The translations under genes and the position numbers were made by a program. From positions 83,974 to 147,973 of the forward strand of contig FR894558.1 in assembly GCA_000436115.1 (NCBI GenBank): 64,000 nt of DNA, read 5' to 3'. The notes beneath the pieces are model-generated. The model had not been told where the DNA came from. It saw nothing but the letters and a program-made list of their open reading frames with translations, and made no database searches. Numbering within the stretch: the first letter of the stretch is position 1; the number at the start of each line of letters is the position of its first letter. Source of the DNA: Firmicutes bacterium CAG:534 (GTDB taxonomy: Bacteria > Bacillota > Clostridia > Lachnospirales > Lachnospiraceae). Positions 1 through 64,000 of this stretch are shown piece after piece.

Positions 1-1
1 G

Positions 2-1549
2 GTTGGAATAGAGGAGGATAAGCTGGAAATAGAGGGAAAAGGAAGCTTTCCCATAGACAGCCGCTGTCAGGGCTACCGTTTGTATGGAGCTTTGCAGAAT
101 GCAGAAAGGTCAGAGCTGCTTTTAGGCTATGACTTTACAGATTTTGTGCTGGATCATGGAAAGATATGCGCCTTTTTTATAGCCAGGGAAGAGGAGCTTA
201 GTACCATAAGAGTTGCCATTAAGAATGAAAAGACAGGAAGGCTCTATCATGACAGCCTTATCTTTTGCAGCGACAGGCCGCTTCTTTTGGAATATGGCGT
301 GGGGGATGAAATAACGCAGGAGATCCTGGAACCGTTAAAGCCTTTTGAGATTGGAAAGGATAGCTCCTGCCTGAAGGAAGGGCGGGTAAAGCTGTCGGGA
401 GATACCAATACCGCAAGAATCTGTCTTTCCTCCCTGCAAAGAGCAAGCGGAGAACCCTACTACGCCGGAACCCTTGAGGTGATCGGAACAAAGCAGGGGC
501 TGATCCTGATCAATGAACTGCCGCTTGAAAATTATCTGTTCTCCGTGGTGCCAAGTGAAATGCCCGCATCTTATCCGGGAGAGGCGCTGAAGGCCCAGGC
601 TATCTGTGCAAGAACCTATGCCATCAGATATTTATACGCTCCCGGATACCCGGAGTACGGCGCTCATGTGGATGACAGTGTAAGCTTTCAGGTCTACAAT
701 AACCTGCAGGAAAATGCAGATACCACAAAGGCAGTGAAGGAAACAGCGGGAAAGTATCTGTGCTATGAGGAAGAGCCCGTTTCTACTTATTATTACTCTA
801 CCTCCTGCGGCTACGGAACAGATGAAAGCGTATGGAGCGGAAAGGAAGAAGCACAGATGCCCTACCTTTCGGCGCACCATATTGCTGCAAAAACAGAAGA
901 GGGCTTTACGCCCGGGGAGCTTCAAAAGGAAGAAAATTTCAGGGAGTATATTACGAAGGAAGATGAAATGGCATATGAAAAGGAAGAACCGTGGTTCCGC
1001 TGGACGGCAAAGGTAGAAAAGCTGGAGGTATCGGAGTTGTCTGACAGACTAAAGGAACGTTTCCTTGCCGATCCGGAAAAAGTGCTCTTTTATGAAGGAA
1101 CAGGAGATCCGGAATATGACGGGAAGGGCTATGTATCGCAGGAGCCGGGCAGGATTAAGAGCATTTACGAGATCCGATGCCAGAAGAGAGGGGAAGGAGG
1201 CGTGATGGAGGAGCTTTTGCTGGAAACCGATCTGGGAACATATAAGGTCCTGACAGAATATAATATCAGATATATCCTGAACCAGAACTGCCAGGTCAGG
1301 CGGGCGGACGGTTCTTTGTATGAAGCTGCGACCCTGCTTCCCAGCGCCTATCTGATAATTGACGTTGTCAAATCCGGGAAAGATGTGATAGGATATACAA
1401 TGATCGGGGGCGGCTATGGGCATGGCGTTGGAATGTCACAAAATGGTGCAAAGGCCATGGCCCTTTCGGGAAAAAGCTGCGAGGAAATCCTTTCCTTCTT
1501 TTTCCCCAGCTGTGAACAGAGGGAGGCTGCGCCCATAAGGATGGATTGA
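2..1549 (+). CDS. SpoIID/LytB-domain protein (stage II sporulation protein D-like), 5' end cut by window edge
   Basis: Frame is open from nt 2 to the TTG at 80 (no upstream in-frame stop), so the gene begins before the window. C-terminal motif GYGHGVGMSQNGAKAMA is the hallmark of the SpoIID/LytB amidase-enhancer domain. Confidence 0.75.
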   Translation, partial: VGIEEDKLEIEGKGSFPIDSRCQGYRLYGALQNAERSELLLGYDFTDFVLDHGKICAFFIAREEELSTIRVAIKNEKTGRLYHDSLIFCSDRPLLLEYGVGDEITQEILEPLKPFEIGKDSSCLKEGRVKLSGDTNTARICLSSLQRASGEPYYAGTLEVIGTKQGLILINELPLENYLFSVVPSEMPASYPGEALKAQAICARTYAIRYLYAPGYPEYGAHVDDSVSFQVYNNLQENADTTKAVKETAGKYLCYEEEPVSTYYYSTSCGYGTDESVWSGKEEAQMPYLSAHHIAAKTEEGFTPGELQKEENFREYITKEDEMAYEKEEPWFRWTAKVEKLEVSELSDRLKERFLADPEKVLFYEGTGDPEYDGKGYVSQEPGRIKSIYEIRCQKRGEGGVMEELLLETDLGTYKVLTEYNIRYILNQNCQVRRADGSLYEAATLLPSAYLIIDVVKSGKDVIGYTMIGGGYGHGVGMSQNGAKAMALSGKSCEEILSFFFPSCEQREAAPIRMD

Positions 1550-1559
1550 GGAAGCCTTT

Positions 1560-2417
1560 ATGTTTAAAAGACTCTTATTTATCGGATATGATTTTAACAA
1601 GCATATGAGCAGAAAAAATATAAGCGCTTTTGCAGCAAGCACTGCGTTTTTCCTTTTTCTGTCTCTGATCCCGGCACTGATGCTTTTATGTGCGGTCATC
1701 CCTTACACGCCTTTGACAGAGAGCAATGTGATGAGCGCACTGACGCAGATTTCGCCGGATACCATGGATCCTCTGGTGGTAAGTATCATTTCGGATGTAT
1801 ATGATAAATCTGTGGGACTGATCTCCGTTACGGCGATCGGTACGCTGTGGTCAGCCGGAAAGGGCGTTCTGGCATTGATGCGGGGACTGAATGCGATCAA
1901 TAACGTGGAAGAAAACAGAAACTATTTTGTGCTCCGCATGATCGCCTCTCTATATACGATCCTGACGCTGGTGGCAGTGGTGATTTCTCTTTTGTTTATG
2001 GTATTTGGAAATACCCTGATCGGGATCATTGAGGGGATCGTTCCGGGCAGCTCTTACTTTTTTGCATTGCTGATGCATTTCAGGACTCCCTTTGTGTGGG
2101 TGATCATGACGCTCATTATCGCACTGATGTATGCGTATGTGCCTGGAACAAAGCAGGGATTTCGGATGCAGCTTCCGGGAGCCGGGCTTGCGGCAATCGG
2201 ATGGAGTGCGACAACATTTTGCTTTTCGGTATATATCGATGAATTTAATGGATTTAATACCTACGGAAGCCTGACAACGATCATTATCTTGATGCTCTGG
2301 CTTTATGCCGGAATGTATATCATTTTGGTGGGAGCCTATATCAACCGCTATTTTAAACCTGCATTTCAGTTCTTTATTGGGAAAAAGAAGGTTGACAAGC
2401 GGAGCAAGATTGACTAA
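1560..2417 (+). CDS. YihY/BrkB (ribonuclease BN-like) family membrane protein
   Basis: 285 aa, about 6 hydrophobic helices. N-terminal AFxAAxxAFFxFLSLxP pattern is typical of the YihY family. GAGGAAG RBS 5 nt before ATG. Confidence 0.65.
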   Translation: MFKRLLFIGYDFNKHMSRKNISAFAASTAFFLFLSLIPALMLLCAVIPYTPLTESNVMSALTQISPDTMDPLVVSIISDVYDKSVGLISVTAIGTLWSAGKGVLALMRGLNAINNVEENRNYFVLRMIASLYTILTLVAVVISLLFMVFGNTLIGIIEGIVPGSSYFFALLMHFRTPFVWVIMTLIIALMYAYVPGTKQGFRMQLPGAGLAAIGWSATTFCFSVYIDEFNGFNTYGSLTTIIILMLWLYAGMYIILVGAYINRYFKPAFQFFIGKKKVDKRSKID

Positions 2418-2454
2418 GATACAGATATATGCAGGTAAAGGCTGTGAAGGTGTA

Positions 2455-2690
2455 CAGTAGCGAAGTGTTTTCTTACAGAGAGAAGAAGTCATCGGCTGTG
2501 AGCTTCTTTAAGTTCAGACATGGAGTGAATTTCCCACCGGAGCTTTTAGGCTGAACCCCAGCGGGCAGTAAGCTTAAACGTCACACGCGTTAAGTGTCAG
2601 AGGTGTCTGCCGCATTGGCAGGAACTTGGGTGGTACCGCGGATCAGATTCGTCCCTTGTATTTATAATAGATACAAGGGTTTTTTTATGT
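2455..2690 (+). promoter_or_regulatory. T-box riboswitch leader (Phe specifier UUC) controlling pheS-pheT
   Basis: AG-box AGAGAGAAGAAG (about 2477-2488), specifier-loop UUC followed by A (2513-2516), conserved T-box sequence GGGUGGUACCGCGG (2628-2641), then intrinsic terminator CCCTTGTAT-9nt-ATACAAGGG plus T7 (2653-2686) immediately 5' of pheS. Confidence 0.75.
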
Positions 2691-2721
2691 TCATTTATCA
2701 AAGAGAAGAGAGGTAGAAAAG

Positions 2722-3765
2722 ATGCAGGATCAGGTATTATCAGACAAGCTTTCCTCATTAAAGGAAAAGATCGAAGGAGAGCTGAAGCAGCTAAAGAGTT
2801 CAAAAGAGCTTTATGAATTCAAAAATCTATATCTTGAAGGGAAAAAGAGCAAGATCAGCGAGCTGATGAAGGAAATGGGAAAGCTTGCCCCGGAAGAAAG
2901 AGCAGGATATGGAAAATCCGTTAATGATCTCAAAAGCTGGGCTTTTGACAGATTTGCGGATATGGAAGACAAAATGAAAAAGCTGGAGCTTATGCACAGA
3001 TATGAGAGGGAAAAGATCGACCTTACTATCCCGGCACAGCCTGTAAAGATCGGAAATCTGCACCCTGTTACCCTGGTCAGAAATCAGCTTATTGATATTT
3101 TTGCAGGAATGGGCTTTGAGATTTATGAGGGAAGTGAAATCGAAACGGATTATTATAATTTTACAGCCCTGAACACTCCGAAGGATCATCCCGCAAGAGA
3201 TATGCAGGATACCTTTTATCTGTCGCCCGAGTTTTTGCTGCGTACCCAGACTTCAGCGGGCCAGATCCATGTAATGGAAAAGAAGCAGCCACCGATTAAG
3301 ATCCTTTCCCCCGGAAAGGTGTTCCGTTCTGATGATGATGCTACCCATTCGCCCATGTTTTCCCAGATGGAGGGACTGGTAGTAGATAAGGGAATCACGC
3401 TGGGAGACTTAAAGGGAATGCTGGATGTGTTTGTACAGAAGGTGTTCGGTGAAAATGTGACAACCCGTCTGCGCCCGTCCTATTTCCCGTTTACAGAGCC
3501 TTCCGTTGAGGTGGACGTAAGCTGTTTTGAATGCGGCGGTAAGGGATGCAGCCTCTGCAAGGGAACAGGCTGGATCGAGATCCTTGGTGCCGGTGTGGTC
3601 AACAAGAGAGTCCTGGAAAACTGCGGAATTGATTCCGAGGAATACAGCGGTTTTGCCTTTGGAATGGGACTGGAGCGTATTGCCATGCTCAAATACGGTA
3701 TCAATAATATTAAACTGTTATTCAATTCAGACCTGCGTGTGTTAGAGCAGATCAATGAGAAATAG
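2722..3765 (+). CDS. pheS: phenylalanine--tRNA ligase alpha subunit
   Basis: 347 aa. Class II aaRS core motifs [20 protein letters not shown] and [11 protein letters not shown]. Preceded by Phe T-box, followed by pheT. Confidence 0.95.
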
Positions 3766-3782
3766 TCAGGAGGAAACGGATC

Positions 3783-6227
3783 ATGATATTACCATTAAGC
3801 TGGTTAAAGGAATATGTGGATGTAGATGTAACACCCGATGAACTGGAAAAGAAGCTGTTCGACGCAGGGTTTGAGGTAGAAGAAAAATATGAGCTTGGCA
3901 AAGATGTGAGCAACATCGTAGTAGGACTTGTAGAGTCCTGTGAGCCTATTCCCGAAACTCATTTGCATGTGTGTCAGGTAAATGCAGGCTCATATGGAAC
4001 CATGCAGGTTTGCTGCGGGGCGGACAATGTCTGTGCCGGAGGAAAGTTCCCTCTTGCCCTTCCCGGAGCAAGTGTTTATGCAACGGCCAAGGATCATAAG
4101 ACGGTAGAAGGAGTTATGACCATTAAAAAGGGAAAGCTCCGCGGCTATGAATCAAACGGAATGCTTTGTTCCGGTGTGGAGCTTGGACTGACAGAGGATC
4201 TTTATCCCGGATCAGAATACAACGGGCTTTTGGCGCTGCCGGAGGATGCACAGCCGGGCGAGGATGTAAAGAAGCTTACCGGACTGGATGATGTGATTTT
4301 TGACATTGCGCTTACAGCAAACCGTCCGGACTGCCAGAGCATTCTGGGAATGGCAAGGGAAGTTGCGGCTATCTTGGGAAAAGAGCTTAAGATGCCTGCA
4401 ACAGACTATACAGAGACAGAAGCTGTAAAGGAAGGATTTCAGGTTCAGGTGGAAGCGCCGGAGCTGTGTCCCCGTTACAGTGCGCACTATGTATATGATG
4501 TTAAGATCGGGCCGTCACCGTTATGGATGAAACGAAGATTGGCGCTTTTGGGAATGTCCTCTATTTCCAATGTGGTCGATATAACAAACTATGTGCTCAA
4601 GGAAATCGGACAGCCGATGCATGCCTTTGACTGCTCTTATCTGGAAGGAAACGAGATCTGCGTCAGAAGGGCAAAGGATCAGGAAAAGATCGTGACCCTG
4701 GATGAGCAGGAATACGAGATGAATACAGAAAACCTTGTGATCTGCGACGGGGTAAAGCCCGTTGCCCTTGCAGGAGTGATGGGGGGACTGAATTCAGAGA
4801 TCCGTGACACCACAAAGGATGTAATGTTTGAATCTGCTAAATTTGCCAGGGACAATGTAAGAAAAACGGCAAGAAGCCTGGGAAAGAGTACAGATGCAAG
4901 CGCCCGTTATGAAAAAGGGGTAGACGAGTATTCGGTTGTGCTTGGCATGAAGCGTGCCCTTCACTTAATAGAAGAACTGGGCTGCGGAAAGGTTTCCTCC
5001 ACGCATATTGATGTGAATACCGGTAACAGCATTGAGCCTACGGAAATGAAAGTCAGCCTCCGCAAAGTGAACGGGGTGCTTGGGATTGAAGTGCCGAAGG
5101 AGGATGTGATCAGGATCATGAAAAACCTGGATTTTGCGCCCTCGGTAGAAGGAGATGAGCTGACCATCCATGTGCCTGCTTATCGGGAAGATATGCTCCC
5201 TGATGGAGAAAAGGATGTAGAACGGTATCCGGATGTGGCGGAAGAAGTGATCCGTATGTATGGTTATGATCATATTGTACCTACCTTCCTTCCCAGCGCA
5301 CAGGTTACCATGGGCGGACTGAGCAAAAAGCAGAAGGGAGAGCTTGCCTTAAAGAGAACGCTCTGTTCCATTGGGATCAACGAATGCATGCATTATTCCT
5401 TCTTCTCACCGGCAGATCTGGATCTGCTGAAATATGCTCCTGATGCGGAGGAAAGAAAAGCGATCAGACTGTTAAATCCTATCAACCAGGATCTGTCCCT
5501 TATGAGAACAACGCTGGCTGCATCCATGGTGAATGCCATTGCAAGAAATGAGAAGAATGGTATTTTAGAAGGAAAACTGTTTGAGGTTGCAAAGAGATTT
5601 ATTCCGAAGTCTCTGCCTCTTACAGAGTATCCGGAGGAAAAGGATACTCTTTGTGTGGGGATTTTCGGAGCGCAGGAAAGTTTTTATACCATGAAGAGCA
5701 TTGCAAATACCATTGCAGAAAGCATGGATATCCAGTTTGCCTATGAAAAGGAAGAAAAGAGCTTCCTACATCCTTATCAGACGGTTGCCATTTTCTGTGA
5801 AGGAGAGAAGATCGGTTATTTCGGAAAACTGGCCTACGATATTCAGAATGAACTGAATATGCGTACCGGCGCATTCCTGATGGAGATAGATCTTGACCTG
5901 CTTTCCGCATGGTATGGCAAGAAGAGAGTGTTCTCCTCCTTGTCCAAATATGCAGAGGAAAAGCGTGATCTTGCTTTTGTTATGGATAAGGAAATCACCT
6001 TTGGCCAGGTGGAAGACTGTATCCGCAGAGCCAATAAATATATTAAAGAGATCAGACTCTTTGATGTCTATGAGGGCGGCCAGATCCCGGAGGGAAAGAA
6101 GAGCATGGCATATACCATTACCTTTGCACCTAAGGAAGAGGCATTTAATGCAGAAGAGGTTCAGAAGTTTGTGGATAAGATCTGCCGTACCCTGAAAAAT
6201 GATCTGGACATTGATCTGAGAGCCTGA
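3783..6227 (+). CDS. pheT: phenylalanine--tRNA ligase beta subunit
   Basis: 814 aa. N-terminal MILPLSWLKEYVDVDVTPDELEKKL is the conserved PheT start. tRNA-binding, B3/B4 and C-terminal anticodon-binding region are present. GGAGG RBS. Confidence 0.95.
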   Translation: MILPLSWLKEYVDVDVTPDELEKKLFDAGFEVEEKYELGKDVSNIVVGLVESCEPIPETHLHVCQVNAGSYGTMQVCCGADNVCAGGKFPLALPGASVYATAKDHKTVEGVMTIKKGKLRGYESNGMLCSGVELGLTEDLYPGSEYNGLLALPEDAQPGEDVKKLTGLDDVIFDIALTANRPDCQSILGMAREVAAILGKELKMPATDYTETEAVKEGFQVQVEAPELCPRYSAHYVYDVKIGPSPLWMKRRLALLGMSSISNVVDITNYVLKEIGQPMHAFDCSYLEGNEICVRRAKDQEKIVTLDEQEYEMNTENLVICDGVKPVALAGVMGGLNSEIRDTTKDVMFESAKFARDNVRKTARSLGKSTDASARYEKGVDEYSVVLGMKRALHLIEELGCGKVSSTHIDVNTGNSIEPTEMKVSLRKVNGVLGIEVPKEDVIRIMKNLDFAPSVEGDELTIHVPAYREDMLPDGEKDVERYPDVAEEVIRMYGYDHIVPTFLPSAQVTMGGLSKKQKGELALKRTLCSIGINECMHYSFFSPADLDLLKYAPDAEERKAIRLLNPINQDLSLMRTTLAASMVNAIARNEKNGILEGKLFEVAKRFIPKSLPLTEYPEEKDTLCVGIFGAQESFYTMKSIANTIAESMDIQFAYEKEEKSFLHPYQTVAIFCEGEKIGYFGKLAYDIQNELNMRTGAFLMEIDLDLLSAWYGKKRVFSSLSKYAEEKRDLAFVMDKEITFGQVEDCIRRANKYIKEIRLFDVYEGGQIPEGKKSMAYTITFAPKEEAFNAEEVQKFVDKICRTLKNDLDIDLRA

Positions 6228-6256
6228 AAGGAAAAAGAAAAGGAGATAAGAGAAAA

Positions 6257-7672
6257 ATGGAACACAAGAATGTGTGGGAAAGCTACAGCGCAAAGCAGTT
6301 AAAGGAGCTGGAAGCGTTAAGCGCAGAATATATTGATTTTCTTTCAGAATGCAAGACGGAAAGAGAATGCGTAGATTATATTGTTAATGTAATTGAAAAG
6401 GAAGGGTACCGTGAACTGCAGGATGTGATCAAAAAGGGTGAAACCTTGAAATGCGGCGATAAGGTATATGCTGTCTGGATGAATAAGACGGTAGCCATGT
6501 TCCAGATCGGCAGACAGCCCATGGAAAAGGGAATGAATATCCTTGGGGCGCATATTGATTCTCCGAGGCTTGATGTAAAGCAAAATCCCCTTTATGAGGA
6601 TGGGGGCTTTGCGTATCTGGATACCCATTATTACGGTGGCGTAAAGAAATATCAATGGGTTACGATTCCACTTGCCCTTCATGGGGTAATTGTGAAAAAA
6701 GACGGAACGACCGTAGAGATCAATATCGGAGAGAATGCAGATGATCCGGTGTTCTTTGTGTCAGATCTTCTGATCCATCTTGCACAGGAGCAGCTTGAAA
6801 AGAAAGCAGCCAAGGTGATCGAGGGAGAAGCGCTTGATATTATCTTTGGCAACAAGCCCATCCTTCTTTCCAAGGAAAAGAACAAAAAGGAAGAAAAGGC
6901 CAAGGAAGCAGTGAAGGAAGGAATTCTGGATCTGCTCAAAAAGAATTATGACGTGGAGGAAGAGGATTTCCTTTCCGCAGAACTTGAAGTGGTACCTGCC
7001 GGAAGAGCAAGAGAAGCAGGACTAGACCGCAGCATGATCCTTGCATACGGACAGGATGACAGAGTCTGCGCATTTTCTTCCCTGAAGGCAATGCTGGAGT
7101 TAAAGGACAGCGAGCGCTGCGCCTGCTGTCTTCTGGTAGATAAGGAAGAGATCGGAAGCGTGGGAGCTACCGGTATGCAGTCCAAGTTCTTTGAAAATAC
7201 AGTTGCAGAGGTTATGAACCTTGCCGGGGAGTATTCGGAGCTGAAGGTAAGAAGATGCCTGGCAGCATCCTGCATGCTTTCCTCTGATGTGAGCAGCGCA
7301 TATGATCCCAGCTATGCCTCCAGCTTTGACAAGAAAAACGTTGCTTATCTGGGCGGCGGCATGGTCTTCAACAAATTTACCGGCGCCAGAGGAAAATCCG
7401 GCTCCAATGATGCGAATGCAGAGTATCTTGCACACATCCGCCAGATCTTTGAAAAGGAAAAGGTGCAGTTCCAGACCGCTGAGCTTGGAAGAGTGGATTT
7501 GGGAGGCGGTGGAACCATTGCTTATATTCTGGCGCTTTACGGCATGAATGTGATCGACAGCGGCGTGGCAGTTTTAAATATGCATGCGCCCTGGGAAGCA
7601 ACCAGTAAGGCGGATGTTTATGAAACAAAGAGAGGCTATGTAGCCTTTTTAAAAGAGGCAGACCTGTCATGA
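6257..7672 (+). CDS. M18-family aminopeptidase (aminopeptidase 1-like)
   Basis: 471 aa. [16 protein letters not shown] and [18 protein letters not shown] blocks resemble M18 (aspartyl aminopeptidase/ApeA) enzymes. Size fits M18 rather than M42. Confidence 0.65.
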
Positions 7673-8736
7673 AAACATCAGATTTTTACTTTGATCTGCC
7701 CCAGGAGCTGATTGCGCAGGATCCTTTGGAGGACAGATCCTCATCAAGGCTTCTTCTGGTGAATAAAAACACAGGAGAAACAAAGCATGAAGTGTTCCGG
7801 AATGTGATCGATTACCTGCATCCGGGAGACTGCCTGGTTTTAAATAATACCAGGGTGATCCCGGCAAGACTGCTTGGACAGAAGGAAGAGACCGGAGCTG
7901 CGGTAGAAATCCTTCTTTTGAAAAGAAGGGAAAAGGATGTATGGGAAACACTGGTACATCCGGGGAAAAAGTTAAAGCCGGGAGCAAGGGTGAGCTTCGG
8001 GGATGGAAGACTGAAGGGAGAGATCCTGGATGTGGTGGAGGAAGGGAACAGGCTGGTAAAATTTGAGTATGAAGGTATTTTTGAGGAAGTGCTGGACAGC
8101 CTGGGAGAAATGCCCCTTCCGCCGTATATCACCCACAAACTGAAGGATAAGAACCGGTACCAGACGGTGTATGCAAAGTATGACGGTTCTGCGGCAGCGC
8201 CCACAGCCGGTCTTCATTTTACCAAGGAGCTTTTAAGACAGATTGAAGAAAAAGGGGTCAGACTTGCTTTTGTAACGCTGCATGTAGGACTTGGAACCTT
8301 CCGGCCGGTGAAGGCGGAGGAGATCACAGAGCATCACATGCATTCGGAATATTATCAGGTTTCAGAAGAGGCTGCCCGGATCATAAATGAAACAAAACAG
8401 GCAGGCGGACGGGTGATCTGCGTAGGGACAACCAGCTGCAGGACGGTTGAGAGTGCGTCAGACTCAAAAGGGGTTGTGGAGCCTGGCTGTGGAAATACGG
8501 AGATCTTTATTTATCCGGGGTACCGGTTTAAGGTGCTGGACTGTCTGATCACCAATTTTCATCTGCCGGAGTCTACACTGGTGATGCTTGTGTCTGCTTT
8601 GGCGGGAAGAGAGCATGTGCTTCATGCCTATGAGGAAGCCATAAAAGAAAAGTACAGATTTTTTTCCTTTGGGGACGCATGCTTTTTTACAGATGACTTT
8701 ACAAAAAACTCCACATCGGCTATTATAAAGCAATAG
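7669..8736 (+). CDS. queA: S-adenosylmethionine:tRNA ribosyltransferase-isomerase
   Basis: 355 aa. N-terminal [19 protein letters not shown] and [11 protein letters not shown] are canonical QueA. Overlaps upstream stop by 4 nt. Confidence 0.9.
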
Positions 8737-8762
8737 GGAGATGTACTTGTCGGCAAAAGCGT

Positions 8763-9113
8763 ATGGAGGTTACGATGGAAGAGAGAAGAAGGGGTAATAG
8801 GATTAAATTGGAATCAACGCTTGTCCTGAACAGACTGGACGGAAACGAAGGACAAAAGGTTGAAATTGATATTTCGGATGTGTCAAAATCGGGAATTGGC
8901 TTTAACTGTAAAGGATTATTGGAAATAGGCTCTGTTTATGAGGCCTTTCTGAGGATCTGGACGCAGGAGGTCATTCATGCCTTTTTGGAGATCGTCCGGA
9001 TCGAAAAATGCGAAGATGGGTACAATTATGGCGCTGTTTTCATTGGAATGCCGGAAACGGAAGCGACCAGAATTGAGGTTTATGATACAGTCAGAACGCT
9101 GCAGGGCAATTAG
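8763..9113 (+). CDS. PilZ-domain (c-di-GMP-binding) small protein
   Basis: 116 aa with RRRGNR (RxxxR) followed by DISDVSKSGIGF (D/NxSxxG), the two c-di-GMP-contacting PilZ motifs. Confidence 0.55.
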   Translation: MEVTMEERRRGNRIKLESTLVLNRLDGNEGQKVEIDISDVSKSGIGFNCKGLLEIGSVYEAFLRIWTQEVIHAFLEIVRIEKCEDGYNYGAVFIGMPETEATRIEVYDTVRTLQGN

Positions 9114-9573
9114 AAATGGAATATTACTGATCATTCTTTATGCTGTTATTTTTTTCTTTTCGGCAGAGGATGGAGAAAGCTCATCAGCAGTCAGCACGCA
9201 GGTTACAAAGACCCTTTTAAAGGCGTATTATGCAATGAGCGAGGGAAAGGGAACCGGAGGCGGCGTGACAGGAGATCTGGTTTGCGCACTGGAAGGCGTG
9301 ATCAGAAAGCTGGCACACTTTACGGAGTATTTCTGTCTGGGGGCTCTTTGGTACAGCATTCCGTTTCTCTGGAAAAAGGCCGGTAAGAAAAGCATTCCTT
9401 CGGTGGCGGGAATATTGCTGCTTTCTGCTGCTGTAGATGAATTTCACCAGTATTTCATTCCGGGAAGGAATGCCTCAGTGAGAGATGTGCTGATTGATGT
9501 GGCCGGTGGAATGACGGCAGTAGCTGTACTATGGATCATAAAAAGATTAAAAAGAAGACTGTGCACTGGATAA
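9082..9573 (+). CDS. VanZ-family membrane protein
   Basis: RKLAHFTEYFCLGAL and DEFHQYFIPGRNASVRDVLIDVAGG blocks typical of VanZ-like proteins. I place the start at ATG 9082 (MIQSERC...), overlapping the PilZ ORF end. The ORF track start at 8977 is less likely. Confidence 0.55.
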   Translation: MIQSERCRAIRNGILLIILYAVIFFFSAEDGESSSAVSTQVTKTLLKAYYAMSEGKGTGGGVTGDLVCALEGVIRKLAHFTEYFCLGALWYSIPFLWKKAGKKSIPSVAGILLLSAAVDEFHQYFIPGRNASVRDVLIDVAGGMTAVAVLWIIKRLKRRLCTG

Positions 9574-9593
9574 AACCGGCGCACAGTTTTTTT
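9558..9593. terminator. bidirectional intrinsic terminator between VanZ-like gene (+) and tyrA (-)
   Basis: ACTGTGCACTGG-6nt-CCGGCGCACAGT imperfect 12-bp stem, T7 on the + strand and an A/T-rich run on the - strand. Confidence 0.5.
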
Positions 9594-10695
9594 AATCAAT
9601 CTCATATATGGTATAACCCTTGGAACAAAGAAGCCTGGAGGCCTTGGAAACGCTTTCTTCATCATAAAATTCAACCCGGAGAATACCGCTTTCCTGCTCC
9701 CTGTTGTGAAGAATGCCAATGTTTTTGATGCTGATAAGATTTAAGGCAAGAATTGTGGCAATGGCAGCCAGTGCACCCGGCTCATCTGCAATGTCCACCC
9801 GCAGCGCATAGGATTTTTTGATGGGGCCGCTGCCTGCATCGATAAAAGAATCCCGGTAGTCCCTTGCTTCCTCAAAAAAGGTATAGAGGGCGTCGCTGCT
9901 TGACGAGTTTATTTCCTCCCGGATCTGCTGAAGGGAGGCAATATAGTCAGATAACAGGGATAAAATGTTTTCCCTGTTTGTCAGACAGATCTGCTGCCAC
10001 ATAACAGGAGAGGAGGAAGCAATTCTGGTGATGTCCTTAAAGCCTCCGGCGGCAATCATTTTCATAGTGCCTTCCCTGGAATCGGAATTCCTAACCAGAT
10101 TGACAAGGGAGGCGGCGATCACATGGGGCAGGTGGCTGATCGCAGCAGTGACATAATCGTGCTCCTTATAGGACAGAACCAGGGGGATGGCGCCCAGGGA
10201 AGCCACCAGCTCGCTGAAGGCATGAACCCGGAAAGCTTCCACTTCCCTGCAGGGAGTCAGAATATAATAGGCGTTCTGAAGCAGCAGAGCCTTAGAGCTC
10301 CCGTAGCCTGTCCGCTCGCTGCCGGCCATGGGATGCCCGCCGATAAACTGCTTTTGAAGCCCGGCCTGTTCGATATGAAGATGAATATCCGTCTTGACGC
10401 TGCCTACATCTGTCAAAAGAGTCTTTGAGGACAGAAAAGGCTGTATTTTTGAAAGGTAAGAGTCATTTTCGGAAACGGGAGCGCATAAAAAGAGATAGTC
10501 ACATGCTGCAAGTTCCCCGCCGATCTCTTCAAGGGGCGTATTGATAACGCCATCTGATACGGCATCCGTGAGGGCCTGTTTATTAATATCATATGCCAGA
10601 AGGCGGCACTCCGGATGGAACTTGCGAAGGGCTCTGGCAATGGAACCCCCGATCAGACCAAGTCCGATAAAACCGCAGGTTAATTGTTCGTTCAT
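9592..10695 (-). CDS. tyrA: prephenate dehydrogenase with C-terminal ACT domain
   Basis: 367 aa. N-terminal GFIGLGLIGGSIARAL Rossmann fold, PDH core, C-terminal ACT-like region. Immediately downstream of DAHP synthase on the same strand. Confidence 0.85.
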   Translation of the reverse strand: MNEQLTCGFIGLGLIGGSIARALRKFHPECRLLAYDINKQALTDAVSDGVINTPLEEIGGELAACDYLFLCAPVSENDSYLSKIQPFLSSKTLLTDVGSVKTDIHLHIEQAGLQKQFIGGHPMAGSERTGYGSSKALLLQNAYYILTPCREVEAFRVHAFSELVASLGAIPLVLSYKEHDYVTAAISHLPHVIAASLVNLVRNSDSREGTMKMIAAGGFKDITRIASSSPVMWQQICLTNRENILSLLSDYIASLQQIREEINSSSSDALYTFFEEARDYRDSFIDAGSGPIKKSYALRVDIADEPGALAAIATILALNLISIKNIGILHNREQESGILRVEFYDEESVSKASRLLCSKGYTIYEID

Positions 10696-10716
10696 AGGTG
10701 AAAGCTTCCTTTTTGC

Positions 10717-11733
10717 TTAGTGAAATTCTCTTCCCATCAACTGACAGAAGGGACGTAGCTGCGTGGTCAGAGCCTCGAATTTCTCAAAGGTTAAGGATTG
10801 AGGCCCGTCTGACAGTGCGTGGGCAGGATCGTTGTGCACTTCGATCATCAGACCGTCCGCATCACAGGCAACAGCAGCCTTTGCCATGGGGGCAACATAG
10901 CGGTAGGAGCCTGTGGAATGAGAAGGATCTACGATGATCGGAAGGTGGGTTTTGGCCCTGAGTACCGGAACGGCGCTGAGATCCAGTGTGTTTCTGGTTG
11001 CAGTCTCAAAGGTTCTGATACCTCTTTCACATAATACAACATTGGGATTGCCTTCTGCAATGATATATTCTGCTGCGTTAAGCCATTCATCTATGGTGGC
11101 ACAGAGCCCTCTTTTTAAAAGCACCGGAAGACCGGATTTGCCGGCTTCCTTCAGAAGAATGAAATTCTGCATGTTACGGGCGCCGATCTGGATCATGTCT
11201 ACATATTTAACGGCTGCTTCTATGGCTTCCTGGCTTACCACCTCACAGATCGTTGCCAGCCCGGTTTCGGCACTGGCAGTCTGCATATAGCGCAGTCCTT
11301 CTTCCTCCAGTCCCTGAAAGGAGTAGGGAGAAGTGCGGGGCTTGTATGCGCCGCCCCGGAGGATGGTTGCACCTGCGGCCTTTACAGCGCGGGCAATGGT
11401 CATGAGTTGTTCTTCTGTTTCTACGGCACAGGGGCCGGCCATAATGGTAAGGTTGCCGGGGCCGATGGAAGTGCTGCCGACCTTTACGGTGGTAGGTTCG
11501 GGATGAAATTTTTTGTTGGCAAGCTTATAGCTTTCCGTAACAGGCACGATGTGGTCCACGTCCTTAAAGACGATAAGGTTTTCAGCGGAAATGCGGGTTT
11601 TATCGCCTACAATGCCGATGATGGTAACCTCTTCTCCTTTGGAAAGATGAACGGATAAGCCGTTGTCCTCAATGTATTTTGTGACGGCATGGATGCTTTT
11701 ATCTGATGCCTGGGGTTTCATGACAATGATCAT
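10717..11733 (-). CDS. aroF: 3-deoxy-7-phosphoheptulonate (DAHP) synthase, class I-beta with N-terminal ferredoxin-like/ACT regulatory domain
   Basis: 338 aa. KDO8PS/DAHPS I-beta core (GPCAVE...LRGGAYKPRTSPYSFQG...) preceded by about 80-aa regulatory domain, as in Thermotoga-type DAHPS. Confidence 0.85.
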   Translation of the reverse strand: MIIVMKPQASDKSIHAVTKYIEDNGLSVHLSKGEEVTIIGIVGDKTRISAENLIVFKDVDHIVPVTESYKLANKKFHPEPTTVKVGSTSIGPGNLTIMAGPCAVETEEQLMTIARAVKAAGATILRGGAYKPRTSPYSFQGLEEEGLRYMQTASAETGLATICEVVSQEAIEAAVKYVDMIQIGARNMQNFILLKEAGKSGLPVLLKRGLCATIDEWLNAAEYIIAEGNPNVVLCERGIRTFETATRNTLDLSAVPVLRAKTHLPIIVDPSHSTGSYRYVAPMAKAAVACDADGLMIEVHNDPAHALSDGPQSLTFEKFEALTTQLRPFCQLMGREFH

Positions 11734-11938
11734 AATTTTATCCTCTTTCTGTATGGGTGATTTTTAAATGCTTTCACAGTATAACGCTTCAACGTGTAAA
11801 AGTCAATATGGATTATATGATTGATCAAATTGAATAATTTTACTTGTAAATTCTCTGAAAATTTAGTAAAATATACTCATGGCATTTGAAAATTATGGCA
11901 TAAATAACCAGATAATCTGGAAAAGCGGAGGGAAGTAT

Positions 11939-14029
11939 ATGAATATTTACACAACTGACAAGATTAGAAACGTTGCTCTCCTTGGGCATGGCGGAAGCGG
12001 TAAGTCCAGTCTGGCAGAAGCAATGGCATATTTATCCGGTATTACATCCAGAATGGGGAAGATCGAGGATGGAAATACGGTCAGCGATTACGGCAAAGAA
12101 GAACAGAAGCGAAAAATTTCAATCAGCACCTCCGTGATCCCGATTGAATGGGAAGGATACAAGATCAATATTTTAGACACTCCCGGTTTTTTTGACTTTA
12201 CCGGCGAGGTGGAAGAAGCGTTAAGCGCAGCAGGCGCGGTGATTATTGTGGTAAACGGCAAGGCCGGCGTGGAAGTGGGAACCAGGAAGGCATGGGAGCT
12301 TTGCGAAAAATACAAGCTGCCCCGCATGATCTACGTCAGCAACATGGATGTGGATAACGCTTCCTTCAGACAGGTTGTAGAGGATATGACCGCTGAATTC
12401 GGAAAGAAAATGGCACCCTTCCATCTGCCGATCCGTGAAAATGAGAAATTTGTGGGATATGTCAATGTGATCACGGAAACCGGTAACCGCTGGCAGGGAA
12501 AGGAAGTGGTGGAGTGTCCGGTTCCGGAATACAATAAGCCGAACCTTCAGATCTGCAGAGATACCCTGATGGAAGCGGTGGCAGAAACCAGCGAGGAAAT
12601 GATGGAGCGGTATTTTGGAGGGGAAACCTTCTCTGAGGCTGAGATCAGGGCGGCTCTTCGGAGCAATGTCTGTGATGGAAGCATTGTCCCCATGACCATG
12701 GGATCAAATGTTCTGTGCCAGGGTATTTACACACTGTTAGATGATGTGATCAAATACTTCCCGAGTCCTGAGAACCGTGAAGTGGCCGGCATTAACATGA
12801 AGACCAATGAGATCTACCATGCAGATTATGACTTTGCAAAGGCAAAATCCGCTTATATCTGGAAGACCATTGTAGATCCCTTTATCGGGAAATATTCCCT
12901 GATTAAGGTAAATTCCGGCGTTCTTAAGACGGATGATCTTATTTACAACGTGGATAAGGATATTGAAGAAAAGATCGGAAAGATCTATGTGCTCCAGGGC
13001 AATAAGCCCATTGAAGTCAAGGAGCTTCATGCAGGAGATATCGGAGCCCTTGCCAAGCTGACAGCGGCAAGAACCGGAAACAGCCTTTCCACTAAGGCGA
13101 CTACCATCAAGTACGGAAAGTGGGAGATGCCGGTGCCTTATACCTATATGAGATACAAACCCAAAAACAAAGGGGATGTAGATAAGCTGTCACAGTCTCT
13201 ACAAAAGATCTCTCATGAAGACCTTACCATGAAATATGTAAATGATGCAGAAAACAGACAGATGCTCTTATACGGAATGGGAGATCTTCACCTGGAGGTA
13301 ATTGCAAGCAGGCTGCTGAACGAATATAAAGTTGAGATCGAACTGAGCAAACCGAAGGTAGCTTTCCGGGAAACCATCCGCAAGAAATCAGATGTAGAAT
13401 ACAAATACAAGAAGCAATCAGGCGGACACGGACAGTATGGCCACGTCAAGATGAAGTTTGAGCCCTCCGGTAATCTGGAAGAGGCATACGAATTTGAACA
13501 GATCGTGGTAGGCGGCGCGGTTCCGAAGAATTACTTCCCGGCAGTGGAGAAGGGAATTCAGGAATCTGTTTTGAAGGGGCCTTTGGCTGCTTATCCGGTT
13601 GTAGGGGTTAAGGCGATCCTTTATGATGGTTCCTATCATCCCGTGGATTCTTCTGAAATGGCATTTAAGATGGCCACCATACAGGCATTCAAAAAAGGCT
13701 TCCTGGAGGCAGGGCCGGTGCTGCTTGAGCCTATCGTGGCGTTAAAGGTAACGGTTCCTGACAGCTATACAGGCGATATCATGGGAGATCTGAATAAGAG
13801 AAGGGGCCGCGTGAACGGCATGAACCCTGCGCCCGGCGGCAAGCAGGTGATTGAAGCGGATGTGCCGATGATGGAACTGTTTGGCTACTGTACGGATCTT
13901 CGGTCCATGACAGGAGGAAGAGGAGAATACGAGTACAGCTTTGCAAGATACGAACAGGCACCTGGCGATGTACAGGAAAAGGAAGTGGCTGCCAGGGCTG
14001 CAAAGTTAAGTGAAGGCGTAGAAGAATAG
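11939..14029 (+). CDS. elongation factor G paralog (EF-G-like GTPase with degenerate catalytic motifs)
   Basis: Start moved to ATG 11939 (GGAGGGAAG RBS). G1 GHGGSGKSS. Domain IV SGGHGQYGHV and domain V LLEPI...GDIMGDLNKRRGRV are EF-G-like. Switch II reads DTPGFFDF (canonical DTPGHVDF) and G4 reads SNMD (canonical NKMD). Confidence 0.8.
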   Translation: MNIYTTDKIRNVALLGHGGSGKSSLAEAMAYLSGITSRMGKIEDGNTVSDYGKEEQKRKISISTSVIPIEWEGYKINILDTPGFFDFTGEVEEALSAAGAVIIVVNGKAGVEVGTRKAWELCEKYKLPRMIYVSNMDVDNASFRQVVEDMTAEFGKKMAPFHLPIRENEKFVGYVNVITETGNRWQGKEVVECPVPEYNKPNLQICRDTLMEAVAETSEEMMERYFGGETFSEAEIRAALRSNVCDGSIVPMTMGSNVLCQGIYTLLDDVIKYFPSPENREVAGINMKTNEIYHADYDFAKAKSAYIWKTIVDPFIGKYSLIKVNSGVLKTDDLIYNVDKDIEEKIGKIYVLQGNKPIEVKELHAGDIGALAKLTAARTGNSLSTKATTIKYGKWEMPVPYTYMRYKPKNKGDVDKLSQSLQKISHEDLTMKYVNDAENRQMLLYGMGDLHLEVIASRLLNEYKVEIELSKPKVAFRETIRKKSDVEYKYKKQSGGHGQYGHVKMKFEPSGNLEEAYEFEQIVVGGAVPKNYFPAVEKGIQESVLKGPLAAYPVVGVKAILYDGSYHPVDSSEMAFKMATIQAFKKGFLEAGPVLLEPIVALKVTVPDSYTGDIMGDLNKRRGRVNGMNPAPGGKQVIEADVPMMELFGYCTDLRSMTGGRGEYEYSFARYEQAPGDVQEKEVAARAAKLSEGVEE

Positions 14030-14051
14030 TTCTTTTTAGAAGAAGGGAAAG

Positions 14052-14084
14052 GGATGCTGTGAGGGGTACGCAGCATCCTTTTTA
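14052..14084 (+). terminator. intrinsic terminator after EF-G paralog
   Basis: GGATGCTG-11nt-CAGCATCC stem followed by TTTTT. Confidence 0.6.
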
Positions 14085-14109
14085 CTGTAGAGAAAAAACG
14101 GTGCATTTC

Positions 14110-14138
14110 TTGACATTTTGACATAATATAGGTAAAAT
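14110..14138 (+). promoter_or_regulatory. sigma-A-type promoter for leuS
   Basis: TTGACA (14110-14115), 17-nt spacer, TAAAAT (14133-14138). No T-box or other leader between it and leuS. Confidence 0.45.
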
Positions 14139-14184
14139 TAGGTCTGGCTTGTAGTGCAATGAGGAAAGGAGCATGAGGACTAAG

Positions 14185-16596
14185 ATGGCAGTACCTTATA
14201 ATCACAGAGAAGTAGAAACGAAATGGCAGGAGATCTGGGACAAGAACAAGGCGTTCAAGACCTCTGACGATTATTCAAAACCGAAATATTACGCACTGGT
14301 AGAATTTCCCTATCCTTCGGGACAGGGACTTCATGTAGGGCACCCGAGACCTTACACAGCGCTTGACATTGTTGCAAGAAAAAGAAGAATGCAGGGCTAT
14401 AATGTCCTTTATCCCATGGGCTGGGATGCGTTTGGACTTCCCACTGAAAATTATGCGATCAAGAACCATATCCATCCCAAGATTGTAACGAAGAATAATG
14501 TGGCAAGATTTAAGAATCAGCTTCATTCCCTGGGATATTCCTTTGACTGGGACCGCGAGATCAATACAACGGATCCGGGCTACTATCATTGGACACAGTG
14601 GATCTTTTTAAAGCTTTTTAATGCGGGACTTGCCTATAAGGCAGAAATGCCCATCAACTGGTGCACCTCCTGTAAGGTAGGACTTGCCAATGAAGAGGTT
14701 GTAAACGGCGTATGCGAGCGCTGCGGAAGCGAGGTGGTCCGTAAGGTAAAGAGCCAGTGGATGCTGAAGATCACAGCCTATGCCGACAAGCTTTTGGAGG
14801 GACTTGACAGCGTAGATTATGTAGAGCGCGTAAAGGTCTCCCAGAAAAACTGGATTGGAAAATCAACGGGAGCAGAGGTAGACTTTGCGTTAAAGGATAA
14901 AGAAGATAAGCTGACCGTATATACAACAAGACCGGACACCCTGTTTGGCGTTACCTATATGGTTATGAGTCCGGAGCATCCTTTTATTGACAAATATAAG
15001 GACAGCATCGAAAACTGGGATGAAGTTGTGGCATACAGGGAAATGGCTGCAAGAAAGTCAGATTTTGAGCGTACGGAGCTTGCCAAGGACAAGACCGGCG
15101 TGATGCTGAAGGGCTTTACGGCAGTAAATCCCGTCAACAATAAAGAGGTTCCTGTGTGGATCTCCGACTATGTATTGATGTCCTACGGAACCGGAGCAAT
15201 TATGGCGGTGCCTGCTCATGATGAAAGAGACTGGGATTTTGCAAAGAAATTCAACATGCCTATCATCGAGGTAGTAGCAGGAAGCCCTGTGGATGTGAAT
15301 GAAGCTGTTTACACAGACGTTGCAACCGGAACCCTGGTAAACTCAGAATTTTTAAATGGGCTGTCTGTTGCGGAAGCAAAGGAAAAGATCATTGCATTCC
15401 TGACAGAGAAGGGCATTGGCCATCAGAAGACGAATTTTAAACTTCGTGACTGGGTATTTTCCAGACAGCGTTACTGGGGAGAGCCTATTCCCATTGTGAA
15501 ATGTGAGAAGTGCGGTTATGTGCCTCTCCCGGAAAGCGAACTGCCCTTAGAGCTTCCTGAGGTAGAAAGCTATATGCCTACCGACAATGGAGAATCCCCT
15601 CTTGCACACATGACCGAGTGGGTGAAGACCACCTGCCCTAAGTGCGGCGGCAGCGCTATGAGAGAAACCGATACGATGCCTCAGTGGGCCGGTTCCTCCT
15701 GGTATTTCCTTCGCTATACAGATCCGACCAACGATAAGGAGCTTGCAAGCAAGGAGGCATTAAATTACTGGATGCCTGTTGACTGGTATAACGGTGGAAT
15801 GGAGCATACCACCCTTCACCTTCTGTATTCCCGTTTCTGGCACAGATTTTTGTATGATCAGAAGGTAGTGCCCTGTCCGGAGCCTTACATGAAGAGAACC
15901 TCCCATGGAATGATCCTGGGGTCAAACGGCGAAAAGATGAGTAAGTCCCGCGGCAATGTAGTAAATCCGGATGACATTGTAAGGGATTACGGTGCAGATA
16001 CTCTTCGTACCTACGAAATGTTTATCGGAGCATTTGAACTGAGCGCAGCCTGGTCAGAGGACGGCGTAAAGGGATGCCGCAGGTTCCTGGAAAGAGTATG
16101 GAAGCTGCAGGATATTCTTACAGAGGATGAGAGCTATTCCAAGGATCTGGAGATCAAGATGCACCAGACCGTTAAGAAGGTCAGCGGCGATTTTGAGTGC
16201 CTGAAATATAATACTGCAATAGCGGCAATGATGGCCCTGATCAATGAATTCTACAAGAAAAATGCAGTGACCAGGGGAGAGCTTAAGACGCTGCTTACTC
16301 TTTTAAATCCGGTGGCTCCTCATATCACAGAGGAAATCTGGCAGAGCGCAGGCTTCGAGGGCTATATTTACGAAAACACCTGGCCGGAGTATGACGAGGC
16401 CAAGACCATCGAGGCAACCATTGAAATCGCAGTTCAGATCAACGGCAAGGTAAAGGGTACTCTTGCAGTGGAAAGAGATGCGGCAAAGGAAGATGTGATT
16501 GCAAAAGCAAAGGAAGCTGTTGCAGATAAGCTTACCGGAAACATTGTCAAAGAGATCTACGTTCCGGGAAGACTGGTAAATATTGTTCAGAAATAA
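14185..16596 (+). CDS. leuS: leucine--tRNA ligase
   Basis: Class I aaRS motifs [12 protein letters not shown] (HIGH) and KMSKS. About 804 aa. Start placed at ATG 14185 (GAGGA RBS) rather than 14173. Confidence 0.95.
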
Positions 16597-16603
16597 GAAA
16601 AAC

Positions 16604-16647
16604 GGCTCTGAGGATCATTTACGATTCCTCAGAGCCATTATTTTTTC
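16604..16647. terminator. bidirectional intrinsic terminator (leuS / convergent minus-strand operon)
   Basis: Perfect 11-bp stem GGCTCTGAGGA / TCCTCAGAGCC with 11-nt loop. ATTATTTTTT on + strand and TTTTTCTTATTTC on - strand. Overlaps the last codons of the minus-strand ORF. Confidence 0.65.
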
Positions 16648-16884
16648 AATCTTGGAAAGTTCCTCCGGAGTGGCGGATTTCCGGAGAACGGCAACGATCG
16701 CACTGATCTCGTCTTCGGAAAAGGAGACGTTTTTTTCTTTGCCGCGCTTCATTACCGCCATGAGAAAAGGGAGCATCTGCTCTTTTTTTAAATTACTGCT
16801 TTCAAAGACCAGAGCCTGCAGAAACTGAAGCTTATAAGGCTCGATGTTCTTCAGGCTTTCATCATTCATCCAATCATTCTGCAT
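16615..16884 (-). CDS. hypothetical protein (about 89 aa), second gene of coupled pair
   Basis: Start taken at ATG 16884 (MQNDWMNDESL...) because GGAGG lies 8 nt upstream and the ATG overlaps the upstream stop as ATGCAGAATGA. No recognisable domain. Confidence 0.5.
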   Translation of the reverse strand: MQNDWMNDESLKNIEPYKLQFLQALVFESSNLKKEQMLPFLMAVMKRGKEKNVSFSEDEISAIVAVLRKSATPEELSKIEKIMALRNRK

Positions 16885-17368
16885 TGCTGTTACCTCCAAA
16901 TAATTCAAACATTTGCTTTTGCTCAGGGGAGAGCATATTCATTAATACATTCATGACGTCAAAGGAACCGGCGTCTGCGCCGTCACCGCTTTCAGCGCCT
17001 GGCGGCGGCATAAAGTCCTTCATCAGATCCATTGTCTTTGACATTTCGCGGTACATTTCCATGCTTTGAAAAATATTTTTGATCTGCAATAGCTTTTGCT
17101 TTTCTGCTTCTGTGCAGAAGGGGAGCAGTTCCTCACACAAACAGCCGATATCCGGCTTTTCTTCCTGCTGGACACAGCCGCAAAGAGGGAAGGGGTGTTT
17201 TCGGTAAAAATCAAGGGTATAATTCAGTTCCAGAAACTTAATGTACACAGCAAGGGTTTTCTGGGTTTGATGATCGGCATAGGGCAGAAGGACTTTCAGC
17301 ATTTGTATGTGGTTCGTGGAAAAAAGAGTGTCAAATGCAACGACCTTACTGCTCCTGTTTTTATCCAT
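16874..17368 (-). CDS. hypothetical protein (164 aa) with CGC-x11-CLC-x6-C cysteine cluster
   Basis: AAGGAG RBS 6 nt before ATG 17368. Internal PLCGCVQQEEKPDIGCLCEELLPFC Cys cluster and acidic G/D/A-rich segment. Translationally coupled to downstream ORF. No family recognised. Confidence 0.55.
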   Translation of the reverse strand: MDKNRSSKVVAFDTLFSTNHIQMLKVLLPYADHQTQKTLAVYIKFLELNYTLDFYRKHPFPLCGCVQQEEKPDIGCLCEELLPFCTEAEKQKLLQIKNIFQSMEMYREMSKTMDLMKDFMPPPGAESGDGADAGSFDVMNVLMNMLSPEQKQMFELFGGNSNAE

Positions 17369-17420
17369 GGCTGCTCCTTTGATGCAGTTTCCATATTTTA
17401 TGATTTTACTTTAGTCGATA

Positions 17421-17450
17421 TGCAGAAAAGTAGGCCCTTTTCAGGGCCTG
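17421..17450 (-). terminator. intrinsic terminator after the small Cys-rich ORF (minus strand)
   Basis: On the minus strand AGGCCC-TGAAAA-GGGCCT hairpin followed by ACTTTTCTG, 40-70 nt after the ORF stop. Confidence 0.5.
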
Positions 17451-17488
17451 CTTTCCGGACATGGTAGATAGAAAAGAAAAGAGAGAAA

Positions 17489-17731
17489 TTAGCATCCGCA
17501 ACCGCAGCCGCTGTTGTTATTGCTTCCGCAGCAGCCAAGAAGTAACAGGATCAGGATAATGCTTTCGCATCCACAACCGTTGTCAGAGCCAAGGGAAAGG
17601 CCGCTGCCGTTGTTTCCGCAGCCACCGCAGAAGAATAATAAAATGATGATCCAGATGATAGAGCTGCAGCAGCCGTTATTGGAGTTGTTTGATGTGCCGC
17701 ATCCACATCCTGTAGCTGTTAAGTCACTCAT
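17489..17731 (-). CDS. small (80 aa) Cys/Gly/Asn/Ser-rich protein with two Ile/Leu hydrophobic cores, unknown family
   Basis: Canonical GGAGG-6nt-ATG. Product MSDLTATGCGCGTSNNSNNGCCSSIIWIIILLFFCGGCGNNGSGLSLGSDNGCGCESIILILLLLGCCGSNNNSGCGCGC. Own terminator downstream. Low-complexity, so coding status is not certain. Confidence 0.5.
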   Translation of the reverse strand: MSDLTATGCGCGTSNNSNNGCCSSIIWIIILLFFCGGCGNNGSGLSLGSDNGCGCESIILILLLLGCCGSNNNSGCGCGC

Positions 17732-17839
17732 ATGTTGCCTCCAAAAGTTTTTATTTATGCTCTATCATATGCGGCTTGAGAAGGTGTGTGACTGAAAAAA
17801 ATAATTCTTATTTCCTATTACGATATGTGGACAAAATAC

Positions 17840-17878
17840 TTGAATAAATTTCAATATATAGTAAAATAAACTATATAT
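17840..17878 (+). promoter_or_regulatory. promoter of sortase operon with inverted repeat over the -10
   Basis: TTGAAT (17840-17845), 16-nt spacer, TAAAAT (17862-17867). Inverted repeat ATATATAG-N9-CTATATAT (17854-17878) brackets the -10. AAGGAG RBS at 17885-17890. Confidence 0.5.
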
Positions 17879-17898
17879 GCAATAAAGGAGAGTGAGCC

Positions 17899-19107
17899 AT
17901 GACGGCGGAAAGTCTGACCGTTGCGGGGAGGCACTTTCGCACAAAAGCGGATTATGAAGCTGCACTACGCGATCAGAAGAAAATAAACACCATCAAGGCA
18001 CAGACAGACCTGGAAGATCCCGTACAACTTTATGAACTGTATGGCGAGATGCAGAGTGGAATTTACCGGTTTGAAACACTGGTAGGAAATGACTTTGATG
18101 ATGAAATTTATGAAAAAATAGAAAAATTAAAGAAACAGGGCATTACGGCCCAAAATGCAGCCCGTTTTTTTCCCAAGGGAAAAGCGGGGAAAGGGAAAAA
18201 GGGGAAAAAAGAAAAGAAAGCCCATAGATCTGCACAGGGGACAAGCAAACCAAAGAAAAAAGAAATACCGTCTGGAGCCATGGACAAAATCATGGAAGAA
18301 CAGGTGCTTTTAGAACTAAGAAGGCGGGAAAAGCGCAGAAAACTCATTGTCCTGGCAGCTTCCGTGGTGGCGGTAGCAAGCCTTTCCTATTTTGGAGTTT
18401 ATTATTTTGTGGCAGCCAGGAACAATGCAAGCTATGAACAGCTTGCCGCCCTAAAGGGCAGCGATGTTTTAGCAGATGCCAAGGATAAAAATGATTTTGC
18501 GATCCATAAGACCGCAGTTCAGCTCCCGGATGTGCTGGATGAATATAAAACTTTATACGAAAAGAATAAAAAGCTAATCGGATGGCTTAAAATTGACGAT
18601 ACAATAATAGATTACCCTGTTATGCAGACTGGTGACAATTCCTATTACCTGGAACACAATTTCAATCAGGAGTATGACAAGAACGGAAGTCTTTTTCTGG
18701 ATTATAATTGCAGTATTTATCCCCGTTCCACCAATCTGATCATTTACGGGCATCATATGAAATCAGGGCAGATGTTCGGACAGCTTCAAAAGTATGCCAA
18801 GCAGTCTTATGGCGAGAAGCATTCCATCATTACGTTTGACAGTATTTACGAAAAGGCAACCTATCAGGTCATGTATGTATTCCGATCTCAGGTGTACAAT
18901 GAGGATGACCTGGTTTTTAAGTATTATCAGTTCATTGACGCTAATTCCAAAAAGGAATTTGATTCTTACATGAATGAAATGGCGAAAATGAGCCTGTATG
19001 ATACGGGTGTGACAGCAAGCTATGGAGACAGTCTTTTGACCTTGTCTACCTGTGACAATTCACAGACAGACGGAAGGTTTGTTGTAGTAGCAAAGAGAAT
19101 TAAGTAA
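17899..19107 (+). CDS. srtB: class B sortase with about 155-aa cytoplasmic N-terminal extension
   Basis: Catalytic-domain signatures YLEHNFNQEYDKNGSLFLD, IIYGHHM, LTLSTCD (TLxTC Cys) and trailing conserved Arg. Single TM helix at about residues 158-180. Lys-rich N-terminal domain (KGKAGKGKKGKKEKK). Confidence 0.85.
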   Translation: MTAESLTVAGRHFRTKADYEAALRDQKKINTIKAQTDLEDPVQLYELYGEMQSGIYRFETLVGNDFDDEIYEKIEKLKKQGITAQNAARFFPKGKAGKGKKGKKEKKAHRSAQGTSKPKKKEIPSGAMDKIMEEQVLLELRRREKRRKLIVLAASVVAVASLSYFGVYYFVAARNNASYEQLAALKGSDVLADAKDKNDFAIHKTAVQLPDVLDEYKTLYEKNKKLIGWLKIDDTIIDYPVMQTGDNSYYLEHNFNQEYDKNGSLFLDYNCSIYPRSTNLIIYGHHMKSGQMFGQLQKYAKQSYGEKHSIITFDSIYEKATYQVMYVFRSQVYNEDDLVFKYYQFIDANSKKEFDSYMNEMAKMSLYDTGVTASYGDSLLTLSTCDNSQTDGRFVVVAKRIK

Positions 19108-19124
19108 CCAAAGGAGTGTTACAG

Positions 19125-22100
19125 ATGACGAAAACAGCAAAGAAAAATAGAAAGCTGAAAAGACAGGTAAGGAAAACCATTGGAGGCCTTTTTATGGCCT
19201 CTGCTATTGTGATAGCGGCATTACCTGTACAGGATGTCAGTGCAAATCCGGGAGAGGCAGCCAAACCTGCACCGAAGGTCTGGGTATGGGATAGCCAGGG
19301 GAAGAGAACAGGAGATCTGGCAGGAACGCCGGATTCTTCCATAAAGTCCTTCTGCGAGAGCACGATCCCTTATGTGCCGGATGATGCAACGATTTATACC
19401 TCCGGTGACGGAAGATTTCAGTTTGCTTATGTCAATCCGGGGGATGGAGTAAGATCCGCAGTTATCCTGAATTATAATTCTACGGTATTACAGGACAGTA
19501 CGCTTACAATTCCCAATTCTCTGGAGGCGTTCCGGAAATATAAGACAACTCAGACAGAGGGCGGATATTGCCTGGTTACACAAAACGATGAATTTATGTT
19601 TTATGATGTGTACGAACAGGATTATGTGATGGATGGAAGTAGCCAGGTGCTGCTGTATTATGTTCCGGAGATCAAGTATGACACAGACAAGCATCCGGTG
19701 CCTGCAGGTTCAAGCTACAATGTGGGAGAGTCCATGGTTGTCAACAAAAATCAGCTTGTTACCAGAGATGATAAGCTGGTATACATTGATCCCACAGATC
19801 CTTATGAGTATGATGAAAATGGAATTGCAATCGGAGAGAAGCTTTTTGATGTAACGGAGCGTATGGTGACTCACCAGAAGCCCTGCTATTATGAGCAGCG
19901 CTCCATCTGGGGAGATCAGGACGATAATAAGCTGTATTACCAGGTGAAGAAATCTGTCAATGATAATAAGCCAAATGGAGATTTGATCCATCCTACGGAT
20001 AACGACCATTACAGAATTAATGCCAGCGTGAAATATATCGGACAGCAGTTTATTGATACCAATACCGTAGACGGAACCTGGAGCGTGCGCAAAAACGCAT
20101 ATCGTACAGGCCCGGATGACGGCGTGTTTGCTAACAACGCCAACATCACGAACCTGGTCATCGGAGAAAATCTTTCCGGTATCAGCGACTATGCTTTTCA
20201 GGGGTGTGCAACCCTTCAGAGCGTAAGCTTTGGAAACAACCTGTCAACCGTTGGAAATGGCGCCTTTGCAAACTGCATCAGATTATCACAGTGTAATATG
20301 CCTGTGGAATCCAATATCCAGTCGCTTGGAAAGGATGCGTTTTACAACTGTACGGCGCTTACCAGTATTACCCTGCCAATCAACGTGAAAGCCATTGGAG
20401 ATTCCTGCTTTGAGGGATGCACCAGATTACAGACTGTGGACTTATGCGGAGGCAGTGAAGATGAACTGGACACCATGCTTCAGACTATCGGAAATTCTGC
20501 ATTTAAGAATTGCAGTTCTCTGGGCGAGGTTATTTTCCCCAGCCAGTATGCAGAAAGCAATCTGCAGATCGGCGTATTTGAGGGGTGTTCAAATTTACAG
20601 CGTGTAAAAGTACCAAACAGCAATATGGATTTTACAGATGATACATCCTTCACCTTTGAGACGTTTAAGGATACAGTGCCGGAAAGCTTTTATTTCTGGG
20701 GAGCAGATACCAAGACGGATGACAGAATTGGCAGATCTGCTTTGCATGTAACGGCGAATGAGGAAGAAATTGCTTATAAATACTGGGATAAGGAAGTGTA
20801 CGAGGTTGTGATCTCGGAAGCGGCAACAGGAGCCTCTATCACCTATCAGGTAAATGACCGAAACGAACTGACCAAGATCTGGATCGAGGGAAATCCTGAA
20901 AATGTGGAAATTCCCAAACGGATCGGACCTTATGGAATATCAACTATAGGAACCGGCTGCTTCGACAATGCGTGTACCATTAAGCGTGTTACGATCCCGG
21001 AAACGGTTGCAAATATTGCAGACGGCGCATTTAAGGGAACCCACAATCTGAAAACCGTGATCTTCAGCAATGCGTCAACCATCCAGAGCATCGGAACGGA
21101 TGCGTTCCGCACACAGGTTGTATCCTGCGGGGATAAAATTACGGAAGAAGATCCTGAGCTTACCTTTGTAGGGGCTATGATCAATGACGCCGGGACAGAT
21201 ACAGTACCGTTCATCTACGCCATGACGCCGGAAAACATGATCAACAATCCGGATCAAAATAAGGCATGGATTACCTGTCACAGTGGCTGGCCTACCAATC
21301 TGGAAGTAAAATATAATTATGATTACACAACCGAAGAGGGCGGCGCAGAACTGGAAAGCTATCCCAGATATGATAACTTTACGGATGCCATTACAGATGC
21401 AAGCGGTAATATTACAGGCTTTAAATCCAACAGGGGCAAGATAGAGGCCTATGTGGCGCAGCTTCCCTATGTGAATACTTCGGATGATACGGAAGAAACC
21501 TATCTTGCTGATGTGATCCAGGAAGCGATTGACCGCTGCGAAAAGAATGATCCTGCCAACCTTCCTACAGAAAAGATGCTTGAGCTTGTAAATGCATCCA
21601 AAAATGTAGTGGTGCCTACCAACGTAGATATGCTGAAAAAGGGACTCTTTTCCGGTTATACATATAAAACAGACAGTAACGGAGAGCCTATTGTACCTGA
21701 AGAAGCAGAGGTTGTTGGAACAGAAGGACCAGACACCTATATTAACTCGATTACTTTAAATGGTGTGAATACCATTGATCCGTTTACCTTTACCGGATGC
21801 AGTAATCTTCAAAGTGCAGCGATTATCGGGGCCACAGAGCTGGGCGATTATGCTTTTGGCTGTCTGGAAGAGCTGGACGGTATCACCGGAGTGATTAATT
21901 CAACCAGTGAAAATTGTGAAAATCTTTCCAGCGTTACCTTAGGCCCTAATATTGCAACGGTAGGAATGAGGCCGTTCAGAGGCTGCGATAAGCTCACCAA
22001 CATAGAATGCCTTGGCAGTAATCTGGCATATCAAAACGGTATTTTATATGATTTGAACAATGGTAAAAAGACCATTGCGGAATGTCTGCCCGGAAGAGGA

Positions 22101-24089
22101 ATTAACGTAGGCTCCTATACCGTCGGGCCGGAGGAATTTGACGGGGTAACAGATGTTCTGCCGGAAGCATTTATGGATTGTGATGAGATCGGTAAGGTTG
22201 ATCTGTCCACCACAACGGTAGATACCATACCGGACAGATGCTTTATGGATACGAAAATCCTGACCTCGGTTGTCCTTCCGGATACCGTCAAAAATATTGA
22301 GAAGGATGCCTTTAAAAACAGCGGTCTTAAGCTGTTAACAATCCCTGGAAATCAGGCGTATATTGAAAAAGATGCCTTTGAAAGCAGTCCTCAGCAGACG
22401 ATTAACTTTGAATGTGTTGAGGGAACCACAGCGGACAGATATGCCAAGGAATATGACTATATTAATCCGGAATACGGAAAGGTTTATCTGACCCACACCG
22501 TAACCTTCTGGGACTACCCGGATTACCCGGATATTACAAGCAAGGCTGTATACTATACCACCAAGGTAAAGGACGGAGAGGACGCTGTTCCGCCTACTAC
22601 GCCTCCTTCCCATGACGGAGTTGCCTTCAGCAGATGGACAGACTATACCAACATTTCCAAGGATACAGATGTGTGGCCGATTTTTGGATCCAACATCTAT
22701 GCGGTTTCCTTTATGGATTATGATGGAACACTGATCGGAGAGGTACAGTATATTGAGGAAGGCAAGAGCGCAACGCCTCCTGCCAACCCTACAAGAGAAG
22801 GCTATACCTTTGATAAGTGGTCTCAGGACTGGAACAATGTCACAGAAGACAGAACGATCATTGCGCTTTATATAGATAATTCCAGTGACGCCAGCAGGCA
22901 CACGGTTATCTTTTACGATTATGACGGAAAGACCATTTTAAGCCAGCAGTCCGTAAATGACGGAGAAGCGGCAGTAGAGCCCAAGTCGCCTACCAGAGCC
23001 GGTTATACTTTCCTGGGATGGGTGCCTTCGGACTTCTCAAAGGTCACAAAGGATATGAATATTGTGGCAAATTATGAGAAGGAAGGAAGCGGTACTTCCT
23101 CCAGCGCAAACCCTTCCGGCAGTGGCAGCAACAATGGAAACAATAATGGAAATAACGGCAATGGCAGCAATGCTTCTCCCACCCCCACATCAGCTCCTGG
23201 CGCAAACGGCAGTGATGTGAAGAAGTACACCGTATCGGTATCGGGCGGAAGCGGAAGCGGCAGCTATGCAGCAGGTGCAGTGGTAGCGATCAATGCATAC
23301 TTTATGGGAGAAGGACAGGTCTTTGATAAGTGGACTTCTTCTACAGCGGGAGTTGGCTTTGCAAATCCCAATGCGTCCTCCACAACCTTTACCATGCCTG
23401 CAGCAAATGTGGCCATTACAGCAACCTATAAGACAGGAAGCGGCAGCGCCAATGCAAATGCTGCAAATGGAGGCAGTTCCGCCTCTGGACAGAATGGATC
23501 AAGCTCAAGCAGCAACGGAACCAAGGTAGAGATTACCAGACCGGGTATTTCCAATACAGGACTTGCAGGTGCAACCGTAAGCGGTGCAACAGATAACTTT
23601 ATTGTAAAGATCACAGAGGATCAGGCAGCAACGGATGCGGTGATTGCAGCGCTTCAGGCAGAATACGGAGATATCAGCAGACTGAAATATCTGCCTATGG
23701 ATATCAGTCTGTATGACTCCACCGGCAGAACCAAGATCGCTGATACCTCAGGGATCAGTGTGAACTTAACACTGCCGCTTCCGGATGATCTGATCCAGTA
23801 TGCAGGCAATAATATGGCCGCAGCGGTTAATAAAGGACAATTAGAGAAGCTAAATGCCAGATTTACAACAGTAGACGGAGTACCGTGCATTAACTTTACT
23901 GCTACGCATTTTTCACCTTATGTGATCTATGTAGATACAGCAAACCTGACGCAGGCGACCATTGATGCCACACCGAAGACCGGTGATCCCATTCATCCTA
24001 AGTGGTTTTTGGCAACAGGACTTGCATGTATTTCCCTGATTTTGTTCTTTAAGAGGGACAAGAAGGTGTTACCCGTTAAAACGGCTTAG
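19125..24089 (+). CDS. cell-wall-anchored surface protein: signal peptide, BspA-type leucine-rich repeats, Listeria-Bacteroides (Flg_new) repeats, G/S/N linker, C-terminal TPKTGD sorting signal
   Basis: About 1654 aa. Start at ATG 19125 (AAGGAG 8 nt upstream). Repeated IGxxAFxxCxxLxxVxxP LRR units. GYTFxxW...IxALY repeats. C-terminus ...ATPKTGDPIHPKWFLATGLACISLILFFKRDKK (motif, hydrophobic segment, basic tail). Confidence 0.85.
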   Translation: MTKTAKKNRKLKRQVRKTIGGLFMASAIVIAALPVQDVSANPGEAAKPAPKVWVWDSQGKRTGDLAGTPDSSIKSFCESTIPYVPDDATIYTSGDGRFQFAYVNPGDGVRSAVILNYNSTVLQDSTLTIPNSLEAFRKYKTTQTEGGYCLVTQNDEFMFYDVYEQDYVMDGSSQVLLYYVPEIKYDTDKHPVPAGSSYNVGESMVVNKNQLVTRDDKLVYIDPTDPYEYDENGIAIGEKLFDVTERMVTHQKPCYYEQRSIWGDQDDNKLYYQVKKSVNDNKPNGDLIHPTDNDHYRINASVKYIGQQFIDTNTVDGTWSVRKNAYRTGPDDGVFANNANITNLVIGENLSGISDYAFQGCATLQSVSFGNNLSTVGNGAFANCIRLSQCNMPVESNIQSLGKDAFYNCTALTSITLPINVKAIGDSCFEGCTRLQTVDLCGGSEDELDTMLQTIGNSAFKNCSSLGEVIFPSQYAESNLQIGVFEGCSNLQRVKVPNSNMDFTDDTSFTFETFKDTVPESFYFWGADTKTDDRIGRSALHVTANEEEIAYKYWDKEVYEVVISEAATGASITYQVNDRNELTKIWIEGNPENVEIPKRIGPYGISTIGTGCFDNACTIKRVTIPETVANIADGAFKGTHNLKTVIFSNASTIQSIGTDAFRTQVVSCGDKITEEDPELTFVGAMINDAGTDTVPFIYAMTPENMINNPDQNKAWITCHSGWPTNLEVKYNYDYTTEEGGAELESYPRYDNFTDAITDASGNITGFKSNRGKIEAYVAQLPYVNTSDDTEETYLADVIQEAIDRCEKNDPANLPTEKMLELVNASKNVVVPTNVDMLKKGLFSGYTYKTDSNGEPIVPEEAEVVGTEGPDTYINSITLNGVNTIDPFTFTGCSNLQSAAIIGATELGDYAFGCLEELDGITGVINSTSENCENLSSVTLGPNIATVGMRPFRGCDKLTNIECLGSNLAYQNGILYDLNNGKKTIAECLPGRGINVGSYTVGPEEFDGVTDVLPEAFMDCDEIGKVDLSTTTVDTIPDRCFMDTKILTSVVLPDTVKNIEKDAFKNSGLKLLTIPGNQAYIEKDAFESSPQQTINFECVEGTTADRYAKEYDYINPEYGKVYLTHTVTFWDYPDYPDITSKAVYYTTKVKDGEDAVPPTTPPSHDGVAFSRWTDYTNISKDTDVWPIFGSNIYAVSFMDYDGTLIGEVQYIEEGKSATPPANPTREGYTFDKWSQDWNNVTEDRTIIALYIDNSSDASRHTVIFYDYDGKTILSQQSVNDGEAAVEPKSPTRAGYTFLGWVPSDFSKVTKDMNIVANYEKEGSGTSSSANPSGSGSNNGNNNGNNGNGSNASPTPTSAPGANGSDVKKYTVSVSGGSGSGSYAAGAVVAINAYFMGEGQVFDKWTSSTAGVGFANPNASSTTFTMPAANVAITATYKTGSGSANANAANGGSSASGQNGSSSSSNGTKVEITRPGISNTGLAGATVSGATDNFIVKITEDQAATDAVIAALQAEYGDISRLKYLPMDISLYDSTGRTKIADTSGISVNLTLPLPDDLIQYAGNNMAAAVNKGQLEKLNARFTTVDGVPCINFTATHFSPYVIYVDTANLTQATIDATPKTGDPIHPKWFLATGLACISLILFFKRDKKVLPVKTA

Positions 24090-24098
24090 GAGTATTCC

Positions 24099-26846
24099 AT
24101 GAATAGAAAAATTGCAAAAACCCTGAGTATTCTGCTGGCGCTTACGGCGCTGGCAGTTACCCAGGTACCTGTGTCAGATGCGGAAGCAAGCGCTGTCGCA
24201 TCTGATTTTGAAATGGAAGGAAGTAAGCTACTCAAATATACAGGCACGGCGGAAGTCGTGTCTATTCCTGATAGCATTAAAGTGATCGGCGAGGAAGCGT
24301 TTGCGGGAAATGAAGATCTGATCAAAGTAACGGTAGCGGGAGATGTAGAGGAGATCGGTTATCGTGCCTTTGCAGGCTGTGATAATCTGCGGACCATAGA
24401 ACTGGGGGATGGAGTGAAAACGCTTGATACGGCGGCTTTTGCCAATGACGGCGAGCTGGTGAACGTGACCCTGGGCGCAGGAGTGAAGGATCTGGGAACC
24501 GGAGTATTTGCAGGCTGCGGGCAGTTAAAGGAGCTGCAGGTTTCAGAGGATAATCCCTATCTGCATTATTCCAATGGCGTGTTGTATGATGATGAAGAAA
24601 CCATTTTGTATGCAGTGATGCCGGGAGCCATGAAGGGGGCGTATACCCTGCCTTCAACGGTAAAAGAGATCAAGGGCTATGCCTTCTGGGGAAACCCTTA
24701 TCTGGAAGAGCTGACGCTGGGAAGCGGGCTTTCGGAGGTTCCTGCCTATGCGTTTTCAAATTGCAGTAATTTAAAGAATGTTTATATTCCACTTCCGGTA
24801 AGAGGAATTGGTGCCAAGGCATTTGAGGATTGTGTAAACCTGGAAAAGGTTACATTACCGGATTCCATGGCGAATATCAGTGACAGCGCCTTTGACGGCT
24901 GTCCCAATGTGAGCTTTGATGCGACGCTTGGAACCTACAGCGGCGATTTTGCAGCGGCCTTCCAGAAGTCGGATGTAGAGGAAGTAGAATACGAAGAAGT
25001 GCAGGATTCACAGGTGATCGATCCTGCGCAGATTACAAATGATACGTCAGATCAGGCACCTGCAAATGATCAGACCACGCCTCAGGAAGAAAATGCGCCC
25101 CAGACGGGAAATCCATCTCCGTCTCCAACCATAGGAGTAGAGACCACCACGGTGAATAACCTGACGATCCTTGGCCAGTCCAGTATTGTATCCGGCAGAG
25201 CCGTGATCTTTATTGATAACAGGCAGGCTTCTGTTATGTCAGGAGGACAGACGGCGAACGGAACTGCGTCACAGAGTGGGAAAATAGATCTGTCAGGAGA
25301 GGAGCAGCCCGTAACTACGCAGGAAGGAAACGAAGCAAGGGATCTTCTGGTGGATAATGCACAGAAGGGAAAGGATTTTCCTAAATATACTGTAGCAGGA
25401 GATAAGATTGCCAGCCAGGCTTTTTATCAGCAGGCGGACATGACAGATTATGAGATCCCGGAGGGAATAACAGAGATCGGAGAGTTTGCCTTTGCCCGGA
25501 GTGGATTAAAGAAAGTGATTATCCCAGAAGGCGTGACAACCATTGATTATGGTGCGTTTTATCATTGCGATCAGCTGACAGAGGTGCAGATTCCATCCAG
25601 TATATCTAAAATAGATGCCCATGCATTTGATAATACGCCCTGGCTTTCCAAACAGCTTGCAGGCAGTTCCTATGTGATCGTAGGAGATGGAATTCTGCTT
25701 GCTTATGGAGGAACAGACAGTGTTGTAAATATTCCAGGCGGCGTGAAGCAGATCGGACCTCAGGTCTTTAAGGACCATATGGGAATTACGGCAGTGAATA
25801 TACCGGACACCGTAGAAGTGATCGGAGAGGAAGCCTTTATGGGCTGCAGAAATCTGAAAACAGTAAACGGCGGTAAAAATCTGACAGCCATTGAGGATCG
25901 GGCTTTTAAAAACTGTCCTCTTTCCAGTGTGACTATTCCGGCTTCTGTAAAGTCGGTAGGACTGGAGGCATATGAAATTCCGGGAGGAACAGATACCGTA
26001 GTATTTGAGGGAACGGAGCTGCCCGTATTGATGATGGGGAACAGCGCAAAAAGACTGGCAAACAAGCAGGAGCGCGGCTATGCGTTTTCTCCTGTTAAAA
26101 ATGCGGTGGTGCCGGAGGGAGTAACGGATCTGACAGGAACGGTGCTGGAAAGCGGAAAATATGGTTTCGCAGGAACGGTAATTACACCCTCGGGGACGGT
26201 TGTAGCCGATAATACGGCAGGCGTACAGACCGTACAGGATGCCGGGGTATCGGTTGTGATTGACAGCGCTTCCCTTACAAAGGATGAAAATACACAGGCA
26301 CAGCTTGCCGGTGAAAACGGCAGCTTTGTACTGAAAATAAAGGACAGCGAGGATGCTGCCGCCCAAATAGCAGAGGCATATGGGGAATTGTACGGTGGAA
26401 AGGTACCGGATCATTTGCTGGCATATGATATTTCCCTGTATGATAATTCTCAAACGATCCCCATAACGAAGCTGGGAAAACAGACAGCGACCATACAGCT
26501 CAGCATTCCGGATGGAATATCACCGGAAAAAATGCATGTGGTGACTTTGGATCAGGACGGACAGCTTGAAGCAGTGCAGTTCAGATTACTGGAGCTTTCC
26601 GGGAAACCCTGTGTACAATTTACTACAAACCATTTTTCACCTTATGGGATTTATACCTATTCGGACTTAAACGGACAGGCCGTTGTGACAAATGGAAAGG
26701 CTGTGATCACAGATCTTTCCGGCAATAAGGATGATACTCCTGATACAGGGGATCCCATACATCCCAAGTGGTTTTTGGCGATTGGACTTCTTGCAGGAGC
26801 AGTAGCGCTTTTCTTTTACAAAGGGAAAAGAAAAGGAATTTCATAA
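24099..26846 (+). CDS. second cell-wall-anchored BspA-type LRR surface protein with C-terminal TPDTGD sorting signal (paralog of upstream gene)
   Basis: 915 aa. Signal peptide MNRKIAKTLSILLALTALAVTQVPVSDAEA. LRR units. C-terminal about 150 aa alignable with the upstream protein. Ends ...DTPDTGDPIHPKWFLAIGLLAGAVALFFYKGKRKGIS. AGGAG RBS. Confidence 0.85.
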   Translation: MNRKIAKTLSILLALTALAVTQVPVSDAEASAVASDFEMEGSKLLKYTGTAEVVSIPDSIKVIGEEAFAGNEDLIKVTVAGDVEEIGYRAFAGCDNLRTIELGDGVKTLDTAAFANDGELVNVTLGAGVKDLGTGVFAGCGQLKELQVSEDNPYLHYSNGVLYDDEETILYAVMPGAMKGAYTLPSTVKEIKGYAFWGNPYLEELTLGSGLSEVPAYAFSNCSNLKNVYIPLPVRGIGAKAFEDCVNLEKVTLPDSMANISDSAFDGCPNVSFDATLGTYSGDFAAAFQKSDVEEVEYEEVQDSQVIDPAQITNDTSDQAPANDQTTPQEENAPQTGNPSPSPTIGVETTTVNNLTILGQSSIVSGRAVIFIDNRQASVMSGGQTANGTASQSGKIDLSGEEQPVTTQEGNEARDLLVDNAQKGKDFPKYTVAGDKIASQAFYQQADMTDYEIPEGITEIGEFAFARSGLKKVIIPEGVTTIDYGAFYHCDQLTEVQIPSSISKIDAHAFDNTPWLSKQLAGSSYVIVGDGILLAYGGTDSVVNIPGGVKQIGPQVFKDHMGITAVNIPDTVEVIGEEAFMGCRNLKTVNGGKNLTAIEDRAFKNCPLSSVTIPASVKSVGLEAYEIPGGTDTVVFEGTELPVLMMGNSAKRLANKQERGYAFSPVKNAVVPEGVTDLTGTVLESGKYGFAGTVITPSGTVVADNTAGVQTVQDAGVSVVIDSASLTKDENTQAQLAGENGSFVLKIKDSEDAAAQIAEAYGELYGGKVPDHLLAYDISLYDNSQTIPITKLGKQTATIQLSIPDGISPEKMHVVTLDQDGQLEAVQFRLLELSGKPCVQFTTNHFSPYGIYTYSDLNGQAVVTNGKAVITDLSGNKDDTPDTGDPIHPKWFLAIGLLAGAVALFFYKGKRKGIS

Positions 26847-26863
26847 AGAGAGAACTGAGTAGA

Positions 26864-26904
26864 AACTCCCGGCATATGATAAGAAAAAGGCCGGGAGTTT
26901 TTTT
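26864..26904 (+). terminator. intrinsic terminator ending the sortase/surface-protein operon
   Basis: AACTCCCGGC-16nt-GCCGGGAGTT stem followed by TTTTTT, 18 nt after the stop at 26846. Confidence 0.65.
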
Positions 26905-27828
26905 ATGCTTCGGGTAAGACGGCAAATAGGCTGCAGCGATGAACTGCTGGATACCTGCAGGGGATCAGGAGTGACGGTTGCTATGTTAGACACCGGAGTG
27001 GCTCCCCATCCGGATTTTGAAAACAGAGTGATCGCCTTTGCAGATTTTGTGAATGAAAGAAGGACCCGGTACGATGACAGCGGGCATGGAACCCATGTTG
27101 CCGGGTGTTTGTGCGGCAGTGGACGTGTATCAAGGGGGCGCTATAAGGGAATTGCGCCTGACAGTCTTCTGGTGGTGGGAAAGGTTCTTGATTATAAGGG
27201 GGACGGAATATTAGAGAGCATGCTCCGCGGAATGGAGTGGATCCTTGGAATACAAAACAGATACAATATCCGCATTTTAAATATCTCTATTGGAATGGGA
27301 AGCGCACCTAATCAGGATAAAATGATGCAGCTCCTGTCGCTGGTGGATGAGGCGTGGAAACAGGGGATCACAGTAGTATGTGCAGCAGGAAATATGGGGC
27401 CAAAGCCCATGAGCCTGTCGCCGTTGGGACAACGGGAGCAGGTGATTACGGTGGGGTGCCATGAGGGAGGATATTTTGGAAACCGAAAAGGACTGTGCGA
27501 GGATTATTCCAGCAGGGGACCAAGCCCCTATGCAATGAAAAAACCGGATATTGTGGCGCCGGGAACAGAGATTATTTCCTGCAGCTCAGGGATCAGGCTG
27601 AAAGGGCGTTGTTACCAGAATGCTTATGCAGCCAAGAGCGGGACCTCCATGGCAACGCCTATCGTATCGGGAGGTGCGGCGCTGCTATTGCAGAAAAATC
27701 CGGCCCTGTCGAATGAAGAGGTAAAAAGGAAGCTGCTGCATACGGCGCATGATCTGGGAGAACCATGGAATAAGCAGGGATGGGGAATGATTGATATAAA
27801 AAAACTGCTGGAAAACGCAGGGGGATAA
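26905..27828 (+). CDS. subtilisin-like serine protease (peptidase S8), no signal peptide
   Basis: Catalytic triad blocks VAMLDTGV (Asp), HGTHVAGC (His), GTSMATPIVSGGAALL (Ser). 307 aa, no hydrophobic N-terminus. ATG 26905 is the first start after an in-frame stop at 26860 and has no SD. Confidence 0.8.
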   Translation: MLRVRRQIGCSDELLDTCRGSGVTVAMLDTGVAPHPDFENRVIAFADFVNERRTRYDDSGHGTHVAGCLCGSGRVSRGRYKGIAPDSLLVVGKVLDYKGDGILESMLRGMEWILGIQNRYNIRILNISIGMGSAPNQDKMMQLLSLVDEAWKQGITVVCAAGNMGPKPMSLSPLGQREQVITVGCHEGGYFGNRKGLCEDYSSRGPSPYAMKKPDIVAPGTEIISCSSGIRLKGRCYQNAYAAKSGTSMATPIVSGGAALLLQKNPALSNEEVKRKLLHTAHDLGEPWNKQGWGMIDIKKLLENAGG

Positions 27829-27837
27829 AAAAGGTCA

Positions 27838-27866
27838 TTGACAGAAGTTGTTCTATTGTATACAAT
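27838..27866 (+). promoter_or_regulatory. promoter with overlapping GntR/FadR-type palindromic operator
   Basis: TTGACA (27838-27843), 17-nt spacer, TACAAT (27861-27866). Perfect palindrome TTGTATACAA (27856-27865) straddles the -10. Matches the generic GntR-family (t.GT...AC.a) operator consensus. A GntR/FCD regulator is encoded in the operon. Confidence 0.5.
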
Positions 27867-27916
27867 TATACACAATAACAGCGTTAAAAAGGGAAAACAG
27901 AGGGAGGAAATGAATC

Positions 27917-29329
27917 ATGGCTGATGATAATGATCTTTTTTTAGACAGACCGGTTTCACTGAACACGAAGAACAACCTGCTTGAGATTGAAGAGCATATG
28001 TACATATTGGATGATGTCAAAAAGCCCAATGTGTTCCGGAATATGTTCCCTTATTCTGAGGTGCCAAAGATACCGTTCAATGACAGGATCGTGCCGCATA
28101 ATATGCCCAAGGATATCTGGATCACGGACACCACTTTTCGTGATGGACAGCAGTCGAGAGCGCCCTATACCACAGAGCAGATCGTCAAAATTTACGATTA
28201 CCTGCACAGACTGGGCGGGCCAAACGGAATGATCCGCGCCAGCGAATTTTTTCTGTACAGCAAAAAGGACAGAGATGCCGTTTACAAATGTATGGAGAGG
28301 GGCTATGATTTTCCACAGGTTACCAGCTGGATCCGGGCAAGCAAGGAGGATTTCAAGCTTGTCAAGGAAATCGGAATGCCGGAAACCGGAATTTTGGTAA
28401 GCTGTTCTGATTATCATATTTTCTTGAAACTGAAAATGACCAGAAAACAGGCCATGGAACATTATCTGAGCGTGGTTCGGGACTGCCTGGAAGAGGGGAT
28501 CAGCGTCAGATGCCATCTGGAGGATATTACCAGAGCCGACATTTATGGTTATGTAGTGCCTTTCTGCCTGGAACTGATGAAGCTGATGGAAGAGTATAAG
28601 ATCCCTATCAAGGTAAGAGCTTGCGATACTATGGGATATGGTGTAAACTACCCTGGTGCGGTTATTCCAAGAAGTGTTCAGGGAATTATTTATGCGATCC
28701 ACACCCATGCAGGAGTTCCCCATGAGCTGATTGAGTGGCACGGACATAATGATTTTTACAAAGCTGTGGTCAATTCTACAACGGCATGGCTGTATGGCTG
28801 CTCCGGCGTCAATACTTCTTTATTTGGCATCGGAGAAAGAACCGGAAATACGCCGCTTGAGGCAATGGTATTTGAGTATGCACAGCTGAAAGGGGATCTG
28901 AACGGAATGGACACCACCGTGATCACCGAGCTTGCAGAATACTATGAGAAGGAGATCGGATATCATATTCCGGAGAGAACTCCCTTTGTAGGAAAGAATT
29001 TCAATGTGACCAGAGCCGGAATTCATGCAGACGGCCTCTTAAAGAATGAGGAGATCTACAATATTTTTGATACGGACAAATTCTTAAACAGACCGGTTCT
29101 GTGCGCCGTATCCAATACCTCCGGGCTGGCAGGAATTGCACACTGGATCAATACCTATTTTAAGCTGAAGGAGGACAAGCAGCTTGATAAATCAAGTCCT
29201 CTCGTAGCAGAACTGAAAAAATGGGTAGATAAACAGTATGAGGACGGACGTGTGACCGTAATCACGGATAAGGAATTAATTGAGCAGATAGCGATCGTCT
29301 GCAAAAAACTGGATATGACCATAGGGTAA
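27917..29329 (+). CDS. DRE-TIM metallolyase family synthase (homocitrate/2-isopropylmalate synthase-like; candidate Re-citrate synthase)
   Basis: 470 aa. DTTFRDGQQ signature of the IPMS/homocitrate synthase/citramalate synthase family, and HxH metal site region. Sits in an operon with GntR and isocitrate dehydrogenase. Confidence 0.75.
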   Translation: MADDNDLFLDRPVSLNTKNNLLEIEEHMYILDDVKKPNVFRNMFPYSEVPKIPFNDRIVPHNMPKDIWITDTTFRDGQQSRAPYTTEQIVKIYDYLHRLGGPNGMIRASEFFLYSKKDRDAVYKCMERGYDFPQVTSWIRASKEDFKLVKEIGMPETGILVSCSDYHIFLKLKMTRKQAMEHYLSVVRDCLEEGISVRCHLEDITRADIYGYVVPFCLELMKLMEEYKIPIKVRACDTMGYGVNYPGAVIPRSVQGIIYAIHTHAGVPHELIEWHGHNDFYKAVVNSTTAWLYGCSGVNTSLFGIGERTGNTPLEAMVFEYAQLKGDLNGMDTTVITELAEYYEKEIGYHIPERTPFVGKNFNVTRAGIHADGLLKNEEIYNIFDTDKFLNRPVLCAVSNTSGLAGIAHWINTYFKLKEDKQLDKSSPLVAELKKWVDKQYEDGRVTVITDKELIEQIAIVCKKLDMTIG

Positions 29330-29355
29330 TCCGGTATTTTGGAAAGAAGGAAAAA

Positions 29356-30075
29356 ATGAGTAAATATGATTTAAAGCAGGAGGTAACAGATAAATACTCC
29401 CTGCGGGGCAGAGTGTTCCACAAGTTGAGAGAGGACATTCTGAACGGAAGGTACAAGGAACATGAGGAACTGAAGGAGGTAGCCATCGGAGAAGAGCTTG
29501 GCGTCAGCAGGACGCCGGTCAGGGAGGCTTTCAGGCAGCTTGAACTGGAAGGACTGATCCAGATCATTCCCAATAAAGGAGCATATGTGACCGGTATCAC
29601 AGCAAAGGATGTGAAGGATATTTATATGATCAGATCCTCGCTTGAGGGAATGTGCGCAAGGCTTGCTACAGAACATATCACGCCGGAACAGCTTGAGGAG
29701 CTGGAGGAGAACGTTTATCTTGCAAGCTTTCATGCTTCTAAGGGCCATATGGAACAGATGGCGGAGCTTGACAATCGTTTTCATGACATCCTGTACGCAG
29801 CCTGCGATTCCAAAATGCTTGAAAATCTGCTTCAGGATTTCCACCAGTATGTGATCCGGATCAGGAAAAAAACACTTTCTACAAGAGAAAGAGGAATTGC
29901 ATCCAATGAAGAGCACAGACGGATCATGGAAGCGATCAGGGATGGAAAAGCGCAGGAGGCTGAGAAGGCAGCAACACAGCATATGATCAATGCTTATGAT
30001 AATATCGTAAAGAATGGATTATACGATATTTTAAAAGAAGAGGAAAGGACGGAGGAAAGAATTGGACAAGATTAA
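29356..30075 (+). CDS. GntR-family transcriptional regulator, FadR/FCD subfamily
   Basis: N-terminal winged HTH ([33 protein letters not shown]) and C-terminal all-helical FCD domain. 239 aa. Confidence 0.85.
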
Positions 30076-31270
30076 AATGCAGACTCCCCTGGTGGAGATG
30101 GATGGAGATGAAATGACCAGAATTCTCTGGAAGATGATAAAGGATGAGCTTCTCCTTCCATTTATAGATTTAAAAACGGAATACTATGATCTGGGACTGG
30201 AACACAGAAATGAAACCAATGACCAGGTAACAGTGGACAGCGCCAATGCAACCCTGAAGTACGGAGTGGCAGTAAAATGTGCGACCATTACTCCTAACGC
30301 AGCCAGAATGACAGAGTACAATCTGAAGGAAATGTGGAAAAGCCCCAACGGAACCATCAGAGCCATTCTGGATGGAACTGTATTCAGAGCGCCCATTCTG
30401 GTAAACGGGATCGTACCTTATGTAAAGAACTGGACGAAACCCATTACCATTGCCCGTCATGCTTATGGGGATGTTTATAAGAATGCAGAAATGAAGATCC
30501 CGGGAAAGGGCAGGGCAGAACTGGTCTTTACAGCAGAGGACGGAACACAGACAAGAGAGCTGATCCATGACTTTGACGGAGCAGGGATCATCCAGGGAAT
30601 CCACAACACTGAAAAGTCTATTTCCAGCTTTGCAAGAGCCTGCTTTAGCTATGCGGTAGACACCAGGCAGGATCTGTGGTTTTCCACAAAGGATACGATT
30701 TCCAAGAAGTATGACCATACCTTTAAGGACATTTTCCAGGAGATCTACGAAAAGGAATATAAGGAAAAATTTGAGAAGCTTGGGATCGAGTATTTCTATA
30801 CGTTGATTGATGATGCCGTAGCGAGAGTGATCCGTTCAGAAGGCGGATTTATCTGGGCATGTAAAAACTATGATGGAGATGTGATGTCAGATATGGTGGC
30901 AACCGCATATGGAGATCTGTCCATGATGACCTCTGTTCTGGTATCCCCCAACGGTGTTTATGAGTATGAAGCGGCGCATGGAACCGTACAGCGCCACTAT
31001 TATAAGCACCTGAAGGGAGAGGAGACTTCTACCAACTCCATTGCTACGATCTTTGCATGGACAGGGGCGCTTAGAAAGCGCGGAGAGCTGGATCAGAACG
31101 CAGCGCTCATGCAGTTTGCGGATAAACTGGAAAAAGCCTGCATCAAGACCGTTGAAGACGGCAAGATGACAAAGAGCCTGTCTTTGATTTCCACCTGTGA
31201 GCATCCGGTAATCTTAAACAGTCTTGAGTTTATTCAGGCCATCAGGGAAACACTGGAGAGCCTTATGTAG
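30062..31270 (+). CDS. icd: NADP-dependent isocitrate dehydrogenase, subfamily II (eukaryotic-type homodimeric)
   Basis: [56 protein letters not shown] blocks align residue-for-residue with IDH1/IDH2-type enzymes. TTG start 30062 has GGAGG 7 nt upstream (alternative ATG 30077). Overlaps GntR stop. Confidence 0.9.
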
Positions 31271-33176
31271 CATCTGCCAGAGCTTCCCATTGTTCATACA
31301 GACCTTCGAGCTTGTCAGCCAGTTCTTTTTGACGGCTGGCAAGCTTTTGTAATTCAGCCACATTGGTAGCAATGGAGGGATCTGACATTTTTGCGTCGAT
31401 TTCCTTTTGCTCCTGTTCCAGGAGGGCAATGGATTCCTCGCATTTTTTCAGATCGTTTTCCTTTTTCCGCTTATCGGCCTGAAGCTTTTTCTGCGCCTGC
31501 CAGTCCAGCTTTGTCTCAGTCGGAAGGTATTCCTTCTGAGAGGGAGAGGCAGGGAGTGTGGAAAGGGAAGCTTCCGTTTTCTTTTCCAGGTAATAATCGT
31601 AATTTCCGAGATAACCGGTCAGAGCGCCCTCTGAAAGCTCCAGGATCCTGCTGGCAGTCCGGTTGATGAAGTAACGGTCATGGGAAACATAAAGAACTGT
31701 GCCCTCATAAGCGTTGATGGCGTCCTCCAGGATTTCCTTAGAAGTAATATCAAGGTGGTTTGTGGGCTCGTCCAGGATCAGAAAATTGGATTCGGAAAGC
31801 ATGAGTTTGGCAAGGGAAACACGGCCGCGCTCGCCACCGCTTAAATCCTTTATCCGCTTAAACACATCCTCGCCGGTAAAAAGAAAAGCGGCAAGAGTGC
31901 TGCGGATTTCCGTATTATCCAGATAAGGATAGGAATCCGATATTTCATCAAACAAGGTTTTCTCTGGATGCAGCACATGATGCTCCTGATCATAGTAGCC
32001 GATATGGACGTTAGTGCCAAGGGTAAGCGTTCCTGTGTCGGCAGGAAGCAGGCCGTTGATGATCTTTAAGATCGTTGTTTTGCCGGTGCCATTATCGCCG
32101 ATAATGGCAACATGCTCGCCACGCTTTAAATCCATGGAGAGGTGCTTAAAGAGCAGATGCTCCCCAAAGGACTTGGAAAGATCTTCGATATGCAGAACAT
32201 CATTTCCACTGGTGCATCTGGGAGTCAGGGTTATGTGGATATCGCTTCTTGTCTGGGTGGGTTTATCCAAAACATCCATTTTGTTTAAAGCTTTTTCGCG
32301 GCTTTCAGCCCGTTTAATGGATTTTTCACGGTTAAAGGAACGGAGCTTTTCAATGACTTCCTCCTGGTGCTTTATTTCCTGCTGTTGTTTCAGATATGCG
32401 TTTAATGCGGCAGAACGAAGCTGTTCCTTTTTGACGGCATAGTCAGAATAATTTCCAAGGAAGGTGGTTGCCTTTGTCTGATCGATTTCGATGATCTTTC
32501 CGGCAATGCGGTCAAGGAAATAGCGGTCATGGGAAACAATGAGGACAGCGCCTTTATAATTCAGGAGATAGGTTTCCAGCCAGGCAATGGAATTAAGATC
32601 CAGGTGGTTGGTGGGCTCATCCAGGATGATCAGATCCGGTTTTTGCAAAAGAAGTTTTCCAAGCGCAACACGGGTCTTTTGTCCTCCGGAAAGGGTGGAG
32701 ATCTTTTTGGAAAATTCTTCTTCCGTAAAGCCAAGTCCTTTTAAAATGCCGGTTACTTCACTTTGATAGGCGTAACCGTTGGCCAGCTCAAAGGAATGGG
32801 TCAGACGGGTGTAGGTTTCCATCAGTTTTTCCAGCTCCCTGCCGGATGTCTGTTTCATGGCCAGCTCCAGAGAACGGATGCGGCTTTCCATTTCGATCAC
32901 ATCTGATTTGGCGGTAAGGAGTTCTTCATAGATGGTGTTCTGACTGCTTACAGCCTGATCCTGTGCCAGATAACCGATGGTTTTATCCTTTGACAGGGTT
33001 ACCAGGCCGTGATCCGAAGCTATTTCGCCTACGATAATACGCAGAAGCGTTGTCTTTCCGGCGCCGTTCAGGCCGACAATGGCGGCTTTATCGTAGTCCT
33101 CCAGGTGAAAGGACACCTCTTTTAAAACAGGAACCTCGTTAAATGCTTTTGAAATATTTTGACATGATAAGATCAT
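31263..33176 (-). CDS. ABC-F family ATPase (two ABC domains, C-terminal coiled coil; Uup/YdiF-like)
   Basis: Two Walker A sites ([18 protein letters not shown]), two LSGG signatures, inter-domain linker and Lys/Glu-rich C-terminal coiled coil. Start set at ATG 33176 (AGGAAG RBS), not 33248. Confidence 0.85.
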
Positions 33177-33313
33177 TGATGTTTCTTCCTTATTTTTATT
33201 ATATTCTGTATTCCGTTTCAGTTTACAGAGGATAAAAGGGAATGTCAATGAATTGACATTATTTTAACATTGTTATATATTTAACTTATATCAAAAAACA
33301 GGGGGCATTCCAA

Positions 33314-33955
33314 ATGGAACAAAAGGAAATTTCACAGGCAGTTATTGGGCGTCTGCCGAGATATTTCAGATATTTGGGTGAACTGAAGGATGAGGGGATT
33401 GAACGGATTTCATCGCAGGAGCTTTCCGACATTATGAAGGTGACGGCATCCCAGATCCGGCAGGATTTTAATAATTTTGGAGGCTTCGGACAACAGGGAT
33501 ATGGCTACAAGGTAGAGTACCTTTATCAGGAGATCGGCAAGATCCTGGGTCTTGACAAAACCCATCATCTTATTATCATCGGAGCAGGCAATTTAGGCCA
33601 GGCCCTTGCCAATTATATGAATTTTGAAAGAAGAGGATTTCTTTTTAAGGGGATTTTTGATAATAACCCTGCGCTGTTTGGGAAAAAGATCCGGAATTTG
33701 GAAGTGAAGCCCATGGATGAGCTTGAGCAGTTTGTAAGAGAAAATAATATTGATATTGCGGTGCTGACTATACCAAAGAACAGCGCCATCCAGGTGGCGG
33801 AGCGGCTTGCCGCCAATGGGATCAAGGGTATCTGGAATTTTGCCCATGTGGATTTGAATGTGCCGCAGGAGATCCAGGTAGAGAATGTTCATTTGTCAGA
33901 CAGCCTGATGAAGCTTACTTATAATATCAATTGTTTTGGGCAGGGAGGTGACTGA
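33314..33955 (+). CDS. rex: redox-sensing transcriptional repressor Rex
   Basis: IGRLPRYFRYL winged-helix start and IIGAGNLGQALANY Rossmann NADH-sensing domain. 213 aa. Confidence 0.9.
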   Translation: MEQKEISQAVIGRLPRYFRYLGELKDEGIERISSQELSDIMKVTASQIRQDFNNFGGFGQQGYGYKVEYLYQEIGKILGLDKTHHLIIIGAGNLGQALANYMNFERRGFLFKGIFDNNPALFGKKIRNLEVKPMDELEQFVRENNIDIAVLTIPKNSAIQVAERLAANGIKGIWNFAHVDLNVPQEIQVENVHLSDSLMKLTYNINCFGQGGD

Positions 33956-33956
33956 C

Positions 33957-34559
33957 ATGTCCAGAAGAGAAGAGGTCTTCGGACCTGCGCTTGCGGGACG
34001 GGAGATACCGGTTCTCACGTTAGACAACAAATGGCATAAGCTGTTTGCACAGTCTAAGCCGGATAAAACCATCACCCATCTTCAAACGGAGCTGAATGAT
34101 CTGATCAAGAGGCAGGGAAAGGCAAACACAGAACGCAAGGAGATCAGGAAGCTCAAGAAAAAGTTAATGCAGGAGATCATGAATAATGCGGAGGGAGCCT
34201 CCGTAAAGGATGACGAAACTGCAAAGAAAAAGGCGAAGGAGCTGAAAAGACTCACAGAGGAATGCAGCCAGAGACAGCAGGAATGTGAGAAGGAGCTTTT
34301 GAGCCTTCCGGGCGAAATCGAAAGGGTCAACCGGGAACTGATGCTGGCTACCATGGATAACTGTTATCGCCGTCTGTGGCAGAATAAACGGGAGATCGAC
34401 GAGTCAGCAGAATGGATTGAAAAAACACGCATAGAGCTGAAGGAGCGGCTGGGCAGGAACCAGGAGCTTGAACAGGTTAATCAGGAGCTTTATGCCTATA
34501 TGCATGATATTTTTGGTGCAGAGGTGATCGATATCTTTGACATGGAATATCAGAAATAA
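33957..34559 (+). CDS. hypothetical coiled-coil protein
   Basis: About 200 aa, Lys/Glu-rich heptad-like sequence, no recognisable domain. GGGAGG RBS before ATG 33957. Confidence 0.5.
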   Translation: MSRREEVFGPALAGREIPVLTLDNKWHKLFAQSKPDKTITHLQTELNDLIKRQGKANTERKEIRKLKKKLMQEIMNNAEGASVKDDETAKKKAKELKRLTEECSQRQQECEKELLSLPGEIERVNRELMLATMDNCYRRLWQNKREIDESAEWIEKTRIELKERLGRNQELEQVNQELYAYMHDIFGAEVIDIFDMEYQK

Positions 34560-34614
34560 ATGCGTCATGCCGTAGGGATATGGCGCATTTTGCATAGCAA
34601 AAGGAGGTGAGCGG

Positions 34615-36150
34615 ATGCAGCGGATCGTAACCGGGGAAGAAATGAGAAAGCTGGATGGAAAAACAATCGAAAAGCTGGGAATTCCTGCGCTGGTTTTAAT
34701 GGAACGGGCTGCGGCAGAGAGCGTAAACGCCCTGCAGATGTGGAAAGAAAAAGCAGGACATATTCTTGTGCTTGCAGGTACAGGCAATAACGGCGGAGAT
34801 GGACTGGCAGTGGGAAGGATCCTGCTCCAAAAGGGATTTCAGGTAACGGTAGTACTGATCGGAAGCAGAGAAAAGCTTTCAGAGGAAAACAGCATACAGA
34901 TCAGGATTTTGGAGAATATGGGCATTCCCATAAAGAGCAAACCGGAAGAAAAGGAATATGATATTATAGTGGATGCTTTGTTCGGAACAGGATTGAAACG
35001 TCCGCTGGAGGGAGAATACCGGGAGACTGTAGAGTGGATCAACTCCGCCAAGGAAAAGGGAGCCCTGGTGTGCAGCCTGGATATTCCTTCCGGAATTTGT
35101 TCCGATACAGGAAAAATTCAGGGATGTGCTGTATGCGCAGATATGACGGTTGCCTATGGATTTGCCAAGAGGGGAGAGCTTCTTGATCCGGGAAGACAGT
35201 ATACCGGACAGCTTCTTGTAAGGGATATAGGGATTGATTACAGGAAAGCGGTGACAGGCAGGGAGGAAGCGGCTGCATTGCAGACAGAAGATATAGGAAA
35301 GCTTCTTCCTGCAAGGGATCCCGCAGGGAATAAAGGAACCTTCGGAAAAGTGCTTTTGGCTGCAGGAAGCAGCGGAATGTGCGGAGCGGCTGTCCTTTCC
35401 GGGAAAAGCGCTTTTCGCAGCGGAGCGGGAATGGTCATGATCCTGACCCCGGAATGCAACAGGCAGATCATCCAACAGGCGCTGCCTGAGGCAATCCTGA
35501 GTACCTATGATACGGTGCCGGAAGAAGGACAGATCCGTCAGGCGCTTCAGTGGGCAGATGTGCTGGCGGCAGGCCCGGGAATGGGGCAGAAGCCGGCCGG
35601 CAAAGAAACCCTGCGGCTTTTGCTTCAGAATGTGGAATGTCCTATGGTGCTGGATGCAGATGCACTTAATATGATTGCGGAAGATGAGGAAATGCAGCAG
35701 TGCTTTGCAGCTGCAAGAAAGCGGGCAGGCAGGGAAAAAGTTGTAATAACGCCACATCCCGGGGAGCTTTGCAGACTGGCAGGCAGCTTTATGGAAAATT
35801 ATAAGGAAGACCGCTTCCAGGTAGCAGAGCAGGTAAGGAAACAGTTAGAATGCGTAGTGGTTTCCAAGGACGCTGTAACAGTTACCCTGTCTCCGGATGG
35901 AAAGGGAATGCTTTTAAACCCTTCAGGAAATGATGCCATGGCAACGGCGGGAAGCGGAGATGTGCTGACAGGCCTGATCGGAGGTCTGATCGCCCAGGGA
36001 GGAGGCTGCTATGAACTGGCCGGACTTGCCGTATACCTTCATGGCCTTGCAGGCGACCTGGCGGCTCTTGGCAGGGCAAGAGGAGTAATGGCCGGGGACC
36101 TGACAGAGGAAATACCCAGGGTGTTTCTACAATACCAGGGAGAAAGATAG
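34615..36150 (+). CDS. nnr: bifunctional NAD(P)H-hydrate repair enzyme (epimerase + ADP-dependent dehydratase)
   Basis: N-terminal YjeF-N domain with GTGNNGGDGLAVGR, C-terminal carbohydrate-kinase-like dehydratase domain with GSGDVLTG. Confidence 0.85.
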   Translation: MQRIVTGEEMRKLDGKTIEKLGIPALVLMERAAAESVNALQMWKEKAGHILVLAGTGNNGGDGLAVGRILLQKGFQVTVVLIGSREKLSEENSIQIRILENMGIPIKSKPEEKEYDIIVDALFGTGLKRPLEGEYRETVEWINSAKEKGALVCSLDIPSGICSDTGKIQGCAVCADMTVAYGFAKRGELLDPGRQYTGQLLVRDIGIDYRKAVTGREEAAALQTEDIGKLLPARDPAGNKGTFGKVLLAAGSSGMCGAAVLSGKSAFRSGAGMVMILTPECNRQIIQQALPEAILSTYDTVPEEGQIRQALQWADVLAAGPGMGQKPAGKETLRLLLQNVECPMVLDADALNMIAEDEEMQQCFAAARKRAGREKVVITPHPGELCRLAGSFMENYKEDRFQVAEQVRKQLECVVVSKDAVTVTLSPDGKGMLLNPSGNDAMATAGSGDVLTGLIGGLIAQGGGCYELAGLAVYLHGLAGDLAALGRARGVMAGDLTEEIPRVFLQYQGER

Positions 36151-36169
36151 CGAAAGCGAGGAGAAAATT

Positions 36170-37345
36170 ATGAGAGAAGAGTATCAAAGAGTATTTGCAA
36201 CGGTTGACCTGGATGCTATTTGCAGCAATATGGAAAAGATGAAGGCCAATGTGGCAGAGCATACCAAGCTGATCGGCGTGATCAAAACAGACGGATACGG
36301 GCATGGAGCTGTTCCTATCGCAAGAGAGCTGGAAAAACTGCCCTTTGTCTGGGGATATGCAACAGCCACAGCAGAGGAAGCTTTTATTTTAAGACATGAT
36401 GAGATGAAAAAGCCTATTTTGATCCTGGGCTATACCTTTCCCTACAGCTATGAAAGGCTGATTACAGAGGAAATCCGCATGGCGGTATTCAGAAAAGATA
36501 TGCTTTTGCAGCTTTCGGAGAAAGCCCGCAGACTGGGGAAAAAAGCAAAGATCCATATTAAGGTGGATACCGGTATGGGACGGATCGGAGTAAGACCGGA
36601 TCAGGAAGGGCTGGAATTTGTAAAAGAAGCATTTCAAACTCCGGGAATTGAAGTGGAGGGGATCTTTACGCATTTTGCCAGGGCGGATGAGGCGGACAAA
36701 ACGGCAGCAAATAAGCAGTTAAATAAGTTTCAGACGTTTCTTGCCATGATAAAGGATGAGGGGCTTACCATTCCGGTTAAGCACTGCTCAAACAGCGCCG
36801 GAATTGTAGAACTGCCAGAGGCCAATATGGATGTGGCAAGGGCAGGGATCACTCTTTATGGATTATGGCCTTCCAACGAGGTCAGGAGGGATATCGTCGA
36901 GCTGAGGCCTGCATTATCCCTTTACAGCCATTTGGTTTATATTAAGGAAATAGAGCCCGGGGACAGCGTCAGCTATGGAGGAACCTTTACCGCCCAAAAG
37001 AAAACGAGGGTCGGAACGGTTCCTGTGGGCTATGGGGATGGCTATCCCAGAGGACTGTCCGGAAAAGGCTATGTACTTGTAAACGGAAAAAAGGCAGCCA
37101 TCCTTGGACGCGTCTGCATGGATCAGTTTATGATCGACCTAAGTGAGATCCCTGAGGCAAAGGAAGGGGATAAAGTAACGCTGATCGGAAAGGACGGCGC
37201 TTACGCCATTACCATGGAAGAACTCGGAAATCTGTCAGGACGCTTTAATTATGAACTTGCCTGCGATCTTTCAAAAAGAGTGCCGCGCATTTATATGAAG
37301 GATGGAAAGATCCTCTGCACAAAGGATTATTATCAGGATTATTAA
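36170..37345 (+). CDS. alr: alanine racemase
   Basis: 391 aa. PLP-lysine block VIKTDGYGHG and C-terminal beta-domain. Classical Firmicute neighbourhood just upstream of endoA/mazF. Confidence 0.9.
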   Translation: MREEYQRVFATVDLDAICSNMEKMKANVAEHTKLIGVIKTDGYGHGAVPIARELEKLPFVWGYATATAEEAFILRHDEMKKPILILGYTFPYSYERLITEEIRMAVFRKDMLLQLSEKARRLGKKAKIHIKVDTGMGRIGVRPDQEGLEFVKEAFQTPGIEVEGIFTHFARADEADKTAANKQLNKFQTFLAMIKDEGLTIPVKHCSNSAGIVELPEANMDVARAGITLYGLWPSNEVRRDIVELRPALSLYSHLVYIKEIEPGDSVSYGGTFTAQKKTRVGTVPVGYGDGYPRGLSGKGYVLVNGKKAAILGRVCMDQFMIDLSEIPEAKEGDKVTLIGKDGAYAITMEELGNLSGRFNYELACDLSKRVPRIYMKDGKILCTKDYYQDY

Positions 37346-37413
37346 GCCTGACTGAATACCTTCTGACAATAGGGTTATAATAGTTACTGCTGAAAAAGGT
37401 AAATCCGATTGAA

Positions 37414-37773
37414 ATGAAGGGTGTGTATAAAGTGAAAAGAGGGGACGTATATTATGCAGATTTAAGACCGGTGATCGGCTCTGAACAGGGCGGAGTAAGA
37501 CCGGTGCTGATCATTCAGAATGACATAGGAAATAAGCATAGTCCAACGATTATCTGCGCAGCGATCACTTCCAAGATGAATAAGGCAAAGCTGCCTACGC
37601 ATATTGAACTGAGCGCAGGAAAATATGAGATGGAAAAGGATTCCGTGATCCTACTAGAACAGCTTCGCACCATAGATAAAAAGAGACTGAAAGACAAGGT
37701 ATGTCATTTGGATGAGGATATCATGAAGCGGGTAAACCATGGGCTGATGATCAGTCTGGAGCTGGGTACATAG
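37414..37773 (+). CDS. mazF: type II toxin MazF/EndoA (PemK-family mRNA interferase)
   Basis: [34 protein letters not shown]...AKLPTHIEL is near-identical in pattern to B. subtilis EndoA (NdoA). Perfect TATAAT at 37375-37380. No antitoxin ORF between alr and this gene. Confidence 0.85.
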
Positions 37774-37868
37774 CTTGAAACAGCTCTCTCATCCGGCAGC
37801 ACTTGACGCAGATAGCGGGAAATGTTATAGTTTAATTTGATATTTTGTGCGATAAGGGAGATGGAAAA

Positions 37869-39188
37869 ATGGATGACGGCGGGCCCACGGCCAGTTATAT
37901 TTTATTGATCCTGCTGCTTTTGGCAGATATGATTTTTTACGGCTTCAGTGCGGCAGTGAAGGAACTGAGCGCCAAAGAACTGTCAGAAGAGACGGCGGAA
38001 GTCAAAAGTAAGAAAACGGTAAGACTGTGCAAGATCATGGAAAGACCGGAACGATATATCAATACCATTCAGCTTGTAGCAACCTTCAGCAATTTTGTGA
38101 TGGCATTCATCATATTGTATGACTTTGGAAAACACTTTTTGCTTGCGGGAGCGGTCTGGCTGTACATAGTGCTTACCTTCGGAGTGCTGATTCCGAAAAC
38201 GCTTGGAACCAGGTATCATAAAAAATGGGCATACGCCTGTATTAATTCTATTTATGGGATCACCTGGCTCTTATGTCCGCTTACAGGCATCATATCTGTG
38301 TCTGCAAAGGGGATCTTAAGGATCTTTGGGGTCAGGCCGGATGAGTGGCAGGATGACGTTACGGAGGAAGAGATCAAGTCCATGGTCAACGAGGGACATG
38401 AGCAGGGAGTGCTTCAGGCTTCAGAGGCGGAGATGATCAACAACATCTTTGAATTTGGAGATAAGCAGGCTCAGGATATTATGACCCACAGGCCCAGCAT
38501 ATTAGCCATTGACCGGGAAATGACCCTTGGAAATGCGCTTGAATATATGCTGAGCGAAAGCAAAAGCCGTTTTCCGGTTTATGAAGAAAACATTGATCAT
38601 ATTGTAGGGATCATTCATTTCAGAGATGCTATGAGAGCCCACACGGATGATAATAATCTGGTGCTTCCGGTAGGGGAGATACCGGGACTTTTGCGGGAGC
38701 CTATGTTTGTTCCGGAGACCAAAAACATTGATGCATTATTCAAAATGATGCAGCACACCAAAACGCAGATGGTGATTGTGGTGGATGAATATGGCCAGAC
38801 TTCGGGACTGGTTGCAATGGAAGATATTCTGGAGGAGATTGTAGGAAATATCCTGGATGAATATGATGAAGTGGAAGAGCATATTGAGTCTACGGAAAAT
38901 GCAGACGAGTATGTGATCGCAGGAATTACCCCGCTCAGCGAGCTGGAAGAACGCTTTGGAATTTCCTTTCAGGAAGAGGAATTTGAAACCCTGAACGGCT
39001 TCCTGATCTCTAAACTGGATAAAATTCCTGAAAAGTCAGATGAGAACTTTACCGTGGAAGAGGATGGATACCAGTATAGGATCTTATCAGTGGAAAACAG
39101 GATGATCCAGAGCGTATTAGTGAAGAAAATGCCGGAAAAGACAGCGCAGGAGCAACAAATGCAGGAAAACCTGCAGGAAGAAACTTAA
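37869..39188 (+). CDS. HlyC/CorC-family transporter (DUF21/CNNM TM domain + CBS pair + CorC_HlyC)
   Basis: N-terminal 4-TM DUF21, tandem CBS region, C-terminal transporter-associated domain. Start at ATG 37869 (AAGGGAG 8 nt upstream). Confidence 0.8.
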
Positions 39189-39244
39189 AAATAAAACAGA
39201 GCATTTCAAAGGAAAGATATCTGAAATGCAGAAATGAGGAGAAA

Positions 39245-39973
39245 ATGTCAGGACATTCAAAATTTGCAAATATTAAACACAAGAAAGAAAAAAATGATGC
39301 TGCAAAAGGAAAGATCTTTACGATCCTTGGAAGAGAAATCGCAGTAGCCGTTAAGGAAGGCGGGCCGGATCCGGCAAATAACTCCAAGTTGGCACAGGTC
39401 ATTGCAAAGGCAAAATCCAACAATATGCCCAATGATACCATTGAACGCGGGATCAAAAAGGCGGCCGGCGACGCAGGAAATGTGAACTATAAGTATATTA
39501 CATATGAAGGATATGGACCTAATGGAATTGCAATCATTGTAGACGCCCTTACGGATAATCAGAACAGAACGGCGGCAAATGTCAGAAATGCATTTACCAA
39601 GGGAAACGGAAATGTGGGAACACCCGGCTGCGTTTCCTTCATGTTTGATAAGAAGGGACAGATCATCATTGATAAGGAAGAGTATGAGAAGGATGCAGAT
39701 GAACTGATGATGCTGGCGCTGGATGCGGGAGCAGAAGATTTTAGCGAAGAGGAGGACTCCTACGAGATCCTGACCTCACCTGAGGACTTTGATGCGGTGC
39801 TTCAGGCTTTGAATGAAGGGGGAATTCCGCTTGCATCTGCGGAGGTGACCATGATCCCTCAGAACTATGTTGAACTTACAGATGAAACCGGGATAAAGAA
39901 CCTTCAGAAAATACTGGATCTTCTGGATGAAGATGATGATGTTCAGGCAGTATATCATAACTGGGATGAGTAG
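39245..39973 (+). CDS. yebC: YebC/PmpR-family DNA-binding transcriptional regulator
   Basis: [26 protein letters not shown]... canonical YebC N-terminus. 242 aa. Confidence 0.9.
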
Positions 39974-40000
39974 GAAGCTGTGGAAGTATTAGGGTGAGGA

Positions 40001-41224
40001 ATGGAGAAGAAGGTTGACAGACTGCTTGCGGCATTTTATATGCTTTTGGCAGTTGGGAGCAGAATCGCATATTTTATGGTAAATACCGGAAGCTTTTCGG
40101 ATCCCTACGGCTACTATGCCCATTCCGTAATAAAACAGGGAAGCAGAGAACCCATGCTTACCTCCGGGCTTGCTTATGCCTATACGCAGAATCTGTCAAA
40201 GCTTCTTGGCTTTTCCGGAAACAGACTGGATGCTGTTATGGTCTATCAAACCGTATTGCAGGTCCTGTGGATCCTGCTGTTATTTTTCAGCATGAGGCTT
40301 TTATTCGGTAAGGCTGCCGGTTACGTTTCGGGCCTGCTGATCTTGGGATCGCCGTTTCTGCTAAAGACGCTGATTACCGTAACGCCTGAAAATTACCTGA
40401 TGCTCAGGATTGCCGTTTTGATGTTTTTACTGGGGATTTTTATAAGGAAAACAGAAAAGAGCGGCTGGCACCGGAGCAGCTTGTGTGAGCTGTGTCTGAT
40501 GGTGCTAGGCTTTGGAACAGGCGTAGTGATCACCTGGAACTTCCTTGGGTTTGTGATCGTTCTTATTACAGCTTATGTTCTGGCATGCAACAAAAGGAGC
40601 CTGAAACAGGGACTGTGGGAGGAACGCAGGGAAGCAGAGGAAAAGCATTACAAAAAGCTTGAAAAATATCAGCTTATGCCGGTGGGATCACAGCTTATGA
40701 TCCTGACTGTAGGCACTTTGATCGGCATGTACGCCACCCTGATGAAATATACAGGGCTTACCGGAATTTCTGTGGGAGAACAGTTTTTATGGTGGACAGC
40801 GCAGTATCAAAGTATTCAGGAAAGACTGCAGGATGTCTCAGTGGTTACAACTGCTTATCTTGGCGGAAGTTTATTGCTTGGAACGGTTTTGGGCCTGGTG
40901 ATAAAATCCATACACAGCAGAAGACAGTGGGAAGCTCTTTACAGTGATGTGGAGGTGGCAGAGGATGAGAAGATCCTAAAAGACAGCAAAAAGGACAGCA
41001 AGACAGAAGAAACCAAAACAGAAGAAACTGAAACAACAATAATTGAAACAGAGAAAGCCGAAACAGTAATAGCCGAAACCGTTCAAAACGTTGTAGTCAC
41101 AGAGGATGGCAGGCAGGTGAAGCTGTTAGATAATCCGCTGCCTGTGCCCAAAAGGCATATTAAGCGGGAAATGGAATTCGATCTGAATGACTTTTCTGAT
41201 GGAAAAGACGATTTTGATATATAG
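40001..41224 (+). CDS. hypothetical polytopic membrane protein with acidic T/E-rich C-terminal tail
   Basis: About 8 hydrophobic helices over 300 aa, then KTEETKTEETETTIIETEKAETVIAETV low-complexity tail. No family recognised. Confidence 0.5.
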   Translation: MEKKVDRLLAAFYMLLAVGSRIAYFMVNTGSFSDPYGYYAHSVIKQGSREPMLTSGLAYAYTQNLSKLLGFSGNRLDAVMVYQTVLQVLWILLLFFSMRLLFGKAAGYVSGLLILGSPFLLKTLITVTPENYLMLRIAVLMFLLGIFIRKTEKSGWHRSSLCELCLMVLGFGTGVVITWNFLGFVIVLITAYVLACNKRSLKQGLWEERREAEEKHYKKLEKYQLMPVGSQLMILTVGTLIGMYATLMKYTGLTGISVGEQFLWWTAQYQSIQERLQDVSVVTTAYLGGSLLLGTVLGLVIKSIHSRRQWEALYSDVEVAEDEKILKDSKKDSKTEETKTEETETTIIETEKAETVIAETVQNVVVTEDGRQVKLLDNPLPVPKRHIKREMEFDLNDFSDGKDDFDI

Positions 41225-41278
41225 AACCACGAAACCCTGAAAGATCATACATAAAAAAAGAAAAAAAGAGCATGCTAA

Positions 41279-41305
41279 AGAGGGCCTGTAAAGGCTCTCT
41301 TTTTG
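41279..41305 (+). terminator. intrinsic terminator after the membrane protein
   Basis: AGAGGGCC-TGTAAA-GGCTCTCT stem (one G-U pair) followed by TTTTT. Confidence 0.55.
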
Positions 41306-41343
41306 TTAAAGACAAAGCAGCATGGATAACGGAGGTTTTTTGT

Positions 41344-42081
41344 ATGTCAGGGAAAAATCATGCATCAGAAAAGAAAACAGAGGAAGAAAAGCATAGAAGT
41401 GAACGGATCGAGGAGACCGGGGAAGTGACCCTTGATAAGAATGGAAAAGCGCATACCATTCATTTGATCTCCGTGATCGGTGAGGTGGAAGGCCATGATA
41501 ACCTTGGAACCAATTCTAAAACAACAAAATATGAGCATATTTTACCGGAGCTTGCAGCCATTGAGGACAGCAAGAATATTGACGGCGTTCTGATCCTCCT
41601 AAACACCATGGGAGGAGATGTGGAAGCGGGACTTGCCATTGCGGAAATGATCGCATCGCTGAGTAAGCCCACCGTGTCACTGGTACTTGGAGGAAGCCAT
41701 TCCATTGGAGTTCCTATAGCAACCAGCACGAACTATTCTTTTATCGTTCCTACGGGGACTATGGTGATCCATCCGGTCAGAATGAGTGGAATGGTGATTG
41801 GCGTTCCGCAGACCTTTGATTATTTCAGACAGATCCAGAACCGGATCACAGGCTTTGTGTGCGATCATTGCAGGATCAGCAAAAGCAGACTTGAGGAGCT
41901 GATGATGGAAACCGGCATTCTGACAAAGGATGTGGGGACGATCCTGGTAGGGCAGGAGGCAGTAAATGAAGGGATCATCAATGAAACGGGAGGGATCAGT
42001 GAGGCAATGGAGAAGCTTCATGAGCTGATCAACCTGGATGCTGCAAGAAAGCGCAAAAAGGCGTCTGCCAAAAACAAATAA
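41344..42081 (+). CDS. ClpP-family protease-like protein (TepA/YmfB-like translocation-enhancing protein)
   Basis: ClpP fold blocks LNTMGGDVEAGLAIAEMI and GGSHSIGVPIATS. Start at ATG 41344 (GGAGG 8 nt upstream). Lies directly upstream of ftsK. Confidence 0.7.
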   Translation: MSGKNHASEKKTEEEKHRSERIEETGEVTLDKNGKAHTIHLISVIGEVEGHDNLGTNSKTTKYEHILPELAAIEDSKNIDGVLILLNTMGGDVEAGLAIAEMIASLSKPTVSLVLGGSHSIGVPIATSTNYSFIVPTGTMVIHPVRMSGMVIGVPQTFDYFRQIQNRITGFVCDHCRISKSRLEELMMETGILTKDVGTILVGQEAVNEGIINETGGISEAMEKLHELINLDAARKRKKASAKNK

Positions 42082-42168
42082 TGGGTAGAGGATGACAAGA
42101 ATTCACGAAAATGCTATACTATAAAAGATTATTTTGAATTATTCAGGACATAAGCGAGGTTTGTTGGT

Positions 42169-44898
42169 ATGGCACAGACAAAGAAAGGAAACGGCGGACA
42201 AAGAGCAAACAGCCGCAAAAAGACAACAGGAAACAGGGGGAATTCAGGGAGAACTGCTTCTGCTCGGAAAGACCAAAGAAAAGCAGAACCCATGGATACG
42301 GCAATCCGAAATGAAATTTTTCTGATTGGTTTGTTTGCTGTCTGCATTTTTCTTTTTGTTTGTAATTTCAGGATCGCAGGAACCTTGGGAAATGCCATCA
42401 GTGATGTGATGTTTGGAATTTTTGGACTGCTGGCGTATGTGATGCCTCTGGCCCTGTTTTTGATGATCGCTTTTGGAACTGTGAATAATGGGAATTCCAT
42501 TGCACTCAGAAAGCTGATCGCCATTGGCTTTCTGGCCCTTCTTTTGTCGGCAGTTTTTGAACTGTTTACGGGAGCGCCGCTCGAGGCGCAGGAATATCAG
42601 CCCAAAGATATTTTTGAGGCCTGTAAGGAGGGAAGAAACGGCGGTGGGATCATTGGCGGCTCTGTGGCCTATGGCTTATATCATTTTCTGGGAGTTATCG
42701 GAACGGTGCTTGTGATCCTGGTGGCAGCGATCATTTCCGTTGTGGTGGTGACGGAGAGATCCTTTGTATCCGGAGTGAAAACGGGAAGCAGAAAGGTGTA
42801 TGAGAGATCAAGACAGGACGCTGCATACCGGAAAGAAAAGGCAAGACTTAAAAGAGAAGAGTTAGAAGAGGAAAGAGCCCGCAGAATAGAAGAAAAGAAG
42901 CTTCATCAGGAAGAACTGGAAAATGAAAAGATCCTCAGAATGGATAAAAAGGTTTCAGGTGTTATGCTGAATACCACCCTGACGGAGCAGGAGGAAAATG
43001 AAAAGGGCAGGGATGATCTTCATGAGATCAATCTGACAGATTTTGATAAACAGATGGAAAAAGCGGTTCGGGATGCAGAACGGGAGGAAACAGAGACTCC
43101 GGAGGAGAAGCAGTATGACTCCATACCTGTGATGATAAATGGCACCTATGATTATGAGGAGGGTGGCGATGAGCTGTCCGAGATCACCGGGGATTTTGAA
43201 ACCATGCAGGAGCCTTTTCCTGCAAAGGAGAGTGCTCCTTTCAGGGAAGAAGCACCGGGACTGCAGGAGCAGCCAGCTTTCCCAAAGGCGAAAGCGGTGG
43301 CTTCCGCCACAAAGGATCAGGGATCTATCTGGAGAGATGGAAATGCTGCGAGAGGCACTTCCGGCAGCGTTACTTTTTCAGACCCTGCAGCGCCGAAAGC
43401 AGAAAAGCCGAAACCGGCTCTCCCTAAGAAATACATATTTCCACCGCTGAACCTTCTGGTAAAGGGACAGGGGAAAAACGGTGATTCTTCAAAGGAACTG
43501 AGAGAAACGGCGCGCAGGCTGCAGCAGACATTAGAGACCTTTGGCGTTAAGGTGACGATCACCGACATCAGCCAGGGACCTGCTGTTACAAGGTTTGAAC
43601 TGCAGCCGGAACAGGGAGTGAAGGTCAGCAAGATTGTAGGACTTTCTGATGACATTAAGTTAAATCTTGCTGCAACGGATATCAGAATTGAAGCGCCAAT
43701 TCCCGGGAAGGCAGCCATCGGCATCGAAGTGCCCAATAAGGAAAATTCCATGGTTGCGCTGCGGGATCTGCTGGAAAGCAGAGAATTTAAGGAATTCCCA
43801 TCAAATCTTGCCTTTGCGGTAGGAAAGGACATCGGCGGAAAAGTGGTAGTGGCGGATATTGCCAAAATGCCTCATATGCTGATTGCCGGTGCTACCGGGT
43901 CAGGAAAGTCGGTCTGCATTAATACCTTGATCATGAGTATCATTTATAAGGCAAACCCGGAGGATGTGAAGCTGATCATGGTAGATCCCAAGGTAGTGGA
44001 GCTGAGTGTGTACAACGGGATCCCGCATCTTTTGATCCCGGTAGTTACAGATCCCAAAAAGGCGTCGGCAGCCCTGCAGTGGGGAGTGGCTGAAATGACA
44101 GACCGTTATCAGAAGTTTGCAGATTTCAATGTGCGTGACCTGAAGGGATATAATAAAAAGCTTGAAACAATGACGGCCCAGGGAGAAAGCGATGTTCCGG
44201 CAAAGATGCCCCAGATCGTGATCATTGTGGACGAGTTGGCAGATCTGATGATGGTTTCGCCGGGAGAGGTGGAGGAATCCATCTGCCGTCTGGCACAGCT
44301 TGCCCGTGCGGCCGGGATCCATCTGATCATAGCAACCCAAAGACCCTCTGTAGATGTAATCACGGGCCTGATTAAGGCAAATATGCCAAGCCGTGTGGCA
44401 TTCAGCGTTTCCAGCGGTGTGGATTCCAGGACAATCCTGGATATGAACGGAGCGGAAAAGCTTCTGGGAAAAGGAGATATGCTGTTTTATCCTCAGGGAT
44501 ATACAAAGCCGGCCAGAGTGCAGGGAGCCTTTGTTTCGGACAAGGAAGTGTCAGATGTAGTAGAATTCCTGAAAAATCAGGCTCTTGGAAATGTGTATGA
44601 TCCGGAGATCCAGGATAAGATTGCAGCCCATACAGGCGGAGGTGCCGCATCAGGAGGCTCCGAGGGAGGAAATGAAAGGGATCAGTATTTTGAGGAAGCA
44701 GGAAGATTTATCATAGAAAAGGAAAAGGCATCCATTGGAATGTTACAGAGGGTGTTTAAAATTGGTTTTAACCGGGCTGCAAGGATCATGGATCAGCTAT
44801 GCGAGGCAGGAGTGGTTGGAGAAGAGGAAGGAACAAAGCCGCGCAGGGTCCTGATGAGCATGGAGCAGTTCGAGCAGTATATAGAGGAGGTACTATAA
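42169..44898 (+). CDS. ftsK: DNA translocase FtsK/SpoIIIE
   Basis: N-terminal 4-TM anchor, long Glu/Lys/Pro-rich linker, motor domain with Walker [10 protein letters not shown] and Walker [13 protein letters not shown]-terminal gamma (winged-helix) domain. Confidence 0.9.
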
Positions 44899-44925
44899 AC
44901 CAATATTTTACATAAATGAGGAGGC

Positions 44926-46602
44926 GTGATTATGAAATCAGACATTCAAATTGCACAGGAAGCTGCGATGCTGCCGATCACACAGGTGGCGGAGAAACTG
45001 AACATTTCAGCGGATGAGCTGGAGCTTTACGGAAAATATAAAGCAAAGCTTTCCGATGAGTATTTGAAGCAGATTTCCCAAAATCCCGATGGGAAACTGA
45101 TCCTGGTTACGGCGATCAATCCAACACCTGCCGGAGAAGGAAAGACTACCACAACGGTAGGACTTGGACAGGCCTTCGGCAGACTTTCCAAAAAAGCGAT
45201 CATTGCCCTGCGGGAGCCTTCCCTGGGCCCCTGCTTTGGAATAAAAGGAGGAGCAGCCGGAGGCGGCTATGCGCAGGTAGTTCCTATGGAGGATCTGAAC
45301 CTTCATTTTACAGGAGATTTTCATGCGATTACCTCTGCAAATAACCTTCTTGCAGCCCTTTTGGACAATCATATCCAGCAGGGAAACGAACTGGGGATAG
45401 ATACCAGGTCGGTGGTATGGAAACGTTGCCTTGATATGAATGACAGGGTTCTCAGAAATATTGTAGTGGGTCTTGGGGCAAAAACGGACGGAACGGTCAG
45501 AGAAGACCATTTCGTGATCACAGTTGCCTCGGAGATCATGGCGGTTCTCTGCCTTTCTGATGATATGCAGGATCTGAAAAAACGTCTTGGTAAAATGGTA
45601 GTGGCATACAACTACAGCGGAGAGCCTGTAACGGCTGCAGATCTGAATGCAGTAGGAGCAATGGCAGCCCTTTTGAAGGACGCACTGAAACCAAACCTGA
45701 TTCAGACCCTGGAGCATACGCCGGCACTTGTCCACGGAGGCCCCTTTGCCAATATTGCCCATGGGTGCAATTCTGTAAGGGCAACCAAGGCGGCTTTAAA
45801 GATGGCGGATTATGTGATCACCGAGGCAGGCTTTGGAGCAGATCTGGGAGCAGAAAAGTTCTTTGATATCAAGTGCAGGATGTCAGGGCTGAAACCGGAC
45901 GCCGTTGTTTTGGTTGCAACCATAAGAGCGCTGAAATATAATGGAGGAGTTCTGAGGACAGAGCTTTCCACAGAAAATATGGATGCCCTCAAAAAAGGAA
46001 TTGTAAATCTGGAAAAGCATATAGAAAATCTTCAGAAATTTGGGGTGCCTGTAGTGGTAACCTTAAACAGCTTTCTGACGGATACTCCCGCTGAAACCGC
46101 TTATGTAAAGCAGTTCTGTGAGGAGCGGGGCTGTGAGTTTGCACTTTCCGAAGTTTGGGAAAAGGGCGGAGAAGGCGGAATTGCCTTAGCGGAAAAGGTG
46201 CTTTTTACCCTGGAGAACAAACAGAGCAATTTCCGGGTTCTTTATGGGGAGGAGGCGTCCCTGGAAGAAAAGATCGAAACCATTGCACGGGAGATTTACG
46301 GGGCAAAGGGAGTAAACTATTCTTCACAGGCGAAAAAGCAGCTTGCTAAGCTTTCCGAGCTTGGCTTTGGAACGCTTCCTGTCTGCATGGCAAAAACCCA
46401 GTATTCCCTTTCGGATGATCCGGCACTTTTGGGAAGACCGGAAAATTTTGAGATCAGTGTAAGAGAAGCATATGTATCAGCAGGAGCGGGCTTCGTGGTT
46501 GTTTTGACAGGAACGGTCATGACCATGCCGGGACTGCCCAAAAAGCCTGCGGCTTACAACATAGATGTAGAGGAAAACGGAAAGATCACAGGGCTTTTTT
46601 AA
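44926..46602 (+). CDS. fhs: formate--tetrahydrofolate ligase
   Basis: 558 aa. [16 protein letters not shown]-loop and conserved FTHFS blocks. Confidence 0.9.
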
Positions 46603-46613
46603 AAGCGGAAAGG

Positions 46614-47462
46614 ATGGCAGTTATGACGAAGATAATAGACGGAAAAGCAATTTCCATGCAGATCAAAGAGGAAATAAAAAAGGAAGCAGCCTCCTTAAAG
46701 GAACAGGGCAAAAACGTGACGCTGGCTGTGATACAGGTAGGAGATAATCCGGCCTCCTGCGTTTATGTCAGAAACAAGAAAAAGGGCTGTGAATATATCG
46801 GGATCGGTTCTCTTTCCTATGAGCTGAAGGAGGAGACAACGCAGGAAGAGCTGCTATCGCTGATACGGGAGTTAAATGCAAGGGAAGATGTGAACGGCAT
46901 TCTGGTTCAGCTTCCGTTACCGGCACATATTGATGAGGATACTGTGATCAGGGAGATTGACCCTAAAAAGGATGTGGATGGCTTTCATCCGCAAAGCGTA
47001 GGGGCGCTCTGCATCGGACAGCCTGGCTTTGTTTCCTGTACCCCGGCCGGGATCATTGAGCTTTTAAAAAGAAGCGGGGTCTCGCTGGAAGGAAAGGAAT
47101 GCGTCATTCTGGGAAGAAGCAATATTGTGGGAAAGCCTATGGCCCTTTTGATGCTGCGTGAGAATGCAACGGTAACCATTGCACATTCCAGAACCAAAAA
47201 CCTTGCGGAAGTGACAAAGCGGGCAGATATTCTGATCGTAGCCATCGGAAAACCCAAAATGATCACAAGAGAGTATGTCAAGGAGGGTGCGGTTGTCATT
47301 GATGTAGGCATCAACAGAGACCAGAACAACAAGCTTTGCGGAGATGTGGATTTTGATGATGTTGCACCGGTGTGCAGCGCCATTACGCCTGTTCCCGGTG
47401 GAGTAGGCCCTATGACCATTGCAATGCTGTTAAATAACTGTATGGAGTCTGTGAGGAAATAA
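46614..47462 (+). CDS. folD: bifunctional methylene-THF dehydrogenase / methenyl-THF cyclohydrolase
   Basis: 282 aa. YVRNKKK, GRSNIVGKPMALLM and PVPGGVGPMT blocks. Confidence 0.9.
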   Translation: MAVMTKIIDGKAISMQIKEEIKKEAASLKEQGKNVTLAVIQVGDNPASCVYVRNKKKGCEYIGIGSLSYELKEETTQEELLSLIRELNAREDVNGILVQLPLPAHIDEDTVIREIDPKKDVDGFHPQSVGALCIGQPGFVSCTPAGIIELLKRSGVSLEGKECVILGRSNIVGKPMALLMLRENATVTIAHSRTKNLAEVTKRADILIVAIGKPKMITREYVKEGAVVIDVGINRDQNNKLCGDVDFDDVAPVCSAITPVPGGVGPMTIAMLLNNCMESVRK

Positions 47463-47464
47463 TC

Positions 47465-48919
47465 ATGAAGTGCCCAAGCTGTGGCGCCAGAATGAAGGAA
47501 GGCCATTTGTACTGCGAAAAGTGCGGCAGGGAAATACAGATGGTTCCTGATTTTGAGCCGGAAATTGAAAACAGCATACGGGAAACGCTCTCAAGCGTGG
47601 GCGAGGAGATCGAAGGAGAAAAGGGAAGCGCTAAGGATGCAGAGGCGCAAAGCACAAAGGGATCTTCCGAAGGATCGCAGGAGCGGAAAAGGCTGCTTGT
47701 CACCTGGATAGCAGTCTTTTCCGCAGTGACTGTTTTGACGCTGCTTGGAGGCTTTTTTTTCTACCATCGGTATTCTTATGATTATCATGTGAAGCAGGCC
47801 AGGAAATATGCGAAGGATGGTTCCTATGAAAAAGCCATCGACTATCTGGAGAGAGCACAGGAACTGGATCGCAATGGGGTAGATGCGGTTTTTCTGGAAG
47901 CGGATTATTATCTGGAGCTCAAGGAAGAAGATCAGGCTCTTTTTCTTCTGCTCAATATGATAGAGCGGAAGCAGCTTACCTATGACCAGCTTGAAAAAGC
48001 CTATGAGCGCATTGTCTCCATTTATGACAGCCAGGGAAAATACGAGGAGATCAGCAGACTGTTAAAGGCATGTACGGAGGAGGAGATCCAAAATCATTTC
48101 CAAAACTATATGGCTTTAGAGCCCCAGCTTGATTATCCTTCAGGAGATTATGACAGGGTTCTGATGCTCAAGCTGAGCGCCAATACCACAGGGAAAATTT
48201 ATTACACCTTTGATGGAAGCGATCCGGATGAGCATAGTCTGATCTACACGGCCCCGCTTTTTTTGGAAACGGGGGAATATCAGATCTCTGCGGTTTTTGT
48301 AAATGATTATGGGATAAAAAGCCCTGTTGTACGGGGCTGGTATGTGATCCATGTGGCGGTTCCAAAAGCGCCGGAGGTACCGGTGAAGAGCGGCGATTAC
48401 CATGAGATCACCATGATTGAAGTGAATTCTGACGAGGAAGGAGAAATTCACTATACATCGGACGGATCAGATCCCTCAAGGGACAGCCCCCTATATACTT
48501 CGCCTATTCAGATGCCCCTTGGCCGCAGCAATTTCAAGTTTGCGGTGATCTCCGAGGAGGGCGTGTCAAGCGAGGTGGTCAGCAGAAGCTTTGACTTTAC
48601 GCTGGATACGCAGATAACGGTAGAAAGAGCTGCCAGGAATGTGATACAGGCATTATATGACAGGAAGGTGCTTTCGGATCTGTATGGGCATTCTCCGGAA
48701 ATAGAGGGAAAATATGTATTTGCTTATGATACTATTGTGGAAATTCCCGATTTAGGCTATTATTATATTTTAGATGAATTTGTAGAGGACGGCAGCGGTA
48801 CCAGAACAAAAACGGGACGGCTGTATGCGGTAGAGGTTTATACCGGAGCGCCGAACAGATTGATCTACCATGAAAATGGAGAGATGGGACTGATTTCTCT
48901 TACAGATACTAAATCGTGA
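47465..48919 (+). CDS. hypothetical protein: N-terminal zinc ribbon, one TM helix, TPR-like region, two chitobiase/beta-hexosaminidase C-terminal-like (CHB_HEX_C) repeats
   Basis: CPSCGARM...CEKCG zinc ribbon. TM LLVTWIAVFSAVTVLTLLGGFFFY. Two IYYTxDGSDP...Y(T/S)xP repeats. Confidence 0.55.
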   Translation: MKCPSCGARMKEGHLYCEKCGREIQMVPDFEPEIENSIRETLSSVGEEIEGEKGSAKDAEAQSTKGSSEGSQERKRLLVTWIAVFSAVTVLTLLGGFFFYHRYSYDYHVKQARKYAKDGSYEKAIDYLERAQELDRNGVDAVFLEADYYLELKEEDQALFLLLNMIERKQLTYDQLEKAYERIVSIYDSQGKYEEISRLLKACTEEEIQNHFQNYMALEPQLDYPSGDYDRVLMLKLSANTTGKIYYTFDGSDPDEHSLIYTAPLFLETGEYQISAVFVNDYGIKSPVVRGWYVIHVAVPKAPEVPVKSGDYHEITMIEVNSDEEGEIHYTSDGSDPSRDSPLYTSPIQMPLGRSNFKFAVISEEGVSSEVVSRSFDFTLDTQITVERAARNVIQALYDRKVLSDLYGHSPEIEGKYVFAYDTIVEIPDLGYYYILDEFVEDGSGTRTKTGRLYAVEVYTGAPNRLIYHENGEMGLISLTDTKS

Positions 48920-48957
48920 GAAATTAATTTTATATAAAAGTAGGAAAGGGATTAGAG

Positions 48958-49839
48958 ATGTACAAGATTTTAGAAGCAAAAGAGCTGGCTGCCAATATTT
49001 TTTATATGGTAGTGGAAGCAAAGAGAGTAGCAAAGGCATGCAAACCGGGACAGTTTGTGATTGTCAGAGCAGCAGAAGATTCTGAGAGAATTCCCCTTAC
49101 GATCTGTGATTATGATGCGGAAAAGGGAACGGTTACCATTGTATTTCAGATCGTAGGCGCAGGAACGCTTATGATGTCCGGGCTGAAGGCGGGAGATGCG
49201 TTCCATGATTTTGTAGGCCCTCTTGGATGTCCTTCTGAATTTGTGGAAGAAGATCTGGAAACGTTGAAGAATAAAAAGCTTCTTTTTGTGGCCGGCGGCG
49301 TGGGAACAGCACCTGTTTATCCCCAGGTTAAATGGCTTCATGAGCATGGAATTGAGGCGGATGTGATTGTAGGCGCCAAAACAAAGGATCTGCTGATCCT
49401 GGAAGAGGAAATGAAGGCAGTAGCAGGCAATCTGTATGTGACTACAGATGATGGCTCCTACGGCAGAAGCGGCATGGTAACACAGACGATCACAGACCTT
49501 GTGGAAGAAGGAAAGCATTATGATGTATGTGTTGCCATTGGCCCCATGATCATGATGAAATTTGTCTGCAAGCTTACAAAAGAGCTTGAAATTCCAACTG
49601 TTGTAAGCTTAAATCCCATTATGGTAGATGGCACGGGAATGTGCGGTGCCTGCCGCGTTACCATTGACGGAGAAGTAAAATTTGCCTGTGTGGACGGCCC
49701 GGAATTTGATGGCCATAAGGTGAATTTTGATGAGGCAATGCAGCGTCAGCAGATTTACAAGACTGCTGAGGGACGAGCATATCTGGCAGCAAAAGAAGGC
49801 GCTACTCATCATGGCGGCTGTGGAAACTGCGGTAATTAA
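48958..49839 (+). CDS. nfnA: sulfide dehydrogenase/NfnA-like FAD/NAD(P)-binding subunit with C-terminal [2Fe-2S] site (GltD-partner subunit)
   Basis: FNR-like fold (QFVIVRAAEDSERIPLTI, GVGTAPVYP) and C-terminal CGACRV Cys cluster. Followed by GltD-like subunit. Confidence 0.7.
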   Translation: MYKILEAKELAANIFYMVVEAKRVAKACKPGQFVIVRAAEDSERIPLTICDYDAEKGTVTIVFQIVGAGTLMMSGLKAGDAFHDFVGPLGCPSEFVEEDLETLKNKKLLFVAGGVGTAPVYPQVKWLHEHGIEADVIVGAKTKDLLILEEEMKAVAGNLYVTTDDGSYGRSGMVTQTITDLVEEGKHYDVCVAIGPMIMMKFVCKLTKELEIPTVVSLNPIMVDGTGMCGACRVTIDGEVKFACVDGPEFDGHKVNFDEAMQRQQIYKTAEGRAYLAAKEGATHHGGCGNCGN

Positions 49840-49869
49840 GGAATTGAAAAGGATAAAGGAGCAGATAAA

Positions 49870-51255
49870 ATGGACGTATTAAAGAAGGTTCCTGTAAAAG
49901 AACAGGATGCAAAGGTCAGGGCAGCTAATTTTCAGGAGGTATGCCTTGGATATAATAAAGAAGAGGCCATGGAAGAAGCCACAAGATGTATTAACTGCAA
50001 GAATGCGCAGTGTATCAAAGGGTGTCCGGTATCCATTAACATTCCTGGCTTTATCGAAAAAGTAAAGGAAGGAAAGATTGAGGAGGCGTATCAGATCATC
50101 AGTGAATCCTCGGCGCTTCCTGCTGTCTGCGGACGTGTATGTCCCCAGGAGAGCCAGTGTGAAGGAAAATGTATCAGAGGAATTAAGGGGGAAGCTCTTT
50201 CCATCGGAAAGCTGGAGCGTTTTGTTGCAGATTATGCCAGGGAAAACGGCATAAGGCCCCAGGGAGCAGAAAAGAAAAACGGAAAGAAGGTTGCCGTGAT
50301 CGGTTCCGGCCCTTCCGGATTGACCTGCGCAGGGGATCTGGCAAAGCTTGGATATGAGGTGACCATTTTTGAAGCCCTTCATGAGCCCGGCGGAGTGCTG
50401 GTATATGGAATTCCTGAGTTCCGTCTGCCTAAATCGGCTGTAGTAGCGAAGGAAATTGAAAATGTAAAGGCACTTGGGGTAAAGATTGAAACCAATGTTG
50501 TAGTTGGAAAATCCGTTACCATAGATGAACTGTTAGAGGAAGAAGGCTTTGATGCTGTTTATATCGGTTCAGGAGCCGGACTGCCTAAATTTATGGGAAT
50601 TCCGGGAGAGCAGGCAAACGGCGTGTTCTCTGCAAATGAGTACCTGACCAGAAGCAATCTGATGAAGGCCTTTGACGAAAACTCCAACACCCCTATCATG
50701 AGAGGCAAAAAGGTGGCTGTAGTAGGCGGCGGAAATGTGGCAATGGATGCGGCAAGAACAGCGCTCAGACTGGGAGCAGAGGTGCATGTGGTCTATAGAA
50801 GAAGCGAAGAAGAACTGCCTGCCCGTGTAGAGGAAGTGCATCACGCAAAAGAAGAAGGGATTATCTTCAATCTTCTTACCAATCCCACAGAAATCCTTGA
50901 GGATGAAAAGGGCTGGGTAAAAGGGATCCGCTGCATTAAGATGGAGCTCGGTGAGCCTGATGCATCGGGAAGAAGAAGACCGGTTGAAATTCCGGGTTCA
51001 GAGTTTGACATGGAAGTGGATACGGTGATCATGTCGCTTGGCACTTCCCCGAATCCTCTGATTTCTTCTACCACAAAGGGACTGGAAGTCAATAAGAGAA
51101 AATGTATCGTGGCAGATGAAGAATTCGGCAAGACCCCTAAAGAGGGAGTTTATGCCGGAGGAGACGCTGTGACCGGTGCGGCAACCGTAATCCTTGCTAT
51201 GGGGGCAGGACGTGCAGGCGCAAGAGGAATTCACGAATACCTTCAGAACAAATAA
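49870..51255 (+). CDS. nfnB: NADPH-dependent glutamate synthase beta-chain-like oxidoreductase (NfnB/SudA-like)
   Basis: N-terminal 2x[4Fe-4S] Cys motifs (CINCKNAQC, CPQESQCEGKC), FAD and NADPH GxGxxG folds (VAVIGSGPSGLTCA, VAVVGGGNVAMD). Confidence 0.75.
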   Translation: MDVLKKVPVKEQDAKVRAANFQEVCLGYNKEEAMEEATRCINCKNAQCIKGCPVSINIPGFIEKVKEGKIEEAYQIISESSALPAVCGRVCPQESQCEGKCIRGIKGEALSIGKLERFVADYARENGIRPQGAEKKNGKKVAVIGSGPSGLTCAGDLAKLGYEVTIFEALHEPGGVLVYGIPEFRLPKSAVVAKEIENVKALGVKIETNVVVGKSVTIDELLEEEGFDAVYIGSGAGLPKFMGIPGEQANGVFSANEYLTRSNLMKAFDENSNTPIMRGKKVAVVGGGNVAMDAARTALRLGAEVHVVYRRSEEELPARVEEVHHAKEEGIIFNLLTNPTEILEDEKGWVKGIRCIKMELGEPDASGRRRPVEIPGSEFDMEVDTVIMSLGTSPNPLISSTTKGLEVNKRKCIVADEEFGKTPKEGVYAGGDAVTGAATVILAMGAGRAGARGIHEYLQNK

Positions 51256-51288
51256 GAAAATATTAATAATTCTTTTGTCTTAAATTAA

Positions 51289-51339
51289 AAGTTCTGCGCT
51301 ATAGTTGAAGAGTAAAACGGATGCGAAAGCGCAGAACTT
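51289..51339 (+). terminator. long-stem hairpin after nfnB (possible terminator or RNA element)
   Basis: 12-bp perfect stem AAGTTCTGCGCT / AGCGCAGAACTT with 27-nt loop. Only a weak T tract follows, so terminator function is uncertain. Confidence 0.3.
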
Positions 51340-51364
51340 TATAGTATGAAAGGCATGGAGAGAA

Positions 51365-52414
51365 ATGAAGAAGATATTTGATGAAGAGGACGAGAAGGAT
51401 TTTCAGGAAAATGATAAAGCAAAAATCTTAGTGACGATCATTCCTTTTGTATTGATCATTCTGGTGCTTCTTGTTACGTTGGTTTTGAACCATACGGGGA
51501 AAAGCAGTTCCGAACAGGTACAGGACAGCATTAAGGAATACGCAGATGCAGGAAAGCAGGAAATGGAACCGAAGTCGGAAAATAAGGATCCGGAAGTAAC
51601 GGTTTCGGAAGAGGAGCCCACAGGGGAAGAAGAAGCAGTGCAGACAATGCAGCCTTCCGAACAGGAAACGCCGGCGCCCACACCGGTCCCGACTAAATCG
51701 CCGCAGCCTGCAGGGAAGGAAATTGATTTCAGCAAAGTAAAGTACGATAAGGATGCCCAGCTTAAGGAAATGATGGGCTACTGGGAGGACAATAATCAGC
51801 AGGCACTGTCCGACCTTGCTTATCTTGATCGTTTCAGAGCGATGTCATGGTCCTTAAAGGGAACAACGGATTTTTATTATTACGGAGAAAAGGGAACGGA
51901 CGGAAAGCCAAACGGAACAGGGATTGCTGTGTATGCAGACAACCAGTATTATTATGGACAATGGAAGGATGGAGTAAGAAGCGGGGAAGGAACCTGGTTC
52001 CATTACCATATACCGGCCTCTAAAGGAGCAGGGGAGCTGGTGAAATTCCATCAGTACACAGGAGCTTTTCAGGGAGATCTTCCGGAAGGAGAAGGCTCAG
52101 AGCACTATGATTTTAATACTGAAAAAATGAACAGCAAGCAGAGATATACATCCAATCTGATCGGAACCTATCATGCAGGACTTGTGAACGGTTCTTTTTA
52201 TCTGACGACCATTTATGCAGATGGAAACATGGAGGAATGGAATGCTACGGCAGTGAACGGTTCCTGGCAGTATATTTATAATAAAGCGGATCCCAAAGGA
52301 AATAAACCGGTTTATGTCAGTACAACGGATGAAGAAGATTGTGTGTGGATGAATCCTAAGGAGAATACCGGTATTGGCGTTTCCTGTTTGATTTCTTCAA
52401 ACAAAAAAGCATGA
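51365..52414 (+). CDS. hypothetical membrane-anchored protein with MORN-like repeats
   Basis: N-terminal TM ILVTIIPFVLIILVLLVTLVL, Pro/Glu/Thr linker, then YYYGEKGTDGKPNGTGIAVYADNQYYYGQWKDGVRSGEGTWF (YxGxWxxGxxxGxG MORN pattern). Confidence 0.5.
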   Translation: MKKIFDEEDEKDFQENDKAKILVTIIPFVLIILVLLVTLVLNHTGKSSSEQVQDSIKEYADAGKQEMEPKSENKDPEVTVSEEEPTGEEEAVQTMQPSEQETPAPTPVPTKSPQPAGKEIDFSKVKYDKDAQLKEMMGYWEDNNQQALSDLAYLDRFRAMSWSLKGTTDFYYYGEKGTDGKPNGTGIAVYADNQYYYGQWKDGVRSGEGTWFHYHIPASKGAGELVKFHQYTGAFQGDLPEGEGSEHYDFNTEKMNSKQRYTSNLIGTYHAGLVNGSFYLTTIYADGNMEEWNATAVNGSWQYIYNKADPKGNKPVYVSTTDEEDCVWMNPKENTGIGVSCLISSNKKA

Positions 52415-52443
52415 TTTTTGCAATGGACAAAGGAGGTACGGGG

Positions 52444-53148
52444 ATGGCATGGTGTCCGAAATGCAAATGTGAGTATGTAGAGGGTGTTACGGTCTGTGTT
52501 GACTGCGGATGTGAGCTTGTGGATCATCTGGATGGAACAGAGGATGAAATCCTGCAGACAGATCCGCAGAAAATTGCGCAGGCATTTATCAGGACAGGAG
52601 AAGCTTTGCCGGAGGAGCTTCTTGATTCAGAGCTTTTGCAGGATTTTGATTTTGACGAGGAAGAGGCAAAGCCCACTGTGCAGAAGGCGTATCGAAACAG
52701 TGCGGAGCAGGCGAAGGAAAACAGAGCCTCTGCTTTTTCGCTTCTGTTTGTAGGAGGAGCGGGTTTTGTTTTTATTCTTTTGTTTTTCCTGGATGTGATT
52801 GATCTTCATATGACCCTGCTCAGCAAGTATATGGTGTCCGGCGTAATGGGAGTTTTGGTTATTCTTTTTATTGTGATGGGGATCATTTCCCTTAGAAACT
52901 CCAAAATATTAAAGAAAAAAGCCTATAAGGAAAACAACCTGACTCAGGAAATCAAAAGATGGTGTATGGATCGGTTTCGTAAAGAGGAGATTGACGCCAT
53001 ACTTGAAATTGATAAACAGCAGGAGGAGCTGCAGTATTTTGCAAGGGCTAAGTACATGAAGGAAGCGATCCAAAAGCAGTTTATGAATTTGGAAGAGGGA
53101 TATCTTGATCGTCTGATCGAAGAGGTTTATGCTGAAATATTTGAATGA
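52444..53148 (+). CDS. hypothetical zinc-ribbon membrane protein
   Basis: Start at ATG 52444 (AAGGAGG 7 nt upstream). CPKCKCEY...CVDCGC zinc ribbon, two TM helices, C-terminal Glu/Lys helical region. Confidence 0.5.
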   Translation: MAWCPKCKCEYVEGVTVCVDCGCELVDHLDGTEDEILQTDPQKIAQAFIRTGEALPEELLDSELLQDFDFDEEEAKPTVQKAYRNSAEQAKENRASAFSLLFVGGAGFVFILLFFLDVIDLHMTLLSKYMVSGVMGVLVILFIVMGIISLRNSKILKKKAYKENNLTQEIKRWCMDRFRKEEIDAILEIDKQQEELQYFARAKYMKEAIQKQFMNLEEGYLDRLIEEVYAEIFE

Positions 53149-53156
53149 GGTGAAAT

Positions 53157-53636
53157 GTGAAGGTCAGCATCATCTGCGTGGGAAAGATAAAGGAAGAGTT
53201 TTACAGAAAAGCAGTTGCAGAATATGAAAAAAGACTTTCCAGATACTGTAAGCTGGAGATCATTGAGGTGCCGGATGAAAAGACTCCTGACGGAGCAAGC
53301 GCTTTGCTGGAAGAACAGATAAAGGAAAAAGAAGGGGCAAAAATTTTAAGGCATCTGCGGGAGGATGCCTATATTTACACGTTGGAGATCCGGGGAAAAG
53401 AACTGGATTCCGAGAAGTTTGCCCATCAGATTGAAAAACAGGCAGTAGGCGGAGTGAGCCATATTCAGTTTGTGATCGGAGGCTCCCTTGGACTTGCACC
53501 CGGTGTCAGCAGGGCGGCAGATGAAGCGATCAGCTTCTCTAAGATGACGTTCCCTCATCAGCTTATGCGGGTCATTTTGCTGGAACAGATATACCGGGGC
53601 TACAGGATCATTTCAGGGGAACCCTATCACAAGTGA
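53157..53636 (+). CDS. rlmH: 23S rRNA (pseudouridine1915-N3)-methyltransferase
   Basis: 159 aa, SPOUT fold. [13 protein letters not shown] start and C-terminal [10 protein letters not shown]...[18 protein letters not shown] are canonical RlmH. GTG start with GAGGTG RBS. Confidence 0.9.
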
Positions 53637-53655
53637 GCAGGAAAGAGGTAAAGCT

Positions 53656-54960
53656 ATGAGAATGTATGATCTGATTATGAAAAAGCGTAATGGAGGGGTG
53701 CTTTCCAAAGAGGAAATTGATTTTATGATCAAAGGCTATACCTGTGGAGAGATACCGGATTATCAGATGTCGGCCATGATGATGGCCATATATTTTGTGG
53801 GAATGAATGAAGAGGAAACGCTCTTTCTTACCATGGCAATGGCAAAGAGCGGAGAAATGCTGGATCTTTCCGGAATTTCCGGCGTGAAGGTGGATAAGCA
53901 CAGCACTGGAGGAGTGGGGGATAAAACTTCTCTGGCATTGACGCCCATGGTTTCTGCCTGCGGTGTAAAGATTGCAAAAATGAGCGGAAGAGGACTGGGA
54001 CACACGGGCGGGACCATTGATAAGCTGGAAAGCTTTCCCGGTTTTTCCACGGATATTACCGTGCAGGAATTTGAAAAGAATGTGAATGAAATCGGAATTG
54101 CGATCATGGGACAGACTAAGGAGCTTGCCCCTGCAGATAAAAAGCTGTATGCGCTCAGGGATGTTACAGCTACAGTGGATAATATGTCACTGATCGCATC
54201 CTCAATTATGAGCAAAAAGCTGGCTGCCGGTGCAGATGCCATCGTGCTGGATGTAAAGACAGGAAGCGGCGCTTTCATGAAGCGGGAGGAGGATGCTTTT
54301 GCCCTGGCAAAGGAAATGGTAAGCCTTGGGAAAAACGCAAGACGGAATACCATTGCAGTGATCTCTGATATGGATCAGCCTCTTGGCAGGGCTATTGGAA
54401 ATGCCATGGAGGTAAGAGAGGCCATTGAGACCTTAAACGGAAAAGGGCCGGAAGATTTTACAAAGCTCTGTATGACTCTCGGTACCATGATGCTTCTGGC
54501 TGGAGGTGTGTGCCAGACCCAGGAAGAGGCAGAACAAAAATTGCAGGAAGTCATCCAAAATGGAAGCGCCCTGCAAAAGCTTGCCCAGCTTGTGAAGGCA
54601 CAGGGAGGAGATGAAAGCGCAGTCTTTCACCCGGAGAAGCTGCCAAAGGCTTCGATCGTCGAGACAATTTGCGCCGATAAGGATGGGTATGTACAGAAAA
54701 TCGTATGTGATGAGGCGGGAGTTGCTTCCTTACTGCTTGGAGGAGGAAGAGAGACCAAGGAGAGCCGGATCGACCTGTCAGTAGGGATTCTGCTCCATAA
54801 GAAAGTGGGAGATGCCGTAAAGAAGGGGGAAGTGCTTGCAGAGCTTCATGCCAATGATGCTGCAAAATTAGCGCTTGCAAAAGAACGTCTCCTTGCGGCT
54901 TATCACATCGGAACGGAGAAAAGGGAAGAAGGACCTGTTATTATCGGAATTTTAAAATAA
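53656..54960 (+). CDS. pdp: pyrimidine-nucleoside (thymidine) phosphorylase
   Basis: 434 aa. [16 protein letters not shown] and [16 protein letters not shown] blocks. Confidence 0.9.
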
Positions 54961-55066
54961 GCATAGAGAGCAGAGGGGCATCATATAGTACAATATGATG
55001 AAAAGAAAACCCTCACCTAATCAAAACTGGAGCAAAACAAGAAAGGAAAGACAGGAAGAAGCGGGA

Positions 55067-55327
55067 ATGCCCAGAAGGGAAATGGTGGTAGAATCCCTGA
55101 AGCTTCCGAAGGATTCCATTCTTGGAGCTTCCATTGTCACTTTGACCGGCAACACAGATGCTTTTGTAGAAAATTACAGAGGGATCATTGAATACACAGG
55201 TGATCTGATCCTGCTTCAGGGGAAGACCTGCAAGATAAAGATCTGCGGCAAAAGGCTCTGCATCGATTATTATACCAATGAGGACATGAAGATCAGCGGC
55301 TTGATAGAACAGATCTGCTATTTGTGA
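55067..55327 (+). CDS. yqfC: sporulation protein YqfC (YabP family)
   Basis: About 87 aa from ATG 55067. LTGNTDAFVENYRGIIEYTGDLILLQGK matches YqfC/YabP. First gene of yqfC-yqfD-phoH cluster. ORF-track start 54995 is probably too long. Confidence 0.7.
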   Translation: MPRREMVVESLKLPKDSILGASIVTLTGNTDAFVENYRGIIEYTGDLILLQGKTCKIKICGKRLCIDYYTNEDMKISGLIEQICYL

Positions 55328-55336
55328 GGTATAAGG

Positions 55337-56572
55337 ATGCTGGAAGTGATACGTTATCTAAAGGGATATCTGGAGATCAGGGTGTGGGGATTTTCACCGG
55401 AACGATTTATGAATTTGTGCAGCAACCATGGGATTTTTTTGTGGGATGTGACAAATTGCGGCGATCACTACCGCATGAAGCTCTGCCTGAAGGATTTTTA
55501 CAGATTAAAGGGAATTACCAGAAAAACGGGAACGAGGGTAGCTATAACAAAACGTTATGGACTACCCTTTCTTTCTGTTTCCATGTGGAAGCGGAGGATT
55601 TTCCTGCTTGGACTTCTGGGAAGCCTTGGTTTCTGGATTTTGATGTCCGGCTTTATCTGGGCCATAGAGATCAGCGGAAATTATTATGTGACAGAAGATG
55701 TACTCATGGATTTCCTGGAGCAGAACCAGATCCGGACAGGAATGAGGAAGAAGGGAATAGATCTGGAACTTTTAGAGGAAAATTTAAGAACCGAATTTCC
55801 TGTTATTACCTGGACCTCTACTAAGATTGACGGCACAAAATTAAAGATCCAGATTAAGGAAAATGATGTAGGAATGGAACCTGGCATTTCAGAGCAGGAA
55901 GAGGGAGGAAAGGATCTGGTGGCAGACCGGGATGGACTGATCGTGAATATGGTGACGAGAAACGGCGTACCGGTTGTGAAGGTAGGAATGGAAGTAAAAA
56001 AGGGTGATATCCTGGTAGAAGGAGGAGTCCCCATTATGGGGGAGGATGGAGCCGTTGCACGCTATGACTTCTGCACGGCAGATGCAGATGTTTATCTTCA
56101 AAGTGTTTACTCTATAGAGGAAAAGCAAAAAGAAAAATATGAAAAAAAGTTTTATTCAGGTCGGGAAAAAAGGAGATACTTTCTTTTGGCCAGGGAAAAG
56201 GAGCTTGCACTTCCCTTTCTGCCCGGTTTCTATGAGCAGTATGATGTGATAAAGGAAACGAAACAGCTTCGGATCTTTAAAAACTATGAGCTTCCGGTTT
56301 CCTGGGGGAAAGAAACAAGGCGGGAATATGAGACGAAAGAGCAGATCTATACAAAAGAGGAGATAAAAGAGATCTTTCAGGGGAAATTGCAAAAATTTAT
56401 TGCAACTTTGGAGGAAAAAGGGGTACAAATTATAGAAAAAAATGTTACAATTAATAAGACTTCCGGCGTATGGAGCATGAAAACGGATTTTCTTACGGTA
56501 GAAAAGACAGGGGTATTAAGCAGCACGCACCTGACAAATGAAGAGCCGAAGCTGCCGGATACGGAAGAATAA
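55337..56572 (+). CDS. yqfD: sporulation protein YqfD (stage IV sporulation-like)
   Basis: 411 aa, single TM after residue about 80. Position between yqfC and phoH exactly as in Bacillus. Confidence 0.7.
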   Translation: MLEVIRYLKGYLEIRVWGFSPERFMNLCSNHGIFLWDVTNCGDHYRMKLCLKDFYRLKGITRKTGTRVAITKRYGLPFLSVSMWKRRIFLLGLLGSLGFWILMSGFIWAIEISGNYYVTEDVLMDFLEQNQIRTGMRKKGIDLELLEENLRTEFPVITWTSTKIDGTKLKIQIKENDVGMEPGISEQEEGGKDLVADRDGLIVNMVTRNGVPVVKVGMEVKKGDILVEGGVPIMGEDGAVARYDFCTADADVYLQSVYSIEEKQKEKYEKKFYSGREKRRYFLLAREKELALPFLPGFYEQYDVIKETKQLRIFKNYELPVSWGKETRREYETKEQIYTKEEIKEIFQGKLQKFIATLEEKGVQIIEKNVTINKTSGVWSMKTDFLTVEKTGVLSSTHLTNEEPKLPDTEE

Positions 56573-56576
56573 GAAA

Positions 56577-57596
56577 ATGGGAGTGCAGATGGAAGATTTT
56601 TCTGAAGTGATACATGTCCCTGCCAGTGATCAGCAGAATGTATTTGGACAGTTTGACAATCACATCAAAAAGCTGGAGAGGCAGCTTAAGGTTGCCATCA
56701 TAGACCGTAACGGAGAACTGCGGATCAGCGGAACGCAAAACGGCGTAAAGAGGGCAGTATCTGTATTAAATGAATTGATAGAATTATCGAGGAGAGGGAA
56801 TACCATACAGGAACAGGATGTGGATTATTCCATTACAATGAATATGGAAGAAAATGAAGATGTTTTATTAGAAATAGACAAGGACTGTATCTGTCATACG
56901 GTTTCCGGGAAACCGATCAAGCCTAAGACCCTTGGGCAAAAGCAATATGTAGATGCGATCCGGAATAATATGATCGTTTTTGGGATTGGGCCAGCCGGTA
57001 CAGGCAAGACCTATCTGGCTATGGCCATGGCAATCATGGCTTTTAAATGTCAGGAAGTGGAAAGGATCATCTTAACCAGACCGGCCATTGAAGCCGGGGA
57101 AAAGCTGGGCTTCCTTCCTGGAGATTTGCAAAGTAAAGTAGATCCTTATCTCCGGCCGCTTTATGATGCGCTTTATCAGATCATGGGGGCAGATACCTTT
57201 AACAAGAATATGGAAAAGGGGCTGATCGAGGTGGCGCCTCTTGCCTATATGAGGGGAAGGACTTTGGACAATGCCTACATTATATTGGATGAAGCACAGA
57301 ATACAACGCCTGCCCAGATGAAAATGTTTTTAACCAGAATTGGATTTGGATCAAAGGTGATTGTAACAGGAGATGCATCTCAAAAGGATCTTGCACCCGG
57401 AACCCAGTCCGGCCTTGACGTTGCAACCAAGGTTCTTGGAGGAATAGAAGGAATTGAATTCTGCAGGATGTCAAGCCGTGATGTGGTCAGACACCCGCTG
57501 GTACAAAAGATCGTAAAGGCATATGAAAAATACGAAGCAAAAGAAACTCATATAACAAGACATAAGGGCAGGAATACCACCTATGGAAAAAAGTAA
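56577..57596 (+). CDS. phoH: PhoH-family ATPase
   Basis: Walker A GIGPAGTGKTYLAMAMA. PhoH C-terminal block ILDEAQNTTPAQMKMFLTRIGFGSKVIVTGD. Start chosen at ATG 56577 (GGAAGAA RBS). Confidence 0.9.
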   Translation: MGVQMEDFSEVIHVPASDQQNVFGQFDNHIKKLERQLKVAIIDRNGELRISGTQNGVKRAVSVLNELIELSRRGNTIQEQDVDYSITMNMEENEDVLLEIDKDCICHTVSGKPIKPKTLGQKQYVDAIRNNMIVFGIGPAGTGKTYLAMAMAIMAFKCQEVERIILTRPAIEAGEKLGFLPGDLQSKVDPYLRPLYDALYQIMGADTFNKNMEKGLIEVAPLAYMRGRTLDNAYIILDEAQNTTPAQMKMFLTRIGFGSKVIVTGDASQKDLAPGTQSGLDVATKVLGGIEGIEFCRMSSRDVVRHPLVQKIVKAYEKYEAKETHITRHKGRNTTYGKK

Positions 57597-58806
57597 TGAT
57601 CAGCCTATGATGACAAATGAATACACCTGGAAAAAGAGCCGGATCATTACAGAAATCCTGCTTCTTGTGCTTACGGTTTCGGCTGGTGTGGGAGCCGGTT
57701 TTCTCTATGGAAAGAGTCAGACAGAGCTGGTGGGACTGGCCGTGCTTGCAGCGGCAGGAACGGGAGCTGTCCTTTTTTCACTGGAGCAGAGCATTCAGGC
57801 GGGTACCTTTTTGTTTGAAGGAAAAGACCATATCGCACATTTCGTGCTTGCATATCTGATTTCTCTTGCAGGAAGCCTGATCTTTCCGCTGCTTCCAACA
57901 GGAGGGTGGCCGTATCTTACGGTTTTTGTCGCACTGATGCTTTTTTCCAATCAGGTGACAGGGCTTTCGGCGGCTTCCATGCTGCTTGCGCAAAGCTGTA
58001 TTCTTGCCGGGAACGGAAGCTGCTTCTTCGTTTATTTCATAGGCGGACTTGTGGGCATTATGGTTTTTTCTTACCTGGAGCAGAATTTCCTGGTAGGGCG
58101 TCCGCTGGTTACGGCGCTGCTGACACAGATGGTATGCCTTTGCGTCAGTGAAGTATTAGGGGCAAATGAGAAGATAAATGCTACTTTGTTCCTGGTTCCG
58201 GGGATCAATATTCTGGTGTGCCTGATCCTGCTTTTTGTGATCCTGAAGGCATTCAGTATTTCCGTTATTTATAAGAAAAGCGATCTGTATACGGATATGA
58301 ACGATCCGGAATGCGCCCTGCTTGCCAGCCTGAAAGAGACCTCCAAGGAGCAGTACTATCATGCGGTACATACGGCGTACCTTTGTGACCGGATTGCAAG
58401 GAAGCTTGGAATGGACGAGCAGGTGGCAAAGGCCTGCGGCTATTATCATAGGATCGGAACGCTGAAAGGAGAAAACAACTGGGAAAATACCAGCAGTATC
58501 TTAGAGGAAAATCATTTTCCGGAGCAGATCAGGACGGTTCTAAAAGAATATCTGGATGCGTCCAGCCATATCACCAGGAAAGAAACAGTAGTCCTTCTGT
58601 TTTCTGATACTGTGATCTCTTCCGTAAGGTATTTATTTTCCAAAAACCCCAAGATCCATTTAGATTATGATAAATTCATTGGCGATATCTTCAAGAAAAG
58701 GATGGAGAGTGGTATGATAGAGGAAAGCGACATCACCTTGAAGGAATTGAAAGATATGAAGAAGACACTGATGGAGGAAAAGCTGTATTATGACTTCTTA
58801 CGTTGA
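57583..58806 (+). CDS. 7TM-HD membrane protein (YqfF/PgpH-like) lacking the extracellular domain and with a degenerate HD motif
   Basis: Seven to eight TM helices, then an HD-type domain. The expected ...YYHDIGK block reads YYHRIGT (58441-58461). Syntenic with yqfF/pgpH between phoH and ybeY but only 407 aa. Confidence 0.65.
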   Translation: MEKSNDQPMMTNEYTWKKSRIITEILLLVLTVSAGVGAGFLYGKSQTELVGLAVLAAAGTGAVLFSLEQSIQAGTFLFEGKDHIAHFVLAYLISLAGSLIFPLLPTGGWPYLTVFVALMLFSNQVTGLSAASMLLAQSCILAGNGSCFFVYFIGGLVGIMVFSYLEQNFLVGRPLVTALLTQMVCLCVSEVLGANEKINATLFLVPGINILVCLILLFVILKAFSISVIYKKSDLYTDMNDPECALLASLKETSKEQYYHAVHTAYLCDRIARKLGMDEQVAKACGYYHRIGTLKGENNWENTSSILEENHFPEQIRTVLKEYLDASSHITRKETVVLLFSDTVISSVRYLFSKNPKIHLDYDKFIGDIFKKRMESGMIEESDITLKELKDMKKTLMEEKLYYDFLR

Positions 58807-59290
58807 GAATGAAGCGAAGGAAAGTCTTCCCTTTGAGCCCAAGGAAATACTGGATCTGGTAGCACAGAAAGTATTAGAGGAAGAAAACTGTCCCTATGAA
58901 GCACAGATCAATCTGCTTCTGACGGATAATGAGGGAATCCGGGAATTTAACAGGCAGTACCGGGAAGTTGACGCCCCTACGGATGTGTTGTCTTTTCCCA
59001 TGATTCCGTTTGAAAGGGAAGCGGATTTTACAGCTGTAGAAGAAGACAGGGCAGATTATTTTGATCCGGGAAGCGGAGAACTGATCTTGGGAGATATTAT
59101 CATATCAGTGCCAAGAGCGTTAGAGCAGGCGGAAAGCTTTGGCCATTCTGTAAAAAGAGAATTCGCTTTTCTTGTGGCGCATAGCATGCTGCATCTTTGC
59201 GGCTATGACCATATGAAAGAGGAGGAAGCTAAGGTGATGGAGGCCAAGCAGGAAAAGGTTTTAAAGGAACTTGGAATTACAAGAGACTAA
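58790..59290 (+). CDS. ybeY: rRNA maturation endoribonuclease YbeY
   Basis: HSMLHLCGYDH (H-x3-H-x5-H zinc site). 166 aa. Overlaps upstream gene by 17 nt. Confidence 0.9.
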   Translation: MTSYVENEAKESLPFEPKEILDLVAQKVLEEENCPYEAQINLLLTDNEGIREFNRQYREVDAPTDVLSFPMIPFEREADFTAVEEDRADYFDPGSGELILGDIIISVPRALEQAESFGHSVKREFAFLVAHSMLHLCGYDHMKEEEAKVMEAKQEKVLKELGITRD

Positions 59291-59308
59291 GATACGGCAG
59301 GAGACCTT

Positions 59309-60940
59309 ATGAAATACTCTGTAAAAAAGAGAAATATTCCTTCCAGGAAGGATTACTATATTATATCAATGGAAATAATGATCATTTTAGCATTTCTGTT
59401 CCAGCTGATTTTGGCAGGGATGATCGGGGATAAAGGAATGGCATGCTACGGTGTGGCATTTCAGTGGGTGGTGCTGTTATCCGGCGTGACCGGATATGGA
59501 CTTTCGGAGGCGGTGGCACAGCTTGTGCGCTACCGGGTGAAGAGAGAGCAGTACCGGGAAACACAGAAGATTTTAGGAGCGGCCGTGACCCTTGGAGCTG
59601 TAAGCGGGATCATGGCAGGGCTGCTTACAGCAGCTTTCGGTTCCTTCCTTGCAGTGAAGATTGTAAAAATTCCTCTTGCAGAACTTTCTTTTGGGGCAGC
59701 TTCTCCGGCTATAGTCTGTTTTATCCTGATCTATGTTATGCAGGGATATTTCAGGGGAAGCGGATCAAGAGTTCCAACCAATATTTCAAGGATCATGCAG
59801 GGAATATTGCTGCTTGCAGGAGGCCTTCTGGGAGCAGGAATGTTTCAGGGATATGGGGAAAAAGTATCTGCCCTGCTGCAAAATGAGGACTATACCAGTG
59901 CATACGGGGCTATGGGAGCCAGCGCCTGGATTTTGCTGCCGGCAGTATTGACTTTGTTATATCTGGCTGCATTGTATCTGCTTTATCGCAGAAATCTGAA
60001 AGCACAGAGCCGGGAATTATCCAAAGCGGCAGATGGCAGCCTGCATGTTTTCCATATGCTGATCAGCGGAGGCGCGCTGTATTCTCTTTTCTTTCTGGTT
60101 ACGAACGGCAAGGTACTGGCAGGAGAGATGATCCTTATGTCTGGAAAGTCAGCTGCTGAAAGCCTGTTCTCTGAGTGGGGAAGATTTTATGGAAAAGTGC
60201 TTCCGATCATAGGAATAGCAGAGGCACTGATCTGTATCCTTCTGCTTCCGGCGGTACGGAGGCTGCTGGTTCTGGAGGAAAGGGACGAGACCAGGCTTGC
60301 CAGAGAAAAACTGAAGATCCTGATCCATCAGGGGGCAGCGGTCTCAATTCCGGCAGCGGTGTTTCTGGCTGTTTTTTCAGAAAATGTACTCAATGTGCTT
60401 TATGGAGGAAATAATGCCGTGGCGGCAGGGTGGCTTGCCTTTTCGGCAGTAGGAATTGTATTTTTTACTTTTATGACACTGTTTCTGGAAATCCTGTCAA
60501 AGGGAAGAAAGCATCTTTTGGCTGCTGGAATTTCAGGAGCGGCCTTTTTGGTCTATCTGGGCGTTCTTTTTATTGTGGAAAGCGGAAAGCTAAGCGGCAT
60601 AAACGGATTGGTATTTGCAGAACTTTTATCGCTGGCGCTTGCTGCCGGGGGAAGCTTTTATTTCGTTTGCCGAAGGTTTTCCTACAGACAGGAATGGTTA
60701 AAGACCTTTGCAGTAACGGTAATTGCAGCGGCTGTGTCCGGAACGGTTGGAATGCTTTTGAATAAAGGGCTGTCCGGAGTGCTGGGGGATCTGATTTCTC
60801 TGCTCATCTGCCTTGTTATCAGTATTTTGATTTATATAGGGATCCTCATTGCACTGAGAGCCTTTGGTGAAGAGGAACTGGAAAATATGGCAGGAGGCGT
60901 GATTTATAAGAAGCTGGCTGAAATGCTTCATTTTATGTGA
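59309..60940 (+). CDS. MOP/MATE-superfamily flippase (polysaccharide biosynthesis / SpoVB-like)
   Basis: 543 aa, about 14 TM helices, Wzx/SpoVB-like. AGGAGA RBS. Confidence 0.6.
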   Translation: MKYSVKKRNIPSRKDYYIISMEIMIILAFLFQLILAGMIGDKGMACYGVAFQWVVLLSGVTGYGLSEAVAQLVRYRVKREQYRETQKILGAAVTLGAVSGIMAGLLTAAFGSFLAVKIVKIPLAELSFGAASPAIVCFILIYVMQGYFRGSGSRVPTNISRIMQGILLLAGGLLGAGMFQGYGEKVSALLQNEDYTSAYGAMGASAWILLPAVLTLLYLAALYLLYRRNLKAQSRELSKAADGSLHVFHMLISGGALYSLFFLVTNGKVLAGEMILMSGKSAAESLFSEWGRFYGKVLPIIGIAEALICILLLPAVRRLLVLEERDETRLAREKLKILIHQGAAVSIPAAVFLAVFSENVLNVLYGGNNAVAAGWLAFSAVGIVFFTFMTLFLEILSKGRKHLLAAGISGAAFLVYLGVLFIVESGKLSGINGLVFAELLSLALAAGGSFYFVCRRFSYRQEWLKTFAVTVIAAAVSGTVGMLLNKGLSGVLGDLISLLICLVISILIYIGILIALRAFGEEELENMAGGVIYKKLAEMLHFM

Positions 60941-61008
60941 TTTTGCAGGAAAGTATAATTTTATGTTTTTCGGCTGATACTGTTAAAAAACAGTAAAGAG
61001 GGGAAAAC

Positions 61009-61641
61009 ATGAAAATTGCAAGGAAGATCAGCTTATTTTTTATCTATCCCATGACAATGTTTGGACTTGGTTTTTTTGCAAATATGTCAATCACAGAATT
61101 TTTTTATCCCGGCTCAAAGCAGCCGCAAAATAAAGAGCAGATCATTTCAGAACTGCCCAAAGAAGAAGAACCGGTTCTTGCCAAAAGCCCTGCAATGGTA
61201 ACGGCAAATACCTGTTATGTTGTACAGGATTACAGCCTGCCTGATGGAGAAGTGTCAGAACAGATCGAGACTGCGCCGGATAAATTTATTGGTCTTTCCA
61301 GAACCCAGCTGGAAAAGGAAATTGAAAGCTATAATCAAAATCCTTCTCTGGCAGATCAGAAAAAGGGGTTCTCCTATATGGAACTGGTTTCCTTTTCCGG
61401 AGACCGGGTGGTAGTAAGAAAGAGTTATGAAACAAAGAAGGCAGATGATACAGGGGGATTTTTCCTGATCAATGAAAACCACCGGGTGGTGGTGTACAAT
61501 AAAGAACTGACACAGCCGTATATGAGTACGGACATTTTGGTGGAAAGCCTTCCGGAAGAGCTTCAAAAAGAAATTATCCAAAAAAAGTTTGTAGAAGATG
61601 AAGGAAATCTTTACGATTTCCTGGAATCTTATTCCAGCTAG
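61009..61641 (+). CDS. hypothetical signal-anchored protein
   Basis: N-terminal TM ISLFFIYPMTMFGLGFFANMSI, then soluble 170-aa domain with no recognised motif. Confidence 0.45.
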   Translation: MKIARKISLFFIYPMTMFGLGFFANMSITEFFYPGSKQPQNKEQIISELPKEEEPVLAKSPAMVTANTCYVVQDYSLPDGEVSEQIETAPDKFIGLSRTQLEKEIESYNQNPSLADQKKGFSYMELVSFSGDRVVVRKSYETKKADDTGGFFLINENHRVVVYNKELTQPYMSTDILVESLPEELQKEIIQKKFVEDEGNLYDFLESYSS

Positions 61642-61691
61642 CAGGACATAAAAACACTTGATCTGGAAATAAAAAAAGAATGGAGAACAAC

Positions 61692-62957
61692 ATGATAAAA
61701 GTTGCAGTAATAGGTGCGGGAGCATCTGGAATGATGGCGGCGATCACGGCGGCTGATAATGGAGCGCAGGTTTTCCTGTTTGAAAAGAATGATCGCGTAG
61801 GGAAAAAAATTCTGGCTACCGGAAATGGAAAATGTAATCTGGGCAATTTAAATGGAGGCTTAGAGCATTATTACTGTGAAGACCAGGAAAAACTTGGAAA
61901 GCTCTTTCAGATTTTTTCTGTTATGGATACGGTGGCTTTCTTTGAAAATATAGGACTGATGATAAAGGAAAAGAATGGCTATCTTTATCCCTACTGTGAG
62001 CAGGCGTCTGCAGTGCTTGATATTCTGCGCCGGGAGCTTGTCAGAAAGGGAGTTCAGGTGATCACAGATGCGGAAATTGTGAATACAGAGTATCAGGGGA
62101 ATGGCTTTGTGATCGAAACAGCTGAGGGAAGAACCATGGAAGCGGATAAAATGATCATTGCATGCGGAAGTTATGCTGCATTGCCGGGAAAAGAAAAGCT
62201 TTACGGCTATCAGGCTGCTGAAAAATATGGACATAAGATCAAAAACATTGTTCCGGGACTGGTTTCGTTACGCTCGGATGCTTCCTTCTGCAAGGCCCTT
62301 GCAGGAGTGCGCAGTCAGGCAAAGATAAGTCTCAGGATCGACGGGCAGGAGGCGGCCTCAGAAACCGGTGAAGTGCAGTTTACAGATTATGGTGTTTCCG
62401 GTATTCCTGTTTTTCAGTTCAGCAGACAGGCAGCGTATGCGTGTAGCACCGGACAGAAAACGGAAGTAGTCCTGGACTTTTTCCCGGAACAGGAGCCGAA
62501 GGTTTTTTACTATAACTGCAGGCTTCGGTTTGAAGCGCTTGGAGATTTGACCATAGAGGAATTTTTTACCGGAATGTTACATAAAAAGATCAATATGGTA
62601 CTGATCAAGGAAAATGGACAAAAGCCGGGAGATCGTATTCAGAAGCTGGGCTTTGAAAGACTGTGGGAAATTTTAAGACAATGTAAGGAATTTGTGATGC
62701 ATATTACAGAAGCATCCGGCTACGACAAGGCGCAGGTATGTGCAGGAGGCGTACTTTTGGAAGAACTCAGCACACAGCTGGAATCTGCGAAGGTCAAGGG
62801 ACTTTATTTTGCCGGAGAAGTGGTTGATGTAGATGGAAAGTGCGGCGGTTATAATTTACAATGGGCATGGACCAGCGGCTACATTGCAGGCAGAAACGCG
62901 GCAGGGAACAGCACGGAAGAATTATTAAGCACTCCCATGGAGGAAAAGAATGCTTAG
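61692..62957 (+). CDS. HI0933-like (BaiN/aminoacetone-oxidase family) FAD-dependent oxidoreductase
   Basis: MIKVAVIGAGASGMMAAITAA dinucleotide fold at the N-terminus. GNGKCNL block typical of the HI0933 family. Start at ATG 61692. Confidence 0.75.
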   Translation: MIKVAVIGAGASGMMAAITAADNGAQVFLFEKNDRVGKKILATGNGKCNLGNLNGGLEHYYCEDQEKLGKLFQIFSVMDTVAFFENIGLMIKEKNGYLYPYCEQASAVLDILRRELVRKGVQVITDAEIVNTEYQGNGFVIETAEGRTMEADKMIIACGSYAALPGKEKLYGYQAAEKYGHKIKNIVPGLVSLRSDASFCKALAGVRSQAKISLRIDGQEAASETGEVQFTDYGVSGIPVFQFSRQAAYACSTGQKTEVVLDFFPEQEPKVFYYNCRLRFEALGDLTIEEFFTGMLHKKINMVLIKENGQKPGDRIQKLGFERLWEILRQCKEFVMHITEASGYDKAQVCAGGVLLEELSTQLESAKVKGLYFAGEVVDVDGKCGGYNLQWAWTSGYIAGRNAAGNSTEELLSTPMEEKNA

Positions 62958-64000
62958 GATAAGTCAGCTTCGGCTTCCTATCGAACATTCCCATGAGGAA
63001 CTGCTTTTGAAGGTTCAAAAGCAGCTCAGATGTAAGGACATACAGGAATTAAAAATAATCAGAAGATCTGTGGATGCCAGAAAAAAGCCGGCGCTCTTTT
63101 TTGAGTATACGGTGGATGTAAAGGTGAAAGGGGAGCAGGAGCTTTTAAGGAAGTGCCGTTCGGGTCAGGTAACACTGGTAAGAGAGGTTCCTTACCGCTT
63201 TCCGGTATCCGGATATCAGGGAACCGTAAGACCTGTTATTGTGGGAATGGGACCGGCAGGGCTTTTTTGCGGATACATGCTTGCAAAGGCAGGATTTCGC
63301 CCCATCCTTCTGGAACGCGGAAAGGCGGTGGAAGAAAGAACCCGTGATGTGGAAGCGTTCTGGGACGGCGGCAGCTTAAATGAAAGATCCAATGTGCAGT
63401 TTGGGGAAGGCGGAGCCGGGACATTTTCGGACGGAAAATTAAATACCCTGGTGAAGGATAAGTATGGAAGAAACAGGAAGGTTCTTGAACTGTTTGTGGA
63501 GTGTGGCGCACCAAAGGAGATTTTGTATGATTATAAGCCGCACATTGGTACAGATGTGCTTAGAACAGTAGTCAGAACCCTTAGGGAGCGGATCCTTCAG
63601 ATGGGAGGAGAGGTTCATTTCAGCTCCCTTGTCACAGAGGTGCTGCTCTCGGAGAATGGGAACCGTGTAACCGGCGTAAAGCTGGAGGACGGTACCTGCT
63701 ATAAAAGCGATCATGTAATTTTAGCGCCCGGACATAGTGCACGGGATACCTTTGAAATGCTGTATGAAATGGGGATTTCCATGGAAGCAAAGCCCTTTGC
63801 GGTTGGAATGAGGGTAGAGCATCCCCAGAGGATGATCAATCTTTCCCAGTATGGAAGAGAGCAGGTTCCCGTACTTGGCAGTGCACCTTATAAGGTTACG
63901 GCCAGGGCAGAAGACGGAAGGGGAGTATATTCCTTCTGCATGTGTCCCGGGGGATATGTTGTCAACGCCTCTTCAAAGACCGGACAGCTTGCGGTAAATG
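62950..64000 (+). CDS. NAD(P)/FAD-dependent oxidoreductase (COG2509-like), 3' end beyond window
   Basis: Not in the ORF track because no stop is reached. ATG 62950 overlaps the upstream stop (ATGCTTAG). Frame stays open for 350 codons to the window end. VIVGMGPAGLFCGYMLAKAG FAD-binding fold and GPGHSARDTFE block. Confidence 0.6.
   Translation, partial: MLRISQLRLPIEHSHEELLLKVQKQLRCKDIQELKIIRRSVDARKKPALFFEYTVDVKVKGEQELLRKCRSGQVTLVREVPYRFPVSGYQGTVRPVIVGMGPAGLFCGYMLAKAGFRPILLERGKAVEERTRDVEAFWDGGSLNERSNVQFGEGGAGTFSDGKLNTLVKDKYGRNRKVLELFVECGAPKEILYDYKPHIGTDVLRTVVRTLRERILQMGGEVHFSSLVTEVLLSENGNRVTGVKLEDGTCYKSDHVILAPGHSARDTFEMLYEMGISMEAKPFAVGMRVEHPQRMINLSQYGREQVPVLGSAPYKVTARAEDGRGVYSFCMCPGGYVVNASSKTGQLAVN

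Follow-up and report, generated by a model that had tools for sequence, protein, structure and literature searches.

An EFG II-type paralog of elongation factor G (EF-G) is encoded on the forward strand at 11939..14029 of the window, by which we mean the whole 64-kb stretch of DNA that was analyzed. The product has 696 amino acids, followed by a stop codon. The maximal open reading frame in the ORF listing is 11879..14029 (forward strand); translation in fact begins with the ATG at 11939, with both the ribosome-binding site and the N terminus kept in 20 close orthologs. The ribosome-binding site, GGAGGG at 11927..11932 on the forward strand, lies 6 nt 5' of this ATG, and GGAGG keeps this distance both here and in the 20 close orthologs. 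An earlier sequence-only reading had placed the gene next to aroF and tyrA, and we observed the same: the genes for DAHP synthase (aroF, 10717-11733) and prephenate dehydrogenase (tyrA, 9592-10695) are both seen on the reverse strand, and leuS is the downstream neighbor. The gene lies outside the str operon (rpsL-rpsG-fusA-tuf). The public annotation labels the gene plainly as "elongation factor G", which masks both its status as a paralog and the missing catalytic His.

Synteny of the paralog with tyrA and leuS is kept across orthologs. The aroF gene is adjacent in just 14 of 80 orthologs, and in several species additional genes lie between the paralog and leuS. Since the synteny with tyrA and leuS fits vertical inheritance inside one family, and aroF adjacency is infrequent, we considered but rejected a functional coupling of the paralog to aroF/tyrA or leuS. 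No mobile-element genes were found near the gene, and its core-chromosome context is kept across 80 species. The gene forms a unit by itself and has been passed on vertically in Lachnospiraceae chromosomes.

The gene has transcription signals of its own on both sides, as proposed earlier. Upstream, a promoter-like site of the sigma-70 type, TTGTAA-17 nt-TAAAAT at 11844..11872 (forward strand), has 9 of 12 matches and is weak when taken alone. Transcription is predicted to start at about 11879, the position with which the upstream ATG (11879) coincides. Based on an upstream alignment of the query and 20 close orthologs, CTTGTA and TAGTAAAAT with the ensuing CATGG are kept. Downstream, an intrinsic terminator at 14048..14084 on the forward strand, 19 nt past the stop codon, consists of a G+C-rich hairpin followed by UUUUU. 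This hairpin is strong (-23 kcal/mol, z = -5.9), and none of 200 shuffles was as stable. An Rfam search of 8500-17500 returned no riboswitch, T-box or leader RNA around the paralog or leuS.

The promoter spacer holds a CodY-box-like palindrome, AATTCTCTGAAAATT at 11849..11863 (forward strand). It differs by 1 mismatch from the CodY box consensus AATTTTCWGAAAATT (PMC12772354) and is the sole site with at most 1 mismatch in the 64-kb window, across which CodY-like sites are not enriched. Sites with at most 2 mismatches were found in 10 of 78 upstream regions (77 orthologs and the query), as compared to 2 of 1560 shuffles. Of the palindrome, the right half coincides in part with conserved sequence flanking the -10 element, and only about 10 of 21 close relatives carry the left half. 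Given this overlap with a conserved part of the promoter, we downgraded the site to a lead only, a weak candidate for an operator. A probe with an unverified B. subtilis CodY sequence detected codY neither in the window nor in the ortholog loci.

The five-domain architecture of EF-G, including the G' insertion, is confirmed in the paralog. The Pfam domains GTP_EFTU, EF-G_D2, EFG_III, EFG_IV and EFG_C were found with E-values of 1e-11 to 1e-43, in agreement with the resemblance to EF-G over domains I-V noted earlier; the strings SGGHGQYGHV, LLEPI and GDLNKRRG, named in that note, are all present. An AF2 model has a pLDDT of 90.8 and superimposes onto ribosome-bound EF-G with a TM-score of 0.95. 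The top Foldseek matches of the model are all EF-G, and EFG I and EFG II are not separable by this fold search, given that all EF-G structures match and that their rank tracks conformation.

Motifs were paired in a residue-by-residue alignment to T. thermophilus EF-G, and all coordinates given for them are on the forward strand. The G1 motif, or P-loop, GHGGSGKSS (residues 16-24; 11984..12010) aligns with AHIDAGKTT. It has an intact GxxxxGK[ST] and the Gly16 of EFG II, a P-loop Gly noted by Atkinson 2015, and Gly stands in place of both the hydrophobic-gate Ile and the monovalent-cation Asp of AHIDAGKT. In G2, or switch I, RKISI (residues 58-62; 12110..12124) takes the place of RGITI, of which it retains the Arg and both Ile, and fits the RxxSI of Clostridia EFG II. 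G3, or switch II, reads DTPGFFDF (residues 80-87; 12176..12199) and aligns with DTPGHVDF; DTPG is retained, and the position of the catalytic His is occupied by Phe84 (codon TTT, 12188-12190). In G4, SNMD (residues 134-137; 12338..12349) replaces NKMD, with the Asp kept and the Asn and Lys lost, and G5 (GS) is retained. The changes of the switch II His to Phe and of NKxD to SNMD that had been read from the DNA are genuine. In domain IV, loop I, KYKKQSGGHGQYGH (residues 489-502; 13403..13444), includes KYKK (residues 489-492), the basic signature of EFG II, which is kept in orthologs. Loop II, GSYHPVDSSE (residues 564-573; 13628..13657), is the translocation tip with its conserved His. The two loops are invariant (loop II is identical in 74 of 80).

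The paralog belongs to the EFG II (EF-G2) subfamily and, within it, to the Clostridia branch. It passes NCBIfam NF009381 (PRK12740.1-5, "elongation factor G" subfamily) with 864.4 bits at a cut-off of 583, the match spanning protein residues 1-689 and model positions 1-688 of 692. The score for the canonical EF-G equivalog TIGR00484 is 635.9 bits, below the cut-off of 659.4, and the four canonical motifs are all altered. Also below their cut-offs are the Bacteroides-type EF-G2 model NF058620 (539.5 versus 1000) and the EF-G2-like model NF009377 (564.5 versus 890). The type I signature of Margus et al. 2011 consists of Gly16, Leu25, Thr291, Gly333 and Lys/Arg352 in 1WDT numbering. All five residues are present here, as G16, L25, T310, G354 and K373, where the canonical columns have A, T, I/V, A and G. 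EFG II proteins have lost the RGITI consensus of G2, the Clostridia pattern being RxxSI with Ser in fourth place, and they carry a basic K/R-x-K-K at positions 469-472 in loop I of domain IV. In a neighbor-joining tree of 145 sequences, a crude distance tree without support values, the 5 canonical sequences group in a clade apart, and the query is placed together with 1WDT inside the EFG II-like sequences. Among solved structures, its G domain is nearest to 1WDT and 7UVP.

Within EFG II, a missing His is the rule, and the paralog is not a factor of a new kind. In a set of 144 EFG II-like representatives, the His position is occupied by Tyr in 75, Phe in 31, other residues in 36 and His in 2; hence 142 of the 144 lack the His that all 5 canonical representatives possess. 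The change from His is no peculiarity of this gene but the normal state of EFG II. Solved members also differ from the canonical motifs in switch II and G4, with DAPGYGDF/TKLD in 1WDT, DCPGSDDF/NQLD in 7UVP and DTPGYADF/TKLD in 9K0Z. Lys is absent from G4 in 52 of the 144 representatives, 16 of which have Arg, so a strict NKxD is not universal in EFG II. According to Margus et al., as a rule from 305 genomes, EFG II always occurs beside another EF-G, usually EFG I. No other translational GTPase was found in the 64-kb window, in which tblastn with the paralog returned only itself, and a canonical EF-G representative used as a probe detected no second EF-G in the window or in the 80 ortholog loci with their 8-kb flanks.

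In 80 species-level Lachnospiraceae orthologs, the switch II position is never His but always Tyr or Phe, and the clade with at least 89% identity has Phe84 throughout. G4 is SNMD in 64 of 80 aligned sequences (79 orthologs and the query), the others having TNMD, SNID, TDMD or DDMD. Across the Lachnospiraceae orthologs the pattern is [S/T/D][N/D][M/I]D, and all are Lys-less. The loss of the G4 Lys and the fixation of Phe are lineage-specific refinements. With a dN/dS of about 0.03-0.06 in every domain, the G domain included, the paralog is under strong purifying selection. The exact 696-amino acid protein is indexed in 388 blocks of an assembly collection, representing hundreds of independent assemblies with the same gene context. 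Nothing but the unusual motifs would suggest that the sequence is in error or that the gene is a fusA copy decaying into a pseudogene, and the recurrence of the exact protein in independent assemblies, the same residue states in 80 orthologs and an intact frame with a dN/dS of about 0.04 rule this explanation out.

The closest known group is the Clostridia sub-subgroup of EFG II (Margus, Remm & Tenson 2011), with which the paralog shares the five domains and G', Gly16, Leu25, the Thr, Gly and Lys of domain II, the KYKK loop, RxxSI, a location outside the str operon and the lack of the switch II His. It differs at the EFG II type II positions Asp216 and Val250, which are Ser and Met here, and in G4: Margus et al. 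described NKxD as conserved, whereas the paralog and its clade at about 60% identity or above have [S/T][N/D/E]MD. Of the solved structures, T. thermophilus EF-G-2 (1WDT/2DY1) matches the G domain best; at 37% identity overall, it has a similar P-loop (GH.GSGK..), an aromatic residue at the His position and the KYKKQTGGHGQYG loop. Unlike the paralog, it has Tyr rather than Phe, keeps the Lys in its G4 (TKLD), comprises 665 amino acids with deletions in G' and is reported to be GTPase-active. EF-G2 of B. thetaiotaomicron (fusA2; 7UVP/8DMF) also comes from a gut commensal, has Ser for His, a Lys-less G4 (NQLD) and the P-loop G.SGSGKT. It is from another EFG II branch, however, with 718 amino acids including an insertion and YGYSV as G2, and its regulator BT4338/Cur is specific to Bacteroidetes. 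M. smegmatis EF-G2 (9K0Z/9K10) resembles the paralog in having Tyr for the catalytic His (DTPGYADF) and a diverged P-loop, and is non-essential with minimal ribosome-dependent GTPase activity. It differs in G4 (TKLD), has an unrelated G2 of the qqRSV type, is more diverged overall and is reported to lack translocation and recycling activity. With canonical EF-G (EFG I, the fusA product of the str operon), the paralog has the fold, the domain IV loops and the domain V motifs in common at 35-38% identity, but AHIDAGKTT, RGITI, DTPGH and NKxD are all altered.

The sequence-only reading predicted a GTP-binding factor impaired in hydrolysis and possibly of altered specificity. Impaired ribosome-stimulated hydrolysis is a reasonable expectation: H88Y nearly abolishes the GTPase activity of M. 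smegmatis EF-G1, M. smegmatis EF-G2 has minimal GTPase activity, and B. thetaiotaomicron EF-G2 supports slow translocation without GTP hydrolysis according to papers citing Han et al. 2023 (PMC9841332). A dead GTPase, on the other hand, is unproven, given that T. thermophilus EF-G-2 was reported to hydrolyze GTP and to translocate despite the Tyr at the His position; loss of the His alone is thus no predictor of activity. The interchange of Tyr and Phe among orthologs indicates that the hydroxyl group is dispensable. Altered specificity is not supported, since the Asp that specifies guanine is still there in G4, and the P-loop, DxxG and G5 show no disruption. With the Asn and Lys of G4 lost, nucleotide binding might nevertheless be weaker than in the studied members.

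We consider it probable, at roughly 60%, that this Clostridia-branch EFG II protein serves beside canonical EF-G, under nutrient or GTP scarcity, as an auxiliary factor that translocates slowly and hydrolyzes GTP weakly or not at all. Family membership, conservation and purifying selection come from our own analyses; that the protein binds nucleotide, fails to hydrolyze it and acts as a translocase, and when it is used, we infer by analogy with the studied proteins. The paralog would still bind guanine nucleotide and Mg2+, the P-loop, DxxG, the switch I Ser, the G4 Asp and G5 being intact, and would dock onto the ribosome as EF-G does. Its unchanged domain IV tip would enter the decoding center, and tRNA-mRNA translocation would thus be possible. 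Four losses, namely the switch II His (to a non-polar Phe), the P-loop cation Asp, the P-loop gate Ile and part of RGITI, lead us to expect very weak or absent ribosome-stimulated GTP hydrolysis. This may result in slow translocation and slow factor release, at a lower GTP cost per step; in E. coli, H92A EF-G still carries out multi-turnover translocation and its release is slow. Auxiliary use beside canonical EF-G would most plausibly occur when nutrients or GTP are scarce. In B. thetaiotaomicron, carbon limitation induces EF-G2, and gut colonization depends on it.

Alternatively, like T. thermophilus EF-G-2, the paralog could translocate with full GTPase activity and simply be a second EF-G isoform that hydrolyzes GTP by means of another residue or at a high intrinsic rate. 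Consistent with this, Gly16 has been linked to raised intrinsic GTPase activity, purifying selection on the G domain equals that on the rest of the protein, and the Arg and both Ile of RGITI survive in RKISI. We regard it as unlikely, however, because the Phe fixed in the clade has no group to position or activate water, H88Y leaves a canonical EF-G almost without GTPase activity, the cation-binding Asp and gate Ile of the P-loop are gone as well, and of the three EFG II proteins studied, two lack the activity.

The earlier suggestion of a ribosome-binding regulator rather than a translocase is not favored by our results, and that of a protection factor is unsupported. Translocation is not a universal activity of EFG II: M. 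smegmatis EF-G2 binds non-rotated ribosomes and apparently does not act in this way. This protein, called a stress-specific factor, combines minimal GTPase activity with a lack of recycling and sits on non-ratcheted 70S with its G domain displaced from the sarcin-ricin loop. A similar non-translocating, stress-specific regulator that holds the factor site of 70S or 50S and modulates or silences translation would agree with that suggestion. Such a role is quite improbable for the paralog, in which loops I and II of domain IV do not vary and are of the same type as in translocating EF-Gs; moreover, the Clostridia branch has diverged least from EFG I, and the EFG II proteins of B. thetaiotaomicron and T. 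thermophilus both translocate. A ribosomal protection or antibiotic-resistance factor, whether Tet(M)/Tet(O)-like or a drug-insensitive substitute for EF-G, might be suspected from an EF-G-like GTPase outside the str operon, and Tet models do register through weak family resemblance. Their scores are far below the cut-offs, with 272.9 bits versus 775 for tet_protect and 179.9 versus 1100 for the TetM/W model (NF012153, NF033148), and TetM in the PDB is matched by the N-terminal part only. The core-chromosome context conserved in 80 species and free of nearby mobile-element genes, vertical inheritance and strong purifying selection also argue against this role, which we consider highly unlikely.

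An auxiliary, slow translocation factor of the Clostridia branch would extend the known family and leave current concepts unchanged. More speculatively, an inert Phe, the lack of the cation-binding Asp and a G4 without Asn and Lys make possible a translocation factor that never hydrolyzes GTP. The Lachnospiraceae EFG II protein could then be an independent Firmicute counterpart of Bacteroides EF-G2, perhaps with weak or relaxed nucleotide binding, and be switched on through a CodY-type operator under nutrient limitation. We think this doubtful, but if true, it would place the Lachnospiraceae EFG II further along than any studied EF-G2. Lachnospiraceae are the dominant gut Firmicute family and have their own EFG II conserved under strong purifying selection. 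As Bacteroides need a hydrolysis-deficient EF-G2 to colonize the gut, low-cost or slow translocation may perhaps be a common strategy in the gut. The interchange of Tyr and Phe and the Lys-less G4 provide natural variants for probing the switch II residue and G4 in EFG II.

Alignment with T. thermophilus EF-G recovered every substitution that the sequence-only reading had listed for the 696-aa protein encoded at 11939-14029 (+). AHIDAGKTT is replaced by GHGGSGKSS in G1, RGITI by RKISI in G2, DTPGHVDF by DTPGFFDF in switch II, and NKMD by SNMD in G4. [quoted passage not shown] Sequencing error is ruled out by 388 index blocks of public assemblies containing the identical protein, on contigs that reach several hundred kb in length, with constant gene context, together with orthologs in matching states. 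Sampling a single genome for each species yielded 80 orthologs with 82-92% identity; nearly all belong to Lachnospiraceae, including Parablautia muri, Acetatifactor, CAG:95 and numerous MAGs. Orthologs retaining His had been considered as a possibility, but in the aligned set of 79 orthologs plus the query the switch II position is occupied by Tyr (55) or Phe (25) and never by His. The G4 motif reads SNMD in 64 of these sequences, TNMD in 10, SNID in 3, TDMD in 2 and DDMD in 1. Pairwise comparison with orthologs gave dN/dS of about 0.03-0.06 per domain, G domain included, rough values given partly saturated dS, and indicates that the gene is under selection.

In the classification of Margus, Remm and Tenson (2011; PMC3150367), bacterial EF-G paralogs fall into EFG I, spdEFG1, spdEFG2 and EFG II. 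These authors described as marks of EFG II two residues of the P-loop region (Gly16 and Leu25), three of domain II (Thr291, Gly333 and Lys352), a domain IV whose loop I is basic, and loss of RGITI with Ser at its fourth position, which takes the form RxxSI in a Clostridia sub-subgroup. Using the numbering of the 1WDT sequence (T. thermophilus EF-G-2), which agrees with the PDB at 665/665 residues, we found G16, L25, T310, G354 and K373 at the signature columns of the query, plus KYKK and RKISI, so that each of these marks is present. The query scored 864 bits against NCBIfam NF009381 (cut-off 583), and fell under the NCBIfam cut-offs for canonical EF-G, Bacteroides EF-G2, the EF-G2-like NF009377 and all Tet models; the last result speaks against the earlier suggestion of a protection factor. 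In a distance tree of 145 sequences, five canonical representatives formed a separate clade and the query was nested among EFG II-like proteins with 1WDT. A confident AlphaFold model (pLDDT 90.8) reached a TM-score of 0.95 on ribosome-bound EF-G, a fold comparison that does not separate EFG I from EFG II. By its sequence, the query is thus classified as an EFG II protein of the Clostridia pattern.

Loss of the switch II His, the key feature noted earlier, is already described for EFG II and is the norm of this family. From the 150 best cluster representatives (50% identity) we removed one C-terminal fragment without a G domain and tabulated the remaining 149; the five canonical ones all have His. 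Among the 144 that are EFG II-like, the His position is occupied by Tyr in 75, Phe in 31, Asp in 8, Leu in 7, Ala and Ser in 5 each, Asn and Thr in 4 each, His in only 2, and three singletons. Solved structures likewise lack this His: the motifs are GHAGSGKTT, DAPGYGDF and TKLD in T. thermophilus EF-G-2, with Tyr at this position, DTPGYADF and TKLD in M. smegmatis-type EF-G2 (9K0Z), and DCPGSDDF and NQLD in B. thetaiotaomicron EF-G2 (7UVP/8DMF). [quoted passage not shown] Atkinson (2015) noted that the EFG II P-loop has Gly where other translational GTPases hold a cation-binding Asp.

The query adds minor lineage-specific motif variants to this known, partly characterized kind of protein. Margus et al. 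(PMC3150367) listed NKxD as conserved in EFG II, and the G4 Lys is kept in 92 of the 144 EFG II-like representatives, with Arg in 16 more. The pattern [S/T/D][N/D/E][M/I]D is found in all 80 orthologs and in every one of the closest representatives (identity of about 60% or above). Loss of Asn and Lys with retention of Asp is a derived trait of this Lachnospiraceae-level clade, for which B. thetaiotaomicron NQLD is a partial precedent. Fixation of Phe in place of Tyr is a further, genus-level change: Phe is fixed in the query's clade at ≥89% identity (21/21), and Tyr predominates elsewhere.

The elements for GTP-Mg binding are intact and invariant (GxxxxGK[S/T], switch I Ser, DxxG, G4 Asp and G5), as is the domain IV tip, which is shared with canonical EF-G (loop I QSGGHGQYGH, loop II GSYHPVDSSE). 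The changes affect hydrolysis-activating elements, with His replaced by Phe, P-loop Ile and Asp by Gly, and RGITI partly altered. Based on these features and published parallels, we favor, with a probability of roughly 60%, an auxiliary, slow and hydrolysis-poor translocation factor. Guanine nucleotide-Mg would be bound through the retained elements and translocation driven by the unchanged domain IV tip, and ribosome-activated GTP hydrolysis would be poor with activating elements altered or gone. The impaired hydrolysis proposed in the sequence-only reading is a reasonable prediction; its suggestion that the protein may not be a translocase is disfavored by the invariant domain IV tip.

E. 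coli H92A EF-G retains multiple-turnover translocation but departs very slowly from the ribosome. B. thetaiotaomicron EF-G2 reportedly catalyzes translocation without GTP hydrolysis; it is induced by carbon limitation and is required for gut colonization. Two other relatives count against a hydrolysis-poor translocase: T. thermophilus EF-G-2, with Tyr, is reportedly GTPase-active, and M. smegmatis EF-G2 seems to be without translocation activity. A substitute catalytic role of the residue at the His position is argued against by the free interchange of Tyr and Phe among orthologs, which indicates that the ring and not the hydroxyl is selected.

The maximal open reading frame spans 11879-14029 (+). 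Most database entries and the earlier reading use the ATG at 11939, which is preceded by a ribosome-binding site GGAGGG (11927-11932, +). Common among metagenome gene calls are 716-aa versions (for example, the database entries P0002 and P0003), which begin at an upstream in-frame ATG and add 11879-11938 (+). In an alignment of upstream regions from the query and 20 close orthologs, both GGAGG and the N terminus are conserved, and the alternative ATG lies within a conserved CATGG directly 3' of the -10 element, coinciding with the predicted transcription start. For these reasons the 716-aa entries are over-extensions, and 11939 is supported as the real start. The promoter (CTTGTA, 17 nt, TAGTAAAAT) is conserved in the same alignment, and 19 nt 3' of the stop lies a hairpin (-23 kcal/mol, z = -5.9) and then UUUUU, in agreement with the promoter and terminator proposed earlier. 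The promoter spacer contains a palindrome, AATTCTCTGAAAATT (11849-11863, +), which matches the CodY consensus AATTTTCWGAAAATT at 14/15 positions with one mismatch. Such sites are enriched upstream of the closest orthologs, occurring at the same place in about 10/21 close relatives (among them loci L018, L011, L014, L006 and L001-L003), with a perfect match in L018, and are absent upstream of Acetatifactor-type orthologs. The right half overlaps the conserved promoter flank; the left half is present in about half of the close relatives. We consider this a candidate CodY site only.

As noted earlier, genes for DAHP synthase (aroF) and prephenate dehydrogenase (tyrA) adjoin the EFG II gene. They are on the opposite strand, and leuS lies downstream. 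The order tyrA(-), EFG II(+), leuS(+) is conserved (tyrA in 73/80 orthologs, leuS in 58/80), and aroF is adjacent in only 14/80. The same region holds the housekeeping genes pheST, queA, leuS, alr, ftsK, fhs and folD, and we read the synteny as vertical inheritance in preference to functional coupling. Canonical fusA was not found in the 64-kb window or the 80 orthologous loci. Among 305 genomes, a lone EF-G gene was always EFG I, and EFG II always occurred alongside another EF-G (Margus et al., PMC3150367). No Rfam elements are present around the EFG II gene.

In ten orthologous loci (L004, L005, L008, L010, L016, L035, L038, L043, L045 and L047), genes inserted after the EFG II stop shift leuS downstream by 2-5 kb relative to its place in the window. 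Directly 5' of leuS is a near-consensus promoter-like site, TTGACA-17-TAAAAT (14110-14138, +); no T-box or other Rfam leader was detected in the leuS leader. Upstream of tyrA, most orthologous loci keep two genes. One (8763-9113, +) encodes a small protein with a PilZ domain that may be a c-di-GMP receptor, and it overlaps the start of the other, which encodes a VanZ-family membrane protein (8977-9573, +). A second ribosome-associated NTPase of the window is a 661-aa ABC-F ATPase (31263-33248, -) that resembles EttA and Uup and passes the NCBIfam model "ribosomal protection-like ABC-F family protein" (473 bits, cut-off 380). Nearly all residues of an 80-aa open reading frame (17489-17731, -) are Cys, Gly, Asn or Ser; it contains two hydrophobic segments (…GCGCGTSNNSNNGCC…GCGCGC) and has no Pfam match. 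Two small conserved open reading frames adjoin it, at 16615-16908 (-) and at 16874-17368 (-), and likewise match no family; the latter is conserved 3' of leuS in 50/80 loci. Finally, 17899-27828 (+) encodes, in this order, a class B sortase, two very large surface proteins (1657 and 915 aa) with leucine-rich-repeat/adhesin-like and Listeria-Bacteroides repeats, and a subtilisin-like S8 peptidase, which is probably a sortase-dependent adhesin cluster.

Follow-up and report, generated by a model that had tools for sequence, protein, structure and literature searches.

A Lys-free, Cys-rich micro-protein family of Lachnospiraceae, preceded by a sigma-K-type promoter, most likely belongs to sporulation

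Proteins of several kinds offer points of comparison for protein A, the micro-protein studied here. YjcZ proteins are tiny, roughly 50 aa or fewer, and, like A, place a Gly/Cys-rich stretch beside a very hydrophobic Ile/Leu segment, of which YjcZ has only one. The Cys-rich exosporium and crust proteins CdeC and CdeM of C. difficile and CotY, CotZ and ExsY of Bacillus are products of the mother cell that assemble into cross-linked structures; they are about 160–400 aa long and lack Ile/Leu cores. In the Hc-B chorion proteins of moths, which are secreted, eukaryotic and furnished with a signal peptide, Cys-Gly repeat arms surround a hydrophobic centre, as in A, and harden the eggshell by disulfides. 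SCIFF and ranthipeptide precursors and bacterial metallothioneins are, like A, small, Cys-rich and ribosomally made. In B. subtilis, yjcZ belongs to the sigma-K regulon (PMC517825), and the YjcZ family consists of membrane-associated small proteins (sORFdb preprint). For C. difficile, itself an anaerobe, PMC6101409 describes a Cys-rich pair on which exosporium morphogenesis and spore resistance depend.

As a late mother-cell micro-protein, YjcZ would be the nearest functional analogue of A. Yet the window protein, its halves and six relatives gave no match to the YjcZ model (TIGR01732) at E<=10, and family A differs in its length (68–101 aa), in its two hydrophobic blocks, in its MSDLTAT N-terminus, in its near-restriction to Lachnospiraceae and in its two partner genes, B and C. 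The exosporium and crust proteins resemble A in their Cys content and in their place in the outermost layer, a location that for A is only predicted, but no sequence or HMM relationship between A and any characterised coat or exosporium protein was detected in Pfam or NCBIfam at E<=10. The chorion-like design explains the product name that RefSeq and UniRef give to family A, ‘chorion class high-cysteine HCB protein 13’ (e.g. WP_412575827.1). No Pfam family matched A at E<=10, and so no chorion model did; our literature search found no paper on a bacterial ‘chorion class high-cysteine’ member. Judged from the sequences, the name is a misnomer, and the likeness is purely compositional and convergent. 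A sequence-only reading of this DNA had set A apart from SCIFF and ranthipeptide precursors and from metallothioneins, and we agree: no radical-SAM gene neighbours A in 82 loci, no NCBIfam or Pfam model matched, and A has two conserved Ile/Leu/Trp cores, which are foreign to both groups. By sequence comparison, then, the YjcZ, exosporium and chorion proteins are analogues of A, not relatives.

Gene A lies on the minus strand of the window (the whole stretch of DNA analysed, 64 kb; Table 1), where it is single-copy. The ORF (17731->17489) was present as earlier described, with an identical 80-aa translation and with GGAGG 6 nt before the ATG. The earlier count of 18 cysteines was too high. Protein A has 13 (at residues 9, 11, 21, 22, 35, 38, 53, 55, 67, 68, 76, 78 and 80), along with 17 Gly, 11 Ser, 10 Asn, 10 Leu and 8 Ile, and it contains neither Lys nor Arg. 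Direct reading shows an acidic, polar N-terminus, and hence no Sec-type signal peptide. The N-terminal sequence, MSDLTAT.CGCG, is followed by a [SC][IL]IWIILLL..CGG unit that occurs twice, and CGC and CGGC motifs are numerous. The two-fold layout of hydrophobic cores and Cys clusters noted before is thus real: both hydrophobic blocks have Cys/Gly/Asn-rich arms on either side, and two such blocks recur in 80 of 82 relatives. Downstream of the stop codon is a terminator-like hairpin, AGGCCCT-GAAA-AGGGCCT (17449..17432), followed by the T-rich tail ACTTTTCTGC. With a promoter and a terminator of its own, gene A is probably a short, separately transcribed unit, in keeping with its description as monocistronic.

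Table 1. Gene A, its control elements and its downstream partners in the 64-kb window
Feature	Position	Strand	Details
Sigma-K-type promoter of A	17763..17789	-	-35 AC (17789-17788), 16-nt spacer, -10 CATATGATA (17771-17763)
Gene A RBS, GGAGG	17738..17742	-	6 nt 5' of ATG, direct sequence reading
Gene A, 80-aa Cys/Gly/Asn-rich micro-protein	17489..17731	-	ORF read and translated; frame under selection
Gene A terminator-like hairpin and T-rich tail	17422..17449	-	7-bp stem, 5 G-C pairs, GAAA loop
Sigma-E-type promoter of B and C	17394..17423	-	-35 GCATAT (17423-17418), -10 CATAAAATA (17402-17394)
Gene B, 164-aa all-helical protein	16874..17368	-	tblastn match in 70/85 sequences
Gene C, 89-aa helical protein	16615..16884	-	tblastn match in 71/85 sequences

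The sequence-only reading saw in A a protein of no recognisable family. This holds for curated models, since scans of protein A, its halves and relatives (six relatives in the case of NCBIfam) against Pfam and NCBIfam gave no relevant match at E<=10. It does not hold for sequence relatives. A phmmer search over 5.8 billion proteins returned 119, of about 70–90 aa, and a profile search (E<=1e-3) run over 1.84 billion cluster representatives returned 430 clusters at 50% identity. When one genome per GTDB species was scanned, at least 176 loci with relatives of gene A were confirmed, and nearly all of the 80 that were fetched (of the at least 176) were from Lachnospiraceae, among them Acetatifactor, Agathobacter, Roseburia, Blautia, Kineothrix, Parablautia, Laedolimicola and Mediterraneibacter. 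Carriers that can be cultivated include Coprococcus eutactus, [Ruminococcus] torques, Parablautia muri and Laedolimicola intestinihominis. ORF A was intact in all 84 fetched relative loci, which together with the window make up a set of 85 sequences, and in 8/8 loci of the same species.

Family members share the layout MSDL[TAS]AT.CGCG, then two [SC][IL]IWIILLL..C(C)G[GN] units, with G/C/N-rich arms between and after them. The N-terminus and the two Cys-flanked hydrophobic units are constant across relatives, and the hydrophobic blocks are the most conserved parts of the protein. Composition is just as distinctive: G 21%, C 18%, N 13%, L 11%, S 8.5% and I 8%, with 10–20 Cys per protein and a median pI of about 4. 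Lys occurs in 0/81 proteins, Arg makes up 0.7% of residues, and Tyr is almost absent. A hairpin (dG <= -7 kcal/mol) with a T-rich tail follows the stop codon within 110 nt in 74 of 82 loci, with stem sequences that differ from locus to locus. Taken together, the sequences show a family under purifying selection and found almost only in Lachnospiraceae.

Opposite gene A lies a plus-strand ORF (17514-17795), which shares its wobble position. Codon-position entropies in the A frame were 0.30, 0.12 and 0.95, a pattern that cannot separate the two frames because of this sharing; entropy was dropped as a proof of frame, and a recoding simulation was used instead. The plus-strand frame is stop-free inside the A coding sequence in 67/82 loci, and gene callers passed over ORF A in all eight same-species contigs, as would be expected if gene A were not real and the plus-strand ORF, or a compositional artefact, stood in its place. 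But when the minus-strand protein was held and synonymous codons were drawn at random, the plus frame was open in 84% of trials (median 100%), whereas with the plus-strand peptide held, the minus frame was open in only 2.9% (maximum 13%). The minus-strand frame is in fact open in every locus. Openness of the antisense frame is expected, because antisense stops need sense Tyr, His or Gln codons, which family A lacks; openness of the sense frame is not. Moreover, all four signals, the ATG, the RBS, the promoter and the terminator, are conserved as features of the minus strand, with an RBS core no more than 16 nt from the ATG in 85/85 sequences, and the eight same-species contigs differ in A by synonymous changes and three conservative ones only. 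The case for the minus-strand frame as the coding one is therefore strong, and the chance that gene A is not a gene is negligible. ORF A is far beyond chance and almost certainly a real protein-coding gene; the plus-strand ORF follows from the composition of protein A.

Gene A is not an isolated oddity; it heads a conserved A-B-C cluster. In tblastn searches of the 85 sequences, B and C were found to come immediately after A, in its orientation; several of the misses were truncated contigs, and about 83% of loci carry both genes. Clustering of all ORFs of at least 70 aa within 4 kb on either side of A in 82 loci gave only three widely shared families, A (76), B (69) and C (68). Protein B has conserved cysteines (C65, C78 and C85) and a low-complexity linker of acidic character, and towards its C-terminus lies a Met-rich motif, which reads MLMNMLSPEQKQMFELFGG in the window and MLTPEQ in most relatives. 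The longest ORF for gene C begins at 16908; databases start it at the ATG at 16884, so that its first 11 nt lie within the end of B, an overlap that suggests a coupled B-C operon. The 89-aa product is an exact match to P0370, ‘putative uncharacterized protein [Firmicutes bacterium CAG:534]’, on 868 contigs. Pfam and NCBIfam scans found no enzyme domain in B or C, and profile searches of both against PDB sequences gave nothing significant. The C-terminal half of B matched Spy/CpxP-type chaperones weakly (E 0.5–0.7); with a shared LTPEQ-like motif, we keep this likeness as a lead only. B and C are not related to each other (hhalign probability 2.8%).

Other recurrent neighbours of A are rarer. 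A convergent leuS is found in 36–40 loci, srtB with BspA-type LRR surface proteins in 26–28, and a divergent S8 peptidase gene in 13. In the window the peptidase gene (26905-27828) lies beyond the srtB and LRR block, an arrangement that suggests a clade-specific insertion of this block between A and the peptidase gene. An apparent family upstream of A in 55 loci was an artefact, in which antisense ORFs were chained with sortases and isocitrate dehydrogenases. A SpoIID-family gene is present elsewhere in the 64 kb. Gene A is indeed divergent from a sortase gene, of class B (TIGR03064, 161 bits). Earlier, co-regulation with this surface-protein locus had been thought conceivable, with conservation of the srtB neighbourhood as the check. 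Yet srtB is adjacent in only 28/85 loci and absent from two thirds, compared with about 70/85 for B and C, and the promoter of A is of sigma-K type, not vegetative. Co-regulation is thus unlikely, and a link between A and srtB beyond physical adjacency in one clade is not supported.

The 130 nt upstream of gene A are strikingly conserved, with the consensus gAAAC..(N)..aCATAngATAAAccaTAAA..GGAGG. The exact pattern AC-N16-CATAnnnTA has only one match in the window, the promoter of A. (The -10 sequence CATATGATA also occurs upstream of the S8 peptidase gene, where it was rejected as a promoter because it sits within the loop of a terminator hairpin.) Among 83 distinct regions upstream of A, 80 have CATAnnnT 35–49 nt before the ATG, and 63 have the strict motif AC-N15-17-CATAnnnTA. 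The strict motif is found in 0.7% of random windows and 2.7% of AT-rich windows (90–100 nt, the AT-rich ones from the same loci), which puts the enrichment upstream of A at about 30- to 100-fold. It is absent from the remaining 20/83 loci, including that of Coprococcus eutactus L001. Sigma-A-type elements show no such enrichment: scores of at least 9/12 were obtained for 30% of A upstream regions versus 23% of the AT-rich background. The bases before TAnnAT upstream of A are ‘nCA’ in 70/79 cases and never the TG of an extended -10 element. Transcription of A probably starts near an invariant A at about 17755.

Upstream of B, CATAnnnT occurs 20–75 nt before the start in 38/48 loci, versus 9% of random 64-nt windows; the consensus, when anchored, reads GCATA-N-CATAaaAT. 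The two promoters differ in their -35 zones. For A the zone reads mACm in 73/80 cases and ATA in 2/80, whereas for B it reads ATA in 30/39 and mACm in 4/39; this split between AC and ATA is the discriminator reported for mother-cell sigma factors. The promoter of A matches the sigma-K consensus, as described for the B. subtilis regulon (PMC517825), and the promoter of B is of sigma-E type. Expression of gene A is thus predicted, with fair confidence, to take place in the mother cell and to depend on sigma-K, though the assigned timing (sigma-E versus sigma-K) could be wrong, because the -10 elements of the two classes are alike.

Could A instead act in vegetative cells, as a two-pass membrane micro-protein that binds metal or Fe-S clusters or forms disulfides in the envelope, perhaps in connection with the sortase and surface-protein locus? 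Membrane insertion had been proposed earlier, with TM and AlphaFold predictions as the check. An AF2 model built with 35 sequences places helices on both hydrophobic blocks (residues 23–35 and 55–69) and disorder elsewhere, with a pLDDT of only 51, and on a crude Hessa scale (19-residue sums) the first block of the window protein scores -1.06 kcal/mol. That value is the most favourable in the family. For the best windows family-wide, the medians are +2.2 and +2.8 kcal/mol, only 1–2% fall below 0, and uninterrupted hydrophobic runs span 8–12 residues, mostly 8 or 11. On this scale, insertion is unfavourable for most members. A two-pass topology is not established, and the total absence of basic residues would argue against it, there being no Lys and almost no Arg to set the orientation. 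The many CGC and CGGC motifs would suit a metal or Fe-S site, srtB is a neighbour in a minority of loci, and a weak sigma-A-like match, GTCACA-17-TATGAT (9/12), overlaps the promoter of A; against these stand the lack of sigma-A enrichment beside the strong sigma-K signal, and the persistence of B and C where srtB is missing. We consider a vegetative membrane role unlikely.

Also raised earlier was a precursor peptide modified by enzymes encoded elsewhere, in which MSDLTAT would serve as the leader of a Cys-rich RiPP core. Small size, abundant Cys, a strongly conserved N-terminus and an own promoter and terminator would all fit. Nevertheless, the idea gains nothing from the neighbourhood: the 4 kb on either side of A in 82 loci hold no conserved enzyme of the radical-SAM, YcaO or lanthipeptide type, no conserved peptidase and no conserved ABC exporter, and only B, C, leuS, srtB and the S8 peptidase gene (13 loci) recur. 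B and C are helical and without enzyme domains, there is one copy of A per locus, and the hydrophobic blocks are the most conserved part, which is unusual for a core peptide. No precursor-peptide model such as SCIFF matched A in NCBIfam, as no NCBIfam family of any kind did at E<=10. A RiPP precursor is accordingly very improbable. A late mother-cell effector, either a holin- or toxin-like peptide that aids mother-cell lysis or a Cys-based redox or metal store for the spore, would draw on the same sigma-K-type promoter, and the two short predicted helices and the very high thiol content agree with it. Holins and type I toxins, however, normally have charged, Lys/Arg-rich ends, which family A lacks, and neither an antitoxin RNA nor an endolysin partner is conserved among its neighbours. 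Such an effector strikes us as distinctly unlikely.

Overall, the explanation that we find best, and rate at slightly better than even, is that A is a small structural protein of late sporulation, a product of the mother cell whose partners B and C are expressed before it; that its role is structural in the spore envelope falls just short of an even chance. Among Lachnospiraceae, 82% of members are predicted spore-formers and about 18% are predicted to have lost sporulation (PMC8340488). This proportion, the conservation of two ordered mother-cell-type promoters and the SpoIID-family gene in the window together suggest a sporulation locus, a context that the sequence-only reading had missed. 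Family A is uncharacterised and mis-annotated, and on these grounds its members are most likely small Cys-rich sporulation proteins with two new partners.

As small structural proteins of the spore envelope, A and its partners might work as follows. At an early stage in the mother cell, sigma-E polymerase would make B and C; sigma-K polymerase would then turn out the short A transcript in quantity. With no signal peptide and no basic residues, protein A would stay in the mother-cell cytoplasm and could reach the forespore only at its outer face, where it would join the outer forespore membrane, the coat or the outermost layer. There, its two 8–12-residue Ile/Leu/Trp cores may drive self-association or interfacial membrane binding, while B and C may act as scaffold or holding partners. 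After mother-cell lysis the Cys/Gly/Asn arms could cross-link by disulfides, or perhaps by metal bridges, since Cys is the only cross-linkable residue of a protein in which Lys is absent and Tyr nearly so. The result would be a hardened, hydrophobic shell. The earlier suggestion of a disulfide-rich protein would survive in this form, although disulfide formation by A in a strict anaerobe is uncertain.

A more specific proposal, which is possible but doubtful, is that A, B and C form an unrecognised spore-surface module of Lachnospiraceae: a scaffold or chaperone pair, B and C, under sigma-E, and the Lys-free, chorion-like A under sigma-K. Made in a flood by the mother cell, A would assemble with itself by way of its Ile/Leu/Trp cores, and once the spore is exposed to oxygen, disulfides would lock the assembly. 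If this is true, the A layer would give these strict anaerobes a resistant and hydrophobic outer shell in which to travel from host to host.

Gene A also lies in a blind spot. It was left uncalled in 8/8 same-species contigs, it bears the name of a moth-eggshell protein where it is named, and its window product has no Lys or Arg at which trypsin could cut, so trypsin-based proteomics would probably miss it; annotation and standard proteomics alike would thus pass it by. Few gut commensals are as abundant or as readily transmitted as Lachnospiraceae, whose spread between hosts is thought to rely on spores. To our knowledge, almost nothing is known of their spore coats, because the coat proteins of Bacillus and C. 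difficile are poorly conserved; our literature search on Cys-rich coat proteins of Lachnospiraceae found nothing on family A. A family-wide micro-protein driven by a sigma-K-type promoter, together with two partners, would give a testable entry into the Lachnospiraceae spore coat.

Gene A, which encodes the Cys/Gly/Asn-rich micro-protein, was left uncalled by the gene caller yet is intact in all eight contigs of the same species (L085–L092). Elsewhere, relatives carry the RefSeq label 'chorion class high-cysteine HCB protein 13', which is borrowed from silk moths. The missed calls are an annotation gap, and the label is a misnomer. Opposite gene A, 67 of 82 loci keep an antisense ORF open, which is explained by how rarely protein A contains Tyr, His or Gln. 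The two frames have their wobble position in common, and the antisense ORF can mislead codon-position tests as well as ORF clustering. Two typical family members, each with the same promoter as gene A, come from bins labelled outside Lachnospiraceae, namely Senegalimassilia sp. (L074) and Oscillospiraceae (L083). One of these labels denotes an actinobacterium, and that occurrence probably reflects binning contamination rather than true distribution.

Upstream of gene A, a conserved (C/T)(C/G)(A/T)TAAA element lies 12–17 nt past the start of the –10 CATA and is followed by an A-rich leader. The A at +16 is invariant (80/80 anchored sequences). The element may mark either the transcription start or an element of the leader.

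Features of the window and of same-species contigs (positions are window coordinates unless a locus is named)
Feature	Position	Strand	Remark
SpoIID-domain protein	80-1549	+	ORF may run past the window's left edge
Gene C start / gene B end	16874-16908	-	alternative starts 16908, 16884
Met-rich motif MLMNMLSPEQKQMFELFGG	16877-16960	-	C-terminus of gene B
Antisense ORF, Pro/Gln/His-rich	17514-17795	+	equivalent region in most loci
(C/T)(C/G)(A/T)TAAA element	17759-17754	-	conserved; equivalent region in relatives
Sortase/LRR surface-protein block	17899-26846	+	class B sortase gene, then two BspA-type LRR genes
S8 peptidase gene	26905-27828		far side of sortase/LRR block from gene A
FtsK/SpoIIIE-family translocase	42169-44898	+	
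Gene A in L085–L092	about 2154-2396 in each locus		

The sortase gene beside gene A was assigned to class B by TIGR03064 (161 bits), and the two LRR proteins are very large (1657 and 915 aa). This block adjoins gene A in 26–28 of the 85 loci. The S8 peptidase gene is the immediate neighbour of gene A in 13 further species, which suggests that the block is an insertion between the two, specific to a clade. Farther away, the SpoIID-domain protein and the translocase are consistent with a spore-forming genome, though no proof of one. Two ORFs, of 207 aa (33936-34559, +) and 349 aa (51365-52414, +), had no Pfam match at E<=1e-5.

For gene C, one of the two conserved partners 3' of gene A, the longest ORF begins at 16908, and the database start is the ATG at 16884. 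The resulting 89-aa product exactly matches a protein found on 868 contigs. This ATG overlaps the stop codon region of gene B, the other partner, by 11 nt, which suggests that B and C are translationally coupled. The C-terminus of gene B carries a Met-rich motif, which reads MLMNMLSPEQKQMFELFGG in the window and MLTPEQ in most relatives. It is similar to LTXXQ, the motif of ATP-independent chaperones of the Spy/CpxP type. PDB profile matches to Spy reach just E 0.5–0.7, so the idea that B might hold aggregation-prone A is no more than a lead.

Follow-up and report, generated by a model that had tools for sequence, protein, structure and literature searches.

A 22-bp palindromic operator and an embedded FCD-type GntR regulator predicted to control Re-citrate synthase and isocitrate dehydrogenase in Lachnospiraceae

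The genes for a Re-citrate synthase (Re-CS), a GntR-family regulator and an NADP-dependent isocitrate dehydrogenase (NADP-IDH) form a real three-gene operon with a sigma-A-type promoter in the 64-kb stretch of DNA analysed here (the window). The best explanation overall is that the embedded regulator is an autoregulated FCD-GntR repressor of a regulon for the oxidative branch of the TCA cycle, acting through a 22-bp operator, and we give this reading a probability of roughly 0.8. The features concerned are as follows.

26905..27828, + strand: upstream boundary, a co-oriented S8 subtilase gene (domain match)
27838..27843, + strand: -35 box TTGACA (read from the sequence)
27850..27871, no strand assigned: 22-bp palindromic operator GTTCTATTGTATACAATTATAC (consensus match, PWM)
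27855..27866, no strand assigned: perfect 12-bp core palindrome ATTGTATACAAT, containing TTGTATACAA (27856-27865)
27861..27866, + strand: -10 box TACAAT, the right half of the core palindrome (read from the sequence)
27872..27874, + strand: predicted start of transcription, 6-8 nt past the -10 box (inferred from promoter geometry)
27900-27907, + strand: RBS GAGGGAGG, in a leader of ~44 nt
27917..29329, + strand: Re-citrate synthase of the C. kluyveri type, 470 aa, HMGL-like (PF00682, identity, NJ tree)
29356..30075, + strand: FCD-type (FadR-subfamily) GntR regulator, 239 aa (PF00392 and PF07729)
30062..31270, + strand: eukaryotic-type NADP-IDH, 402 aa, TTG start (NF006156, TIGR00127)
31263..33248, - strand: downstream boundary, an ABC-F ATPase gene in convergent orientation, with an 8-nt overlap between its stop and that of IDH

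The three open reading frames had been put forward in a preliminary description of this DNA, and their coordinates, lengths and families were borne out, while its reading of the locus as a whole is largely supported. The regulator gene begins 26 nt past the stop of the synthase gene, and the IDH gene, with its TTG start 6 nt after a GGAGG, overlaps the regulator's stop by 14 nt. The convergent ABC-F ATPase neighbour is also found at loci L064 and L076; the S8 subtilase adjacency is not conserved in other species, the upstream flanks of 71 sites holding ~0 bits. No credible intrinsic terminator was found after the IDH gene. The leader appears unstructured (no fold, z = 0.40), and an RNA element considered there was rejected for want of an Rfam match or a fold. 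The 64-kb window contains no gene for an aconitase or a Si-citrate synthase (Si-CS). Two ORFs at 57583-59290 were weighed as a LeuCD-like split aconitase, but the second is YbeY and the first matches no family, and this reading was dropped; PhoH and YqfD are encoded just upstream of this ORF pair.

The promoter, TTGACA-17-TACAAT with its 17-nt spacer, is the top match (11/12) in a promoter scan of positions 26500-33500, and both it and the palindrome TTGTATACAA lie where they had been described. The suggestion that this palindrome is a GntR operator held in that the site tracks the presence and absence of the embedded regulator (see below), but not in its length, which is 22 bp and not 10 bp. 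From the consensus GTATnATTGTATACAATnATAC, built from 71 species, the window copy differs at 2 positions, which make its left outer half-site degenerate (TTC instead of TAT); its PWM score is 29.2, the median of the 71 sites being 32.3, and 0.01 matches to the 22-bp consensus with 2 mismatches are expected in the 64-kb window. The operator stretches over spacer, -10 box and discriminator of the promoter, and by this geometry a sigma-70/sigma-A promoter is overlapped at its -10 box, with the start site being a predicted one; purines are enriched at the equivalent positions of the 71 sites. The core, TTGT-AT-ACAA, fits the TKGT/ACMA boxes of the FadR-subfamily operator consensus (PMC4494728), of the form NyGTNxACNy. 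In the literature searched, the motifs TTGTATACAA and CTTGTATACAAG turned up in cloning-vector papers or not at all. The B. subtilis gnt operator presumably shares the core TTGTATACAA. The motif search proposed earlier found the operator to be the sole site in the window; there were no further sites in 1.25 Mb of related loci, and no second site within +/-8 kb in any of 80 loci.

It could be argued that such a palindrome simply accompanies a strong promoter, as a -10 box with a chance mirror image and no operator function, since half of the palindrome is the -10 hexamer and the 10-mer TTGTATACAA alone is not significant in 64 kb (1.5 matches with <=1 mismatch are expected, and at least one occurred in 79/100 shuffles). 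We judge the site to be real because it is conserved across species, and not from the statistics of the 10-mer. The 22-bp operator is kept in ~70 gut Lachnospiraceae species, and in 68-70 of the 71 species-level sites TTGACA precedes it at a constant interval of 6 nt. Over these sites the -35 box and the palindrome carry 1.1-2.0 bits per position (1.35-2.0 bits at each position of the 12-bp core), other intergenic positions being at ~0 bits. Conservation equal to that of the -10 box is seen in the left half, ATTGTA, and in the outer GTAT/ATAC, although neither is part of a promoter hexamer. This speaks against a mirror image arising by chance, as do the loss of the non-promoter half where the regulator gene is absent and the promoter remains, and the recurrence of the full 22-mer ahead of non-homologous TCA-branch genes. 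A mere by-product is therefore hardly credible.

The order Re-CS, GntR(FCD), NADP-IDH was found in most of 80 species-level Lachnospiraceae loci. Among these, the operator is present in all 68 loci containing the GntR gene (69 with L059) and missing in 10 of the 11-12 loci without it, one of the latter holding a degraded relic (Fisher p = 4e-11, a test which overstates independence as the species are related). The GntR-less loci retain TTGACA-17-TA[C/A]AAT and have lost the spacer half and the flanks of the palindrome. At one locus, L076, the palindrome spans 68 bp; a divergent gene as the cause of this was rejected, the upstream gene being co-oriented.

The 239-aa regulator consists of a GntR wHTH (PF00392, residues 18-78) and an FCD domain (PF07729, residues 88-210), in agreement with its initial assignment to the FCD type, and its sequence is identical to CDD46029.1 of Firmicutes bacterium CAG:534. 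It has no equivalog match in NCBIfam, where NanR comes second-best at 73 bits, below the cut-off, and its best PDB relative, 7xp0 (78 bits), is not a close one. In all 125 operator-associated regulators the HTH segment VSRTPxREA is invariant, as are R93, D139, H163, R170 and R179 among others, and the FCD histidine triad H143/H187/H209 (spacing 44 and 22) is conserved, at the sequence level, in at least 95%. The corresponding metal-binding triad of TM0439 is His134/His174/His196 (PMC4746285).

An alternative is that the operator is read by another regulator, global or paralogous, encoded elsewhere, with the embedded GntR controlling something else. In its favour, the DNA fetched for five operator-bearing loci (L195, L111, L186, L147 and L199) contains no GntR gene, and GntR paralogues of only 29-31% identity adjoin identical operators (L085, L087 and L135). 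Against this, the operator co-occurs perfectly with the embedded GntR, in presence and absence, in a species set chosen by Re-CS, its core fits the GntR/FadR-subfamily consensus, the HTH segment does not vary among the 125 associated regulators, and no alternative site for the GntR protein lies within +/-8 kb (80 loci) or in the window. We consider this alternative improbable and take the embedded GntR to be the likely reader of the operator.

By phylogeny and identity the 470-aa protein is assigned as a Re-citrate synthase of the C. kluyveri type (EC 2.3.3.3). It has a DRE-TIM/HMGL-like domain (PF00682, E = 1.9e-33, residues 68-340) and is 61% identical to C. kluyveri CKL_0973, 54% to S. aciditrophicus SYN_02536, 66% to a C. 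thermocellum homologue and 57% to CAC0970, but only 24-29% to NifV, LeuA and a second Re-CS clade; the reference sequences were machine-read from the PDF of Table S1 of PMC12016533, and these identities are slightly underestimated. CKL_0973 and SYN_02536 belong to the same DRE-TIM family, align over ~420-440 residues and share the motifs DTTFRDG and EWHGHNDF with the window synthase. The phylogeny called for in the preliminary description was run as an NJ tree, which places the protein inside the C. kluyveri / S. aciditrophicus Re-CS clade, apart from NifV/LeuA. The second Re-CS clade (C. difficile AksA, Heliomicrobium HM1_2993, Thermoanaerobacter, Dehalococcoides) catalyses the same reaction within the same superfamily but is 27-29% identical to the window protein and branches with NifV and LeuA (our tree; PMC12016533). 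The window gene heads an operon with GntR and IDH, whereas the Heliomicrobium gene of that other clade is apparently isolated (PMC12016533).

Database annotation would instead make the protein a homocitrate, isopropylmalate or citramalate synthase: close homologues are named '2-isopropylmalate synthase', the top NCBIfam matches are the nifV and LEU1 models, and the top PDB matches are homocitrate and isopropylmalate synthases. These family scores are, however, far below the cut-offs (e.g. 147 bits vs 463), and the protein scores under the cut-off of every NifV, LeuA and CimA model in NCBIfam. Together with its position in the tree, its 54-66% identity to four kluyveri-type Re-citrate synthases, two of them described as known, isolated enzymes, vs 24-28% to NifV/LeuA, and the joining of the gene in operons with IDH and aconitase in ~190 loci, this makes such an activity very improbable, and the Re-citrate synthase assignment is preferred. 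In pathway context, the window operon includes IDH, as do the operons of 94 loci. Aconitase had been noted as absent from the cluster, which is correct for this operon, but in ~16 related metagenomic loci the orthologous operon includes it, as Re-CS-GntR-aconitase(-IDH). In C. acetobutylicum we take the arrangement to be CAC0970-aconitase-IDH, without a regulator. A canonical gltA would not be a valid refutation of the Re-citrate synthase reading, which does not need the premise that the organism lacks Si-CS, because relatives can carry both the Re- and the Si-type enzyme, examples being locus L006 and Catenibacillus (PMC11170127). The 402-aa protein scores above the NCBIfam equivalog cut-offs (NF006156, 672 bits vs 335; TIGR00127, 559 bits vs 397) and is identified from these as a eukaryotic-type NADP-dependent isocitrate dehydrogenase, as had been proposed.

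The operator was also used by itself to search metagenomes as an exact 22-mer, and since the loci were thereby selected on the operator they inform on neighbouring genes only. Of the 120 metagenomic loci found, 97 adjoin Re-CS, and most of the rest precede oxidative-TCA genes. The same 22-mer precedes genes for Si-type citrate synthase and aconitase and for IDHs of two other families, in the gene orders aconitase-IDH-Si-CS, aconitase-GntR-Si-CS, Si-CS-aconitase (Pseudobacteroides), GntR-Si-CS, GntR-IDH-Si-CS and IDH-GntR; Pseudobacteroides cellulosolvens represents one operator-bearing Si-CS locus. Single sites were found ahead of an aspartate aminotransferase (AspAT) gene, at L199 and lacking a recognisable -35 box, and ahead of an asparagine synthase (AsnB) gene; in a database this large one or two 20-base chance matches are possible. 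That non-homologous enzymes share an operator suggests a regulon for 2-oxoglutarate synthesis that has so far gone undescribed; in the literature searched, nothing relevant connected GntR with citrate synthase, aconitase, IDH, Clostridia or Lachnospiraceae. We would go further only tentatively, to a reading we place somewhat under an even chance: that the FCD-GntR protein may be a sensor-regulator dedicated to 2-oxoglutarate synthesis throughout Clostridia (at least Lachnospiraceae and Oscillospiraceae-type lineages) and a non-homologous, functional counterpart of CcpC/CcpE, its operator remaining constant while the enzymes are replaced (Re- vs Si-CS, three IDH families) and reaching AspAT/AsnB, with GC-rich, species-specific extensions of the palindrome adding a layer of DNA structure or insulation.

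Among known regulators, FadR, PdhR, LldR, GlcC and B. subtilis GntR have, like the window regulator, a wHTH and FCD domain, the histidine triad and TKGT/ACMA boxes. The window operator differs from those of the FadR subfamily in that its GT and AC are 2 nt apart and not the commonest 3, and in that it extends to 22 bp through outer GTAT/ATAC repeats 8 bp from the inner ones; its target is the anabolic TCA branch and not a catabolic pathway. In Firmicutes, the citZ/citB genes are controlled by citrate-responsive LysR-type regulators, CcpC in Bacillus and CcpE in Staphylococcus. These are alike in role, as dedicated factors for citrate synthase, aconitase and IDH genes, but they recognise different operators and have no homology to the window protein, in which only GntR and FCD domains, and no LysR HTH with substrate-binding domain, were found. 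CitO of Enterococcus faecalis is also an FCD regulator of citrate-related genes; its ligand binding needs a divalent metal, and its citrate binding depends on R97 and H191 (PMC4746285). Compared by spacing and not by alignment, R93 and H143/H187/H209 of the window protein match R97 and N147/H191/H213 of CitO. CitO is, however, an activator that protects -41 to -74 upstream of citrate-fermentation operons (PMC4746285), whereas the window site is not upstream of the -35 box but overlaps the -10 box and predicted start, a repressor position, and the genes synthesise citrate. The E. coli NanR operator consists of (GGTATA)3 repeats, and NanR, also an FCD-GntR protein, binds GTATA-type repeats ~8-9 bp apart as several dimers (PMC8012715); these repeats are direct, whereas those of the 22-bp operator form a perfect inverted arrangement.

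As we envisage it, the operon would supply two enzymes of the oxidative TCA branch, the first and the third, and has the regulator gene between the genes for these: Re-CS would convert acetyl-CoA and oxaloacetate to citrate, and NADP-IDH would convert isocitrate to 2-oxoglutarate and NADPH. The FCD-GntR protein would bind the 22-bp palindrome GTATnATTGTATACAATnATAC, and since this fills the spacer, contains the -10 box and ends at the predicted start, the bound protein would exclude RNA polymerase, repressing the enzymes and the regulator's own synthesis (negative autoregulation). A small pathway carboxylate, with citrate or isocitrate as inducer or 2-oxoglutarate as candidates, probably binds the FCD metal site and so changes the affinity for DNA. 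The data themselves show the sequence features, the family placement of the enzymes, the conservation, and the co-occurrence of operator, regulator and target genes; binding, repression, autoregulation and effector are what we infer from them. In other Clostridia the same operator-regulator pair would control Re- or Si-CS, aconitase and three IDH families, whatever the enzyme family, and would therefore define a dedicated regulon for the synthesis of 2-oxoglutarate, the precursor of glutamate.

As to the signal, one possibility, which we hold with some reserve, is that citrate or isocitrate acts as an inducer and releases the repressor, making it a functional analogue of Bacillus CcpC. CitO binds citrate via a metal, Arg97 and His191, the equivalent residues are conserved here, and FCD repressors for the most part come off DNA on binding their ligand; but those residues are general FCD features, and a product inducing the first enzyme would be positive feedback. 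The other, to which we give a slightly lower chance, is that the regulator senses 2-oxoglutarate or a linked nitrogen-status metabolite, which would place the branch under end-product control. The regulon's end point is 2-oxoglutarate, alpha-keto acids chelate divalent metals, and operators precede AspAT and AsnB genes, whose products exchange with the 2-oxoglutarate, glutamate, oxaloacetate and aspartate pools; the AspAT and AsnB sites are, however, single observations, and few FCD regulators are of the corepressor type.

The Lachnospiraceae rank with the most abundant bacteria of the human gut, and the exact window regulator was found on 708 contigs, which speaks for its ecological relevance. 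Control of the only route to 2-oxoglutarate and glutamate skeletons in these anaerobes had no description in the literature searched, and the finding adds an operator and a regulator, both defined, and a predicted regulon. Sources label members of this Re-CS clade '2-isopropylmalate synthase', and NCBIfam has no model dedicated to them; the result offers a rule for re-annotating these proteins. The predicted regulon would also be a clean example of one conserved across non-orthologous enzyme displacement.

The promoter and the three open reading frames downstream of it, all in the same orientation, are arranged as follows:

27838-27843: TTGACA, the -35 box, followed by a 17-nt spacer
27850-27871: 22-bp palindrome (the operator)
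27861-27866: TACAAT, the -10 box
27917-29329: synthase gene, 470 aa, HMGL-like domain (PF00682)
29356-30075: regulator gene, 239 aa, GntR (PF00392) and FCD (PF07729) domains
30062-31270: NADP-isocitrate dehydrogenase (IDH) gene, 402 aa, NF006156 at 672 bits (cut-off 335) and TIGR00127 at 559 bits (cut-off 397)

The three genes match the operon of Re-citrate synthase (Re-CS), FCD-type GntR regulator and NADP-IDH proposed in the preliminary description. Since the synthase and regulator genes are only 26 nt apart, and the IDH start codon (TTG, 6 nt past GGAGG) produces a 14-nt overlap with the regulator stop, it is likely from this layout that the genes are co-transcribed and translationally coupled. 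The stop of a convergent ABC-F ATPase gene overlaps the IDH stop by 8 nt (31263-31270), and no credible terminator was found after IDH between these convergent stops; the same neighbour is present in two of the related loci (L064 and L076). The leader of about 44 nt showed no fold (z = 0.40) and no Rfam family match.

Upstream of the operon are a protein with a sortase domain (17899-19107), a pair of BspA-type leucine-rich-repeat proteins of very large size (1657 and 915 aa, 19116-26846) and, directly adjacent, an S8 subtilase (26905-27828) whose best match is a mycosin-like model, below cut-off. This cluster (17899-27828) has the look of a module for cell-surface proteins and their processing. 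The formate-tetrahydrofolate ligase at 44926-46602 (PF01268, 932 bits), which adjoins FtsK, is an ordinary one-carbon metabolism gene. The stretch 48958-51255 encodes a PyrK-like Fe-S protein (293 aa) and, after it, a GltD-like protein scoring above the cut-off of TIGR01316 (‘NADPH-dependent glutamate synthase’; 590 bits vs 472). This pair, which we take to resemble NfnAB/SudAB-type NADPH oxidoreductases, may bear on NADPH balance beside the NADP-IDH.

The synthase scored far below the cut-offs of every NifV, LeuA and CimA model (e.g. 147 bits vs 463 for nifV), and its best PDB relatives, homocitrate and isopropylmalate synthases, reached at most 85 bits. Against the reference sequences of Table S1 of PMC12016533, it was 66% identical to the C. 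thermocellum homologue, 61% to the purified Re-citrate synthase of C. kluyveri (CKL_0973), 57% to C. acetobutylicum CAC0970 and 54% to the characterised S. aciditrophicus SYN_02536, vs 24-29% to NifV, LeuA and the second Re-CS clade (C. difficile AksA, HM1_2993, Teth514_0415, Dehalococcoides). The two Re-CS clades are mutually only about 28% identical (PMC12016533). A neighbour-joining tree likewise placed the synthase inside the kluyveri-type clade, so that the proposed Re-citrate synthase identity is upheld. Close homologues carry the source name ‘2-isopropylmalate synthase’, among them four proteins in NCBI records that are 86-88% identical to the synthase (P0041, P0047, P0093 and P0101). 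Since this Re-CS clade scores below the cut-off of every NCBIfam model, the name appears to be a systematic misannotation.

The promoter was confirmed as the best promoter-like site within 26500-33500, with 11/12 positions matched, and the palindrome reported to overlap it, TTGTATACAA (27856-27865), widens to a perfect 12-mer, ATTGTATACAAT (27855-27866). The 10-mer alone is not significant in 64 kb, as 1.5 matches are expected at no more than one mismatch and at least one was found in 79/100 shuffles. It is the comparative data, not the 10-mer statistics, that support the palindrome as a regulatory site. A species scan with the synthase as query, using one genome per species, gave 80 loci (78-94% identity), nearly all titled Lachnospiraceae or genera within that family. 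Most have the gene order Re-CS, GntR, IDH; two (L062 and L066) have a different Iso_dh-family dehydrogenase (387 aa) between synthase and regulator, and about 10 have Re-CS-IDH without the regulator. Upstream regions anchored on the 12-mer gave a consensus from 71 sites of TTGACA-N6-GTATnATTGTATACAATnATAC. Across these sites the -35 box and the 22-bp palindrome hold 1.1-2.0 bits per position while all other intergenic positions are near 0 bits, and therefore relatedness cannot explain the signal. Although neither the left core half nor the outer GTAT/ATAC is a promoter element, both are conserved to the same degree as the -10. The window operator has two mismatches to the consensus, both in the left outer half-site; by chance, 0.01 matches of this quality would be expected in the window.

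The loci without GntR provide a natural experiment that separates operator constraint from promoter constraint. The site is present in all GntR-containing loci (68, or 69 counting L059, where the regulator gene begins at the final base of the Re-CS match) and absent from 10 GntR-less loci (Fisher p = 4e-11, although the species are related and the test overstates independence). The GntR-less loci keep a TTGACA-like -35 and a TACAAT/TAAAAT -10 at 17-nt spacing, with unrelated spacers and downstream bases. In the Re-CS-IDH loci L050 (about 1860-1920) and L064, L065, L071 and L080 (about 7930-8000), a near-consensus promoter survives while the spacer half and the operator flanks are lost; L065 (Konateibacter) retains a degraded 1-mismatch relic, ATTGGATACAAT, with its flanks gone. 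This co-occurrence and loss argue for the pairing of palindrome and GntR that had been suggested from the window. Directly 3' of the window operator lies TATACACAATAACA (27867-27880), which is imperfectly complementary (79%) to 27849-27862 and bears a third ATTGTGTA half-site on the other strand. This arrangement is not kept in other species and is probably due to chance.

In 14 of the 71 sites the palindrome runs 4-25 bp past the 22-mer (L008, L019, L022, L024, L025, L027, L035, L036, L038, L041, L046, L061, L072 and L076, at about 7900-8000 in each), vs an expectation of 0.9 and no more than 6 in any of 2000 permutations of arms between species. The arms are species-specific, complementary and GC-rich (59% vs 34-35%). 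L076 has a perfect 68-bp palindrome with the -35 duplicated on the other strand, and no divergent gene was found there. The left arm is situated 5' of the predicted start, which rules out an mRNA hairpin made from this promoter; the extensions may instead reflect co-evolving peripheral contacts, insulation by a hairpin or cruciform, or template-switch mutation.

A PWM scan of the window and all 80 loci (1.25 Mb total) found no second operator in any of them. Searching metagenomes with the exact 22-mer gave at least 120 loci, and Re-CS adjoins the operator in 97 of the 120 listed. Pfam scans of the downstream genes at sites without Re-CS revealed other genes of the pathway.

Genes after the operator at metagenome loci without Re-CS (Si-CS, Si-type citrate synthase; percentages, sequence identity)
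L195, L111: aconitase, IDH (333-335 aa), Si-CS (PF00285)
L116: aconitase, GntR (51%), Si-CS
L186: Si-CS, aconitase
L129: GntR (44%), Si-CS
L191: IDH, GntR (41%)
L083, L146: GntR, IDH, Si-CS
L199:1233-2601: aspartate aminotransferase; exact 22-bp operator, no clear -35
L147:9330-12724: asparagine synthase, CTP synthase; exact 22-bp operator, same TTGACA-N6 geometry

Classification of all 189 sites listed gave 94 Re-CS-GntR-IDH loci, about 16 Re-CS-GntR-aconitase(-IDH) loci, and the variants shown above. The L186 citrate synthase shares a 90%-identity cluster with proteins of Pseudobacteroides cellulosolvens (Oscillospiraceae at NCBI). The position of the operator in front of these gene sets argues that it tracks the citrate synthase-aconitase-IDH pathway across non-orthologous enzymes, whatever the enzyme family. 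The aspartate aminotransferase and asparagine synthase sites, a single observation each, may be nitrogen-linked regulon members, the former being tentative because its -35 is absent. A perfect 22-bp operator also directly adjoins GntR paralogues that share no more than 29-31% identity with the regulator (L085:539-1286, L087:277-949 and L135:2142-2867), with extended arms in L085 (ctctcGTAT...ATACgagag); these short contigs hold no recognised TCA gene. In an Anaerobutyricum genome (L006:467-1837), a Si-CS 58% identical to the L116 enzyme lies about 6 kb upstream of the Re-CS-GntR-IDH operon and has no operator in front of it. Re- and Si-type citrate synthases can therefore coexist, as both types do in Catenibacillus (PMC11170127).

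The regulator reached no equivalog cut-off and has no close solved relative (best 7xp0, 78 bits). Among the 125 regulators associated with the operator, which range down to 29% identity, conservation is at least 95% in the HTH segment VSRTPxREA and likewise at R93, E97, G98, D139, F142, H143, H163, R170, R179, E186, H187 and H209. The FCD metal triad (TM0439 His134/His174/His196) has its counterpart in H143, H187 and H209. Judging from spacing, R93, H143, H187 and H209 would be equivalent to R97, N147, H191 and H213 of CitO, in which R97 and H191 are needed for metal-dependent citrate binding (PMC4746285). The core of the operator agrees with the TKGT/ACMA consensus of the FadR subfamily, the survey of which covered only one clostridial FadR-type factor (PMC4494728).

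Since the operator reaches from the spacer across the -10 and discriminator as far as the predicted start (27872-27874), we propose that bound regulator would block RNA polymerase and repress transcription. As the regulator gene lies inside the operon, its control of that operon would amount to negative autoregulation. The main effector candidates are citrate or isocitrate, possible inducers given the parallel with CcpC and CitO, and 2-oxoglutarate, which may serve as an end-product or nitrogen-status signal. No description of the regulator's target set was found in the searchable library of literature. The preliminary interpretation was essentially right and the feature is real. From its sequence, the system is a kluyveri-type Re-citrate synthase with a predicted FCD-GntR repressor and a canonical operator, both of known kinds, and the comparative data appear to widen this single operon to a regulon.
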